Shown here piece after piece: positions 1 to 64,000 of a stretch of 64,000 nucleotides of DNA. The translations under genes were made by a program, and so were the position numbers. The notes under the pieces were generated by a model. That model was not told the origin of the DNA and made no database searches. It was given only the letters and a program-made list of their open reading frames with translations. Source of the stretch: Felis catus. Lineage: Eukaryota. The stretch's first letter is position 1. The number at the start of each line of letters is the position of its first letter. Where the stretch lies: positions 73,036,001 to 73,100,000 of the forward strand of contig NC_058376.1 in NCBI RefSeq assembly GCF_018350175.1, read 5' to 3'.

Positions 1-59
1 TAGAACAACTCATTAGCAGCCATCCCACTATTTAGTAGCAGAAAGGCAGGTTGTGCTTT

Positions 60-107
60 GGGCCACAGTGTACAGTTGTGCAGTTTGTACACTGCACGTG
101 AAGGCCC
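60..107. mobile_element. MER91-like hAT MITE fragment
   Basis: gggccacagtgtacagttgtgcagtttgtacactgcac resembles the recalled MER91 core. Confidence 0.55.
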
Positions 108-340
108 AGTAGACTGGTGAATGGGGACTGAAATCCAAGTTGTGTGTCCTTACTTAGAGATGGGACTTCCCAGAAGGGGCAGGACAAAAGTGCCCTGTAA
201 GCTACCAGAGGCCCCACGGGGCCCACGTTAGATCCAACAGGGCCAGACCCAAGGCTTAGGGAAGGATGAGAACAGGCTGAGGTTGTCCTGAACCCAGACG
301 CTGTTTTCTTTGTTGCACGCTATAGAAATTATATGCTTAG

Positions 341-403
341 GAGGCTGCCTGACAAACTGCAGATGAGTACCTTCAGGTCCCGGGAGAAAAGGGCTGTGTT
401 GGC
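341..403 (+). pseudogene. ACADVL-like pseudo-exon equivalent to exon 13
   Basis: ag at 339-340, then 63 nt reading EAA*QTADEYLQVPGEKGCVG vs [27 protein letters not shown] (21 aa each). TGA at 350-352 replaces Trp. No GT donor; MER20 starts ~7 nt later. Confidence 0.85.
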
Positions 404-409
404 ACTTCT

Positions 410-606
410 CAGTGGAAGAAGTGAAGGTTTTACCCCCAAGGGACATTTGGCAATGTCTAGAGAATTTTTGATTGTCATGATTGGGGGCTGCTACTGGTGG
501 TTAGAGGCCAGAGATGATGCTCAACACCCTACAATACCCAGGGCATTTTCCCACAATAGAGTTATCTGATCCAAAATGTCAATAGTGCCTCTAGTGAGAA
601 ACCCTG
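410..606 (+). mobile_element. MER20 (hAT-Charlie) DNA transposon
   Basis: cagtgg...gggacatttggcaatgtctagaga...ggctgctactgg...ccaaaatgtcaatagtgcc...gagaaaccctg matches the MER20 consensus layout end to end. Confidence 0.85.
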
Positions 607-1469
607 GGTTACATGACAGGGAGAGGGATGAGTTTCCTCCACTGGATGTGTGGAAATAATGTGGTTATTTTAATCTAATATTTAGGAAGAGCCATCTCTA
701 TACTTTAGAGTTTCCCTTGAAGTAAAGCTTCCTCCTCTACCCCAGCCCTACCCCACCCCACCCTCATGTCCTTCGCATCTGCCCCCCCTCTTGTCAGGGG
801 AAGACAAGATGCTCAAAAGAAACTGCTGTATAAGATTGTGCGAGTGTCCATGTGCACGTGTCTTTGCATGTAGGAGAAACAGAAACAGACTGAGAAACAG
901 AAAAAAAGCACCCGGAGATGGCGAGAGAGATGTGCAGAGAAAATTAGCTAGTAAGGGAGTCAGGGAAAAGGGTAGATGGAAAGAGAGAGAGAAAAAAAAC
1001 ACAGAGGGGTGACACCTAACTAAATTTTTTTTTTCAACAAACACCATGGAAATTCAGTGATAACAAGTGAAGGTCCCTGTGTTCTCCAAGCCCACAATCT
1101 CCAAGAGACAGAGGCCAGCAGCTGTAATACCTGTGGAAAGTGGAAAGCTCACCATAAAATCATAAAGCTGGAGGGAACACGGAGAAGAGGCTGACATTCT
1201 GCAGGGTGGGGGAGGTGCAGGGCAGAGGGAGGTGTGCAGAGTGGGGGGCGGTGACCATCCAGGTGAACGGGGAGGAGGAGCATTTTGTCAGGTGAACAGA
1301 AGAAGTGAGGATTCTTGGGAGGTGGGTTTGGGGAACAGTAGAGGATTGGGAGGTGAGGACGGAGCAGCTGTGACTCCCCCATAGTCCCCCAGAGCAGGGT
1401 TAGACCTTGATTCCATGCTTGAAGTCGTACACATGGAGGATGCCCAGAGTTTCTTGTGTAATATTTCCT

Positions 1470-1775
1470 CACCTCTTTCAACTGTTACTCAAGTCTTACT
1501 TTATCAGTGAGGCCTACCCTGGACAATTTCAACCTACCTTCCTGGTATTCCCAGCCCCCTTATCTGTCTCTATCTATGGAACTCGTTATTTCATAACATA
1601 CTTTATAATTAATAATTTCGTGTTTGTATTCCTTGACTAGCATATAAGCTTTGTGAGAGCGGGGATTTCCTTTTGTTTACTCAAAAGAAATAGTGGCACT
1701 CTAGAATAGTGCCACATGAGTAGAAAGTGCTCAATAAATATTTGTTGAGTGAAAGAATGAATGAATGAACAAACA
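1470..1775 (+). mobile_element. L2 3' end fragment
   Basis: Typical L2 tail ...gtgctcaataaatatttgttgagtgaaagaatgaatgaatga. Confidence 0.7.
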
Positions 1776-1851
1776 AACATGGCATTGCGAGGCCTTCCCC
1801 CATCGGCCGGCCCCTTCCCAGAACTTTACGTTTCTGACAGCTGCTCCTCAG

Positions 1852-2438
1852 ATGTAGTCATTCTCTAACATTGCATAACAAATTACCACAAACTTGGGGG
1901 TTCAAAACAACACACGTGTCTTATCTCACAGTTTCTATGGGTCAGACGTCCAGGCACAGCTTACTGGGTGTTCTGTTTAGGATCTCACAAGGCTGCCAGC
2001 TAAGTGGCTCAAAGTGGCTTTCTGGGGAGGTGTGGGGGTGGGGGGCTGTTTACAAGCTCCCTCAGATTGCTAGCAGAGTTCAGGTCCTGTGGCTGTGTGA
2101 CCAAGGGCTTCGGTTTCTTGGTGGTTGTTGGCTGGAGGCTGCCCTCAGTGCCTGGAGCCCACCCGCCATTCCTTGCCATATGTGATTCCCCAACATGGCC
2201 ACTCGCTGCCTCAAAGCCAGCAGAAGAGATAGACACTCTAACAAGGTGGGCACTACAATTTTATGTAACGCAGTCATGTAATCACATACACGTAATCACC
2301 CATATCCTCTCTCCTTTGCCATTGATGAGCAGCAAGTCATGGGTCCCACCCATGCTCAGGAGGGGATCACACAAGGATGTGAACACCAGGGGTTGGGCTC
2401 ATGACCGTAGGGACCATTTTAAGAGAGAGTCCACCACA
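1852..2438 (-). mobile_element. MLT1-type (ERVL-MaLR) solo LTR
   Basis: cataacaaattaccacaaact...ttatctcacagtttctatgggtcag...ccaccaca, MaLR LTR in reverse orientation. Confidence 0.75.
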
Positions 2439-2941
2439 GGAGGTGACAGCTGGAGGTGAGGCTTCTCCTTTGAACACAGTCCCTTGGTTTGATACACAAC
2501 TCAACCTCTGTACCGTGTTAGAGTTCTTTATGTATGTGTCTGCCTCTCCCACAAGTTTGGGGGCAGGGACAGCTCTTGCTCTTGTCTTTAGAGTCCGTTT
2601 CTAACACAGAGCCTGGCACATAAGTCGTCAGTTTGGGATGAATGGGCAGAAGGATGGGTGGATGGATGGTGGATGGATTTATGATTGGAAAAATGGAAGG
2701 AAGGCAGAAAAGAAGGAAAATGTGGTAACAAAACAAGGGTAAAGGCAAACTACCTGGCTAGAAAGAACGTGGCCCTCACCTGAGAGAGGACCACTCGCTG
2801 TGAAGTAAGACGTGAGCACTAAGTTATGGATCTGCTCCCAGTCCCAGCCTTGTTCCTGGAGCTGCCCCTTGGAGTCTTTCTGTCAGGTGTGCCAAAAAGG
2901 CAGGCGGTTCCTCTCTCCCAGATCTTCTGTTTTCTCCTCAG

Positions 2942-3041
2942 GAAATAAGAGTGCAGAAAATCATGAGGGATGTCCAAATGTTCCAAGTATGAAGGCACCA
3001 ATGAAATCCTGCAGTTCTTTGTGACTTTGGCAGATCTGGAG
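2942..3041 (+). pseudogene. ACADVL-like pseudo-exon equivalent to exon 14 (catalytic Glu exon)
   Basis: Pyrimidine tract + cag acceptor (ag 2940-2941) and gtaatt donor (3042). 100 nt = 102 minus a 2-nt deletion near 2987; reads EIRVQKIMRDVQMFQ(v)YEGTNEILQFFVTLADLE vs [34 protein letters not shown]. Confidence 0.92.
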
Positions 3042-3721
3042 GTAATTTCCTAAGAAATAAGCGGAGGGAAGAAAGCATTCCTTTGTAATCCTCTCCAAGG
3101 CTCTTGGCAAAGGCTTTTGATAACCAAGTTCTTTGTGCAATAAACACCGAGTTTTGAGCGAAACTGTTTTGAGTTCTTGCTGCAGTGTGGGATAGTGAAT
3201 CCAGGCTGTTCCAGGCCTTGGCCTCTGAGGCCCAGATGGAAGCCAGGACACAGGCAGTCCGAGTGCTGGAGGTGGGATCTCAGGCTGCCCTTTCTACGTG
3301 GGAACCGTGGGAAGGCAACAGTTGGGCAGACTTCACTCATGAGGCTTAGTGTGTTTTCCACCCAGTAAGGCCTCATGGGCAGAAAGATTCTGACATTTTT
3401 TTTCTGGCTGCGTGTTTTAGACTGGGTGACCTTGGGTTAAACCTTTACATGTGCATCATTTTCCCCCCATTTTGCTTGAGTTTTTAGGATTTATTTTTCT
3501 CACTTGTTCCATGACAGGTAATCTACTTTATGTCAGATGAAGGCCATTAATAGTCAAGGTGGATGAATTGTGACAAGGTCACACTGGAGACCATGATATT
3601 TCTGTCTTTGTTAATTAGGGCCAGACTATAAGCCAGAGGAACTAGTGTTTTTAAAGGTGACAACTAGGCATTTGTATGGGTTCGTGTTTATAAAAACCTT
3701 TGTTTTTTTGTGAATCTGTAA

Positions 3722-3807
3722 AATGCTTGGTGCTTAGTCTCCTGGGGAGTAGACGAGGTGCAGAATCTCTGGATATTCTGACCATGAAGAGAACATCAGA
3801 TTCCAGG
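3722..3807 (+). pseudogene. ACADVL-like pseudo-exon equivalent to exon 15 (tentative)
   Basis: T-rich tract ending in AA instead of AG (3720-3721); strong gtaagt donor at 3808; 86 nt, phase 0 to 2 as in the 98-nt ACADVL exon 15. NAWCLVSWGVDEVQNLW is only weakly similar; two in-frame TGA. Confidence 0.5.
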
Positions 3808-4276
3808 GTAAGTTACTAACTTTCAAATAAAAATTTTGCTTTGGATTTCTCTTCCTGTATTTTCTTTATAACATACCAGCATGCCAGCACCAAGCTAAAG
3901 CAGCTTAAAGCAAACCCGGAGAAACCAATGAATAACAATGGGATTTTATTTACTGAGATTTCCCTGAGAGCAAAACAGTCAAGAAGAACTTGGAATTTCC
4001 AAAACACAGCATTCATCCTTGTTTTGAAAGCAATAGCTTCGTTTGATAAGAAGGAAGCTTTAATCTGCTCCTCACCACCTTGGCTCATCTCCTCACTTTT
4101 AGTTGGAGTTCTTCATCTAATCTGTAGAATTCCAAACTATGTTCCTCTGGATCCAAAACCAGTAGCTAGACCTGGAACCACCCTGAGAAACATTAGAAGA
4201 CCCACCAGTTCCCCACTGGGGCCCCTGTATCCTGAGTCCACACTTCAGGCCCCAACTTTTAAAAGCTGACTTTGCA

Positions 4277-4404
4277 GGATGCCTGGGTGGGTCAGTTCGT
4301 TAAGCATCCGACTTCTGATTTCGGCTAAGACATGATATCACAGTTCTTGGGTTTGAGCCCTGCATCAGGCTCTGTGCTGATGCTGATCGCAGAGCCTTCT
4401 TGGG

Positions 4405-4450
<46 letters not shown>

Positions 4451-4521
4451 CCCCCCTCCCCCACCTGTGCACGGGCTCACTCTCTCTCAAATAAATAAAT
4501 AAACATAAAAAAATTTTTTTT
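4277..4521 (+). mobile_element. Can-SINE with (CT)n and 16-bp TSD
   Basis: tRNA-like head, CT tract, A-rich tail; TSD aaaagctgactttgca (4261-4276) / aaaagctgattttgca (4522-4537). Confidence 0.93.
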
Positions 4522-4789
4522 AAAAGCTGATTTTGCACAGGTGGAAAGCTTTTGCCTAAAAGCATCAATAACTATCGGTTCTCTCGCTTGGCACGCAGCA
4601 CTTTGCATGGCACTATAAAGGAACGCAAAAGGAATATAGTCATAGTACTTACACTCTGGTGACAGACATGAATTATTCTAGGGTCACCAGAAACCCTTGG
4701 CCAGGGAACTGACCTTGACTGGGAGCAGTTCCAACTCAGGTAGCACCTGTGCTCATAACCTCTCTGAGTGCTTCATCTTGGATTCCCAG

Positions 4790-4859
4790 GCAACATCAGA
4801 GAAAATGCAGAGCCATCACCTGGCTCATTTACCCAGCATGGGCTCGTCTAGCAGGTTTT
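4790..4859 (+). pseudogene. ACADVL-like pseudo-exon equivalent to exon 16
   Basis: ttcccag acceptor (ends 4789), phase-2 start; ITWLIYPAWARLAGF aligns to LSGLVHPELSRSGEL; ~70 nt vs 73; donor degenerate (ctgtgt). Confidence 0.65.
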
Positions 4860-4964
4860 CTGTGTAGGGAATACATACCAGTTGTTTGTCCTGAGCACAA
4901 CCTGCATGTTCTCAGGGTCCATCTTTATCCCAACCCTTCACCTGACTCCTATCTTGAGTAAGGA

Positions 4965-5185
4965 TTTTTTTTTTTTTAATTTTCTTGACATGTATTTATT
5001 TTTGAGAGAGAGAGAGAGCAGGAGCAGGGGAGGAGCAGAGAGAGAGGGAGACACAGAATCCGAAGCAGGCTCCAGGCTCTGAGCTGTCAGCACAGAGCCC
5101 GATGTGGGGCTTGAACTCACGGAGCGTGAGATCGTGACCTGAGCTGAAGTCGGACGCTTAACCGACTGAGCCACCCAGGTGCCCC
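4965..5185 (-). mobile_element. Can-SINE (SINEC_Fc-like)
   Basis: Full-length reverse SINE flanked by TSD ttgagtaagg. Confidence 0.93.
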
Positions 5186-5833
5186 TTGAGTAAGGTTTTT
5201 GATGGCACAGCTTGGGCTCACTCTCAATAAATCATTCTTAATGGTGTCTGTTAGAATGAAAGACTTGCTTTCCATGGATTTCCCCCTTTCAACATCAGAA
5301 CAAAAGGAAAGAAAAAGATAAACTCAACATCTCCCAATCTCCCTCTGCATCTTTATGATCATCTCTTTCCTCTTGAACATGGGTCTCTCTGACTGCCAAC
5401 TTTCCATCTCTACTCCTATTTCCTCTTAAGAAATGTAACCTCTATGGAGTAGCTTCCAAATGCATGAAAACTTCTAACAAAAACTGCTTTCTTAACGTGT
5501 CAATATCCTTTTGACTTTCTAATATTTGAAGATGCATTTTGATACAAGACCTTTTCTGTCTATCTTATCCGGAATAGGTCCTACCCTCCTATCCACCCTG
5601 GCCCATTTTTCTCTATGTACACAACCCATTCATTCCCTCCCCGCCCCCCCGCCCCCAGTTTCATTTGTTTACTTGATTTTTTGTTCTGTTCCCCGACCCC
5701 CCGCCCCGACCCTGCCCTGTTGGGCTGTAAAGCTTCATGTGAGCAGAGACCATGTCTGTTCTGCTCTCCACTGTAACACTAGCACCTAGCAGAGCACCTG
5801 CCATTTAGGAGAATCTCATTAAAATCTTTGTTG

Positions 5834-5937
5834 GGGGTGCCTGGGTGGCTCAGTTGGTTGAACGCTGACTTCGGCTGTGCTGACAGCTCAGAGCCTGGAG
5901 CCTGCTTCGGAGTCTCCCTCTCTGCCCCTCCCCCACT
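5834..5937 (+). mobile_element. Can-SINE, internally deleted, running into a gap
   Basis: ggggtgcctgggtggctcag head; tgctgacagctcagagcctggagcctgc core. Confidence 0.8.
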
Positions 5938-6097
5938 NNNNNNNNNNNNNNNNNNNNNNNNNNNNNNNNNNNNNNNNNNNNNNNNNNNNNNNNNNNNNNN
6001 NNNNNNNNNNNNNNNNNNNNNNNNNNNNNNNNNNNNNNNNNNNNNNNNNNNNNNNNNNNNNNNNNNNNNNNNNNNNNNNNNNNNNNNNNNNNNNNNN
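5938..6097. other. Assembly gap (N run); others at 9688-9833, 26242-26381 and 44485-44676
   Basis: N characters in the sequence. Confidence 1.
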
Positions 6098-6099
6098 AT

Positions 6100-6520
6100 A
6101 CATCATGGTTTCCTTGGCTAATTAAAAGCGAATGGCAGGGTACAGCAGAGTTGAGGGTCAGCAAGACCAGATGTTTCAGAACCGGATCTTGGGAGAACAG
6201 AGCAGAGTGCAAAGGAGCTGGTAGGGCTGACGAGTCAAATAAATGTGCCTGTCATCCTGGAGGTAAATGTCCATAGCTGGCCCAGGAAACAGAGGAGCCG
6301 AGGGAAGATCCAGGGACGGTGGCACTCGCGTGCCTGATCATGGCTTCATGACAACGAGGCAGGCCACTAAATGACAAGGTGTGTGAACTACAAAATGGCT
6401 GCTGCTTCATGTTTAGCCTCCAAATCTAACGTGAGAATCCCTCTTGCGCCCTAGCCTAACCAAAAACATACAGGAAAGGAAAATGTGGTTCAGCCTACCC
6501 AAGTGGACACAATGCTGTCA
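6100..6520 (-). mobile_element. MLT2-like (ERVL) LTR fragment
   Basis: ctaaccaaaaacatacaggaaagg...gttcagcctacccaagtggacaca resembles a reverse MLT2 terminus. Confidence 0.55.
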
Positions 6521-7654
6521 CTACAGTCAGCACCTACTATTTATTGCGTGCATGAATGAATGCAATAAATTTAGCATTTATTGCATGCATAAATGAATGG
6601 ACAAACTCTCATGGCAGCAAGAGGCATTTGGCCACCTGCTCTCACCAGAATGAGAGCCCCATGATGGATGGGATTTTTGTGTTTCATTCATTGTTGTATT
6701 CCCAAACACCTAGAGTGGCACCTTGCCTGTGTACATGCTTAATAAAATTTGTGGAACGAATACTGAATGGATCTGGCCCAAAGTCAAAGGAACCTGTGTG
6801 GAGTCATTAGAAAACACAACCAAATGAAAACTTTTCTATGCTGCAGCATGTGGGAAATCATGAGGAGCCATTTTATACATTTAGCATAAAGGAGCATAAA
6901 ATGGAACAAAGGAAAAAGCGTATTTCCTTCTCTCACAATGTGTCCAAGGGGAGCAAAATATAGAAGCATTTCAGTGACAGCAGGGCAAATATCGTAAATA
7001 ATGAGTTAATTACAGAGAAGCCTGGCTACTGAAAGCCAAGCATCCTTGGGGGAAAAGAAGGGAGAGGAAGTTAGAAGCATTTTCTTCACAACCTTCCTCA
7101 CAGTCCATGTGGGGTGTGACACAGCAGAGTAAATCCTCCAGGGGCCTTGCCAGGCTGTGAAACACTGACAGGCACAGATACCCCCAGGAACAGTCCCATG
7201 CATTTAAAGCCAGGCTACACCCTGCGGTAGGTAGTTTGAAAGGCCAACCTCCCATGACTTGGTCCCGGGAGGGCTCAAGGTTAGCTAACTCAAATGTTCT
7301 CTATCAGAAGAATAGAGCTTCTCTATCAGAAGGCCTTGCATGAACTGATGTAACTGAGGCGTGTCTCTCACCTTTTGGTCTCCCTCCCCCTCCACAAGAT
7401 CTCAGTTTTGTGTTAAGACATGTCTGGCTCTCTACCTCTGCAACTCTGTCTATATGTCAGAAATAGTATTAACCGTGGTTCTCTCTGACCACTGGGATTA
7501 CTGCTTCTATATGCCTTTCTCCTTTGTGCTCTCCTGTGTTTTCCACATTTTTTGCATTAGATATGAATTACTTCTATAATCACACATACGAAAAACAGTT
7601 ACAAAAGTACTTTAAAGTATTACAACTAAGAGTGTAGGAAAATTTTTTTGTATC

Positions 7655-8072
7655 TTTTAAAAAATTTTTTTTTCAACATTTATTTATTTTTGAGAGACAG
7701 AGCGTGAGTGGGAGAAGGGCAGAGAGAGGGGAGACGCAGAACCCAAAGCAGGCTCCGGGCTCTGAGCTGTCAGCACAGAGCCTGACGCGGGGCTCGAACC
7801 CACAAACCGTGAGATCATGACCTGAGCTGAAGTCAGACACTCAACTGACTAGCCACCCAGGCGCCCTACTATTTTTTGTATTTTTAAAAACATTTTTTTT
7901 TCTTAAGTTTATTTATCTTTGAAGGGGGTGGGTTCAGAGAGAGAATCCCAAGCAGATTCCACACGGTCAGTGAAGAGCCCGATGCGGGGCTTGAGCTCAC
8001 GAACATGAGATCATGACCTGAGCTGAAATCAAAGAGTCGGACATTTAGCCAACTGAGCCACCCAGGCACCCC
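7655..8072 (-). mobile_element. Two tandem Can-SINEs (7655-7866 and 7881-8072)
   Basis: Two reverse SINE bodies ending in ccacccaggcgccc and ccacccaggcacccc. Confidence 0.92.
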
Positions 8073-9082
8073 ATGTTTTGTAAGTTTTTAAGATAAATAT
8101 TGGCAGCATCTTACATCTCGACAAGAGCAACTTAAATAGATGCTACTTCCAAGCTACAGTATCACGGGTGAGATACCTGTGGTATATCAACAACATGGTA
8201 CTTGCATGTGGAGGCATAGCACCCTGGGGAAGTTTATCATCAAGGGTTGTTGGTTTTCAACTTGAATTGGACTTCCTTTGATTTTTATACTTTATATAAA
8301 CCGAAAGACGATGTACTCTATTTGTCTGCAAAAATGCAATAAAAAATTAAAACAAAAGGAGTTACCTTTCCATTTATTACGTGTAGTATCTGCAGACTTG
8401 TTTGGCTAAGAATTAAAGAAAAGATGTCAAGACTGAGCCACCCAGGCACCCCGTCACTAAAATTCTAATGCTGGTTTTGATCTGACCAGTAGAGGTTTAC
8501 CATTGCAAAGGTGCCTTTCTCCTGGAGTCCAAGGGCCCAAGCTCTCAGCCACAATGCTTAAGCGTGTATCTGTGATAAACTCTTCCTCTCAAATAATCAG
8601 TCCTGCAATTCGGAAGAAGAATCAACTAGATGATTTGGATCCTGCAAATAAACTCACCTATGGAATCATGCAATGTTCCCATTCTCAATGAGTTATTTTG
8701 TTCTGGAGAGACGACTTTTATATTCACCGAATGTCCATTAGACTGAGTGCTAAACAAGCTCATGGGAGTAAGACCATGGGAATGACACAGAGATGAAATT
8801 CTTCTGGTCTCAAAACACTCTGTAAGAACAAGATGCACTTGGAGTCTGACTCCATCTCTCCTGTCTGGGGGTAGGTTACTACAGTTCATCAAGAAAACTG
8901 GAATTTGCAAAATCTCCAAATCCTTCCTTGGGGAATCTTTGCCTCTTGGCTTCCTTACAGAGCTCCTTTGTGCCCATAAGACAGGTTTAATAATCACACT
9001 CTGGATTGCACAACTATTATCACTCCCATCAGAATAATACAGGGCAGAAAAATAGAACCAGTGTTTTGCATTTCCTTTTCAG

Positions 9083-9145
9083 ATAAACAGTTTCATCTGA
9101 AGAGAAGAGCAGATGCCATTTGCCCATGACTATAGTCCTATCTTG
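9083..9145 (+). pseudogene. ACADVL-like pseudo-exon equivalent to exon 18
   Basis: tttccttttcag acceptor, phase-1 start; KQFHLKRRADAI..MTIVLS vs [23 protein letters not shown]; 63 nt = 73 minus 10 (frameshift); phase-2 end at a gt donor (9146). Confidence 0.85.
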
Positions 9146-9833
9146 GTGCTGGGGCTGAAGGGTCTGCAGCAAACAATTTTACAATAGAAGCATCTTCCTC
9201 TGCTGTTCCCTCCAAATGCCTTCCGTCCTCACACCTGTCTCTCTGGCTTTCCTCCTCCATGGTGACTGCATATAGAAGAGGAATAGGGTCCCAATGATTC
9301 TTGGTGCTTGCAAGGGGGGCAACAAGTTCTGGTGAGAGCCGATGGCTTAGAGGCTAGAAAGCAGCCAGGGGACTTCAAACATTTAAAAGATGCAAGCAGG
9401 TTAAGTAGGGATCCAGGGATTTTTAATGGTTCCCAAACTAATCTGATGCTCCGCTAACTTCACTTTCTGATTCCCCTAAACTGCCTGGGGTCCTGTCTTC
9501 TTCCCATGACCAAACCACAGTCATAGAATGTTAAAGTATCAAGAAAGAAAATGAAACGTTGATCTAGGCAGAAAAAGTGCCTTGCCAAGGTCAGCTGCAA
9601 GTTCATGACAAAGCTGGGTTTAGAACCCTCCTGACTTGATTCACAGACCTGTGCTCTTTCCAGAAGCCTAAGAAGAAGATTCTTTACNNNNNNNNNNNNN
9701 NNNNNNNNNNNNNNNNNNNNNNNNNNNNNNNNNNNNNNNNNNNNNNNNNNNNNNNNNNNNNNNNNNNNNNNNNNNNNNNNNNNNNNNNNNNNNNNNNNNN
9801 NNNNNNNNNNNNNNNNNNNNNNNNNNNNNNNNN

Positions 9834-10573
9834 ATCGCACTACTGGGGATTTACCCAAAGAATACAAAAACACTAATTCAAAGGGATACATAGACTTGTT
9901 TATTTATAGCAGCATTATTAGCCAAAATGGAAGCAGCCCAAGTACCCATCAATTCATGAATGGATAAAGAAGATGTGGTATATATACCAAATGGAATATT
10001 ATTCAGCCATAAAAAGAATGAAATATCACCATTTGCAATGACCTGGATGGAGTTAGAGAGTATGAAATAAGTCAGAGAAAGACAACTAGCATATGATTTC
10101 ACTCATATGTGTAATTTAAGAAACAAAAGAAGCAAAGGGAAAAAAAGAGAGAGAGAGGCAAACCAAGAAACAGACTCTTAATTATGGAGAACAAACTGAT
10201 GGTTACCAGAGGGGAAGGGGTGGAGGGATAGGACAGATAGGGATGGAGATTAAAAAGAGCACTTGTCATGCTGTAGGGTGATATAGGGAATTGTTGAATC
10301 ATGATATTATACACCTGAAACTAACATGACACTGTAGTTAATGAACTAGAATTAAAATTAAACTAAAGGGGCACCTGGGTGGCTCAGTCACAATCTCACA
10401 GTTTGTGAGTTCGAGCCCCACGTCTGTGCTGTCAGCACAGAGCCTGGAGCCTGCTTCGGATTCTGTGTCTCCCTCTCTCTCTGTCCCTCCCCTGTTCGCA
10501 CTCTGTCTTGCTCTCTCTCAAAAAAAAAAAATAAATAAAAACATTAAAAAAATTAAACTGAAAAAAAAAAAAA
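9834..10573 (+). mobile_element. L1 3' end (9834-~10365) followed by a Can-SINE (10368-10573)
   Basis: L1 ORF2 end/3' UTR motifs (atggaatattattcagccataaaaaagaatgaaat, catttgcaatgacctggatggag); SINE head ggggcacctgggtggctcag. Confidence 0.88.
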
Positions 10574-11242
10574 GGATTCTGTAACTGAGCTGTTATGGAT
10601 ATTCTCACAGATTGAGTCCCTGGGTGTAAATAATAATGGCCTGTCAAGATATCAACACTGAAATAAGACAAACTAGAATAAACCTTAGTTGTGTATAGCA
10701 TCATTGAAAGGAGAGTCCAAACTCTCTCAAGCCCAAGAGTCTCGGGGGATCTGAGTAGGATCTAGTAACACAGTGGATATGTTCAGTCACGTGAATTCTC
10801 CCTTCCCTCTTCTGTCCACCCAGTGACCATCTGCAGTATGAATCATCCCTAACACCATTTAGCTCCAGGTGCCTGGGAGAAAGGAAGGGGCCTTGAAAAG
10901 CACACAAGTTAACCAGCTCTCTAGGTGCACATAAGACCACATACGTGAGAAACAGTTGCAGGCCCAAAGACAGCCTCCTGATACTCAAACCCATGCCTAC
11001 GCCCATAGATCCTGCTGAGGTCTAAGATTTGGCAGCGATCTGGTTATCTGGCTCACCAGAATGGGTAGCAGTTAAGCTTCATATTTCAAGCTGGAATGTT
11101 CACTATGCCACTTGAATTATTCTATTTGGCAGTCTACACTGCAGGACTCCTAATGTAGAACTGGAAAGTCCTCTCCACTTATCTGATTTTCAAGTCTAAA
11201 GTCCTGTGTGTGTCCCTCTGTTCCACAGGATGTCCTAATGTA

Positions 11243-11318
11243 GCCATTTATCTCCTGGACCAGAGATGTGCTTCCTCCCATCCCAACAAGGATGCTGTGG
11301 GAGGCCTGGTACAGTGAC
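11243..11318 (+). pseudogene. ACADVL-like pseudo-exon equivalent to exon 19
   Basis: AIYLLDQRCASSHPNK / MLWEAWYSD (one frameshift) vs [25 protein letters not shown]; ~76 nt as expected; donor appears mutated (ctaggc at 11319); 5' boundary uncertain. Confidence 0.7.
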
Positions 11319-11757
11319 CTAGGCTGGACTGACCTCGCCACCCCATCTGCTCACAGGGACAGTGCTTCCTTTGTACCATTGTTTGTGGGGTTTTTTTTTT
11401 TTTTTTTGGTGTTTTTTTTTTTTTGTTTTGTTTTGTTTTTTACTTTTCCTGCTCCTCAGTTTCAAACCCAGTCCCTCAGGGCCTCAGTTGAAGCCAGCCC
11501 TGCCCAAGTACATCCTCACTCCAGAACTTGTAATTATTCCCTAAGCAGGCCCTGACATCTTTTCAAATGTTCCTCCTGAAGTGGGAGGGTCCTGAGAAGT
11601 CCAGTCACTTCCTCTCGAATGGAGACGCTAGCCTCTGGAAAATTCCACAGCCCTGGGCCCTGGTTGGTGGGGAAAAGGGGGCAAGGGGTGAGTTGGGTTG
11701 GTGCCTGAGTCTTTAGGCCATCAGTCAGGTTCTTTTGAGGGAGTTAGGGTGAGTCTC

Positions 11758-11805
11758 CAGGAAGTGAAATTCTCAACGGGGAGTAGTTCCTATGACAACA
11801 GGAAG
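11758..11805. promoter_or_regulatory. Candidate RFX X-box flanked by ETS-like sites
   Basis: GTTCCTATGACAAC at 11786-11799 fits GTHNYYATRRNAAC; caggaagt at 11758 and caggaag at 11799. Motif match only. Confidence 0.35.
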
Positions 11806-12185
11806 ATTGTCTCAGGCTAAACTGTAGAGAAAAAGGCAAAGTATATGTGTTTATCACTTAGGGTGGTGGGGTGGGAACCTCCTTCTTTCTGTACATGAGC
11901 CCCTTAAGTCTCAGAATCACTGGCTCAACAGAGAAAGTCCCTTTAACCAAGACCCAGGGCCAATGCAGCTCTCACTAAGGTTTTGATACCAAGTGTGAGC
12001 CTATGGGTACTTGAACTTTCTCATGTCAAATCAGATGGTGGCCTGAGCTAAGGCATTGCCACTGGAGAGAGAAGGGATGAGACTGAAATTTAGGAGGATG
12101 GATGGAGAGAATGTGGGGACTGAAGATATGTAGGTGTTGAAGGAAAGGGACTCAAAGGTGAAAATATCAAGATATCTACTTCACA

Positions 12186-12310
12186 GGCTTGCTGCAAGGA
12201 GTGGAGTTAACACAGAGGCCCTGCAACAGTATCTGAATGCCATCGGGTCAGTACCTGCGAGCTGCTTTCCTCCTCGTCGTCCTCCTCGTCCCTCTCCATG
12301 TCCATTAAAG
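12186..12310 (+). pseudogene. ACADVL-like pseudo-exon equivalent to terminal exon 20 (only first ~13 codons supported)
   Basis: cttcacag acceptor (ends 12185); with a +1 insertion it reads AAARSGVNTEALQ vs AAARIREGMAALQ with identical spacing; similarity fades afterwards. Confidence 0.6.
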
Positions 12311-13214
12311 GCAGAACTTTCCCACCTGGAAACCTCAGAGTATCCACCCAAGGAGGCTTTGCCACTGGTTCGTGAATCTGAACCTCGTGACTGAAGGCCA
12401 CGGACGTGCCCCTGCCTCTCCTGGTCCCCACCAAACAGATAGAAACAAAAGTGTCTTCTCTCTAGAGCTGCATCGGGAAAACCCTGAAAGCCATTCTCTC
12501 ACAACCAGAATGTTCCCTTTGTTCCTCTGAGACAGAACCAACATCTCTGTGAGGGACAAAGAGGCAGCCTGACTCCTGAGCCGAACAGACGGATGGGCCG
12601 AGTGATGGCTGTTGAGTGGTAGCTGGGGCCGAAGCGCTGAGATTGCAATACTTACTGTGGTTCACATACGACAACGTGCAGGACACCTTATTAAAAACTG
12701 AACACAATCATTTCCAAATTTCAGGTTCATATTCAGCCTCAGACTTCCCCAAACATGCTCATACTGAGCTCTCCTGGGACATCTTCCGGGCCCTTGGGGA
12801 ACCAGACCCGAGGCTGACAACATTGCTGATTCTTTCCCCCACAGATATTTTCACCCCCTCATGTACTCAACAAATATTTACCTATCTTGCGCCGGGCACT
12901 GTGCGGGAAGCTGGGGCTTCAAAGAAATGAAGCCACGTCTCTTCCACATACAGCCTTGTAGGGAAGACAGGTGAAGCCCAGACTGGAATGCTGTGTGATG
13001 CGTGACAGCGAGCTGGTGCAAGCAGGCCTGGGAGCACAGAGGAGGGCCACAGAGCCCCACCAGGGTTTCAGAGAAGACTTCCTGGAGGGCAAGCAAGAGC
13101 TGGCCCAGGGAAGAGGGCAAGCGAGGCTTTCTAGGTAAGGGAGCACCACGCAGGATGGCCCAAGGCAAGCAAGACCATGGCTCCATGGTTCTTACCCTGC
13201 TGTCCACTGAAATC

Positions 13215-13352
13215 ACTGGCAGAGCTTTTAACAATTACCGACGTCCAGACCCTCACACAGATGTATAAGTCAGAATCTTTGGAGGTGAGGCCCAGGACCC
13301 AGTCTTGTCAAAAGCGCCCCAGGTATATATAACCGGAGTTAAGGACCACTGC
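13215..13352. mobile_element. MER5A-like hAT MITE (a second copy at ~37255-37405)
   Basis: tcagaatctttggaggtgaggcccagg...ttaaggaccactgc. Confidence 0.6.
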
Positions 13353-14499
13353 GTTAAGGAAGAGTCACTAACGCAAGACGTTTGGAAAAGAAAAGCACAG
13401 AGTCTACTGTGATATAATAACTCACTCTGCCAGTACTTCTAAAACATTGGCTCCTAGACCCAATGCAAAGCACGCAAGGCCAAGGGACACACTGATACGT
13501 TCCTGAGTCTGTAACAGACCTGCTACACAGCCCCCTCCAGGAGATACAACCCATGAGAAACCATTGCCATTCTTACAGGAGTCTGCTGTGTTCTCAAATC
13601 CAATACTACTCATCTCATAGCTCTGGTGAGGACCTACCTGTACATACTAGTTTCAGAAAGCTCAAAAGGCTTTCGATCAAACACAAAACTCCAGACACAG
13701 TACAACACCACTTTTGACAAAGTAAATCAAAATCAATAAATCAAGCTTGGGCATCTTCTTAGAGGCTTGGACGAAGACACAGGAGTCCTGTTCTTCAAAT
13801 TGGGGGCATGCCCCAGTCTGAGAGGGAGAAGCACTACCTCGAGCCAAGAGGCTGGCCAATAGCTCCCGATCACAGGAAGGTGAACGTGGCAATGGTGTGA
13901 ATCCCAGTTCAGCCACTTGCTGCACCGTACTCGGCAAGATGTTTAACTGCCGTGAGCCTGTTCTTTTCTCCGTGAAATGACTATAATTGTATCTCCCTTA
14001 TGTGGTTGCTCTCGGCTTAAAGGAGATAATGTATGTAGAGTGCCCAGCAGGATAAGTGTCCAATATCCGATAACATGTTATTATCAGACACTGTGTTATA
14101 GGAGTGGAAAGAACACAGGAGGCAGAAGGCCAGGCCAGGTCATGGTTCTTCTGCCATTCTTTGCCCTCTCCTTTCTCTCTTTAGGCAGTGCATGGTTCCC
14201 AAGGCATCTCTGTATGGGCTGCTCCTGCCTCTCAGGGGTGGCCCCCAAAAGCACATCCCGGTGTGTGGACGGCGCAGTCCCTCTACTCAGATGATGACAG
14301 CATGTGAGAGCCAAGAGCCTGGCTGTCTCCCTCTGCTGACCCGGGCCGCTGCCCAGCCATGATACTCCATCACCAGCTTTGGGAAACTGCACTTTACTCC
14401 TCCAAACTCAGTTGGACTTTGTTAAAAGAAATTAGGTTTCCAGAAGGTATGTTGCTGGAGCTTAATTTCAAATCAAACAGGAACCCCAGAGATCCTCTG

Positions 14500-14668
14500 A
14501 CAGCTTCCTACCCTTTTTGTGCCAGGGACCCCTTTGGCAGTTTGACGAAAATGTCCACGAATGCATAAAATGAAAGCCACAGAACCACAAAAGAATTCAA
14601 TTATACTGAAATACAACTGAATCAATTTCCCACGGAGTTCCACCGATTCTATGTTAGAACGCCTTGAT
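14500..14668 (+). mobile_element. Charlie4/MER80-like hAT fragment
   Basis: ctttttgtgccagggacccctttggcagt...aatgcataaaat...caattatactgaaataca. Confidence 0.6.
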
Positions 14669-15335
14669 AGCCAAGCCCCTCACTGAAAGCTTGAGAAACT
14701 CTCCAAGATCACCCAGCTCTGAAGTGGGACAGCCAGGACAAGGGCCCCATCTCCCTACTCCTGGACCTGGGCTCTTTCCACCAACTTACTTACTATTTTA
14801 GAAAATTAAGAAAAGCAAAATGGAAATCCTACTCTCTGCATGGAAAACTTCTGAACTGTATGCAAATTGGAAGGTACGGATGAGTTCCCGTTGCCCAATA
14901 CGTATTCATAAGAACTGACCTTATTTTATAAGGGGTTGCAAAACTGGACAAAGATTGTTTCCCAGCAAACATCTGGAAAAACCTAAGGCCACAGTAATTT
15001 GAGGATTCATCTAAGGCCCTGGTAACTGGTAGCAGATGTCCCAGCTGCACGGATGATAGTGTTGGATTGTGAACTGAATGGATGTGTTCAATCCCTCTGC
15101 CTTCAGGTGGCCTTTGGCAAAGAGTCTGGAACATTAGTCTCTGTGCTATAGAAAACTCACCTCTCCTGCTTCTGTCAACACTTTTCAGGAATAAGCAATT
15201 ATTGTCATCTTTTTCTGTGGAGAAGGCTGGAAGGTATTTATCCTGGTGGTGTGAACCCCCAACCCTCCTAGCAGAGCCCTTTCACTCCTTTCTATGTGGG
15301 GGCAGTAGAACATAATGGTTAAAAGTATGGGTTTA

Positions 15336-15444
15336 GGGATGCTGGGGTGGCTCAGTTGGTTAGGCACCAGACTCTTGATTTTGGCTCAGGTCATGATCTC
15401 ATGGTTTGTCGAGCTCCAAGCTGACAATGTGGAGCCTGCTTGGG

Positions 15445-15492
<48 letters not shown>

Positions 15493-15567
15493 CCTTCCCC
15501 GCTTGCTTGCTGGTGCTTTCTTTCTCTCTGCCCCTCCCCTGCTCACTCTCTCTCTTAAAAAAAAAAA

Positions 15568-15610
<43 letters not shown>

Positions 15611-15662
15611 AATATATATAAATTTATATATATATAAATATATATATAAGAGAGAGAGAGAG
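15336..15662 (+). mobile_element. Can-SINE with tail expanded into a (TA)n(GA)n compound microsatellite, inserted in a MIR
   Basis: SINE head and CT tract, then TA/GA arrays; MIR-like sequence on both sides. Confidence 0.85.
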
Positions 15663-16077
15663 TTTAGAGTCATACTTCAGGGTTTAAATTCTCAGTGCAT
15701 CATTTTAGAAAAGTTGCTCAACCACCTCGTCCCACCTTGTTTTTTTAATCTCTCTAATGGGATTATTACCAGAGCCTGCCTTGTAGGGTGTGGTGACAAT
15801 TAGAGTTAATTTATGGAAAGCCCTGATATTGGACCTGATGTATAATGTTCAATAGTTAGGAGCTATTAGTATAATTAGTTCCAGGTTGAACCTTGCACCT
15901 TCCCTCCTAGGCCACTTACTGAATAAAGCAGATGTTGAGGTAGGTGTAATTAGCAGAGTCACTGTGTTCAAAGAAGTCTATTCACCATGGCCTGAGCAGA
16001 CCTGTTTACTTTCTCCAACACATCCTGTCAAGATAAGTGACTCAACCATAGTCACACAAAGTGAAAATCCTGCATCT

Positions 16078-16293
16078 TCTTTTTTTTTTTTAAGTTTATT
16101 TATTTATTTTGAGAGACACAGAGAGAGAGAGAGAGAGAGAGAGCACCCATAAGAGGGGAAGGGGCAGAGAGAAGGAGAGACAGAATCCCAAGCAGGTTCC
16201 GCACTCTCGGCACAGAGCCCACCAACTGTGAGATCGTGACTTGACCCTAGATCAAGAATCAGACGCTCAATCTCTGAGCCACCCAGGCACCCC
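16078..16293 (-). mobile_element. Can-SINE
   Basis: Reverse SINE; TSD aaaatcctgcatctt on both sides. Confidence 0.9.
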
Positions 16294-16539
16294 AAAAATC
16301 CTGCATCTTTTTAACACCAAATCCACATACCTCCCTGTGCCTGGTTGCCTCCCCTCTGCTTTCCTTGTTTTTATAAACCCAGAACCCAAGCTCCTCTCAA
16401 AACCCAGCCTACCCACCTGTGCCCCGGGGGCCCGCTCCCTCTCTCTCCTATTCAGGGTTGCTCTTGGAGTCTTCAAACCCCCTCCGCCACATAGTCAATA
16501 CTTCTCTATTGGATCATCCCCATGTGCATGCTCTTAACC

Positions 16540-17960
16540 ATCTCCCTTAACCACTAAGTCTCCTTTCAGCTACTAATTTCTCTACTTTCCTTCAACCTCA
16601 CAAGAAAATTGCTATTTCATGTTCCCTTCTCAACGCACTCAAATTAAGCTTCCATCCCCACTATCCACAGAGACTGCTATTGTCAAGGTCACCAACAACC
16701 TCCATGTTGCTAAATCCAGAGGCCACTTCTTTGTTCTTATTGACCTTTTAGCAGAAGTTGATCATTTCCTCCTTCTTGAAATATTTTCTCTCTTGGCTCT
16801 GCGATGCCCTGCTGTCCTCTTTTCTTTCTGTCTCCTTTCTTGGCTCCTTCTCCTCCCCTCTTCTCTACTACTACCTTTGGTAACCCCATCCAGTCCCGTG
16901 GCTTTAGAGACTATCTATGTGCTTATGATCCCTGAATCTCTACATCCAGCCCTGACTTTTCCCCAAAGCTTAAATTAGATATCCAACTGCCTCCTTAACA
17001 TTTCCACTCAGATGTCTAATACGCAACTCAGACAAAATTTATCCATGAAGAACTCAAGTTTTCCTCCTGAACTTGCTCCTAACTCAGTCTTCCTAGTTTT
17101 TTGTCATTAGCACTAGCATCCACCCAGTTGTTCAGCCTATAAGTCTGGGATTCAGTCTTGATTCCTCTCTTTCCTCATCTTCCATATTCAATCTGTTAGC
17201 AAGTCTTGTTCACTTTATCTACAAAGCATGTTCTAAATTCGTCCACTTCTCTCCATTTTCCTTACAATCACTCTAGCCCAACTCCACACTACCTGAATGA
17301 CTGAAATGCCCTCAGAGGATCTCTCTGTAACCATCCTCCAGTCTAGTCTTGGAAGGGGAGCCCGAATGTTCTTCTCACACTCTTGCTTAAAACCCTCCAA
17401 CAGGGGTGCCTGGGTGGCTCAGTCGGCTGAGCTGACTTCGGCTCAGGTCATGATTTCATGGTTCATGGGTTTGAGCCCCACGTCAGGTTCTGTGCTGACA
17501 GCTCAGAGCCCGAAGCCTAATTCAGATTCTGTGTCTCCCTCCCTCTCTACTGCTCCTCCACTCATGCTCTCTCTCTCTCTCTCTAATGTAAATATTAAAA
17601 AAAAAATTTTTTTAAACAAAAACAGAAAACCCTCCACCAACTTCCCATTGTCCTTTAAATAAAATCCAAATTCCTCAAAGTGGGATATAATATGGCTTCT
17701 GCCTACCTCTTCAAACTCATTTTTAATCACATTCCCCCTCACTCTTTCTATTCCAACCACACAGGTCTCTCTGTCCCTGGAAAACACAAAGCCTGTTTCC
17801 TCCTTAGGACCTTTGCCCTGGCTCTTCTCCCTGGAACACCCATCCCCATGGTCCTTGAATGACTGGTCCCTTTTCATCATTCACCTCTCAGCTGAAATGT
17901 CAGTTCTCAGAGAGGCCCGTCCTGACCACAAAACTGAAGTGGCCACCCAGACTCTCCCTA
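16540..17960 (+). mobile_element. L2 element (ORF2 RT region to 3' part) interrupted by a Can-SINE at 17403-17625
   Basis: ORF 16619-16978 contains STETAIVKVTNNLHVAKSRGHFFVLIDL..VDHFLLL, a CR1/L2 reverse-transcriptase motif; SINE TSD aaaaccctcca. Confidence 0.85.
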
Positions 17961-18160
17961 TCACATCACCTTTTACTGCCTGTGCATCGGACTCTTCTCT
18001 GGAAGACAAGAGTTGGGACCTCGTGTTTCTTTACCACTACATCTGCAGGACTCAGAAGAGGTTGCCATATATTATTGAAAAAGTGAATGAACAGGTAAAT
18101 GAATTCGTACCAGAGCTAGAACCAGAAGCCTGGGCTCCTGCGTCACAGTTCAGTGTTCTT

Positions 18161-18211
18161 CCCACCCTCCCACCCCCCCTCACCCCCCTGCCCCCCCCCC
18201 CCCCCCCCCCC
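18161..18211. repeat. C-rich tract with a ~22-nt poly-C run
   Basis: Seen directly. Confidence 0.9.
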
Positions 18212-18239
18212 GGCCCTGGCAAGTTGCAGCTTCACTGGT

Positions 18240-18358
18240 TTTTATTTACTTTGTTTTTTGTTTTTTTTAAACTAAGCTCTAGGCCAAATGTGGGGCTTGA
18301 ACTTATGACCCCAAGATCAAGAGTCGCATGCTGTACTGATGAGCCAGCCGGGCGCCCC
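18240..18358 (-). mobile_element. Short older tRNA-Lys-derived carnivore SINE
   Basis: gtggggcttgaacttatgaccccaagatcaagagtcgcatgct...gggcgcccc. Confidence 0.8.
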
Positions 18359-19529
18359 TCAGCCTCACCGGTTTGACTGCTTTCTTGCTGTTCACCAGAT
18401 GTCTGGCACCAGCCAGCGGCCCACTGGTTTCAGCTCCTAGTGATAAAAGAAATGGCTATAAGGGAACAGGAAGGAGAGGAAAGAGGGCATCTGAATAAAT
18501 CATGAGGTACACAATCGTCCCCACAGATAATGAGGATGAAACATTCTGTTATTCATTCAACCATCCAGTGACATTTAGTAAACACTTAGTATGTACCCGG
18601 CAGCGTGCAGTTTACCGGGGATAGAAACACAAACCTGTTCTGAAGGATCTGACGGTCTGAGAAGGAGACGGTAGGCCTGTGGTGACACCTGCCATGGTGT
18701 GAGGCGCCCCAGAACAAATACCACACGTGCTGGAAATCCAGGCAGAGAGTGAGGACAGCTGCGCCGATTCGGGAAGACTGATCCCAGAGACTGGAACCTG
18801 GGAGCTGAGTCTCCAAGAGTGAATACACGTTATTGGGAACTCTTCATCTGGGTTTTCACATGAAAAGTACAGTTGTGTTTCCCCTTGATTTTAACCGACA
18901 GAAGAAAAACCACTTTGGAAGGGCAGGCAGGATGACCCTGGTAGTTGAGAGAACCACTTATAAATGAAGGCATTTTCACCAGGGGACCACTTAAAAAAAA
19001 AAAAAAAAAAAAAGATAGGATAGTTTTCTTTTTCTATTTCTTGCCACAAAAAGTCCACCAAAACAAATTCATCTTTCCCGAGGGTCTTGCAGGAAGACCC
19101 CTGAGGCAATCACCTAGATCATGAAAGATCACCCAACCAAAGAACTACTTCCCTGTAAAACCACAGGCCGTGTCCTTGAAGAAACGTGCTGTCAGGTAAA
19201 AGCCAGGTTTGGCAGCAGGGGAAAGAATGAAGGAGATCTGTGTGTATTGACAGAGAAAGAACTACGTTATTACATGAAAACAGGCAAGTTTCAGGCCCCT
19301 GGATATTATTGTTGGGATCCGTGTAGGAATTTCTGGAAGAATAAATGCAAACACAACGGTTATCTCTGAGGTGTGGGATTATGAGGCACTTACAGTTTGA
19401 GGCCTGCGTTTTGGTATTATTTTAATTGCTTACAACAGATGTGTGTGCTATTCTGGAATTCAACAATGAAGATTCATTTAGAGCACAGGTCTGGTTTGTT
19501 TTACGATGCTTCTTAAAAACTTGTGCTTG

Positions 19530-19757
19530 GGGGCGCCTGGGTGGCGCAGTCGGTTAAGCGTCCGACTTCAGCCAGGTCACGATCTCGCGGTCCGTGAGTT
19601 TGAGCCCCACGTCGGGCTCTGGGCTGATGGCTCGGAGCCTGGAGCCTGTTTCCGATTCTGTGTCTCCCTCTCTCTCTGCCCCTCCCCCGTTCATGCTCTG
19701 TCTCTCTCTGTCCCCAAAATAAATAAACGTTGAAAAAAAAATTTTTTTAAATAAAAA
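19530..19757 (+). mobile_element. Young SINEC_Fc-type Can-SINE
   Basis: CpG-rich near-consensus body; perfect TSD aaaaacttgtgcttg (19515-19529 / 19758-19772). Confidence 0.96.
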
Positions 19758-20687
19758 AAAAACTTGTGCTTGGCTCTACATTCCAGAAACATGCAAAGAG
19801 AGGATTGCCCGAAATGATATCATTTGCCGACATTTACGGGAAAAAATAAACTGAGACTCAGAAAGATAACTGTGCTGTTTCTCGCGCTACGACTCCTTGA
19901 CCAGTACGGTCAGCTCCACAGTTCTTGATTCAAGCTGCGGAATAAATGATAAAAATATGTTGATCTCCAACTTAACACATTTTGGAAACTTTAGCACCAT
20001 TGCTTTGTGGAAAACTGTGTGACTCTTTAGGGTAAAGGAAAATAACTCTTTTTATGAGGTTATCAGAGACTAATTGTGTATTTCTTCAATGACAGGCACT
20101 TCCTGGTGACAGATGTGATATAAGTAAAGAAGACACAGACATTTACAGGCTAGTAGTATCCCAGAAAAAACAATTCAAATAAAAGTCTCTTGACTATTAC
20201 CTCTAGTTCTGTTTGCAGATCTTAGAATACTCAGTAAAGTCTTTGCATAGATAGATCCCTTCCATTCAATGTATTGATTGACTACTTATGACGTGTTCTA
20301 GCACTGGGGGTACAGCAGTGAGTCGACGAGACAAATTCTCTGCACTTGTGGAGCTTATCTGCTAGCGGGGAAAACACAACAAGCAAAACATACATAAAAT
20401 GAAGGGTATCATTTCAGGTAAAAGTATAATAAAGCAGGTAAAGTGGTAGTGACACAAGTACTATTTTTGAAAGGTCAGGAAGACCTTTAAAGGAAGTGAT
20501 ATTTGAGCGAGGGCACGGAGGAGGGAGAGAGGGAGAGAGACTGCAGAGATCTTAGGGAAAGCCTTAGAGGATCCCAGCAAGTCAGGGCCTGAACGGAAAT
20601 CCTAATTTCTCCTTTTTCTGAAAAGGTAAAGAACATCCCAAAGAACAAGCTCTGGTATGTGAAAGATTCACTTTTGTTACTGTTGTG

Positions 20688-20888
20688 GTTTTTTTTTTTA
20701 ATCTTTGTTTATTTTTGAGAGAGAGAAAGGGCTAGCAGGGGAGGAGCAGAGAGAGGGGGGACAGAGGATCAGAAGCAGGCTCTGTGCTGACCGCAGAGAG
20801 CCCTATATGGGACTCGAACTCATGAACCGTGAGATCATGACCTGAGCCGAAGTTGGATGCTCAACAGACTGAGCCATCCAGGCGCCCC
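20688..20888 (-). mobile_element. Can-SINE ~1 kb upstream of the APOD TSS
   Basis: Reverse SINE ending ccatccaggcgcccc. Confidence 0.9.
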
Positions 20889-21399
20889 ATGGTTATTGTT
20901 TTAATGTTTATAAGGCCTAGTGCTATAAATTTCTCTCTATTGCTTAGAAACTGGAGAATGCATTTTATTCAGGAATCTGTCTACCACAAAGGTACTCTCT
21001 TCTCTACAGGCCCCTAGAAGCCTCCTGCCTTATCACAAAGGCACGGAATCCAAGTCCTAAGATTCAAAACTGCTCATTCCACAGAGAGAAATGGGGCCCA
21101 GCCCAAAGTGTCTCTGTGAAATGAGCAACATTAAATCCACTCTCACCCCAGGCAGGGAGAGGCCGCCTAGATGGTGAAGCTGGGAGGCTCCCGAATCACG
21201 AATCACGGAAGGTCTGGCATTCTCAGCTTTTAGCACCAGCCCCTTCAGAACCGGTATCTCCCCTATTCACCCAACTTTGGTGGAGACAGAAATGACAGCC
21301 TCTGCGTCACCATGGGGAGACTGAGCCTCAGAGAAGTGGATGGCTTGTCCAGGATCACACAAAAAGCCATCTCTAATTCTTACCCTTCACTCTCTAGCC

Positions 21400-21839
21400 T
21401 GAGTCACATTCCAGGCCAGGGACCACATGGGGTGCCCCATTTCAGGAAATGGGGTTGTTGATTTTTCATTTACACAAAAATGAAAAATAAATACCAGATG
21501 CTTGAAAACATGTTGCAGCTCATCTTACTGGAACTTTAAAGTGCATTCTGACTGAGAAAATTAAATTCGAAAATCCACACAGCAAAAAAGATGTTTTGAA
21601 TGAAATGCACTTTGTCTTTCCCTCTCTCACATACACACAGTATCTCATTGTTTCTTTTTCAGGGAGCAGCTGTGAAGGAAATTGGGGGAGGGAGATGGAC
21701 AAAACATCCCATCTTTGTGTTTCATACAGAACTAAGCTTTTAGGCCAGCCTTCCCGACCCGGAGTGGGTGTGGCATGCGTTAAAATCAAACGTCAGTGAC
21801 CGAATGAAGCTTATAAAATAGCTTGGGAGAAGCCAGTCA
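21400..21839 (+). promoter_or_regulatory. APOD: APOD promoter: TATAAAA 21812-21818, GGGTGTGG (CACCC box) ~21766, CGTCA at 21791, AP-1 TGAGTCA 21400-21406
   Basis: TATA box ~25-30 nt before the non-coding exon; tataaaatagcttgggagaagccagtca resembles the recalled human APOD core promoter. Confidence 0.8.
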
Positions 21840-21905
21840 ACAAGACCACACATCTTAAATTGGATGAGTTTGCATGTGGAAACTGCCTTCATCTTGACGG
21901 AAAAG
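21840..21905 (+). other. APOD: APOD exon 1 (non-coding 5' UTR; start approximate)
   Basis: ggaaactgccttcatcttgacggaaaag|gtatgt matches the recalled human APOD 5' UTR; canonical donor at 21906. Confidence 0.8.
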
Positions 21906-22987
21906 GTATGTACTGTGGTTTTTCATTTTCGCTTTTGTTAAAAAGTGCTTAGAGACAGGCTTGGCTTTTACTTTCCCCCTTTCAGCTAAAAATAATAACA
22001 GCCACGACTGAGGGCTTGTGCCAGTCGCTCTGCAAAATTGGTCTCGTTTTTCCTCAGACCACCTTACAAGATAGAACCTCATTAGTGCCATTTTTCAGAC
22101 GAGGAAACTGAGGTTCAGCTATCCTAAGCAATAGGCCAACAAATGGCAGAACTGGGGTGCCAACCCAACGTTGACCTACCTCAATGTCTTGTGCTTGCAC
22201 TATGCATTCTCTTCTGTGCAAGCAGACAACGAGAACGTTTTCCATAACCAATACTGTACCAGATGAATTCTCAAGGAGCTGTCGTCCAACCGTGCATTAC
22301 AATAAAATTTACCAAAAAGTGAACTGTAATTCATTCTGTGAATCGGAAAACACATTTGACAACATGGCACAAAAATATTTTCTTAAGAAGACATATTTTC
22401 TTGTTAGAGTCAATAGCTAAATGGGTTCTTTAGACCGCTTGGCTTGTGGAAATGCATTTTGTTTTATCATGTGAAATCTAAAAATCTAGTCGTCAACGTT
22501 CTGCAGCTTTTTCAGAGCAGGTACCTTGCCCGCACTAACACGCAGGTGTTGGGAGAGCAGGCTCCTAAGAGACCTGGCGTAAGTTCTGTCTTCACACCTT
22601 ATCAGGAAGTAACCCCTGGGAAATTAACATCATTGAGTACACAGAGAATGTCATAGCAGTAGCCTTCTAGACAGGATGTTATGGAGATCCAGTGTGTGGC
22701 ACATGTGAAAAACTGAGACCCGGGCTTCTCCACGGGGAAGTTCACTGAGTATGAGTACCAGCTCATAGAGTCTGTGCTGGCCCAGGGCGGATGCACAATA
22801 ACCTTGGTAGAATTATTATTAAATAATTTAATATTCAGTTAAAATAATATTTAAATTCTGTTTATTTTTAAAATATTTAAACTCCCCTCATTAAGACAAT
22901 CTTCCCGTTAGTGTTAGAAGACAGAGCAAAAATGTAGGTCACGCCTACCCAAGTTCACAGGTATAAGATAATAATGCGACTTACCTT

Positions 22988-23513
22988 TGATGCTGGATGG
23001 GGTTGAGGCCCTAGAGGGAGGGCCTCAGGCTCATCGCCAAGAGGATTCTTGGCTTTGCACAAGAAAGAATTTCAGAGCAAGCCATTTAGAGAAAGGGACA
23101 AAGATTTATTAAATATAGAAGAAAGGAGCTTTCTTACAAAGTAGTGGTCTCTCCTCCCAGTTGAGGAAGAGGACATCCCTTTGCCTCTAATAAATGGTTT
23201 TATAATTTTTTTTTTTAATTTGCTGGCGTGTAGGGAGGGGCTTACTCTTTAATTTTGGGTTTATCATTTTTATTGGGTGGTGAGTTTTTCCATTGTCTGG
23301 CGATTATGAAATTACCCACGGGGAGCAATTTTAAGAATGTCTGACCTTTGTGGCTTTTAGTGCTGGAGGGAATGGGATCTTGTGGTCTTCAGTGAGTTGG
23401 ATCTTGTAACTCTTTTTATGACCTGCTGACTGTTAGGTTAAGGGTCAGGCTAAAACCAAAATGGCTTTACTTTGGTCAGCTTGTCTCCCGAGTCTCCCTT
23501 CTCTCCTGCCTCA
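22988..23513 (-). mobile_element. ERV1-like solo LTR, antisense, in APOD intron 1
   Basis: Minus strand begins TGAGGCAGGAG and ends ...CA; CCAAT (23272-23276), TATAAAA (23198-23204) and AATAAA (23105-23110) are in LTR order. TSD not evident. Confidence 0.7.
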
Positions 23514-25654
23514 CTCACCGTCAGAAGATACTCAGTAAGTGCTGAGTGAACTAGAACGGACGGGACATGGAAAAGAAATTACGGATGCCATCAACTCTTT
23601 CTATCACAAAAAGTTTTAACCATAGGAATGAAACTACTGCAATAAAGAGACATCTTTGGAGGAGATATGTAAGCAAGGCTAAGAATTAGCCTTGCTCTGA
23701 AATCCTCCTACACAGCTAAAGCACATGTTTCAGCCCATAATAGAACATTTTGTAATAAGATATTTGTCAGAGTAAGACATGGGACTGACTTTTGGTGTTA
23801 ACTGTCCCATGGTGAAATGACGCTCATCAGGTTACAGAGGTAGGTGTTTACTGAAAGCCACCAAAGGTGGTGCACAGAAGGAAGCGTGGCTCAGGGTCAC
23901 TGCAGGACGGACAGCCACAGACAGTACCTGAGTCCCGGCCCTCTGCCCCTTCTGGCACTCAGCGTGACATCTGTACTCCCAGGGGCTGAGGGGTGGGGTG
24001 GAGAAAGGACCTCTTAAGTCCCGCCAGTTTGGGGGACCCTGTAGAATGTGCGTAATGTGTGACCATCCTTTGAGGTAAGATCTTCTGGCCGAGGCACTGA
24101 GCTTGAAGCCTACGGAGGCCCAAGAGTAGAGCTGCGCGGTTCTAAGAATTTCTTGGAAATGGATACAAATTTTTGTAAGTTTAGACAAATCCATCCATCG
24201 TCTCCCAAAAGATTAAAAGACAGGTGTTGTTTACGTGGTGGCAGGAGCTAATGGCAAATGGATTCTCAGAGAAGGTGCGGTCCTACCACAGACTTGGCTT
24301 GCTCAGAGGAGGCTCAGCGACCACCCCGCCCCCACCATCCCCAGCTGGCAGTTTTACTTGTTATGTAACTGTTCCTTTGAAAATGGGACGATAAAACCTC
24401 CAGAAGAAAAGCTATTGATTATTAAAGGTTATTTGGAGGTTTAACCATAATAAAGTGGTTATAATTATTCCTGTTATGACACATCCTTTTAAATGCTCAG
24501 ATCTGAGAACATTTTGCTTGCGTTGATTCGGTCTTCTTTATTGCGGGAGAAAGGCAAAGAGCTAGAAATAGCTCTTGTGCAGCTACAGGCAAGGAGTCAC
24601 AAGGAGGAGAATAGACTGAAGGCAAGTCAGGGAAAGAAGCAGGGAAGGTGCCTGGGCTGAAATGCGTGTTGCCAGCTATTAGTCCTTCTCTAGTTAAATG
24701 CATATCTACGTCCCTGTCAATGCACCTTTTAAAGAAGAAAAAAAAAAAAAAAAAGAAAAGAAAAAAAGAAATGAACATCTCTGAGAAGTATCCCCAACAG
24801 AATGCCAAAGAGAAATTCAGGAAGCAGTTATTCATTTCTGCTTTTCACGATAATAATAACTAGCATTTATTAAGCATTTCCTCTGTGTCAGACTTCACCC
24901 TAAATACTCTCTCTATAGTATCTCATTTAATTCTCACCGAACTTGGTGAGGTTGGTATGATTATTACCCCCACTTAATAGACCAGGAAACTAAAGCATAA
25001 AGTGTACAGTTATACTTAGCGTGTGGCAAGGTCTGCATTCAAACACAGTCAGGGTGACCCTGGGGTCCCCAGCACGCCACAGCCTGTTAAGGTTTCAGGC
25101 CTACTCCTGGGTTGGTAAGCAGCCCAGCAAGATGGGGCAGGAGTGGGGGGGGTGTAGATCAGGGAGGCACTTCTCTTATGAATCTCATAAGATACTAAAC
25201 GTGCATGGTTTGTGCTCATTTTTTTCTCTTGCATGGTTCACTTGACCGCTTCGACCTCCCCCTCGGCCTACCCCCACCCCACATTGTTTCTGTTCATCAA
25301 CAAGTATGGACTGTGCCTGACACCGCCAGGTTCTGTGGGCTCCCATCCTTGAAAAATGCATAATGGAGGGGGAGCAGTTGCAAAATAAATCCATCGAGCT
25401 CTAACACCAGGCAGAGCGTGCTCTGATGGAGGTACAAAGGTCGGGAGATGCTCCCAGGGGTGGAAGGCCTCACAGCAGGGTCGATGATGACGATTCAGGT
25501 GGCTCTGCAGGGTGACCGTTCAAAAGGGCTCAGGGGAAGGCCCCCAGAGAGGTCCCCAGAAATGTTCCCCTGGTGACTGCGTGTCCTCAGGGGGCTCAGA
25601 ACAGCTCTAGCTGCTTTGTTTCTCCTGACCCCAGGTTCCATCCAGAGCCCCAAG

Positions 25655-25777
25655 ATGATGACGGCGCTGCTGCTCTTTTCTGCTCTGGCCAGCCTCTTCA
25701 GTGCCGCAGACGGACAAGCCTTTCACCTTGGGAAATGCCCGACTCCTCCGGTGCAGGAGAATTTTGACGTGCACAAG
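25655..25777 (+). CDS. APOD: Apolipoprotein D, exon 2 (signal peptide + mature N-terminus); exon probably starts at 25635
   Basis: MMTALLLFSALASLFSAADG-QAFHLGKCPTPPVQENFDVHK; 123 nt; donor gt at 25778. Confidence 0.97.
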
Positions 25778-26149
25778 GTGTGGCAAAAGTCTCAACTCCC
25801 GTTTGTTTTGCCTCCCATTTGAATAAGCATCCTCTAGGATTCAGTGTTAGTTTTCTGCTTTGATTGCCACAGCAAGCCTTGGGGTAGGTACTTATCTTAC
25901 TGGGGCATCCCCCAAAGCAGGCTCTGAGACCAAGAACTGGGGAGCAGAGGGTTTTGGGAAGCCGATCCAGGAAGCACTGTGGGCATGTGGGGAAACTGAG
26001 AGAAGGCAGAACGGCAATAAAAGATGGCATTCCTGAACAGTAACACTGTTAACAGAGGGGTTCAGTCCTGCTGGGAATCCTCTGAGGAAACGTGTAGAAT
26101 GTTCCTCGGATCGTCCCACGGAAACGATTTTCCAAAAGCGCTGCATGCA

Positions 26150-27083
26150 CTATTGTACGTTCCCATCAGCCGTGTATATAATACCAATTTCTCCTTATCT
26201 TTGTCGACACTTGCTATTGTCATCCTTTTGGTTGTAATCATNNNNNNNNNNNNNNNNNNNNNNNNNNNNNNNNNNNNNNNNNNNNNNNNNNNNNNNNNNN
26301 NNNNNNNNNNNNNNNNNNNNNNNNNNNNNNNNNNNNNNNNNNNNNNNNNNNNNNNNNNNNNNNNNNNNNNNNNNNNNNNNNATTTTTAAGTTGGGTTACT
26401 TATCTTTTTAATTATTGAGCTCTGAGAGTTCTTTATATGTTCTAGATACAAGTCTCTTATCAGATACATGATTTGAAAATATTTCCCCCCATTCTGTGGA
26501 TTGCTTTTTCACTTTATTAATGTGTCTTTTGAAGCGCAAAAGTTTCCAATATTAACGGAGTCTAGTTTATCTATTTTTCTCCTTTCTTGCTTATACGTTT
26601 GGTATCTAAAACACCATTGCCTAATGCAAGGTTATGATTTTTATTTCTATATTTTCTTATAAGAGGTTTATAGTTTTAATCCTTACATTTAATTTCGTGC
26701 TCCATTTTGAGTTAAGCTTTTTATATAGTGTGATATAGAAGTCCAACTTTATTATTTTGCCAGTGGATATTCAGTTGCCCAGAACTATTTGCTGAGAAGA
26801 CTATTCTTTCCCCATCGAACAGTGTTGGCATCCTTGTTGAAAATCAATTGGACATTTATGTAACAGCTTATTTTTAGACTCTCAATTCTATTTTATTGTT
26901 TTATGTGTCTATCTTTATGCCAGTGCTATACAGTATTGATTACTATAGCTTTGTAGTAAGTTTTGAAATTAGAATATATGACGCCTCCAACTTTATTCTT
27001 CTGGCTATTCTAAGTCCTTTGCATTTCCATATGAATTTTAGGATCTGTTTGTCAATTTAGTGAAGAAGCAGAGTTTTCTTTTG

Positions 27084-27118
<35 letters not shown>

Positions 27119-27545
27119 TAATAGAGAATGCATTGAATCTAGATCTATCTGGAGAATATTGTCATCTTAACAATTTTAAGCCTTCCAATCCCTGAACATA
27201 GGTTATCTTTCCATTTAATTTCTTATTTATTTAGGTCTTATTGAATTTCTTTCAACAATATTTCATAGTTTTCAGAGTATAAGTTTTGTGTTTCTTTGGT
27301 TAAATACTTATTCCTAAGTATTTTATTCTTTTGATGCTATTGTAAATGGAATTTTCATAATTTACAGAGTGTTCATTTTAAGTGTAGAAAGCCATTTGGT
27401 TTCTGTGTATTGATCTTGTATCCCTTAACCTTGCTAGCTTCATTTATTAGTTCTAATAGTTTGTGTGTGTGTGTGGATTCCTTAGGATTTTTTATACACA
27501 AAATCATGTTATCTGGAAATAGAGATAGTTTTACCTCTTCCTTTA
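26150..27545 (-). mobile_element. Old L1M ORF2 fragment (spans a gap)
   Basis: Reverse L1 sequence; ORF 27373-27555 reads KEEVKLSLFPDNMILCIKNPKES, the L1 RT region. Confidence 0.85.
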
Positions 27546-27558
27546 CAGGATTCATTTT

Positions 27559-28511
27559 TTTTTTATTTTATTTTTTATTTTTTAAAATTTACGGGGTGCC
27601 TGGGTGGCTCAGTCAGTTAAGTGTCCAACTTCAGCTCAGGTCATGACCTCACAGTCTGTGAGTTCAAGCCCTGCGTTGGGCTCTGTGCTGACAGCTCGGA
27701 GCCTGGAGCCTGCTTCGGATTCTGTGTCTGCCTCTCTCTCTCTGCCCCTCCCATGCTCATGCTCTGTCTCTCTCTGTCTCAAAAATAAATAAAAACATTT
27801 TAAAAAATTTACATCCAAATTAGTTAGCATATAGTGCAACAATGATTTCAGGAGTAGATTCCTTAGTGCCCCTTACCCGTTTAGCCCATCCCCCCTCCCA
27901 CAACCCCTCCAGTAACCCTCAGTTTGTTCTCCATATTTATGAGTCTCTTCTGTTTTGTCCCCTCCCTGTTTTTATATTATTTTTGTTTCCCTTCCCTTAT
28001 GGTCATCTGTTTTGTCTCTTAAAGTCCTCATATGAGTGAAGTCATAGGATTTTTGTCTTTCTCTGACTAATTTCACTTAGCATAATACCCTTGAGTTCCA
28101 TCCACGTAGTTGCAAATGGCAAGATTTCATTCTTTTTTTTTCATAGGATTTTTGTCTTTCTCTGACTAATTTCACTTAGCATAATACCCTCGAGTTCCAT
28201 CCACGTAGTTGCAAATGGCAAGATTTCATTCTTTTTGATTGCCGAGTAATACTCCATTGTATATATATAGCACATCTTCTTTATCCATTCCTCCATCGAT
28301 GGACATTTGGGCTCTTTCCATACTTTGGCTATTGTTGATAGTGCTGCTGTAAACATGGGGGTACATGTGTCCCTTCGAAACAGCACACCTGTATTCCTTG
28401 GATAAATGCCTAGTAGTGCAATTGCTGGGTCGTAGAGTAGTTCTATTTTTAGTTTTTTGAGGAACCTCCATACTGTTTTCCAGAGTGGCTGCACCAGCTT
28501 GCATTCCCATC
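27559..28511 (-). mobile_element. 5'-truncated carnivore L1 (ORF2 C-terminus + 3' UTR) with a + strand Can-SINE (27593-~27803) in its tail
   Basis: ORF 28141-28530 [24 protein letters not shown]...; TSD caggattcatttt at 27546-27558 and 28512-28524; SINE TSD aaaatttac. Confidence 0.93.
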
Positions 28512-29039
28512 CAGGATTCATTTTAAACATTGCATTCTTCTTATATGGATAGAGAAACTGGGACCCACAAACGTGAAAAAGTTTTCACAAAAATATTGTG
28601 AAATTATAAGGGAGCGTGACATAAAAAGCAATCTGCCACCTTTCAGTTTCCCCTTTTCTAGAAAATCATGCTTCCTCGGTTTTAATTATGGAGCACTGAA
28701 GTCACTTTAACAATAATAGAACCATTTTAAATGCTCTGTATAAAATGGAGTGTGTTTTTGAGAATGCCTATGAAACCAACTGACCTTTAACCGTATTTTT
28801 TGGTGCCTTCAATGAATGTTAATTTCAGTGGTTTTAATTGAAAGATGTGCCTTTAATAAATGAGTGGAAATTTTAGGTCATAAACGTGGGTATATATTTG
28901 AGCAAAGAGCCATGTGACCGAAGCCGTACTGCCACCTGTTTGCAGTACTCTCATTTCCACTTCTCACTTTTTGAAGGTGAGTGCGTCTCTGATTTTCTTT
29001 TGTTGAGTAATACATTTTTAAATTTAAAAATACTTTCAA

Positions 29040-29258
29040 GGGGCGCCTGGGTGGCGCAGTTGGTTAAGCGTCCGACTTCAGCCAGGTCACGATCTCGCCG
29101 TCCGTGAGTTCGAGCCCCGCGTCGGGCTCTGGGCTGATGGCTCAGAGCCTGGAGCCTGTTTCCGATCCTGTGTCTCCCTCTCTCTCTGCCCCTCCCCCGT
29201 TCATGCTCTGTCTCTCTCTGTCCCAAAAATAAATAAACGTTGAAAAAAAAATAAAAAT
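29040..29258 (+). mobile_element. Young SINEC_Fc-type Can-SINE
   Basis: Near-consensus; TSD aaaaatactttcaa. Confidence 0.96.
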
Positions 29259-29464
29259 AAAAATACTTTCAATTAATATTTTGAGTAAGTAAATATGGTC
29301 ACATGGATCAAAATCCTAAAGGTGCCAGAGAACATACAATGAAGCTCTTCTCCTACCCCTTTTCCCCTCCTACCTCAGTTTCTTTCCCCAGTAGTAACCA
29401 GTAAAATCATTTAATTGTGTATCTTTTGGGAGCGAATGTATATGTTCACGAATACATACATAAC

Positions 29465-29944
29465 TGCAGTAGGCAGAACGATGCCCTCACCCTAATGCCT
29501 GCAACCTGTGACTGTGCCACCGTACACGGAAAGGGGGGTTTGCCGATGTGATTAAAGTTATAGACTTGGAGATGGCAGGCATGGCCTGGGTTATCCAGAA
29601 AGGACCAATCAAATCGTTGAAAGCAGAGAACCTTCCCCAACTGTAGTCAGAGAGGTGTGACAATGGAACAAGAATCAGAGAGATGCAATGTGAAAAGACT
29701 TTCACCTGCATTTGCTGGCTCTGAAGATGGAGGAAGGAGTTCACAACCCAAAAAATGCGGGTGGCCTCAACAACTCGGACAAGGCAAGAAGACAGAGTCC
29801 TCTAGAGCCTATAGGAAGGAACACAGCCCTGCCAACACCTTGATTTTAACCAAACTCACTCGATGTACAGACCTGTGAGACCATAAATTTGGGTTGTTTT
29901 AGGCTTCTGGTAAATTGTTACAGCAGCAATAGAAAATGAATATA
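29465..29944 (+). mobile_element. MLT1-type (MaLR) solo LTR within an old L1 fragment
   Basis: tgcagtaggcagaacgatg...gatgtgattaaagtta...gttacagcagcaatagaaaatgaatata. Confidence 0.8.
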
Positions 29945-30040
29945 ATAATCTTTCCTCCCATTTTTACATATACACTATTTTTCACCTAGCTCTTTTTCCA
30001 TTGTATGTATCTTGGAGATAATTGCACAGGACTCCTTAAA

Positions 30041-30252
30041 ATTTTTTTTAACGTTTATTTATTTTTGAGAGACTGAGAGAGAGAGAGAGAGAGAGAGACC
30101 AAGCATGAGCTGGGAAGGGGCAGAGAGAGAGGGAGACACAGAATCCGAAGTAGGCTCCAGGCTCCAGGCTGACAGCACAGAGCCCACAAACCGTGAGATC
30201 ATGACCTGAGGCGAAGTCGGACACTCAACCGACGGAGCCACCCAGGCGCCCC
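30041..30252 (-). mobile_element. Can-SINE
   Basis: Reverse SINE flanked by gactcctt(t)aaaa. Confidence 0.92.
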
Positions 30253-31044
30253 GCATCTGACTCCTTTAAAAGAGGGTGTGTAACATTCCATTATATGGAT
30301 GTGCCATAATTTATTTACCTAGTCCCCTACGAATGCTCAGACTCTAGTTTCCCGTATTTTGTTCTTACAATAGTACCACAACAAATAACCTGACATATGC
30401 ATCATTTCTTTTTCTTATTATCCGGAGGTTACATTTCCAGAAGTGAAATTGCTTTGCTAGATATTGCCAACTTGCCCTCCACGAAGGTTGTAAATTGGAG
30501 CAATCTCCATGCAAGGCGATGCATGGAACTGTGAACATGCCTTTCTCCCCCTCCCCCACAACAATGCGCACTTCTTTAGAGTTGACTCTGTACACGAAGT
30601 TATGAACTGAGACCATACGCCCCGTGGTATCAGTCTTCTAAGTCCTGATCACCTGCCAAAAGTTTTTGTGTCCACCTCCCTGTGCGAGGTCTTATGAGGA
30701 GAATGCAACCAACTCTGGAGTCCCAGTTCCCCACAGTGAATATATCTGACTTGCACACAACTCGAAGATGCCTCGTAGAATCACAAAATGTCTGAGATGG
30801 CACCTTCCATCATCTGGACTCCTCTCTCTCTTTCACAGAGTTTAGAATTTCACATAGATTTTGGCTGGAGGGGCCACTGACAGCATATCTAAATAAAGAG
30901 CACTTTAGGAATAAAATGTGGCATTCAACCAATGCCTGCACATCCGATTCACTTACTCTCATTTGAATCAATATCTTGCTCAGTTGCTGTAAGAACAATG
31001 CAGCCCATTTTGCTTGGTTTCCCCAGGAAAGGGCTCTGCTCTAA

Positions 31045-31242
<198 letters not shown>

Positions 31243-33757
31243 TGAGTGGCTGTGGTTTCAAAAGCAACACAGTCCTGGAGCCAGCCTGCAGAGAGTTGTC
31301 CTGGGGTGACTGGGTGTCCTTGCGATCTCGTTAAGGGGGGTGGTGCAGATGTTGCTGGGTCTGCCCTGCCTGCTCACAGCAGGTCCTAAGATGAAAGTTT
31401 TTGGCAAGCAGAATGGTGGGGACGAGAAGCCACTCATTTATTTGCGTGACCACTTGCTGAGCATCTTTTTGTATTGTGGGCTCCCTTGAGTGTTGTGTAC
31501 TTATTATATGTGTACTCCCTATGAGAGGCACTAGGAACTCAATGGGAATCCAAACTGCAGGGTTCCTGCTCTCATAGCAAAATAGATACTCTGGTAGCAA
31601 AGGATGAGGGGGAGGGGGCACAAGGGGGGTGGGGAGGGGGACCATCTCATCTGATCTCCAAACTAAGAACAAAGCCCTTTCTATATTATCTACTAACAGA
31701 AGACATCCAGCTCTACCTGACTCCTTCCGGGAACTGGGAGCTTATTGCCTTCCATGACAATTTATTTCATCTCCAGACAGCTTTAACTATTAGAAAACTC
31801 CTTTTCTTGTTAAGCAAGAATCAAATACATGGTCACATTCTAGGTTATGAGAACAGGATCGCCTATAGAAGTATAATTTTCTGATACTGAAATACAGATT
31901 TCTATTTGATATGAGAATTCATACTTTAGAAAGCAAACAGAAACTTTAAAAAGCCGCAGAAAGAGCTCCTACCAACCTTCTATCAACAAAGATAAGAGCA
32001 ACAATAAACAATAGTAACAAATACTAAGTATTCCCTAAATGCAAGGCACTATTCTGTATGTGTACGTATATATACATGTGTGTACATATATGTATATATG
32101 TAAATGAATATATATTTATTTAATTCCCATAACAACCCTGAGTACCTACTATTATCAACCCCACACTTATAGATGAGGAAACTGAGGTACAGAGAGGGAA
32201 AGTAATTTGCCCAAGGGCCACACAGCTTGTAAGCAACAAAGCTAAGATTCAAACCCAGGGAGAAGTGAAATGGGGAAGAGAACAGAAGACAAATGGAAGA
32301 AAGGCTGGGGTGAAGGGCTGTCCTTCTTGTTCCCTACAGGACCTGAGAACTGTGCTCAACTCCAAGAAAACAATTATAACCCAGCATGGAAGTTACTCAG
32401 GCTCCGAGAGGCTTTGTGTGGCCATCTTGTTATCCACTAAGCTTTCTGTGAGCCAGAACATAAGTGGGTTGACTCCCTGCCTTCATAAACCATAGAAATA
32501 AAGTTAAGAATCTCAAGGGCCTCTAAAGATAAAAACAGATTATTTTAGAGCCCAGAGAAGGATTGAGATGCAGACCTCCATCTAAAGTTGCAATGACTTC
32601 ATTTCAAATATTTTGTCCCATTCTATGACCAAGAGTCAGACAGTGACGTTGATCTCAAAACCCACAAGATTTTTCCACCTCTCCTTCGGAGCCGGCCAGG
32701 AGTCCTCTTTAACTGTATCTTGAGTATTAGGTTGCTCTGCCTGTAGGGTCACGTTTGTTTAAGATGCAAGGGCACATGGAGAAAGGTTTGCTGGTTCAGG
32801 AGCGTGGTATGGCTTCTCCCTTCAGGAATACTACAGGATGGGCAGAGGCACAGCACAGAGTCTGAGCAAAGTACTCTTAGCCAGTGTCAGAGAATTTGAG
32901 GGCAAAAGCAGCTGGCACGGGCCTGGGAGCCGAAGGGCTCAGGCTTTGGAGTTAGGCTGCCCCATTTCAAATCCTGGTTCTGCCAGTTACTAATGATGTG
33001 ATCTTAGGTTAGTTATGGTAATACTCTAGGTCTCAGTTTGCTCTCAGTAAAGTGACATTAATCATAGAACCTCCCTGCATAGGGCTTTGTGAGCATCAGA
33101 TGAGGTAACGCATGTAAATTGCTTAGAACAGGGTTTGGTGTGTAGAAATTATTTAATTAATACTATGTATTACTATTAATCTGCTGAGACCCTTGAAAAT
33201 ACAAATGTATTTTTCCCATGAACAAATTGTGCATTTACGATCAGAGACTGGTGTTTTGAAAACTGTTCTGGCCAAAACATAAATGATGATGAAAAGCAGG
33301 AAAGTCTGCCAAGAAGAGGCTGGTTTGTTGCTAAGCAACTGCATGCAGATAGAAATGGACCATCTTCCTGTTCTCCCTGCTGAGTTTCAGGTGACAGAGG
33401 AAGGGATGGTTCCCAGCCCTACTTGATGATAAACAGACTATGCATCCAGGAGCATCTGAATACATTTCTCATCCTTCCTTACCTGTTGCTTATTATCTGG
33501 TTTCTGGGACATCCGTCACCACTAACCATAGCCTACTGACTTTCTAACACACGCTGTTGCTCTAACTTTTGTTCTGTGCCCCCTTGAGGACTGATGAACA
33601 GGCTCCTCCTCTGTCAGCTTCCTAGGAAGAGCACTGTGATATGTGAGTGCCCTCCCCTCAGTGCTTCCGTGCCCTCCCCTCAGTGCCTCCTCTCCCCCAG
33701 GTCCACAGAGTCATTGGGAGTTGCTAAAAACTGGAGCCACTCTTTCAAAAGAGTGAA

Positions 33758-33872
33758 AGTATTTCATCCAATCGAAGACCATCACTTTTAAGACACACCA
33801 CCATTTTATATACCACTAAGAAAGAAATGACACTGCGAATTGTAAGGTGGCATTTGTTGCAAGATGTGCATT
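33758..33872. mobile_element. MER104-like Tc2 MITE (a second copy at ~63640-63810)
   Basis: gtatttcatc...cattttatataccactaagaaagaaa... Confidence 0.6.
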
Positions 33873-34452
33873 TCTGCACATTTAATGTCTCTGAGAATCA
33901 CTGAGGTGAGGTTAATATTTCCTCACTGCCTGCTTTTACCTGGCCTATGTTGAAATCTCCCATACTCAGTCAGAAGCTTGCAGGCCTGGATAGGGGTCTC
34001 AGAGCTCAGGTGTATGGATGGCTTTATGGGTCAGATGATGTCATATGATGTCACTGAGGCCCCAAGAGCAAGGAAAGCGTGCAGATCTCCAGACTTCGAG
34101 TAATCATGTCAGTCCTTGTTTTTCCCTTTGGCCCATTCTCATTTTTAAAGAAGTAAATCTTCTTGGTGTATAGGGTTGTTTCGTTTGTGTTCCCTTCTCT
34201 TTTACTCCCTCCCTCTGCAGCCTGAGAGCAGGAAATAGCCTTGTAGGACTCAAAACACAGCACAGAAGTGTTAGGGCCTAACATATCATCCAGTCCTGGA
34301 GCATTTCAGTTATTGCTTCTTATCACCCAGGGCCATCTTCCTCTGCTTGGTCTCAGAGACAGTGACAGAGGAAAGAGCCTCCCTAACCAGAAATCACAAT
34401 CTTGGCCACCCTGATGCTTAGTGGCCTTTCATTGATTTTTGGCTTCCATTGA

Positions 34453-34749
<297 letters not shown>

Positions 34750-37410
34750 TGAGCACCTACTATGTGCCATGCTTGGGTCTAGGCACCAAAGATGTGATGA
34801 TGAGCAAGACAGAGCTGGCCCTTGGCCCTGAGAGGCTTATATCCCATGTGGATACTGACAAGTATGCAGGCAAGTTACTGTAAAACTACCGTGTTTCAAT
34901 AAAGGCAGCACAAATTGTAGCACCCGGGGAGAGCAGTAGGGCACCAGCCTAGACTAGTTTCCCAGAGGGAATGGAGGCCTGAAATATTAGTAGCCAGTAG
35001 TAGTTAGTTGTTAGTAGTGGTATTATCAGCAGAACAATTCACCTGTGCAAAGGCTTGGACACAAGAGATGACAAGAGTGAAGGTAAGTTTGAGCCCTGGC
35101 TCTATCTGCCACTTTCTCACCACACTTTAGGGTTCCCTGAGAGATATTTGATCACGAGCATTTGTCCTCTGAGCTCTGGCTTAACTGGGGAAAGCACACA
35201 GACAACAGAGAAAGCACCAAATTTTTAGTTTACTGTTGATATAGATACACTGCAGAAGCCAGCTCAGAAATGTGAGACTTTCTTTTACCGAGAGTGCTTC
35301 AGGGCCCCTCTCCCCACCCAAGGGGCAGACACCGCAGTCACAGCGGTAAGAAGAATCACTGTCCCCCAGCCCGCTCCCCCTTCAAGTCCCTAGAGTAGGG
35401 CAGTGAGGAAGTTCTTATTTTATAGACCAACATAGGAATGCTGGGAGATGAAAATAATTCTTCCCACACATGTGACCATGGGCAACTAACTTCACTTCTG
35501 CGCCCAGTATTCTAAGGGTAAATGAGATAGCACATGCTCTGTAAACTGTAAGGGACTTTGTGCATCTCAGCCTTTCTTGTTATTTTTACAAAGAAGAACG
35601 TCAAAGGGCAGAAAAGCTAGGTGATATAGGCAAGGTCGCTAGACCATTTAGAGGCAGAGTCGGGACCAAAACGAAGGTCTCCCAAACTCTCCACTGAGGA
35701 AGGGGGGATGGGAGTGAAGGCCAAATACTATGTGCACGACCTTCACAAGGAGGCCCCGTAACAGGAGCTATAGGAGGCAGGAGCTGCTGGCAGGGGAAAC
35801 AGAGGAGGAAGAGATTCACTCTGGTTGAAGGGATCAGGTGTTTGCATTAGGTCTTCCAGGGTGTGGAGGAGACTACGGGAAAGGCTTTCCCAGGAGGAGG
35901 AATGGCTTGAGGAAAGGTCTGGAGAGAGAAGCCTAGAGGATGGGCGGGTACATGGAGCACGAGACAAGACTGGGAAGAGCCTCAAAAGCCATGTAATGGG
36001 TTGACGTGCCTTCCATAAGCAGTAGGAGACGGTCAGAGTTTTCAGATAATAAAGAGATGTGGAAGTTTTCTTTGCTATGAGGAAATGTCTGGGTAAATGT
36101 ATGCTTGAGAGCTAGACCCTGTGGGAGGAAGACGGCGTGTGAATGTGTGGCTCTGTGCAGGCGGGGCGCGTTGCCTTGGCAGGAAGAAGTTGGAAGACAT
36201 ATTTCCCCCAAACCACTCAGGGTTGCAGAGTTCCCAGTCCAGCTGGGAACACACAAAAGCAGTGGAAATTCAAAGGTCGCAGATCTGTGATGAATACAAG
36301 CTCTCAATAGTGAGCCTGGCAGGCAGGCACCAATGGCGCTAGAAAGGTAAGTCAGGGCCCACTCAGTGTGGGCCCTGTAGCCTTATGCAGGCTTCTGTCC
36401 AGATGTCCTCCAACTGTCCTTCTGTTTTCATATTTGTAAACAGGTAGAAAGTCAGAGGTAGGAGGGACCTCAGTGCGTGGTCATCTGGACTAGCCCTCTT
36501 GTGTTGTCCTGATAACCAGCTGGGTCCCTGACACCCAGCCAAGTTCTAATCTCTTACACCCTGCCTCTTTTGTCCAGCTTCTCATGGTCATTCACGAGTG
36601 CTGAGATCTGGTTTGACTTAGCAAAGAGAGGGATTATTTTTGAGTGGAGGAGGTGGGTTGCTTGAAACCCAAGAAAGCAGATTGTGTCCAAATCTTTTGT
36701 CTTATGGGGTCAGTTCACAGCTTTCTCCCATTTGGGCCCATTTTCCACTTAACTTTAACAAGTTGGGCTATGACATTTCCTTGGCTTGGACCTTGGCTGT
36801 GGAGGTCAAATTCACAGAGGAAGTCTCTGGATTCAAACGGAGAAGGTAAATCCTCCCCCTCTCTTGTTGTAAGGACCCTTTAAGGCTAAGCTTTCAACAC
36901 TGTGCAGACCTCTGTCAATGAATCTTCATGGGCCCCTTGTGAGGAGGAGTTTATAACCTGTTACCACCTGATTTACCATATTCTTGAGAGCAAAAGAACT
37001 TTCGAAGGTCACACAGAAAGAAAATAAACACACCAACATTAGCCCTTACTTCCTTTCTCAGACAGGTTCTAGAGGAAATTGGGAAGTACAGACTTGGAAA
37101 GCCTGGGGGCCCCTGACCTTGCCATCTTAACTCCACTTAGCTAAGTGGTGCCTACTGGTGCTAAGTGCAGCCTGTTAGTCTAAGAGGTCTGGCAAAACAC
37201 CCCATTACTGTAGCTTTCTGCAGACTGATGTGTTATCAGGGAAGAAGGATCCAGAAGGATGGCTCTAAGCTTTGGCTGCACATTAGAATCATGGGGGAGC
37301 CTTCAAGAGTACCAACCACCTCCACCTCAGTCTGGAGAAACATGGCCTAGTATTTGTCAAAGTTCCCATAAGATTCCTACATAAAGCCAGAATTAAGAAC
37401 CACTACTCTT

Positions 37411-38195
<785 letters not shown>

Positions 38196-38398
38196 GAGGC
38201 TCTAAAGGGAACCTGCCTTCACTCAATGTTGCTTCTTTTGCTTTGCTTCCCCCACCCCACCCTTCATAAAGACAAACCAACCACGGCAACATTGCAAACA
38301 CCAGAGGGGAAATTTGAAAGCAGAAGCCTGTGGAGAGAAAGTCAAGGAACGCTGGCCCAAACACTTAGCCATGTACCATGTTACCTTGCCAGTCTAAT

Positions 38399-38404
38399 AA
38401 TAAA
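38399..38404 (+). terminator. APOD: APOD polyadenylation signal AATAAA
   Basis: About 200 nt after the stop, followed by GT/T-rich sequence. Confidence 0.8.
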
Positions 38405-38633
38405 CTTGTTGCTGACCTGCTGTGCTCACAGTAGATTCTGAATTGATTATTGTGGGTTTTCAATTATATGCTTATGTTTGGAGATCCATGAACAGTTCTG
38501 TTGAAAGAAACAAAGCACTGTACAGTTTAAGTTTAAAGAGAACAATCCTGTTTCTGGAAAGAGAAAGCAGACTGCAAAGGCCTATTATGGGTGACCTGAG
38601 TCCAGGTGCCACATCCTACAGTAGACACTCCTT

Positions 38634-38853
38634 TTTTTTTTTTTTTTTTAACATTTATTCATTCCTGAGAGAGAGAAAGAGAGACAGAACATGAGTGGGG
38701 GAGGGGCAGACAGAGAGAGGGAGACACAGAATCTGAAGCAGGCTCCAGGCTCTGAGCTGTCAGCACAGAGCCTGATGTGGGGCTCGAACTCACAGACCAT
38801 CGCCCACGAGATCATGACCTGAGCTGAAGTCGGACACTTAACCGAGGTGCCCC
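38634..38853 (-). mobile_element. Can-SINE just downstream of APOD
   Basis: TSD cagtag(a/g)cactccttt. Confidence 0.92.
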
Positions 38854-41800
38854 CAGTAGGCACTCCTTTAGGGGGAATCATTTGGGTTTTCTGAGTCTCT
38901 GACAGGCAGTTTCTCTGAAGTATTTACTTTCTCATCAGGAGGTCTTCAGAGTCAGGCTAAAGAATGGGACCATCTTGGTGTCTGTGCAGGAGAGAATCTA
39001 TAAGGGAGAAGACTATGGGGATTTTTTTTTTTTTTTAGAAAATCAACTTTTTTGGGGTCTCTCATTCAACGGATATTTACCGAGGCCCAACTGCATTCTG
39101 GGCATTGAAAAATCTAGAACCCTGTCATCCTGTGGAAGCTTACAGTCTAGCAAAGGAGACTGACAAGTAAAGATGCAAGTATAATCCAAGCTGAGGAGTG
39201 CAGCCCCACCTCTGGGTGTTCCAACTTCGGACAATCGGGAACCACCTTGAGTTGTTGTTTTGTTGTTGTTGTTGCTGTTTTTGGTTTTTTGGTTTTTTTG
39301 GTTTTTTGGTTTTTTGGGTTTTTTTTTTTTTTGCGTTATGACTTTTAAAATCGGAAAGACCTCAGAATTATCACCCTGCAGTTTCACTTAGTTCACATGG
39401 CATTTATAATCTACAAAGGCTTTGGGTAATGACTCCGAAATTAAGCCATTTGATTAGATTTCGGCTTTTTCAGCATGATCATAAAGTATGAGTTTCCTTG
39501 AGCACGTGAGACTCTTTAATGTTTTAACGGTTACAAAAATCCCAAGGATCTCAATGTGTACAATTTTCCTTTTGTTACATAAATGCGACCTCAAATTGTA
39601 GCTTCCAGTTCTGAAAACTACCTGGCAGAAAGGCAGGAAGGGGGCGGTAGGTACCAAAGCAGATCCTGTCTCCCAGCTTTGCCTGCTCTTGAGCCCTGTG
39701 CTATATCACGCTCCTCTTGTTGGCTCCTCTTCTCAAATACGGTTACTCCCAAGAGTGTTAAGCTGCCCGTCTTTCAGCTCATGGTACAAAATAAGTTATG
39801 ACTGCATTCCTCTTAACAGCAGAGGCACATCAAAGACCATGAAGGTGACTACAGTTTGTCCCTTTTACAGTGTCTTGCCCAACACATAGACTCAGAGTGT
39901 GTATGTGAATGAAGTACTGACTGAATGTGTAGATGGACGGGCTTGAGTTTTCCAGTAAAGGAAAAGGAAACCATGAAGCAGGTATCAGGGGTGACTAAAC
40001 CTGACAAAAACTTTTGGGAATCCAGAGGGAAGCATGTGGGCACCAAGTAACTTGAGGAAACCTGGGGGAAAGAGCAAAAAATTCAGAAGGTAGAGGAAGA
40101 GAAGTCAGATAATCAGCAAAATAGAGACAATAGTAGAGAGTAAATCCCCACATACCCACTGTCAGCTCTAACAGTCATCAACATGTCACCAGTCTCGCTT
40201 CGGCTATCACCCGGTGCCCCCCAGTATTTTTCCTAGGGTGTTTGAAGCAAACCCCAGATACCACATCCTCTTAAGTTGCCCATAACTACCTATGTGTAAG
40301 TCTCTAGTAAATACAGGTACTTTTCTTTTTTTTTTTTTTTTTTTTTTTTCATTTTTCTTCAGGTACTTTTTGAACAAAAAAACATAAGGTTATGTTTTAT
40401 ATCCTGAAGGTGCCCAGAAAATGTAATTTCTAGGTAATCGAAAGATTTTTTTGATCAACCCAGATGAAAGGGAAGAAGCATGCACAATAATGTTCGTCGT
40501 CGTTTTACTTGTAGCCGTCCCCAAACCGAAAGGAGCTCAATTAAGGCTAATACTAGCAGCAGAGGAAATGGGATCGTAAATGGCAGAACAGCCACCTGAA
40601 TTAATGTTGTATGTTCATTAAAGTTGGTAGTTATGAAGGCTAGGCAGCCACACGAGAGCTGCTACCTGTCCACCCACACGCGCTGCTTGAGGGTGGGGGC
40701 CCCTGCCTACGGCCTTGCTGCCTGGAGGGCTAGTATCTGGAGGTCGTGCCTCTGAGCCACCCCCGATGGAACCAAGGCGCGTCCGCCTGAGCTAGTGACA
40801 GCCAGTCCACAGGTTGGGCAGAAACCTCTGTCTCTGTGGCCTCACAGGCCAGAAAAGATAAATTAGCTCCATGAAATCGGGATTTGACGTCCAGAGATCT
40901 GGAGAAAGAATGATTAAAAACTCTGGAACTGTAAAGTCATGTTGTTTGGGGCGGCTATTGTTGGTGATGCATGGCTCAAGTTAGGAGAGTGTGGAACAGA
41001 AGTGCAGAGGTGGGCAGAGACCCCACCCCAAGCGCCTAATAGAGCCGCTCCAGTAGCTGATGGCTCGCCATCCCAAGTCCTCCTCCCAAGTCTTGGGGCA
41101 CTTAGCTGACTTAGGTTCCTGTCCTTGGATTTCTGTGACATTAGCCACACACACACTTTTTTTTTTTAATTTTTTTGAGGTAATTTAACTTGACTGAGTG
41201 AATGTTCCTTGCAACCAAAATAGCACTAAGACAAAAGTGTTCACGGTGTAATGTGGAGTGAAAAAAGAATGTAGCATTGTAATGATGTTGTATTTATAGT
41301 TACATGAAATGAAGGCACAAAATGAAGGACTAAAAGTGAACAGGGAAAATGAAAGCAATTACCGTGTGAGAGTGCTGGAATTCAAAGTGGTTTCCTCCTT
41401 TTTTATTTTTGTTGTGGGTGTTTGTAGTAAGGGCCCTAAAACTTTGGACCCTAAAACTTCCTTCTCGTTCAACCTGACCCTCTGGCAGATCTAGCACCAA
41501 TGGCAAGAAATAGGCTTCTTCTTCCAGTAACTACTTCAGACTTTGAGGCCTTTCTGGACTCCCATCTCACTGTAATCCCATACATTTGAGATGATGGCTT
41601 GTTGTGTGAATATAGGGTATGTTATTAAAGCAATCTTTATTTACTATTAACAAGGTCCTCTGTTTATTTCTAGGAGACATGGAGGAGGGTATCAAGTAAT
41701 TTCGAAAGTTCGTATTTGCACAGTTGTCTAAACATTTTGTAATTTTATAAGATTTCCCCAAAAATGCAATCACTGTCACCATGATAATTATAAGAAACTA

Positions 41801-42197
41801 TTAAAATTTTGAAATATTTTGTTAAATATGGTCAACTTTTCTGCTAAAATCAGTTTTTTGACTGAATACCAAATATTAAATTAAAATAGACTCATCAAGA
41901 GTTATCAAACATTTTCCAGCAAAATGAGGTGATCTGAATGGGCTGACATGCTAAGAGGTCCCATGGCGGGAAGTGCACTGGGATGGGATCTAGCACTGAC
42001 CCCAGCCCCAGGTGTGTTAGCGGCTTACTCTAGCAGACCTCCTCCCCGTCAGGCTTGTCTCCTCACCTGCCTGTCACTGAAAGAGCTGACCTAGATGAGG
42101 TATCTCCAAGGACTCTTCCAGGTCAAATGTTTATAGTTCTATAGTTTTGGACATGATTAATAAAGAGCAATTTTTTTGCTAAGAAGGAGAAAGTGCC

Positions 42198-42445
42198 GGG
42201 ACGCCTGGGTGGCTGAGTCAGTTAAGCGTCATTAAACGTAGGACTTCAGCTCAGGTCATGATCTCACGGCCTCCGTGAGTTCGAGCCCCACGTCGGGCTC
42301 TGTGCTGACAGCTCAATCAGAGCCTGGAACCAGCTTCGGATTCTGTGTCTCCCTCTCTCTCTGCCCCTCCCCTGCTTGCACTTGGTCTCTCTCTCCCAAA
42401 AATGAATAAACATTTAAAAAAATTAAAAACAAAAACAAAAAACAA
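42198..42445 (+). mobile_element. Can-SINE
   Basis: Degenerate TSD aagaaggagaaagtgcc / aagaaagagaaagtacc. Confidence 0.9.
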
Positions 42446-43588
42446 AAAGAAAGAGAAAGTACCCGTATCTTTATAGGGAAAAAGAACCGTAAACTTAAAA
42501 AGACCAACTCTTGGCATTGTTTTGTGTCTTCTTCTAATCCTTATCAGTGTACACGCTTTACTCTGTTTTTTAATCAATACACATGTCTTTTTTCATGCTG
42601 TACGTTATTTGGATGCATAAAATGTTCAGTACATATTTTATTACTCTTATAACATGTTACGTTCTATAAATGCATTGGATGTATGACATTTAACTCTCCT
42701 GAATTTTCCTGGACTGCCAATTATAATTCAAATATAAAATGTCAGCCTTCAGCCGGCACTTCAGGACGTTCAGCGCACCCAGAGATGCAGGCAAAGCAGC
42801 AGCTCACTGAATTATAAAGTGACTCTCTCAGTGAGCACAGTTCGAAGGGGACTTGAGGAAAGTGTTATCAGAGGCCAAACCTTGATACACATGGTCAACC
42901 ATGCAGACCTTTATTCCAAATCTCTTGACCTCAGGTGCTGAAGCCCTCCCGATGCCTCCGGACACCTGCAGAGTGGCAGGTGCTCACTTCTGCTTAGAGA
43001 CTTCAAGTGCTGCCTGATTGCGGTCTCCTGGGTGACACCTCAGGCCTCCCCTCCCGTGGCCCTTCCAGCCCAGTTTCCCTGCCCCTCCTCCCTTTGCTCC
43101 TCAGGCTCCCAGTCCACTGGTCTCAACCGAGGCATGCCACAGTTACCCGAGAGATTAGATCAGCTTCCTGGGAAGACATCCCAGAACGGGGAGAGAGCGG
43201 GCAGAAGAGGGCAAAGATTGCAGAAAGTCCCCGCAGGAAATTCAGATTTGCTTTCATGCCTCAAATGGGACCTGCTGCTTTGTCAAACAGAACCGACTAG
43301 CTACCACTAGCTGTGTTTCTCAGGCCCACACCAGTCCCTTTATTGAAATCTCCTGCTGTCAAAATCCAACCCACCAAGTGTACATTGGCACTTTTACTGG
43401 CAATATCTAGCATGACTGAGGATGACACAACCTTTCACCTAGTAATTCTATTCTCTGGTAACTATTCTAGAAACACTCCTACACAAGAGCAGAAGAAGGC
43501 CTGTGCAAAGATCTTCATTGTATCACTGTCTGAAAGACTGAAAAACTATAAACAACCGGAATATCCATCAACAGAAGAATTGATTTTA

Positions 43589-43837
43589 TTTTTTTAATGG
43601 GCTTTGATCATTTTATCTTGTTTTTTAATGTTTATTTATTTTTGAGAGAGAGAGAGAGAGAGACAGAGTGCAAGGAGAGGAGGGGCAGAGAGAGAGAGAC
43701 AGACACAGAATCCGAAGCAGGCTCCAGGCTCTGAGCTGTCAGCACAGAGCCCATTGTGGGTCTGGGACCCACAGACCTCTAGATCATGACCTGAGCTGAA
43801 GTCAGATGCTTAACTGACTGAGCCACCCGAGTGCTCC
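43589..43837 (-). mobile_element. Can-SINE with an extra 25-nt segment inside its TSD, inserted in an old L1ME-like fragment
   Basis: TSD cagaagaattgatttta at 43572-43588 and 43838-43854. Confidence 0.9.
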
Positions 43838-43892
43838 CAGAAGAATTGATTTTAAAATTGAGATGTATGTGTGCACACACACACACACACAA

Positions 43893-43923
<31 letters not shown>

Positions 43924-44225
43924 CAATGGAATACAATGCAATAGTAAAAATGAACTAGAGCAATGTGTCATTATATATAATTTATAATACATATTTACAC
44001 ATATAAACAAAGGATATGCAGAAGTATAAAAGCAAAATGTGGAAGGATACAGGAGAATACGATACACAAAATGACATTACTTCAGAATACATACATATCT
44101 AATAAAAGTATGAAATTCAGAGAATTATAAATGCCAAATTCAAAGTCTTAGTTACCTCCTAAGGTAGAAGGAGTGGGTTGCAGGTGGGTAGGGAAACACC
44201 AGTAGCTTCCACTGCATTGGTAATT

Positions 44226-44740
44226 GTATTAAGTTTCTGTGGCTGCTGTAAGAAGTTATTTCAAATTGGTGACTTATAACAACCAAAATTTATTTCCTCA
44301 CAGTTCTGAAGGCCTAAAGTCCAAAATCGAGATCACTGAGCCAGAATGAAGGTGTAGGCAGGGCCATGCTCCTTCTAGAGGCTCTAGAAGAAAATCTCTT
44401 CCTTACCTTTTCCAGCTTCTGGTGGCTGCTGGCATTCCTTGGTTTGTGGCCACACCACTCCAGTCTTCAAATCTCTTCCTGCTCNNNNNNNNNNNNNNNN
44501 NNNNNNNNNNNNNNNNNNNNNNNNNNNNNNNNNNNNNNNNNNNNNNNNNNNNNNNNNNNNNNNNNNNNNNNNNNNNNNNNNNNNNNNNNNNNNNNNNNNN
44601 NNNNNNNNNNNNNNNNNNNNNNNNNNNNNNNNNNNNNNNNNNNNNNNNNNNNNNNNNNNNNNNNNNNNNNNNNNNNTTTATAGGTTTTAGGGATTAGGAG
44701 CTGATATCTTTGGGAGGGAAGGCATTGCTAGCCTACCATA
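44226..44740 (-). mobile_element. MLT1-type solo LTR (spans a gap)
   Basis: tgtattaagtttctgtggctgctgtaa...cacagttctgaaggcc...ctaccata. Confidence 0.8.
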
Positions 44741-45542
44741 ATAATGTTTTATTTCTTAAGCCGAATGGTGGAAATAGCAAACGTAGACTGATGGACTTCT
44801 ACCTTGAATTCCATTTATCTGTGTCTTACATCAGACAGAGACTGTGAACCAGTCACGGCAGGAGAGGTCTCCAGGAGGCTGAGAGCAATGTAATGGGAGT
44901 AATTCAGTGGGCGGGTCAGAAGACTAGGAGTTATGCTGTAAGAGTAGAGTGTATGAATTTGTCATTTCAGAGGTGGGGTAATTCTGGATAGGTCACCTAT
45001 AAACTGACTCTTGTTATGTATAGAATTTTTTGTGAGCCCCTTTTAAGATGTTAAATTATAATATTTAAAGAGTGGCCACCTCCTCCAAAAAATTGAGAAA
45101 ACTGAAGACTAAAGCCAAATAAAAACCTTTTGAAACTGAGTGGGTTGGATGCTAACTTGTAGCAGTAAAATTTCAAGCATTGAGGACAGGTCAGGGCAGA
45201 AAATTTCCCTATTACATAGGCAGCCACCAGCTCCACCTGCTTTTTATCCAAGCCTTCTGTTTCCAGCTGTTTCCAGGTCAAACAAGAAGCCAATGCTCTG
45301 AGTCAGCTCTATTCCCAGGAGATGACAAATGGGCTCAGAAGCTCGTTGGCCAACGTGAGCAGAGCTAAAGGAAGCGGGTGGTCACTCTTTTCTCAGCACA
45401 GTTCAGCTGTGACTAAGCAGGTGTTTCTTCTTTGCCTGCAGCCTGGTCTGAGCAGGACTAATGAAGCCAGAACATGCACCACAGAGTCAGAGGGCTCCCT
45501 GCATCCTCCCTCCCCAAATGAGGGAGCAGTTGGTGTGAAAAT

Positions 45543-46189
45543 TGGTAAGGGAAACCCAATTAGAATGGAGTCAGGAGGTCAGCGGGGGGAGCTCTCAGTG
45601 GCTACCACCCCTCAAATGCAGACCCAACAGGAAGAGACATCTTGCACAAGTGTACTACTTTACCATCCCAGCAAAAGGAGGAAAGTTTTTACTCCTCCTC
45701 TGGCAACAGCCCAGCCAATGAGAGACTATCACTGTTCAGCCAATGAAAAGCCACTATACTGCAAATGCCCAGTTTACTCCAATGGACTTTTTAATTTATA
45801 ACAGCCCTCCTAACTTCCTCCTTTCCTCTATAGAAGAGTGTTCCTCTCCAGAGCACCTGGGTGGCTCAGTCAGTTAAGCATCTGACTTCAGCTCAGGTCA
45901 TAGTCTCACCTCCGTGGGTTCCAGCCCCACATCAGGCTCTGTGCTGACAGCTCAGAAACTAGAGCCTGCTTCAGATTCTGTGTCTCCATCCCTCTCTGCC
46001 CCTACTCACCCCTTCTCTCTGTCTCTGAAAAATGAATAAACCTAAAAAAAATGTTCCTCTCCTCTGTTCTCAGGACTTGCCTATGGTTTTGCCCTGGGGG
46101 CTTGTCCCGAATTGTGATTCATTGTCATTCCCAGATAAACCCGCTTTTGCTGGTAAAATAACTGGCAGTTTTATTTTTAAGCTTAATAC
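45543..46189 (+). mobile_element. Probable ERV1-class solo LTR interrupted by a Can-SINE (45850-46051)
   Basis: Three CCAAT boxes (45715, 45740, 45779), TATA-like site ~45829, LTR-like 3' end; SINE TSD tgttcctctcc. Boundaries approximate. Confidence 0.6.
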
Positions 46190-46589
46190 TGGTAATGGCC
46201 AGGACCAACTCTACTGGAGGATGCCATGGAAATCTAAAAATTGAGGCTGACATCTGTGTTATTCTGCTTAAGGGCATTTTGTACATTTTGCACAAAATGT
46301 GCTGTGGGAAACAGTCTAAATGGGTCATTTTTGCACTTACAGATTGCTGACATGAATAACCTCTCTACCTTGTCAGGCTGAGAAGCTGAAGTTTGGCATT
46401 TCATTTGTCAAGTCTCACTCAGATGGCATCTCTACAAGCATCTACCTGAAAGTGATTAGCCCCATTACCTTCAATCCCATAACCCTTTCTATTTCTTTCT
46501 TAACCACTTTTCACAATCTGCAATTATCTTGTTTACTTACTTGCTTATGTATTTATTGTCCATCTTTCTCATTGGAATGTAGGCTTTCT

Positions 46590-46805
46590 TAACTTTTTTT
46601 TTCAACGTTTATTTATTTTTGGGACAGAGAGAGACAGAGCATGAGCAGGGGAGGGGCAGAGAGAGAGGGAGACACAGAATCAGAAACAGGCTCCAGGCTC
46701 CGAGCCATCAGCCCAGAGCCTGACGCGGTGCTCGAACTCACGGACCGCGAGATCGTGACCTGGCTGAAGTCGGACGCTTAACCAACTGCGCCACCCAGGC
46801 GCCCC
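46590..46805 (-). mobile_element. Young SINEC_Fc-type Can-SINE within an L2 3' end; a second, older SINE with (CA)n at 46898-47094
   Basis: Perfect TSD tggaatgtaggctttct. Confidence 0.95.
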
Positions 46806-48174
46806 TGGAATGTAGGCTTTCTGAAGTCAAGAGCCCTGCTTTTTTGTATATCTTATATTCTCAGAGGTTAGGACAGTGCCTGACAGTATACAATAATCCT
46901 TTAAGTTTATTTTATTTTGAGAGAGAACGCACACACACACACACACACACACACAGGCATGAGTGTGGAAGGGGCAGAAAAGGAGGGAGAGAACCCCAAT
47001 CAGGCTCTGAACTCGATCCCACAAACCATGAGATCATGACCTGAGCAGAAATCAAGAGTCAGACGCCCAACCAACTGAACCACACAGGTGCCCCATAGTA
47101 TACAATACATTTTTACTGAATGAATGAATGAATGAATGAACAAATGAATGGATTTGAATGAATAAATGCCCCAGGGCTCAAAAAGAATCAGTCGTGGAAG
47201 TGATAATAGAACCCAAATGAATACAAATATCCCATATTCATGGGCTTCAGCATATTCAGCTAAGATTACTTCCCAATTTACTATTTCTGCTGTGTTCCCA
47301 CAATATACTGCTGTATGCACATTCATATGTACTTTTGCACATATGAAGTCCAGAAAGTGAAATGACTTGAATAAAACTATGCCACTAGTTATAGTTATGA
47401 CTTGGACACTACTTTCTATCAGAGAAGTAATTTACTCATAGGATGCCTTGGGAGTTTTGCTTCTTCCCCCACAAATAAAACAACAAAACACCTCCTATGA
47501 GTGTACCATAGTTTTTTGGTTCATGAAGGCATGGTACAAAGTGAGCGCTGCATTTGGCAAGTCAACAACTACTACATAGGAGGTTATATCCAAGGAATAA
47601 TTATCAAGGAAACAACTTTGGCTAGGCTTGATGATACTCTATGTCATTACAGATGAGTAAGAGGAGGACTCCCCAGGGCTACCCGGTACATGAGATGACC
47701 GACATGGGATTCTTGGATTCAAACTCTGGTTATTGTTAGCATTAGGGATATTATTTCGCATATTTAAGGGGCAACTCTACTAGGAAGCAAGGCACTGACT
47801 GATTTCATGAGACCTTTCCAGCATCTGGGTCCATCTGGGCAAGGACAGCACAGGAAGCATGAAAAATAGGAGCTCCTAATACCCACTCCCCCTCCTCCCA
47901 CGAGACTACACTGCCCCCTCTTGATTTGAAGGGTGAAAACTGATTGCAGGTACTTAATACATTGATTGAGAAACATTACTAATTTTTTAATGAGCCTGAA
48001 TGTTTTCTTTGTGTCTAGTTCTCATTTTCTCTTTGCATGTTACAGAAAATGCACCCCAGTTCATTCATTCATCCCTTCTGTCTTGCTGCTCCTTGAAAAC
48101 ATTGCCCATTCTGAAATCTGTTTTTAATTATAATAGAAAAGTATAGCTTTCATTGAAAGGAGATAGAATTTCAT

Positions 48175-48401
48175 GGAGCGCCTGGGTGGCGCAGTCGGTT
48201 AAGCGTCTGACTCCAGCCAGGTCACGATCTCGTGGTCCGTGGGTTCGAGCCCCGCGTCAGGCTCTGGGCTGATGGCTCGGAGCCTGGAGCCTGTTTCCGA
48301 TTCTGTGTCTCCCTCTCTCTCTGCCCCTCCCCCGTTCATGCTCTGTCTCTCTCTGTCCCCAAAATAAATAAAAACGTTGAAAAAAAAAATTAAAAAAAAA
48401 A
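48175..48401 (+). mobile_element. Young SINEC_Fc-type Can-SINE; older reverse SINE at 48436-48606
   Basis: Perfect 19-bp TSD gaaaggagatagaatttca. Confidence 0.95.
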
Positions 48402-51400
48402 GAAAGGAGATAGAATTTCAAATAATTTCGATTTCTTTTTTTAAGTTTATTTATTTGGGGGGAGGGAGGGCAAAAAAGAAAGGGAGAAAGAGAATCTCAA
48501 GTAGGCTCTGTGCTAATAGTGGGACTTGATCTCACCAACGGTGAGATTATGACCTGAGCCCAAATCAAGAGTCAGATGCTTATTTGACTGAGCCACTGAG
48601 CACTCCTCAAATCATTTCAATTTCAAACCCTTTCAATTTCAATAATTTCAAACAAACAAAAAGCCTGAGGTACTGTATCTCCTGCTAACCGACAACGAAA
48701 GAATTACCCACTGTAAGGAAGACTCTATGAAAATGAGAGATTTACCAACGAATAGCCTATCTTTGAGAATCATTCTTGGCACTCAAACAAAGCTCATGAT
48801 TAACTGATATTATTCATTATAATTAATAGTACTGTAGCGACCACTTCTACCACCATCTTAAAGAAAGGCATCTCCTTTAAAGCCCAAAGAGCAACCAATA
48901 GATGACTCCCTAAGAGATGATTTTTAATACAGAAGGATGGTACCCTAAATGTTAAACACAACACTAAAAAAAAAAAATCACAAAGCAAAGCAATTTTAAA
49001 TTAAGCATAATTATTATTTCAGAATAATATTCAGGTGGTGGAGCAACTTTCTAAAAACCGAATCCCCAGAATGTGCCAGAAAACATTACATTAAGCCACC
49101 GAATACAATAATGGTCAAGACATAGTATGGTTGTTTTCTGCCTGAGGGACAGAGATTGGTAGCCTATGCAATGTTTTCAGTTAACTGCTCTGAGGACTGG
49201 TTTGACTCATTATTTGAATCATGCCTGAGAACTCCAATGGCTCACATACTAGCTGTGGCAGGAAGGCAGCTCTTATTCTTAGAATTACTGCCTGCAAAGA
49301 TAAATCCAGTGTGTCCCTCTAAATTATTGACCTAAATTATCTCCTTGACTCTTTGCTGTTCGTTGGCCAGCCTCATCTCCTACAAATGGTGAGGGCCTTC
49401 AGGGCAGGAACCCTGTCATTCATTTTTGCATCCCCCGCTTCCAGCACAGAGGAATGAAGTTAACACGTGACTGATTGGGTGTGGAGCATGGCTCAAAAGT
49501 CAATCCTCTTTTGAGACCTTTTTCTTTTATCTGTTCTAGTGTTTGTTCCCATATTTTTGGCATTTTAAAGACTTTTAAAAAATATTTTGACTAAAAGCAA
49601 CTCAGATTTTGTGGTTCAAATTAGCTCATAACAGACATAACATCTTATGAATGATGGTATTGCTAGGTCCCTTTTAACTTATTTTTCTTGTATTTACTAT
49701 GATAGTATAATCAAGATCTCAAAATCACTATAAAATATACTGGATTCTGAAATGCTCATTATGCATACTAATTTTTACCAAATATTATGGGTGACAGAAT
49801 GCAAGCTTTTTCAAGCATTTACAGGTGGGATCCACCTACAGACACCTACACCTGCAGTCTTCAGAGTCTCCGTATCTCCATATCTCATCCACAGCAATGA
49901 TTCCAGATGCTTGCTGATTGCTCCATCCCTACCCCACTCAGGCTTTGCTGCTCAACCTCCATCATGGGCAATCACAAATACTACCCCTTTAAAGGAAGTG
50001 CCCTAGAGTCCACATCTAATGTCTGTGGAAATCCAGCAACTCCATCAAGAAAAAGCAAACTAAAATGCAAAAAACAAATTCCATCAGGAGGAAGTAAAAT
50101 AAAAATGCCAAAAATTGGTGGGGGGGAGGGGGGGGAAGAGCACGAAATACCTCTGCAGATGCCAAAAAGGGGCATTATATTAGGCATACTGCTTTTAGGA
50201 GAATTGACCTGGAGTTTACTTGAGTTGCTTACAGTCTAAAGGGAAAGATAAACAAAAAAATCAATCATCACAATGTAGGATTTGGAGACCACACAGGATT
50301 CAAAGACCGTAATCGAGGTTAGAACGGGGCACTCTGGGAGCACAGAGGAGGGTCACCTGGCCCTGGCCTGAAAGGGTCAAAGAAGGTTTCACTGAGGAGC
50401 AAATCCTGAGCTTCATTCAGAACAAACAAGAGCAGGCCAGAGCCAGAAGGGCGAGGAAGTGCATCCCAGGCAGAAGAAAGACTGTCACACAAGAGAACTC
50501 ACATAATTTGGTAGCATCGGGGTCCAGGGTCTGTGGAGGAGCAGTGGAATATAAAGCTGGATCAGGTGGTCGAGGGTCAGCTCATCATGAAAACCATGAC
50601 AAAGAATTTGGGTTTCAGGGTGACTGTGAAGGGGAGTCGTCTGGGAAGTAATTTAACTTGCATTTAAAGAGTAAAGTCAGAATACTAACTTGTTAATTCA
50701 CAGTGCAAACGAGGGGTGGGGAAATGAGCCAAAGTTCTTGATAAAACTTGAAGATGGGCAGGAGCTTATGAGATGGCAGCAACTGAAAGGAGTAGACAGG
50801 GATGCATAGTAGTTCAGGAGGGAGTTTTCACCTGGGGAGGTGGGCTGGGGTGGGGGAGCCATGAAGAAGGGTCAGCCTGGAGAGTCAAGGGAAAGCTCCA
50901 CCCCTTCCTTGCCCTGACTCTGAGGCACATAGTAAACAGCCAGCAGTGATTTGTAAGAGCTGTGAGGAAGAGTAAAGACCAGAATTCTGTTAAAGTGAGG
51001 AATGCAGGCAACATTCTGGGAAGTCATTTGGGGTCCCAGAGGGACTGACACTCAGTGGGTATGTACCAGTACAACAGGACCAGGATAAGCCACTCTTCCC
51101 AGCCTCCAGAGTATTCCCCATCACTTGACCACCCTTAGGTTGCCCCCCACCCAGCGAGCCCAGAAACTAAAGGAGCAGCACTGGGTATAGCAGAAGAATT
51201 ATATGAATCCACATCTGCATGATGGCCATTTTCCTTTCTGCTTGCTTGGGGCCAGCCCACACCATTTTGGTTATCAAATATTCTGATTCTCGCCCAGAGT
51301 GTAAGCAGTTTGTTTGTGAGGAATGGGGAGGCTGGATTGCCCAGCAGACAGGGCTGAGGAGAAGCAGCACTGAGATGCCTGAAGATGGCAGTGGGGAAAG

Positions 51401-52849
51401 AGACTGCACACCCAGGAAAGCTAAAGGTAACAGGGTTGGGAGGCTTATTGAGCGGAGCTGGCCTTGGGTGTGAAAGAGCTAAACCACGGTGCCATTTGCA
51501 GTCTCTGAGAGCTGGCTGAGCTGGGAGAGAAGTGCTGTTAGCCTAGCTGGCTCCTAGTTGGCCAGGTCCCAGAGCCTGGCAAAATTGAAAGCGGAGTTCA
51601 ATGCCTGGGGAAAGGGTGGGGGTGGGGTGATTTGTGCTACATTCTGCTTGGGGTTATTTTAGCATTGAGTTAATTTCGTTATGTTCAAATGTAATCTCAC
51701 ATTTAGTAAGTATGCTAACTTGATTAACCAGAGGATTTTATCCCTACCTACTCCATATATTTTTTTTCTTTATTTCTATTCCGCTGCCCCCTACCTCCGT
51801 AGAGACAGGAAGCATGAAACAAAAGCAGTTAATGTTTTTATGCATTTGCTTTGACTCTAAAAGAGTCAGAGGGAATTTATTCTGCAGCCTTAATTTATTG
51901 TTTGCTATTTGAAGAGATCTAGCAAGATCAAAGTGAGTTTCAACTATGATCACCCATAAAACTCCACAATCCTACACTGCAACCCTTTCTAGCACAGAAC
52001 CAAACATGCTTCTGGACCCTTATGAAATGTAGCAAATGTAATTGCCTTTGACAAGCACAGCTGAGCAGTGTACCTAAGAGTATCAGAATATTAGGGGTAT
52101 GGTAAACCCTATCATAAAAGCTTACCATAAAACTGAGACAAAATCAATGCGGGCTGAGGGCTTAATTTGGACAGAGTTGGGTTTCCCAGTAGGTAAACTA
52201 TTAGTGACAGGCAGTTAGAAAGAATATTCTAGTTAGTTACCTACAATACAACAATATAGTTGTACCATAGTTAAAAAAAAAAAAGAAACGATTCTAGGAA
52301 CAAAGCTGCTTTTCACTTTGGCTTCATTTTTAGTTCAATTCCCTTCCAGACACTGGCTAGAAAACCCCATATATGAGAAACAATGAGGAGCAAATTCTTT
52401 GGTGCTCTAGAATGTTCTTGATAGGAGATATAAGTTTTTTGAAAACCACTATTTCCTGCTTTATGTTTCACAGATGAGAATGTTTGCACAGAAACCACCA
52501 ACCCACGTGGCTCTTACTGCTGGTTTCCCAAATAAGAACTTCTCTCCACAGTCTCCCTTGTCTTGCTTTCTCCGGACTTTCCTGTCCATGGGGGAAAGAA
52601 TGAGACACCAGGTGCTCTGGGGAGAGCTCTGTGGTTCCTACTGAGAGTTTTCTCCCACCTGTGTCGGCCACAGGAGCACACGGAGGGTCTGGAATTCTAT
52701 CCAGAGCACATGCCCACATAATAGGAACACCTGGCTGACACAGATAGGAAGATACACCTTCACGAAAACAGCAACATAGTTCTCATAGAGCTCAGAACCA
52801 AATCTTGGGAGAGACCTAACTAAAAGTCGATGTGTGTGCCCCTCATAAC

Positions 52850-52904
52850 ATTTTGTTTTGTTTTGTTTTGTTTTGTTTTGCTTTGCTTTGCTTTGCTTTG
52901 CTTT
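52850..52904. repeat. Compound (TTTTG)n(CTTTG)n microsatellite
   Basis: Seen directly. Confidence 0.9.
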
Positions 52905-53149
52905 TAGAAAGGGTTCTGAAAAGAAAGAAAATAACTGCTGTGGTTCAATTTATGAAAACCAAGCAATAGGGGGCACCTGGGACAGAACCTAGCATATAAA
53001 AAGCCCTCAATAAAGATTTTGACTGATGGTTGCCTCCTCTACCCTATTCAGTAGCCCTCATTTCTATGAGCTCCTTTCCAGTATTACAGCTGTAAATATT
53101 GCATTCTGCCATGCAGAAGATGATATATAATCAGCTTGTTTTCCAAGAA

Positions 53150-53350
53150 ATTTATATTTTTAAGGTTATTTATTTTGAGAGAGAAAGACAGAGCATGAAC
53201 AGGGAAGGGGGCAGAGGGAGGCAGAGAGAGAATCCCAAGCAAGCTGCACACTCCGCTCAGCATGGAGCCTGGCAGGGGCTCCATCCCGTGAGATTGTGAC
53301 CTGAGCAGAGATCAGTAGTCGCTTAATCAGCTGAGCCACCCAGGCGCTCC
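53150..53350 (-). mobile_element. Can-SINE
   Basis: Reverse SINE ending ccacccaggcgctcc. Confidence 0.88.
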
Positions 53351-54817
53351 AACATTGATGTTTTTAAGGTCAACCATCATTTGGATGGGGGGAATTTCCG
53401 AATGGTTTATTCACCGATTGACCAACACTCGTTCAAGGCTTCTTATGAACAGACACCACATTCATTAAGCTGTGCTGTTGGCAGTGAAGGGAGAAATGCA
53501 CCTGCCCCCAAGTGTCTGTGGGAGAGACAGACACTTAGAAAATTATGGCCCTATGTGATAGAGGAATACAAACAGTTCCTCAAGATCTCGGTGGAGCCAG
53601 AGACTAATTCTGCCCAAGTGGAGTGGGGAAGGAGGTGACCTTTGAGCTGGGGTAATTCCAGGGCAAGAAGGGAGGATGCCATTTCACACAGATTAGGAAA
53701 GGCATGAAAAAGTGAGGGCACATATGTGGTGCTCTGCTACCTTGAGAAGGGTAGTGTGACCGGTGCGAAGAACACAGGGAGAAAGGGAGGGGACGTGAAA
53801 AGAGAAACAGATGGGGCCAGATTGTAAAGGGCCAAGGAATGGGACTTTGTCTTATGCAATAAGCAGTCACTGAAGACTGAGCTCCTTGAGCAAGTGACAG
53901 AAGTGGAGAAGGGTCTAATTGTTTGCTCTGTGCTCAGCACCACAGCTGGCAAAGTGGATTTGAATTTATAGATAAAGAAGGCTCATTACAGAACCCAATT
54001 TTTGTTTTACCATGAGAGCAGTGTGAAGATGAATAGACAGAAAGAAAATGGAGACTGGTCCCTAGACAAATCTGGAGACTGTCACAACGGTCAAATAAAA
54101 ATAAGAAGCTTACGTATTTGAGAAATTTCAAATTGGAACAAATGCAAGTGAGCATAAACATAGTTATTAAAGTAAAACAGTCTCCCTAGTGTAAACAATG
54201 ACTACACAGGCTTCAGGATACATTTCGGGTTTTCCATGAAGTGTTTATATTAAAACATCATACGTATTCTGAATCAAAATCTATACTCCTGATTCCATTA
54301 TGAGTTCAGAGAATATTAAAACAGATTCTGGCAACATTAGCACAATGAAATTACAGTATATGGCACTGCTTGCTGACTTCTTGCAATAATTTACAAACCA
54401 GACCAGTTGAGATGTATGGAAAATTTGCAGTCACAAAAAACTGAGTGATTTCTGGCAGGCACAAGATAAATTTGTAGTTTAGCCAAGAAAATAATTCACA
54501 TTTCCTATTTACTACTCTAAGGCTCTTCGCATTACTTATCCTGCCTTCTTTCCTCTTTCCCTTTTTTTTTTTTTTTGTCTGATAAGTTTTGGAAAAAAGC
54601 AAGTGCTTCTCTAGATTCTCTAAATTTAACTAGTTTTCAAAGGACTGGGAAACATTTGGAAACTAACAAAAGCCTTAATACCTGACAGGTGTGTATATGT
54701 TCTGTGAGTCTTCTTGGAAAAAGTATTTGGCCCATGGGAGGCTTCTATGGTAAAGCTAAGGAATCATTTCAGTAAATATCTTTGAAGAGGACAGTGGAGA
54801 GTTGCAAATCAAAGTCA

Positions 54818-54819
54818 TT

Positions 54820-54866
<47 letters not shown>

Positions 54867-55090
54867 TTTTCTTTTTTGTGGGGGGGGGTATTTATTTTTG
54901 AGATAGAGAGAGACAGACGGAGCATGAGTGGGGGAGGGGCAGAGAGACAGGGAGACAACAGAATCCAAAGTAGTCTCCAGGCTCTGAGCTGTCAGCACAG
55001 AGCCTGACTCAGGCCTTGAACCCACAAACTGTGAGATAATGACCTGAGCCGAAGTCAGACGCTTAACTGACTGAGCGACCCAGGTGCCCC
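54818..55090 (-). mobile_element. Can-SINE with (TTTA)n tail
   Basis: TSD caaagtcattt. Confidence 0.92.
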
Positions 55091-55553
55091 GCAAAGTCAT
55101 TTCAAAGCAGAGAATGATTCATCTTTGTCCTTGGCTTTCTCTCATTTGAATACTTTTTGTATTTTGTTTAAATAATCTTGCCCCTGATGCATGAATTTCT
55201 ACCATGTACTACAAAATCTGTGATTTTCTTGTCCTGTGGAGAGACTACTTGAAAAGGAAAAGAACAACGTGCTATTCTTGGCAAGCAAAGAGCTGCTGCT
55301 GACTCAGTGGTCATTAAGTCACAACGTTTGGGTTATTGGTCCAGAGGTTGGGAGGCAAGCACTACCATTGCTCTGCTCAGTGAACCCTGGTTGATGACTT
55401 AGGCAGGCTAGGTGAAGCCAGCCACCTAGATTTGTAGGTTTGAAATTCTGTTCTCCGTGAGAAACGAAGTGGTATTGGCCTCAATAGGCAGTTTCAATGA
55501 GCAGAGAGCCAAGTGGCTTAGCCACATAAGGGCGTACGTTAAAAGTGTCTCCT

Positions 55554-56235
55554 GGGGCACCTGGGTGCTCAGTCAGTGAAGCATCTGACTCTTGATGTTG
55601 GCTCAGGACATGATCTCACTGTTCATGAATTTGAGCCCCACATTTATGCTGATAGCGCAAAGCCTGCTTGGGATTCTCTCTCCCTCCCTCTCTGTCCCTC
55701 TCCTCACTCTCTCGCACGTTCTCCCTCTCTCTCCCTCAAAACAAATAAACTTTTTAGAAAAAAAGCATTGGGGGGCACCTGGGTGGCGCAGCCAGTTAAG
55801 TGTCCAACTCTTAACCTTGGCTCAGGTCACGATCTCACAGTTTGTGAGTTTGAGCCCTGCATCGGGCTCCACACTAAGGCTGAACATGGATCCTGCTTAA
55901 GATTCACTGCCTCATGGGGCGCCTGGGTGGCACAGTCGGTTAAGCCTCCGACTTCAGCCAGGTCACGATCTCGCGGTCCGTGAGTTCGAGCCCCGTGTCA
56001 GGCTCTGGGCTGATGGCTCAGAGCCTGGAGCCTGTTTCCGATTCTGTGTCTCCCTCTCTCTCTGCCCCTCCCCCGTTCATGCTCTGTCTCTCTCTGTCCC
56101 AAAAATAAATAAATAAACGTTGAAAAAAGAAAAATTAAAAAAAAAAAAAGATTCACTCCCTCTTCCTCTGCCCCTCCCCCCAACTCGTGCTATCTCTCTC
56201 ACTCTCTCTAAAAAAAAAAATAAGTAAATAAATTA
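55554..56235 (+). mobile_element. Cluster of three Can-SINEs, the youngest (55916-56147) nested inside the second
   Basis: Inner TSD aagattcact(g/c)cctc; outer flanks share aaaagtgtc. Confidence 0.92.
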
Positions 56236-57989
56236 AAAAGTGTCCTGTCCTCTCTATATGTGGCATTGAATCAGGCAATCATGATGAATTCTTCAAAAAG
56301 AAAGCAGGAATAATTGTGAGATAAGACTCAAAAATGTATATATTTTTAAATATATGATTTATTTTGAGCTCCATAGCTACCTCCAGAAACTGGATCCACG
56401 ATGGAAGATTCCATCCACAATCCATCTCTTGGAAGCCAAACCCTCAACACTCAGGAAATAATACAAATACAGCCAAATTTAGTGTTTGATCTATTTTGTC
56501 CAGATGACTTCCTACAAGAGTGGATCTCAGCAAAGCATAGAAGGAGAGTTCTATTTAGGGGCATTGGGAAATCTTCTTTGGGCCACACTGAGGAATCAAG
56601 TGGTTCAATTGTTCTAAACTATAAGGAAAAACTGTACTGGTACTCACAATCTTGCAAACTAACGTTTTATTCTTTTTTTAAATATTAAGAAAGTCCTATT
56701 CATTTGCATTCACTTTTAGTGGGGTTGGGAGTGGAAGAAATAATACAAAAGGCAAAGTTTTAATTTTGATGAGGGAAACATTTTTTTCCAAGGTTCTTCA
56801 GAGAACTCGTCATTATTTCCTGTTCCAAAGTATTTTATTTTATTAACTGTAATAAAACACATTATGTCATACTGTGGTACACGTTTTCATTAGAGGGTCT
56901 CAAAGCAAGACAGTGTTTAATTAAGGGCCCAGTCACAGGTTCAGGGAGGTGACTGTGGGCCCAAGCAGGAACAAAGCAAATCTGCCCAATAACTTAGAAT
57001 ATGATGGAAGTTTTGTGTGATGGGAAAGGACTCAGGAAGGAAAGTGGCCATCCTGCTTCCCCCTTAATGAGAACCTTCTCTCTAACCCAGGGGTGGGCAG
57101 GGCTGTTAGCAAGTGAGGTCAGATCCAATCCAAGGTGGAGAGGGAGGAGGGCAGCTGGGGACCTGTGGCTTGGAACAGAGGTAGGGCAAGGAGAGGGAGG
57201 TGCCAAGAATGGCTGTGGAGGCCCTGCCTGGGGAAATCCTTGGGGAACACAGGGGACCCTGACTGGCAAAGCTGTTGCCTTTCTGCCCTTCCTGCTCACT
57301 TCCCTTCTGTTATCACCATTCAACAGCCATTTTTTAAAATTTTTTAAATTTTTATTTTTTTTTTTAACTGAAGCCCTGTTTCATGCCAAGATCTCAGCTA
57401 GATGCTGGATTCCAGACAATAAAAGCAGAATAGTTTTCAGGAACCCTGAGGTCATTTCTGAGGAGCAGAGTTCTAGAGACATGAACTGTGTTGCTCCTTA
57501 AGGCACAGAGCCTGTATTAAGGAAGGTGAGATTTGGGGCCCAGAGATATGAGGTGAGTGAGATGGCTGCCACTGGGGTAAGATAGACTGCAGCCCTTCCC
57601 CCCATCCACAGTCTCTTACCCCACCCCCAACCCCGGTGGACCCACTGGGTAGGGCTGGGAACCAGGTATCCACTCAACCTGAGGAAGAACTTTCTGAGTC
57701 AGAAGTGTCCAAAGATAAAATGAGCTGTGTTGGGGGTGGCAAACTGCTGGCCACTGGGGTTATTGGAGAGAAGGCTGGATAGTTACTGGTGGGATTGACA
57801 AGATCTCTTCCATACTCACGATCTATTAATCCCCAATGGGCTGGTCTCCTGGAGATGGCAGTTCCGGGTGAACTAGACTGCTCTGCTCTAGTGGGTCATA
57901 AGGATGATGAGGTCTGATCAGGAAAGGGTGGTAGGAGAAAGCCTGGTGACGAAGGAGTTGGGAACTGAGGGTAGGAGTGGGAGGGAAGG

Positions 57990-58413
57990 GAGTATATAGG
58001 GCTACCATAACAAAGGACCACAAACTGGGTAGCTCTAAACAACAGAAATTTAGAATTTCACAGTTCTGAAGCTAGAAGTCCAAAACCAAGATGTCAGCAG
58101 GGCTGGTTCCTTCTGAGCACTCTAAAGGAGAATCTGTTCCGTGCTTCTCCCAGCTTTGGATAACCCCTGTTTTACCTTGGCTTATAGATGCATCACTCCA
58201 GTCCTCTGCCATCACATGGCATTCTCTGTCTTTATATGGTCATCTTCTTACAGAGATACCAATCATATTAGACTAAAAGCCCATCCAACTCCAGTATGAC
58301 CGCATATTAATTTAACTAGTTAGATCTGCAATTACCTTATTTCCACCTAAGTTTACACTCTGAGGTTCTTCAACATATCTTATTTTTAGGGGGACACAAT
58401 TCAATCCATAACA
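57990..58413 (-). mobile_element. MLT1B/C-like solo LTR
   Basis: agggctaccataacaaaggaccacaaactgggt...ggggacacaattcaatccataaca. Confidence 0.85.
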
Positions 58414-58756
58414 GGAAGCAACTTGGTTAATCTCTGAGACTTCTACCTTTGCAATCTGTACAACTCCTGATGCTGACACTGCATGGTGAGAGGCTGGGTA
58501 GGGCTGGAGTGGACACCACTCCCTCTGTTAGCCCTAGCTTGACTATATACAACACGGTTCTGAGATTGTTACCAGAGCTTCAAAAAATTCTGCCCTTTCA
58601 TTCCACAGAATCTTCATCTCCTTACAACATCCACAACCTGGACACCCGCATATCCTGTGCATATCCTGACACCTTAGAGTCTCAAGCTGTCTCCTTTTAT
58701 CAAAGTCCTCTCTGAGATCTTTCCTTCACACTCAGGCATAGAATAACTTGGGGAGG

Positions 58757-58757
<1 letters not shown>

Positions 58758-58789
<32 letters not shown>
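58758..58789. repeat. (GT)n microsatellite
   Basis: Seen directly. Confidence 0.95.
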
Positions 58790-58792
<3 letters not shown>

Positions 58793-59499
58793 GTTTTGTT
58801 TGTTTCTCCTTTGGGATTCTTCTTAGAACCACCTAGACAGCACCCAAGATTTCTGGCCAATTTTATGCAGTGTTGGACAACTGGGTATCTTAAATGAATT
58901 TCCTAAAATTTGTAGGGAGACACATTATAAACTGCAATTCTAGAAAAATTTCCCTGCAATATTTTTCCATGGGATTACAAACACATAGGGAGAATGTGGT
59001 AAAATGGGGGAAGACCAGACCCAGAAACACCAGAGGTCAGAAGTCTCAAATTCTATGACCGCACACTACAATTGACATTAGTGGTTGGGTCACTCTTCTC
59101 TGTCCTTTAGCTATGCCAATGGTAAAACTAGGTTAGACTATTTCAATGCTGGTATTCTATGATTTCATAGAAGTCAATATTCTGTGATTTCAAAGCAGGT
59201 CTCTAAGGAGCATTCTAATGCAAATATTCCATGAATTTATAATAGCTAAAACATTTTATGCGGTTAAATGGAAATAAAGAGGGGACACATATATCATTTC
59301 TCTGAAAATCAGATAGTATCTTTGGGGAATGATGTCACCTTGAGCGTCAGTTTTCCTATCTATAAAACAGAAATAACAATATGGACCCTATAAAGTGGTG
59401 GGAGTGAGAGAGCTGTAACTCGCTCTCCCTCTCTCTCTCTCTTCCTCCCGAGAGGCAAACCAGAAACCACTGAACCTTCTCTAAAACAGCTCCTGGGCT

Positions 59500-60255
<756 letters not shown>

Positions 60256-61440
60256 AGAGTGATTTAAAGAAGACAGGAGCTATGACGTTTATCATTTTTG
60301 TTTTTTTAAAAGTATATGCGCAGATGTAATATTTTGTAAAACAAACATCTGATCTTTGAACTTTGGGAAATTAGGAACATTAAAGAATCAAATAGAAGTT
60401 TCAGAGCTTCACCTGTTAAGCTTTTATAATTTCTTAACTTCGTATCTGAGGTATCTAAAATTTTTCAATGATAAAAGTCTTTTCTTATTATGTGAACCCT
60501 TTAAAATCTGGTCTCAAGCCAATAGGAGACCTCTCCATAAAAGAGACCCTTTTCCCCATTTTTCTAATTGAGCTTCCACAGTCATTCCTTTTTAGGTGAA
60601 GATCATGCCTCACTCAGTCTGGTATGGTAGATCCTGGTTTGTCATTTTCTCTCCACTAAGGGGAACAAAAATTTTCCAAGTCTTTGGTCTATATTTAATG
60701 AAAATATACTTACTGCTAATTGTTTTTGTATCTGCAGCAAGAATTAGTACTTTCTAGTCTTTGTTCCTCTTGGAAGGCATAACTAAACTCAGAACAGTTC
60801 AGAGAGTAGCAACTTAAAATGATCTGGTGATGTTTTGGTCTTTCATACTCACACATACACATGTAAAAAGATGTTGCCCAATAGCATTTTGTTATAGTAA
60901 ATAATTGGAAACAACCCAAGGTCTGTTAATAAGGACTGGTGAAATATTAATTATGGTACATTTATATAATGAAACAATACACCAGCCTTTTAAAAAGAAT
61001 GAGATAGATGTATTTGCACAGAGGAAGATCTCCAAGGTGCCATGCTCAATGAAAAAATAAGTAGTACAGTACAGTAGAGTGTAAAACATACCACTGGATT
61101 AGAAGTGCTAGGGGGCTTCGGTGTTGTTAAGATAACTAAAAGTATAAAGACTCCTCATTCTGGAGAGAAGTTACTGAAATCTGTAGTCATAAAGGTAAAA
61201 TGAGGATGTTTGTAAAAATTTAAAATATTGCAACTAGAGCAAACCTGTTCAAATATCAATTTAGGTCTATAAAGTGAACTACTGCTATCAAATTTCCCAC
61301 CACATAGATTTATGGAAATTTGTGTTACCTTAAAGAAAACACTAAGTAGGATGACAGCATAGAATCATGGCCTTTGGATGCTTGACTTACATTCTCTAAC
61401 AGGAAATTTTCAAACCTGTCTTTTGGGTAAGCTGCTTCAA

Positions 61441-61474
61441 GTGGGAATTGGTGGGGAATTGGTGGGGAATTGGT
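61441..61474 (+). repeat. 11-bp tandem repeat (ggggaattggt) x ~3
   Basis: Seen directly. Confidence 0.85.
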
Positions 61475-62153
61475 TGTAGGTTACTAAATTAAGAAAACAA
61501 ATCTCACGGGCACACAGCTATAGCAGGAAGACCAAGATAGTTTACAAAACAAAACAAACTGCAGAAAGCTCTTATGCAGTTTCAGAGTATTCAACCACAA
61601 GAGTATGGTTCTCACTGGCAAGCTTAATTTGAGTTTCTTTTTGTTTGGCTACCAAGTAACTTACTGTTTTTCTCTTTCTCTGCTTCCTTATCTTCTACTT
61701 ATTCTCAACTTTGATCTGCCATAATTTCCTGTGGCCTTACTCAGTGGGTTAGCCTCTCTCTGTTATTGGCTGGGGTTTACTTCCAGGTCTTCCTGCCTTG
61801 AAAACCACTATCCTAGACTGCTAGCAGGACAGATTCACTTAGAAGGGACCTTTTACAAGGTTCCAGGGTAGATGATTTTGACTGACTTGTCCAGTTGAGA
61901 GGGTTAGTACTGAAGTCTTCAGAGCTCTAATTCATTGAGGTTCATGTTTGGTTCCAAGTAGTAAAAGGGGATGGGTTTTTTCATGATCAGTGTTAATGAT
62001 TACAGTCATGTAGCAAAGAAAATTCTATTGGTAATACACTCCACATTGTTTATGTCATAGCTTATGCAAACAGTATTATTATGAGAGCCTCTTTGAACAG
62101 AAATGATAAAAAACAAAAAACAGTTGAACACTCTTTGTAATGTTTTGATTTTA

Positions 62154-62334
62154 TTCCAACGTTTTTTATTTATTTTGGGGACAGAGAGAGACAGAGCATG
62201 AACGGGGGAGGGGCAGAGAGAGAGGGAGACACAGAATCGGAAACAGGCTCCAGGCTCCGAGCCATCAACCCAGAGCCTGACGCGGGGCTCGAACTCACGG
62301 ACCTCGAGATCATGACCTGGCTGAAGTCGGACGA
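62154..62334 (-). mobile_element. 5'-truncated young SINEC_Fc-type SINE
   Basis: Perfect TSD gtaatgttttgatttta (62137-62153 / 62335-62351). Confidence 0.93.
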
Positions 62335-62529
62335 GTAATGTTTTGATTTTAAATACAACCAGTATTCCCCCTTTCCTGTAAAAAGGACTGAAAATAAATA
62401 GCTATCTTAGTTACAATACACTGAAAATTCAGCAACTAGTAAGTGTAGTGTAATAGTTTACCTTTAAATGTTTGGACCAGAGTATAAGGCAAAAGAATCT
62501 CAGATTACTGTGAAAATGACCAGGGATCT

Positions 62530-62965
62530 AAGTCAATTCTTGTTACTCTTAGTAGTTCTGTTCTGTATAATAACCACAGACACTGAATTAGTGAGTACTG
62601 AACCATTGCTCCAAGGGAAAATACAGAGTTAGGTTCCTGCAAGGTTCCTTCTTGTGCCTAGAGCACTAGACAACACTTTAGCACTACACTTGGGAGCCAT
62701 TTAAAACAATACATTCAACAAAAAAGCAAAAAACGTGGTACTAAATGGACTGCAAAAGAGACACTTATTACAACATGAGTGCTAAAGCAAGAAGATAAAG
62801 TATCCCCTTGTTTAACAGCTGGAAAGATGTGCATGGAGCAACTCAAATTTTTCCCTGTTCTGTGCATGTCTGTGAGGGATGGAGAAAACGCCTCAGGTAT
62901 TGATTTTGGAGTTACAAATTTTATCAAGTAGGCATATTTGCAAATTCAGAATCTGCAAGTAACCA
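62530..62965 (+). mobile_element. MER82-like Tigger-family DNA transposon
   Basis: cactgaattagtgagtactgaaccattgctccaagggaaaatacagagttaggttcctgc matches the recalled MER82 consensus. Confidence 0.75.
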
Positions 62966-63832
62966 TACCTTTTATTGGTGCCTTTATCAAGTCGTAGTTT
63001 TCCTTTTTCTGCACATACCACTGCTTCACCCTGGTTTCATTAGTTATGAGGATATTATTTAACATTTTGTTTAACATAGAGAGAGACATGTTACCAAGGG
63101 ATTTTTTTTTTCCTAAGGCCAGAAGTTGAGTTGTCTTATTCCAGTGGTCTCTAAACTTTTTGTTGTGTATCTTTTTAGTAGGAAAAAAATATGCTTCAAA
63201 TATGTTTGTTTATAATTTATCTTATATATTACTATCATTAGATAATATTTCAAGGCTCATTATACACTTAAAGTGAGATTCATATAATGTCATATTTCAA
63301 ATAGTCCTGGAATATTTTTTATACAGTTCTTGTCAAACTTTTTTTGATGTCTCAGTGCTATTATTTTCTTATTCTTGTTACGGTACTGTTATCGTCAATG
63401 AATGGTTTCTTCAGTTACCACTTGTCAGATACCATTTTTTGAGGGTTAGTTCCACTGGACAGAATCTGTAAATCCACATAACCAGTTATAGGTAAATCTC
63501 AATTTTATCACATTGTTCAGCTAATTAGAACACCACTGTCATCTCCTATGATTTTGGAATTCCCATTCTATCAGGATACCTTGAATATAGTGTACAACTT
63601 GTGAAGGTCTAACATAACAGATCTGGTGAGTAGTCATGTGCATTTCATCAGAAATGAGAAACCATGTATTCTAAAATGTACCATGATTTTATGTACCACC
63701 AAGAAAGAAAAAAATACTGTCAATTATAAGATGCCATCCATTTTAAGATACACTGTTTTCAGAGAGGTTGAAATGAGAAACGTGTGCATTTTGAATTGGT
63801 GAAAATAATGAAGTTAAATGTTACTAAAGACA

Positions 63833-64000
63833 GGGCGCCTGGGTGGCTCAGTTGGTTAAGCATTGGACTTGAGCTCAGGTTATGATCTCATGGTCCATGA
63901 GTTCCAGCCCTGCATTAGGCTCTGTGCTGACAGCTCAGAGCCTGGAGCCTGCTTAGGATTGTGTCTCCCTTGCTCTCTGCCCCTCCGCCACTCGCACGTG
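63833..64000 (+). mobile_element. Can-SINE truncated by the window edge
   Basis: gggcgcctgggtggctcagttggttaagc head. Confidence 0.92.

Follow-up and report, generated by a model that had tools for sequence, protein, structure and literature searches.

What is the broken ACAD gene on the upstream side of APOD in the cat genome, and from which gene does it descend? Mammals are regarded as having one VLCAD, and loss of VLCAD causes disease. A preliminary description of this locus had proposed that the dead gene is an ohnolog of ACADVL from the vertebrate whole-genome duplications (2R). The window analysed here is the whole 64-kb stretch of DNA that holds the locus.

A frameshift-aware profile recovered five ordered exons of a broken VLCAD-type gene on the + strand, upstream of APOD and PPP1R2, with all three genes on the same strand (Table 1). 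The relic exons represent the 3' third of the gene, align to the end of the ACAD core and the C-terminal domain, and contain stops and frameshifts. The relic runs from 341 to the end of its last exon near 11866, and not to 12310 as first described, since the stretch 12100-12400 is at background for 8/8 exon profiles. The dead ACAD gene upstream of APOD is itself upheld by the five-exon chain, which scored 169.2; local shuffles (100) reached at most 52.9, and control blocks of real DNA (9) at most 50.4. Taken singly, exon 13 is the weakest (33.8 vs a maximum of 32.3 in 22 control blocks), and the other four exons stand clearly above all 22 blocks (87.0/30.9, 42.8/23.1, 49.2/27.0, and 52.6/35.8). 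A profile scan of the locus found none of the three further expected exons, 16, 17, and 19, above background; a candidate for exon 19 near 11229-11320 was dropped for its weak score of 20. The 5' two-thirds of the gene had no match within the window, so this part must lie upstream of it.

Table 1. Relic exons and neighbouring genes in the window; relic exons are named by the equivalent ACADVL exon
Feature	Position	Strand	Details
Relic exon, exon 13 equivalent	341..~403	+	in-frame TGA at codon 4; AG acceptor retained, donor gone
Relic exon, exon 14 equivalent	2942..3041	+	100 bp; 2-base deletion; AG and GT retained
Relic exon, exon 15 equivalent	3880..3977	+	98 bp; frame open; AG and GT retained
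Relic exon, exon 18 equivalent	9083..~9155	+	stops past first 13 codons; end approximate
Relic last coding exon, exon 20 equivalent	~11729..11866	+	TAA and one frameshift
APOD coding exons	25676..38192	+	neighbour; E 1.2e-18; start approximate
PPP1R2 first coding exon	59945..60067	+	neighbour; E 7.9e-11

An AG precedes all five relic exons, and GT donors are retained in two. The lengths of exons 14 and 15 are those of the same exons of human ACADVL. The relic exon ends coincide with intron read-through points in protein P0096, which indicates a copy made at the DNA level and not a retrocopy. With introns retained, the frame broken, and neutral decay, the relic is a unitary (duplicated, unprocessed) pseudogene that yields no enzyme. 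Exon 14 carries the catalytic-glutamate motif, and its top PDB matches were VLCAD (17.3 bits) and ACAD9 (13.9 bits). Exon 15 covers the hairpin region, to which PMC9237092 assigns the membrane-binding function. Searching directly for homologs of the exon-14 piece gave three candidates and no homolog, plasmid tblastn returned generic short ACADs only, Pfam did not recognise single exon pieces, and exon 15 had no match in the PDB. A bacterial VLCAD/ACAD9-like profile (54/120 loci) recovered only two relic exons, and an AlphaFold model built on 12 rows gave no useful information (pLDDT 41.7).

The preliminary description had predicted an intact VLCAD-like enzyme in non-eutherian vertebrates, and such proteins exist. 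Of 173 retrieved proteins, 48 make up a VLCAD-like set of their own, confined to turtles, crocodilians, squamates, and palaeognath birds, and five more are a second elasmobranch copy. Two VLCAD-type proteins occur in one species in Pelodiscus (P0281/P0224), and Scyliorhinus, Pristis, and Rhinoraja have two copies each. Within the reach of these searches, the species list given in advance was partly wrong: opossum, platypus, chicken, Xenopus, coelacanth, and gar had no clade member among the 173. Coelacanth P0202 resembles the clade in exon 18, but the tree places it with canonical proteins. No neognath bird protein was found in the clade in the same retrieval. The chicken symbol ACAD6L (ENSGALG00000035994), seen as an expression match only, stands for an unexplained avian ACAD. 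ACAD6 is an alias of ACADVL, but because no neognath protein falls in the clade, identity of ACAD6L with the VLCAD-like gene is unsupported.

Clade member P0171 has the domains PF02771, PF02770, PF00441, and PF21343, which place it in the VLCAD/ACAD9 subfamily, and the same domains, including PF21343, occur in ACADVL/VLCAD (PDB 7S7G, 3B96, 2UXW, and 8CA1). The clade is about 62-69% identical to canonical proteins; human VLCAD scored 989 bits against canonical turtle VLCAD and 878 against the VLCAD-like protein from turtle. The catalytic Glu, the two channel glycines, and those FAD-site residues that were checked do not vary among clade members and are shared with VLCAD. By these residues, the sauropsid proteins are predicted to be active long-chain acyl-CoA dehydrogenases. 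The hairpin turn differs, often with charged residues where canonical proteins have small or hydrophobic ones (mean net charge +3.5 vs +4.7).

The relic belongs to this sauropsid VLCAD-like clade, outside canonical ACADVL, with support of 100/100 and 99/99, and 82/99 under the mixture model. The separate position outside ACADVL was as predicted, and an intact clade with the relic inside it lends support to the 2R ohnolog proposal. On the preferred reading, the segment is a unitary pseudogene that died long ago and still contains introns. It would be the mammalian orthologue of a second VLCAD gene, which turtles, crocodilians, squamates, and palaeognath birds still carry in intact form. We consider it probable that this gene and ACADVL separated earlier than sharks and bony vertebrates did; the most likely occasion is the whole-genome duplications from which the paired DLG4/DVL2 and DLG1/DVL3 regions derive.

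The date comes from the tree. The canonical clade of sharks, bony fish, and tetrapods excludes the sauropsid clade (95/99, 91/93, and 94/97, the last with outgroups removed), so the duplication probably predates the split of sharks and bony vertebrates. Adding the relic lowers the support for that canonical clade to 69/96 and 66/71. Vertebrate proteins form one clade (99/97, 100/99) against insect, nematode, and one other outgroup, in a set without amphioxus, tunicate, or cyclostome sequences. It is improbable that a segmental duplicate of ACADVL arose later, on the bony-vertebrate, tetrapod, or amniote stem, moved next to APOD and so into the paralogon by coincidence, and was pulled to the tree base by fast evolution. 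Under the mixture model and with outgroups, amniote- and tetrapod-stage origins were rejected (p-AU 0.023, 0.033), and at 4 columns canonical and shark proteins have a derived state in common where the clade retains that of the outgroups; without outgroups, later origins were not rejected (p-AU 0.08, 0.10, 0.11), yet the split itself persists there. A later origin would also suit the long clade stem (0.25-0.30), the purely sauropsid membership of the 48 proteins, and the shark second copy, which the best trees unite with canonical ACADVL (95/94, 94/91), leaving the sauropsid clade without a non-amniote member. A shark second copy that is the sauropsid gene itself is disfavoured by the tree (AU p=0.065).

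The whole-genome mechanism is suggested by the date together with the paralogon position. Human ACADVL lies at 17p13.1 between DLG4 and DVL2 and near ACAP1 and TNK1, and APOD and PPP1R2 in the paralogous 3q27-29 block with DLG1, DVL3, ACAP2, and TNK2; in mouse, Dlg1 and Bdh1 are on the upstream side of Apod, the side on which the relic sits in the cat. A literature search found no paper giving these human and mouse gene orders. Orthology of the relic would likewise follow from its position. An ancient small-scale duplication before jawed vertebrates would satisfy the same tree, which gives a date and not a mechanism and has no chordate outgroup to bracket the split from below; we hold it to be improbable, to about the same degree as a later duplicate, given the place in the 3q27-29/17p13 paralogon. 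Shark second copies also lie on sequences of 54-229 Mb, and the canonical copies in three of those species on 15-36 Mb, as expected of an ohnolog pair on a large and a small chromosome.

The place of the relic within the sauropsid clade held at SH-aLRT 99 after removal of exon 18, exon 20, or both. Over 139 columns, relic identity is 37-45% to 15 clade members and 33-37% to 25 canonical proteins. Exon 20 gives the strongest clade signal (52.6 with the VLCAD-like profile vs 20.9 with the canonical), and the first 12 codons of exon 18 are close to the clade, with 11/12 shared with gharial. Of the 6-7 strictly diagnostic columns that the relic covers, 3 are clade-type, 1 is canonical, and the others are neither. 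In the tree the relic forms a very long branch, based on 24% of columns. Its neighbours there are the crocodilians, although a mammal would be expected to fall outside the sauropsids; that outside placement was not rejected (p 0.142). Nesting inside mammalian ACADVL or ACAD9, one of the outcomes that the preliminary description had set as refuting it, was not seen in trees that lacked mammalian ACADVL and had one poor fragment for ACAD9.

That the relic is a decayed copy of ACADVL made within mammals, by duplication or as a retrocopy, is largely refuted and very improbable. Introns and splice sites are present, relic identity is about 44/139 (32%, counted by eye) to human VLCAD vs 45% to a crocodilian VLCAD-like protein, and exons 18 and 20 favour the VLCAD-like clade (42.5 vs 28.2 and 63.1 vs 32.4 for canonical). 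Exons 13 and 15 lean slightly to canonical (37.5 vs 34.4 and 48.8 vs 43.4), mammalian ACADVL is absent from the trees, and union of the relic with all canonical proteins was not rejected (p-AU 0.084), but its union with amniote ACADVL was (p-AU 0.028), and the relic does not behave as a canonical orthologue. A relic of an ACAD9 duplicate is scarcely credible: union with the single ACAD9-like fragment was not rejected (p-AU 0.079), but that fragment is partly out of frame, the PDB ranks VLCAD over ACAD9, the intact clade scores only 565 bits with ACAD9, and by ranking and bit scores the relic is nearer VLCAD.

Several known systems are comparable. ACADVL differs from the relic in that the latter is dead in the cat genome, and the sauropsid VLCAD-like entries are the relic's own clade, from which it differs in being broken and mammalian. 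ACAD9 (PDB 8PHE) shares the subfamily and C-terminal domain but is much more distant from the clade; according to PMC10716376, ECSIT is bound by ACAD9 and not by VLCAD. PMC5901865 describes 'elusive' ohnologs, which reptiles retain but mammals and birds lack, and the VLCAD-like gene resembles them as a fast-evolving paralogue with patchy retention. The definition given there requires an amphibian or bony-fish orthologue, whereas none was found for the VLCAD-like gene, and neither the main text nor 12 of the 19 supplementary files of PMC5901865 mention ACADVL.

Loss of an ohnolog in mammals is already a well-known type of event; this paralogue is undescribed in the literature searched. The sauropsid entries already exist as automatic RefSeq/UniRef annotations, named 'very long-chain specific acyl-CoA dehydrogenase, mitochondrial-like' or, in some cases, plainly VLCAD. 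Caution is needed with ostrich, turtle, and crocodilian database entries named VLCAD, which are often the paralogue. A tentative and rather unlikely extension is that early vertebrates had three VLCADs (ACADVL, the elasmobranch copy, and the amniote copy), and that the amniote copy, with a recharged membrane hairpin, took a distinct role in beta-oxidation, by looser membrane binding or another substrate, and disappeared separately from mammals and from neognath birds. Reptiles and palaeognath birds have a second, uncharacterised VLCAD, and on the preferred reading, that of an ancient second VLCAD gene, the mammalian fossil would pin its position. The beta-oxidation enzyme repertoire gains one member, and its membrane-binding hairpin and substrate channel are naturally occurring variants open to assay.

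The broken VLCAD-type gene adjoining APOD is real. Frameshift-aware profile alignment of the window recovered five exons, in order and on the + strand, which we take to be ACADVL exons 13, 14, 15, 18 and 20 by human numbering; the literature search returned no exon boundaries of ACADVL. The relic chain scored 169.2, against maxima of 52.9 in 100 local shuffles and 50.4 in nine blocks of real DNA. Taken singly, four of the five exons were clearly above 22 control blocks, and the first was barely above them. AG precedes all five exons and the GT donor is kept in two. No enzyme can be encoded by the relic.

Features of the relic gene and its neighbours in the window
Feature	Position	Strand	Evidence	Break
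Relic exon 13 equivalent	341-~403	+	profile alignment	TGA
Relic exon 14 equivalent	2942-3041	+	profile alignment	2-base deletion
Relic exon 15 equivalent	3880-3977	+	profile alignment	
Relic exon 18 equivalent	9083-~9155	+	profile alignment	stops
Relic exon 20 equivalent	~11729-11866	+	profile alignment	TAA and one frameshift
APOD coding exons	25676-38192 (~25.7 to 38.2 kb)	+	PDB match, E 1.2e-18	
PPP1R2 first exon	59945-60067	+	E 7.9e-11	

Profile alignment found no equivalents of exons 16, 17 and 19 in the window, and assembly gaps at 5938-6097 and 9688-9833 lie inside the intervals of missing exons 16/17 and 19. A stretch at 11229-11320 (+), preceded by AG, was rejected as an exon-19 remnant, with a score of 20 that falls within background. 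A profile scan gave no match to the 5′ part of the gene anywhere in the window. Positions 12100-12400 score nothing, so the gene end at 12310 in the preliminary description was placed ~440 bases too far. The relic does lie upstream of APOD, as had been described, and exon positions put both on the same strand. The APOD coding exons appear open, and a GC-rich stretch near 59.9 kb is the start of PPP1R2. The window is mammalian DNA, with repeats that by eye resemble what are presumably carnivore (cat-type) SINEs.

Intact relatives were sought with a profile of one bacterial scaffold and three window pieces, which returned 150 proteins from 1.84 billion representatives. P0096, one of these proteins, shares 12 of 14 residues with the 9076-9117 piece and also matches the first two relic exons; its intron read-through points coincide with relic exon ends. 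Two further searches (best 120 of 1851 and best 120 of 7913, with 8000 candidates scored) listed 173 distinct proteins, which were assigned by best match. Among these listed matches, 120 were nearest canonical VLCAD (C), including four invertebrate-type outgroups; five, all elasmobranch, formed a second copy (S); and 48 formed a VLCAD-like set (L) confined to turtles, crocodilians, squamates and palaeognath birds, which bears out the earlier prediction of an intact enzyme in non-eutherian vertebrates. No mammal was named among the matches listed, and neognath birds, amphibians, coelacanth and ray-finned fish contributed none to L or S; non-recovery among the best 120 of 1851 or of 7913 is not absence. 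Pelodiscus carries both L and C, and Scyliorhinus, Pristis and Rhinoraja each carry both S and C.

Several of the entries called simply VLCAD in ostrich, turtles and crocodilians belong to the L paralogue. Two VLCAD-like proteins of the skink Lerista edwardsae (P0189 and P0193) have near-adjacent locus tags, which suggests a tandem duplicate or a duplicated assembly. Two Anopheles entries (P0153 and P0154) of ~1700-1800 residues hold three VLCAD copies per model and are probably merged tandem genes. Four neognath proteins placed in the tree are canonical, while palaeognaths have the VLCAD-like protein; a separate loss in neognaths is possible.

The relic is very probably the decayed orthologue of the VLCAD-like gene of sauropsids. 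Written as a row of 139 residues, with X for each break, it shows 37-45% identity with 15 L proteins, 33-37% with 25 C and 35% with five S; against human VLCAD, about 44 of 139 residues are identical, counted by eye from the alignment. The score of human VLCAD is 989 bits against turtle C and 878 against turtle L, and therefore C stood in for mammalian ACADVL, which the trees lacked. The relic joined L with support of 100/100 (46 of 55 aligned rows, nine near-redundant ones dropped), 99/99 (smaller set, 22-23 rows) and 82/99 (smaller set, mixture model), and in smaller-set trees it stayed there after removal of exon 18, exon 20 or both. Grouping with amniote C was rejected (p-AU 0.028); grouping with all C (0.084) or with a poor ACAD9 fragment (0.079) was not. 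Several observations count against the L placement: the relic is a very long branch covering 24% of columns, it sits beside crocodilians and not outside sauropsids, exons 13 and 15 favour the canonical form slightly, and of the 6-7 diagnostic columns only three show the L state and one the canonical.

The vertebrate proteins form a single clade against insect, nematode and one further outgroup (99/97). Within it, sharks, bony fish and tetrapods fall together in C, to the exclusion of L and S (95/99, 91/93 and 94/97), with bootstrap falling to 66-69 when the relic is included in the smaller set. With outgroups, trees constrained to place L with C of amniotes or of tetrapods were rejected (p-AU 0.023 and 0.033); without them, L with amniote (0.08), tetrapod (0.10) or bony-vertebrate C (0.11) was not rejected. 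The best topology is (L,(S,C)), and polarised columns favour S+C 4 to 1; an L+S grouping was not rejected (p-AU 0.065). Two readings of S follow: an orthologue of L kept in sharks, or a third paralogue. This second VLCAD clade of sharks and rays (P0279, P0280, P0221, P0286 and P0292; support 100/100) may be the latter; the best trees join it to canonical ACADVL and not to L. The sequences that carry S genes are 54-229 Mb long; for three of these species the C genes sit on sequences of 15-36 Mb, and in ten turtle species, among the matches listed, L sits on sequences of 102-115 Mb. These sizes suit an ohnolog pair on a large and a small chromosome, which is not synteny. In the paralogon argument, ACADVL is taken to lie beside DLG4 and DVL2 in human, and APOD presumably near DLG1, BDH1 and ACAP2. 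Pending synteny, the L gene and relic lineage are likely a product of the whole-genome duplications, the origin first proposed for the relic.

The domains of VLCAD are all present in the intact L protein, whose arginine-rich N-terminus by eye resembles a mitochondrial presequence. The residues that we take to be the catalytic Glu, channel glycines and FAD site are invariant in L. We infer from the sequence of L that it would have long-chain acyl-CoA dehydrogenase activity. In human VLCAD, the region of exon 15 is a membrane hairpin according to passages of PMC9237092. In L the hairpin turn is more charged than in C and the net charge is lower (+3.5 vs +4.7), at similar mean hydrophobicity, no more than a hint that membrane binding may be altered. 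Passages of PMC10716376 contrast ACAD9 with VLCAD.

Of 62 residues that at least 90% of 45 vertebrate proteins share, the relic still has 32. In simulation, with CpG effects ignored, as many are retained at about 0.3-0.35 neutral substitutions for each site (roughly 0.25 to 0.5). At mammalian substitution rates, the gene would have been lost long before carnivores arose, close to the placental ancestor or earlier.

RefSeq and UniRef already list the L proteins, with automatically assigned names. The search of the openly available literature turned up no description of a second VLCAD in vertebrates or of the relic pseudogene. Avian ACAD6L (ENSGALG00000035994) is named only as an expression hit in the passages covered of PMC9636429 and of bioRxiv 10.1101/2024.08.30.610474. 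There was no match in six supplements of PMC4290089 or in passages and 12 of 19 supplements of PMC5901865, ACADVL was absent from four supplements of PMC10208646, and the supplement rows covered in PMC13005343 gave gene names only. The gene adds a member to a known family, by a process that is likewise known.

Follow-up and report, generated by a model that had tools for sequence, protein, structure and literature searches.

A probable unitary pseudogene of a second VLCAD-type acyl-CoA dehydrogenase gene upstream of an APOD-type gene in Felis catus

Classical unitary pseudogenes of mammals include GULO in primates and the vitellogenin relics. For the locus described here, the closest relatives are genes, here called clade B, to which automatic annotation gives the name 'very long-chain specific acyl-CoA dehydrogenase, mitochondrial-like'. 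Copies predicted to be intact occur in marsupials, squamates, turtles, crocodilians, paleognath birds and a caecilian (e.g. XP_036611741.1 in Trichosurus, XP_044525431.1 in Gracilinanus and XP_063162688.1 in Candoia; further members occur in Sarcophilus, Monodelphis, Vombatus, turtles, crocodilians, ostrich, tinamou and Rhinatrema). Some species have both clade B and the canonical ACADVL copy (clade A), namely Eublepharis (P0457/P0289) and Rhinatrema (P0380/P0401). Living clade-B members carry the full VLCAD domain set, and all four ACAD/VLCAD Pfam domains are present in the Sarcophilus protein P0395.

We analysed a window of 64,000 nt of the Felis catus genome, by which we mean the whole stretch of DNA studied. 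Positions 299-11861 (+) are most probably (we put this at roughly 0.88) the 3'-terminal third of a pseudogene that is unitary and non-processed, i.e. the dead placental-type ortholog of the VLCAD-type gene that is intact in clade B. An earlier note on this DNA had read from it the C-terminal third of an acyl-CoA dehydrogenase in spaced, ordered segments. This was borne out by protein-to-genome alignment, in which five spaced + strand segments match the C-terminal third of VLCAD-type proteins in order, at approximately the exon positions listed below. About one third of the gene is documented; exons 1-12 would fall to the left of the window. The features are:

299-402, + strand: exon 13-like remnant, matching residues about 386-420 of P0395
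2942-3041, + strand: exon 14-like remnant, with the motif RD.R...EGTN.IL...L.G
3880-3978, + strand: exon 15-like remnant, an open frame and the most clade-B-specific segment
5938-6097, no strand: assembly gap in the exon 15-exon 18 interval, where exons 16 and 17 were not found
9083-9145, + strand: exon 18-like remnant,.QFHLKR.ADA. and then M.IVLS in another frame
9688-9833, no strand: assembly gap in the exon 18-terminal exon interval, where exon 19 was not found
11731-11861, + strand: terminal-exon remnant, with a.FE.VR..L..VK.S... match
31045-31230 and 37914-38111, + strand: two lipocalin exons of an APOD-type gene, downstream of the relic on the same strand, found by motif scan

In a frameshift- and intron-tolerant DP alignment, the marsupial clade-B profile gave a chain score of 176, compared to a mean of 36.3 (sd 3.7) for column-shuffled profiles (z 38) and a best score of 37.6 with the clade-B profile in fourteen other 13.5-kb stretches of the window. 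An HMM scan of all stop-free pieces on both strands returned 3874-3978, 2988-3041 and 9070-9117 as its top three, collinear with the model. Looking at single exons, the scores of exons 13, 14 (82-92), 15 and 18 were equalled by 0 of about 1,150 background 100-nt bins. For the terminal exon, the fraction of background bins as good was 0.000-0.001 with the clade-B profiles and 0.066 with the canonical one, and this segment is the top window-wide match for the sauropsid sub-profile (50 vs 32). The exon 18 sub-profile likewise found its best match in the whole window, both strands included, at 9083-9145 with all three profiles (40-49 vs <=30 elsewhere). Pfam and PDB searches with single exons gave no match, because the pieces are too short. 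Domain membership is seen through alignment: segments 326-400 and 2942-3041 align to residues 396-455 of P0395, within its Pfam PF00441 (304-450), and carry the features of the ACAD C-terminal helical domain (EAAW...GG.G, RD.R...(Y/F)EGT(N/S).I and the catalytic Glu), while the matches of exon 18 (residues 535-560) and of the terminal exon (587-625) fall within the PF21343 stretch (506-623), so that the extra C-terminal domain (ACAD9-ACADV_C) is recognized solely via alignment to its members. The remnants extend across 11.5 kb at spacings of 0.8-5 kb, and splice-site dinucleotides are seen at their edges. A processed pseudogene (retrocopy) is therefore rejected, there being no contiguous intronless copy, in agreement with the earlier description of an intron-containing gene with AG/GT edges.

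All five remnants were inspected for boundaries and lesions. In exon 13, tblastn matches cover 326-394 with all clade-B proteins, a DP block at 326-400 scores 44, and the EAAW...GG.G motif is matched at 341-403 with its GG.G part degraded. Its lesions comprise a 2-nt deletion near 325, a TAG at 338-340 and, in place of the conserved Trp (350-352), a TGA that had been recognized before; no GT follows 402. A splice acceptor had also been proposed at 340/341 and is not supported. Since the homology runs upstream to about 304, past the 2-nt deletion and without an intron, the supposed acceptor is probably a mutated Ser codon. Exon 14 (100 nt) lies between an AG acceptor (2940-2941) and a GT donor (3042-3043); its frame is broken by the 2-nt deletion that was already reported, at about 2988-2990, and the codon for the catalytic Glu in the (Y/F)EGT motif has been kept and can be read. 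Exon 15 follows a CAG acceptor (3877-3879) and has lost its donor, TC replacing the expected GT at 3979-3980. Exon 18 measures 63 nt between AG (9081-9082) and GT (9146-9147), a length that fits an internal deletion of ~10 nt at about 9121-9125, consistent with the 10-nt loss claimed previously. The terminal exon contains a premature TAA (11818-11820) and a frameshift near 11826, beyond which come a match to ..G.VY and a stop codon (11859-11861). Taken together, the relic has three in-frame stops, two 2-nt deletions, the 10-nt deletion, a lost donor and the terminal frameshift; an open reading frame with intact splice sites does not run through its exons (stops, frameshifts, no GT after 402 or 3978). 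The boundary-defined lengths at 2942/3041, 3880 and 9083/9145 are 100(+2), 99 and 63(+10) nt, which would agree with the 102, 98 and 73 nt that the earlier note gives for the corresponding ACADVL exons.

From the seven-segment exon map drawn previously, 341-403, 2942-3041 and 9083-9145 were retained. The segment at 3722-3807 scores at background level (81-94% of bins as good), exon 15 being found at 3880-3978 instead, and so does 12186-12310 (28-67% of bins as good), given as 12186 onward and replaced by the terminal exon at 11731-11861. Two further segments on the + strand stay weak candidates whose scores do not stand out from background, 4790-4859 for exon 16 (score 15-20; 14-49% of background bins as good, depending on the profile) and 11243-11318 for exon 19 (18-21; 15-40%). 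A collinear protein-to-genome alignment does yield a significant ordered chain, but only three of these seven segments are part of it. Exons 16, 17 and 19 were not found in the window scans and could lie in the assembly gaps. Weak rival candidates for exon 19 are seen at 10772-10837 and 11195-11227.

The ancestral product would have been a VLCAD-like, mitochondrial FAD-dependent dehydrogenase of long-chain acyl-CoAs, as suggested by the readable catalytic-Glu codon of the EGT motif. The relic presumably yields no protein today and would be decaying neutrally. Among the codons invariant in 40 living proteins, 24 of 39 are retained (about 26-27 with the frame of one block corrected by eye), which implies roughly 0.17-0.22 substitutions per site since the end of constraint. 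With textbook mammalian neutral rates, a rough one-parameter estimate places the loss of constraint on the order of 100 million years ago, near the placental base. The earlier view of a lost gene 5' of APOD is upheld; the downstream exons on the same strand match two Pfam families, Lipocalin_2 (E 3.9e-7) and Lipocalin (E 5.3e-8), and the gene is probably APOD, judging from a motif of 10 protein letters (not shown). Although dead as a coding gene, the relic may have been reused, e.g. by being transcribed into a non-coding RNA or by regulating APOD, which would be compatible with our main reading. RNA-labelled metagenome runs contain 66-96% of the 31-mers of 200-4100, and exon 15 has kept an open frame of 33 codons; however, these runs cover both introns and exons, a pattern expected of carried-over host DNA or unspliced RNA, and a 33-codon open frame is not unusual by chance. 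We therefore regard such reuse as improbable.

Clade B resembles the relic more closely than canonical ACADVL does, and its marsupial members do so most. DP totals amount to 176 for marsupial clade B, 133 for sauropsid clade B and 123 for the canonical profile, and the summed per-exon scores to 298-338 for the six marsupial proteins whose C-terminus is normal, 259-326 for sauropsid clade B and 234-276 for canonical clade A, where the canonical set is non-mammalian and human VLCAD was compared by eye from one alignment. Against the ostrich and turtle clade-B proteins, the terminal exon reaches tblastn E values of 0.009-0.02 at 39-40% identity; exon 15 gives E 8e-7 (tblastn) against Dromiciops, with 56% identity and E 4e-12 in BLASTP. 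By these comparisons the relic would be orthologous to the marsupial clade-B gene. A decayed segmental duplicate of the cat's own canonical ACADVL, with no ancient separate paralog involved, would account for exons 13, 14 and 18, for which the canonical and clade-B profiles give nearly the same scores and which belong to regions conserved family-wide. It does not fit exon 15, which scores 93 with the marsupial profile but 56 with the canonical one (43 with the sauropsid one) and is 50-56% identical to marsupial clade-B proteins (tblastn) versus about 21% to human VLCAD (read by eye). Nor does it fit the terminal exon (43-50 for clade B vs 22 for canonical; about 18% identity to human VLCAD, again by eye), the summed per-exon scores, which favour clade B, or the kb-scale introns of the relic. 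A duplicate of this kind is thus very unlikely, slightly more so than reuse.

Among the best 120 matches of a marsupial clade-B query (8000 candidates scored) there was no placental protein, where one would be expected above the sauropsids. Judging from this search of proteins, not genomes, the clade-B protein appears to be missing from placentals. The gene is indeed lost here, as the earlier note held, and is a known family member: automatic annotation of marsupials and sauropsids already lists living orthologs under the name 'VLCAD, mitochondrial-like'. No neighbour domains were seen in the fused clade-B gene models examined. In American opossums, the living clade-B protein has a Gln replacing the catalytic Glu, which hints at a drift from dehydrogenase work before the placental loss.

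In a tree from a quick search, clade B (support 84 with the caecilian included) is sister to canonical clade A, sharks included, and insect VLCAD and invertebrate ACAD9 lie outside. In AU tests, for groups named post hoc once the tree had been seen, 'B plus tetrapod A' is rejected at p 0.0019 and 'B plus bony-vertebrate A' at p 0.0026, and with them an origin of clade B later than the tetrapod split or later than the shark split. Clade B sits on a long branch, most of all in marsupials (stem 0.44), and long-branch attraction could inflate both the basal position and the AU results. We infer that the split of the two clades predates the crown jawed vertebrates. With the relic grouping by score with the sister clade of ACADVL, the previous claim of an anciently diverged gene distinct from ACADVL is upheld. 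In human, ACADVL lies at 17p13 with DLG4, ACAP1, TNK1 and DVL2, and APOD at 3q29 with ACAP2, TNK2 and DLG1, which makes clade B the probable twin of ACADVL from whole-genome duplication. More tentatively, and with somewhat less than even odds, the early whole-genome duplications may have left two VLCAD genes, ACADVL (17p13-type) and an APOD-side twin (3q29-type). The twin would survive in caecilians, sauropsids and marsupials. Ray-finned and cartilaginous fishes would have lost it, as would, ~100 million years ago, the ancestors of placentals, which keep the fossil; the mammalian copy had perhaps drifted from dehydrogenase work beforehand.

Could the gene instead be alive, its stops and frameshifts being errors of a draft assembly? 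The assembly of the region does contain N gaps. However, at least three stops, at least three frameshifts and the lost donor are distributed across five exons, roughly a third of the invariant residues are replaced and three exons are undetectable. In addition, 14 runs that are of DNA type or carry no type, drawn from 7 studies, contain 100% of the sampled 31-mers of 200-4100, which shows that exons 13-15 do not owe their lesions to assembly errors. Since the nearest supported exon edge to any gap is 543 nt away, gap continuity and frame are irrelevant to the pseudogene call. A live gene is highly improbable. Chance similarity in non-coding DNA is the least credible explanation of all: single exons are non-significant against large databases and two segments of the earlier map were chance matches, but the reading is already refuted by the collinear chain, far above shuffles (z 38) and all other DNA of the window, by the relic segments being the top window-wide matches of an independent HMM scan, by the per-exon backgrounds and by the BLASTP match of exon 15 (E 4e-12).

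Compared with known systems, the pseudogene shares the fold family and domain order of canonical ACADVL (human structures 7S7G, 3B96 and 2UXW) as well as the motifs of exons 13, 14 and 18. It differs in grouping by score with clade B, which is separate from ACADVL on the tree, in being only ~18-21% identical to human VLCAD over exon 15 and the terminal exon, in having kb-scale introns where those of ACADVL are very short, and presumably in lying on another chromosome than ACADVL. ACAD9, a complex I assembly factor (8PHE), is likewise of VLCAD-type architecture, including the additional C-terminal domain PF21343, but is far more distant: the end-to-end alignment of P0395 with human VLCAD structures scores 795 bits, versus 512 bits for ACAD9. 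As ACAD9 orthologs are found in oyster, crayfish and mites and form the outgroup on the tree, ACAD9 is not the vertebrate duplication twin of ACADVL. The GULO and vitellogenin relics, as generally known, resemble the present case in that a single-copy gene was lost in one lineage and left neutrally decaying exon remnants beside a live neighbour in conserved synteny; for the clade-B paralog, in contrast, we found no paper on either the living gene or its loss. The closest system remains clade B itself, which gives the best similarity in every comparison, has the same order of segments and shares clade-B-specific residues in exon 15 and the terminal exon, and whose genes are predicted intact, whereas the relic shows stops, frameshifts, a lost donor and undetectable exons.

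The window contains the decayed 3' third of a second VLCAD-type acyl-CoA dehydrogenase gene (299-11861 on the + strand, here the relic), located 5' of APOD-type lipocalin exons. The map covers the window only, exons 1-12 lying outside it, and exon numbers denote likeness to the exons of ACADVL.

Features of the relic and its neighbour (window coordinates, strand, description)
about 299-402, +, exon 13-like remnant: 2-nt deletion near 325, TAG at 338-340, TGA at a Trp codon (350-352)
2942-3041, +, exon 14-like remnant: flanked by AG and GT, 2-nt deletion at about 2988-2990
3880-3978, +, exon 15-like remnant: acceptor CAG at 3877-3879, open frame, TC in place of the donor GT
9083-9145, +, exon 18-like remnant: flanked by AG and GT, 63 nt, about 10 nt lost internally
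11731-11861, +, terminal-exon remnant: TAA at 11818-11820, frameshift near 11826
31045-31230 and 37914-38111, +, APOD-type lipocalin exons: motif of 10 protein letters (not shown)

The relic is unable to encode a protein. It was searched for with a hidden Markov model (HMM) built from about 100 vertebrate proteins and scanned over all stop-free pieces on either strand of the whole 64 kb, and with a frameshift- and intron-tolerant protein-to-genome dynamic programme (DP) using a marsupial profile of the VLCAD-like proteins described below (columns of residues 381-631 of P0395, the Sarcophilus protein). As a low intron penalty made the DP stitch together many tiny chance matches, a stricter model took its place. 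An earlier note, made from the sequence alone, had predicted collinear VLCAD-family matches here, and this is what we observe: the intervals 3874-3978, 2988-3041 and 9070-9117 take the first three places of the HMM ranking in the window and 2939-2989 the fifth, each of them on the + strand and following the order of the model, and the DP chain reaches a score of 176, compared with a mean of 36.3 (sd 3.7, maximum 45.3) for column-shuffled profiles. Elsewhere in the window, across fourteen stretches of 13.5 kb, the DP score of a combined profile of the VLCAD-like proteins did not exceed 37.6. Scanned exon by exon, none of about 1,150 background bins matches the observed score of exons 13, 14, 15 or 18, and at most 0.1% do so for the terminal exon with VLCAD-like profiles. 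The open exon 15 piece also aligns by BLASTP with the Dromiciops protein (19/34 identities, E 4e-12); no BLASTP alignment was obtained between the terminal exon and a turtle protein, so that this exon rests on tblastn and the DP. Pfam and PDB searches with single exon pieces gave nothing, the pieces being too short (for one of them rubrerythrin ranked above any such enzyme), and Rfam gave no match for the whole window. Chance similarity is excluded.

The seven segments listed in the earlier note fared unevenly. Only two of them show clear acyl-CoA dehydrogenase motifs when translated, namely 341-403 (EAA-stop-Q..DE....G) and 2942-3041 (..RD....F.. followed, in a different frame, by YEGTNEIL), the other five being not self-evident. 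In the first, homology extends uninterrupted upstream of 341, beyond the 2-nt deletion near 325. The earlier note's exon 15 (3722-3807) and its terminal exon (from 12186, to 12310) score at background level, are wrong and are replaced by 3880-3978 and 11731-11861, respectively. Its segments 4790-4859 and 11243-11318 are weak candidates: equal or higher scores occur in 14-49% of background bins, varying with the profile. Exons 16, 17 and 19 were not detected within the window by profile scans or the DP; the weak exon 19 candidates at 10772-10837 and 11195-11227 score no better than 11243-11318. The block 8989-9063, which directly adjoins exon 18, was rejected as exon 17, as an intron of 19 nt would result and the polypyrimidine tract takes up part of the block, and a block at 9890-9952 was rejected as part of exon 18, the adjacent frameshifted M.IVLS being preferred. 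Between the candidate exon 19 of the earlier note and the terminal exon lies a long T-rich low-complexity run (11330-11530), which translates into strings of Phe.

We also considered the assembly itself as a source of the lesions. The composition of the window is typical of a vertebrate (44% G+C, CpG observed/expected 0.30). Two of its four N runs (5938-6097 and 9688-9833) fall within the relic, in the intron-equivalent intervals from exon 15 to exon 18 and from exon 18 to the terminal exon. No N gap comes closer than 543 nt to the edge of a supported exon, and at such distances no supported exon is affected by continuity or frame across the gaps; the exons flanking each gap are in correct order and strand, consistent with the scaffold order. 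The gap-bearing intervals are exactly those with missing exons, so the undetected exons may be located in the gaps. All sampled 31-mers of 200-4100 are present in fourteen DNA-type or untyped runs from seven studies, which makes the stop codons and frameshifts seen in exons 13-15 reproducible; these lesions are not an assembly artefact. RNA-labelled metagenome runs (gut, mammal, feline) contain parts of 200-4100, introns included, a pattern expected from unspliced RNA or from host DNA that was carried over; they point weakly to a felid host and are uninformative on splicing.

Reference proteins were seeded by a metagenome search with a degenerate DNA pattern for IFEGTNDILR, a VLCAD motif. It returned 120 loci, 22 of them with full-length eukaryote-type VLCAD reading frames; one insect VLCAD among these frames served as query for a representative-protein search, and a homolog search with an insect VLCAD query returned insects only. 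When all proteins from the representative-protein search were compared with the window by tblastn, three were picked: P0138 (brushtail possum), P0122 (opossum) and P0121 (snake), all named 'very long-chain specific acyl-CoA dehydrogenase, mitochondrial-like' at source (here clade B, as opposed to canonical ACADVL, clade A). Among the matches listed for P0121 and P0138 are six more marsupials, many squamates, turtles, crocodilians, ostrich, tinamou and a caecilian. Canonical VLCAD proteins of the same animal groups were also recovered, and both genes occur in one species in a gecko (P0457 vs P0289) and in the caecilian (P0380 vs P0401).

Some of these gene models need care. Several marsupial models seem imperfect, those of Dromiciops (P0398), Gracilinanus (P0122, 940 aa) and Trichosurus (P0138, 534 aa), in that the C-terminus diverges, about 300 residues are inserted or the N-terminus is truncated; automatic annotation of the clade-B gene is thus unreliable in places. 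No neighbour-gene domains were found in the fused or long clade-B models. Two nearby clade-B models in the assembly of the skink Lerista edwardsae, P0291 and P0298 (loci 013630 and 013628), reflect either a tandem duplication or the splitting of one model.

An alternative is a decayed copy of canonical ACADVL. The DP total reached 176 with marsupial clade B, compared with 133 when sauropsid clade B was used and 123 with canonical proteins. Exon scores summed per protein ranged from 298 to 338 for the six marsupial clade-B proteins with a normal C-terminus (310 for P0398 and 273 for P0122, both with aberrant C-terminal models), from 259 to 326 for sauropsid clade B and from 234 to 276 for canonical proteins. 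Two exons discriminate: exon 15 scores 93 with marsupial clade B vs 43 with sauropsid clade B and 56 with canonical proteins, and the terminal exon 43-50 with clade B vs 22 with canonical ones. Compared by eye, via the structure-search alignment to the Sarcophilus protein, human VLCAD shares about 7/33 residues with the relic in exon 15 and about 5/28 in the terminal exon, whereas marsupial clade-B proteins share 17-19/34 in exon 15 and turtle ones 13/28 in the terminal exon. Together, the DP totals, exon sums and identities argue, at the level of sequence, that the relic corresponds to the clade-B gene of marsupials and sauropsids and is not a copy of canonical ACADVL.

In a tree of 51 proteins (IQ-TREE quick search, site-heterogeneous model, rooted on invertebrate ACAD9), insect VLCAD falls outside the vertebrates, which form two clades: clade A with sharks, ray-finned fishes, coelacanth, amphibians and squamates (support 99), and clade B with caecilian, marsupials and sauropsids (support 84; 96 without the caecilian). 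AU tests, on groups chosen after seeing this quickly searched tree with its long marsupial stem (0.44), reject trees that unite clade B with the tetrapods of clade A (p 0.0019, log-likelihood difference 28) or with all bony vertebrates of clade A while sharks fall outside (p 0.0026, difference 22). Judging from these rejections, the clade A/B split appears to predate crown jawed vertebrates. The idea of the earlier note, an anciently diverged gene that was lost, is supported by the rejection of late origins of clade B and by the scores that group the relic with this clade. ACAD9 is not the duplication twin of ACADVL, because it has invertebrate orthologs. Human 17p13, where ACADVL lies together with DLG4, ACAP1, TNK1 and DVL2, and 3q29, where APOD lies with ACAP2, TNK2 and DLG1, are a classical paralogous pair of regions; clade B as the whole-genome-duplication twin of ACADVL would fit this pairing.

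The lipocalin exons, whose residues differ at several positions from human APOD and so show a non-human genome, lie downstream on the same strand, so that the 3' end of the relic faces the 5' side of the lipocalin gene. Further on, a G+C-rich island (59400-60300, 65-73% vs about 35-45% around it, no tandem repeat) is probably a CpG-island promoter belonging to a gene that lies past the lipocalin gene. Spurious low-complexity tblastn matches to fused gene models came from this island. Of 39 codons invariant in 40 aligned living proteins, 24 are kept in the relic (about 26-27 after by-eye frame correction of one block), which corresponds to roughly 0.17-0.22 substitutions per site in the absence of constraint. 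With textbook neutral rates for mammals, constraint would have ended, as a rough estimate, on the order of 100 million years ago. Among the best 120 matches of a marsupial clade-B query no placental protein ranked above the sauropsids. Age and placental absence are compatible with a loss near the base of placentals.

A literature search for a third VLCAD paralog, or for the loss of clade B, found no describing paper. The living genes are already in public annotation under automatic names only, unnamed and unstudied. Fossil and living orthologs together mean that tetrapods once had an additional VLCAD-type enzyme, discarded by placentals, and they provide a concrete locus for the evolution of fat burning: was the loss common to all placentals, when did it occur, and what does the surviving enzyme do in marsupials, birds and reptiles? 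Two VLCAD activities are possible in these animals, which is relevant when VLCAD deficiency is modelled there. Relics of this kind are missed by ORF-based or single-exon searches.

In the clade-B proteins of Monodelphis (P0399) and Gracilinanus (P0122), Gln (..RILQGTND.., column of P0395 residue 439) replaces the catalytic Glu that the EGT motif has in all other aligned VLCAD-type proteins, those of Australian marsupials included; this didelphid change may signify a loss of dehydrogenase activity. Eleven genes is the usual count for the acyl-CoA dehydrogenase family in humans. The relic is a unitary pseudogene, an ordinary kind of object, pointing to an unstudied vertebrate enzyme gene. Living clade-B proteins possess the N-terminal, middle and C-terminal acyl-CoA dehydrogenase domains and the VLCAD/ACAD9 C-terminal domain, and their alignment with human VLCAD structures runs over the full length; by this likeness the ancestral gene most likely encoded a FAD-dependent dehydrogenase of long-chain acyl-CoAs in the mitochondrion.
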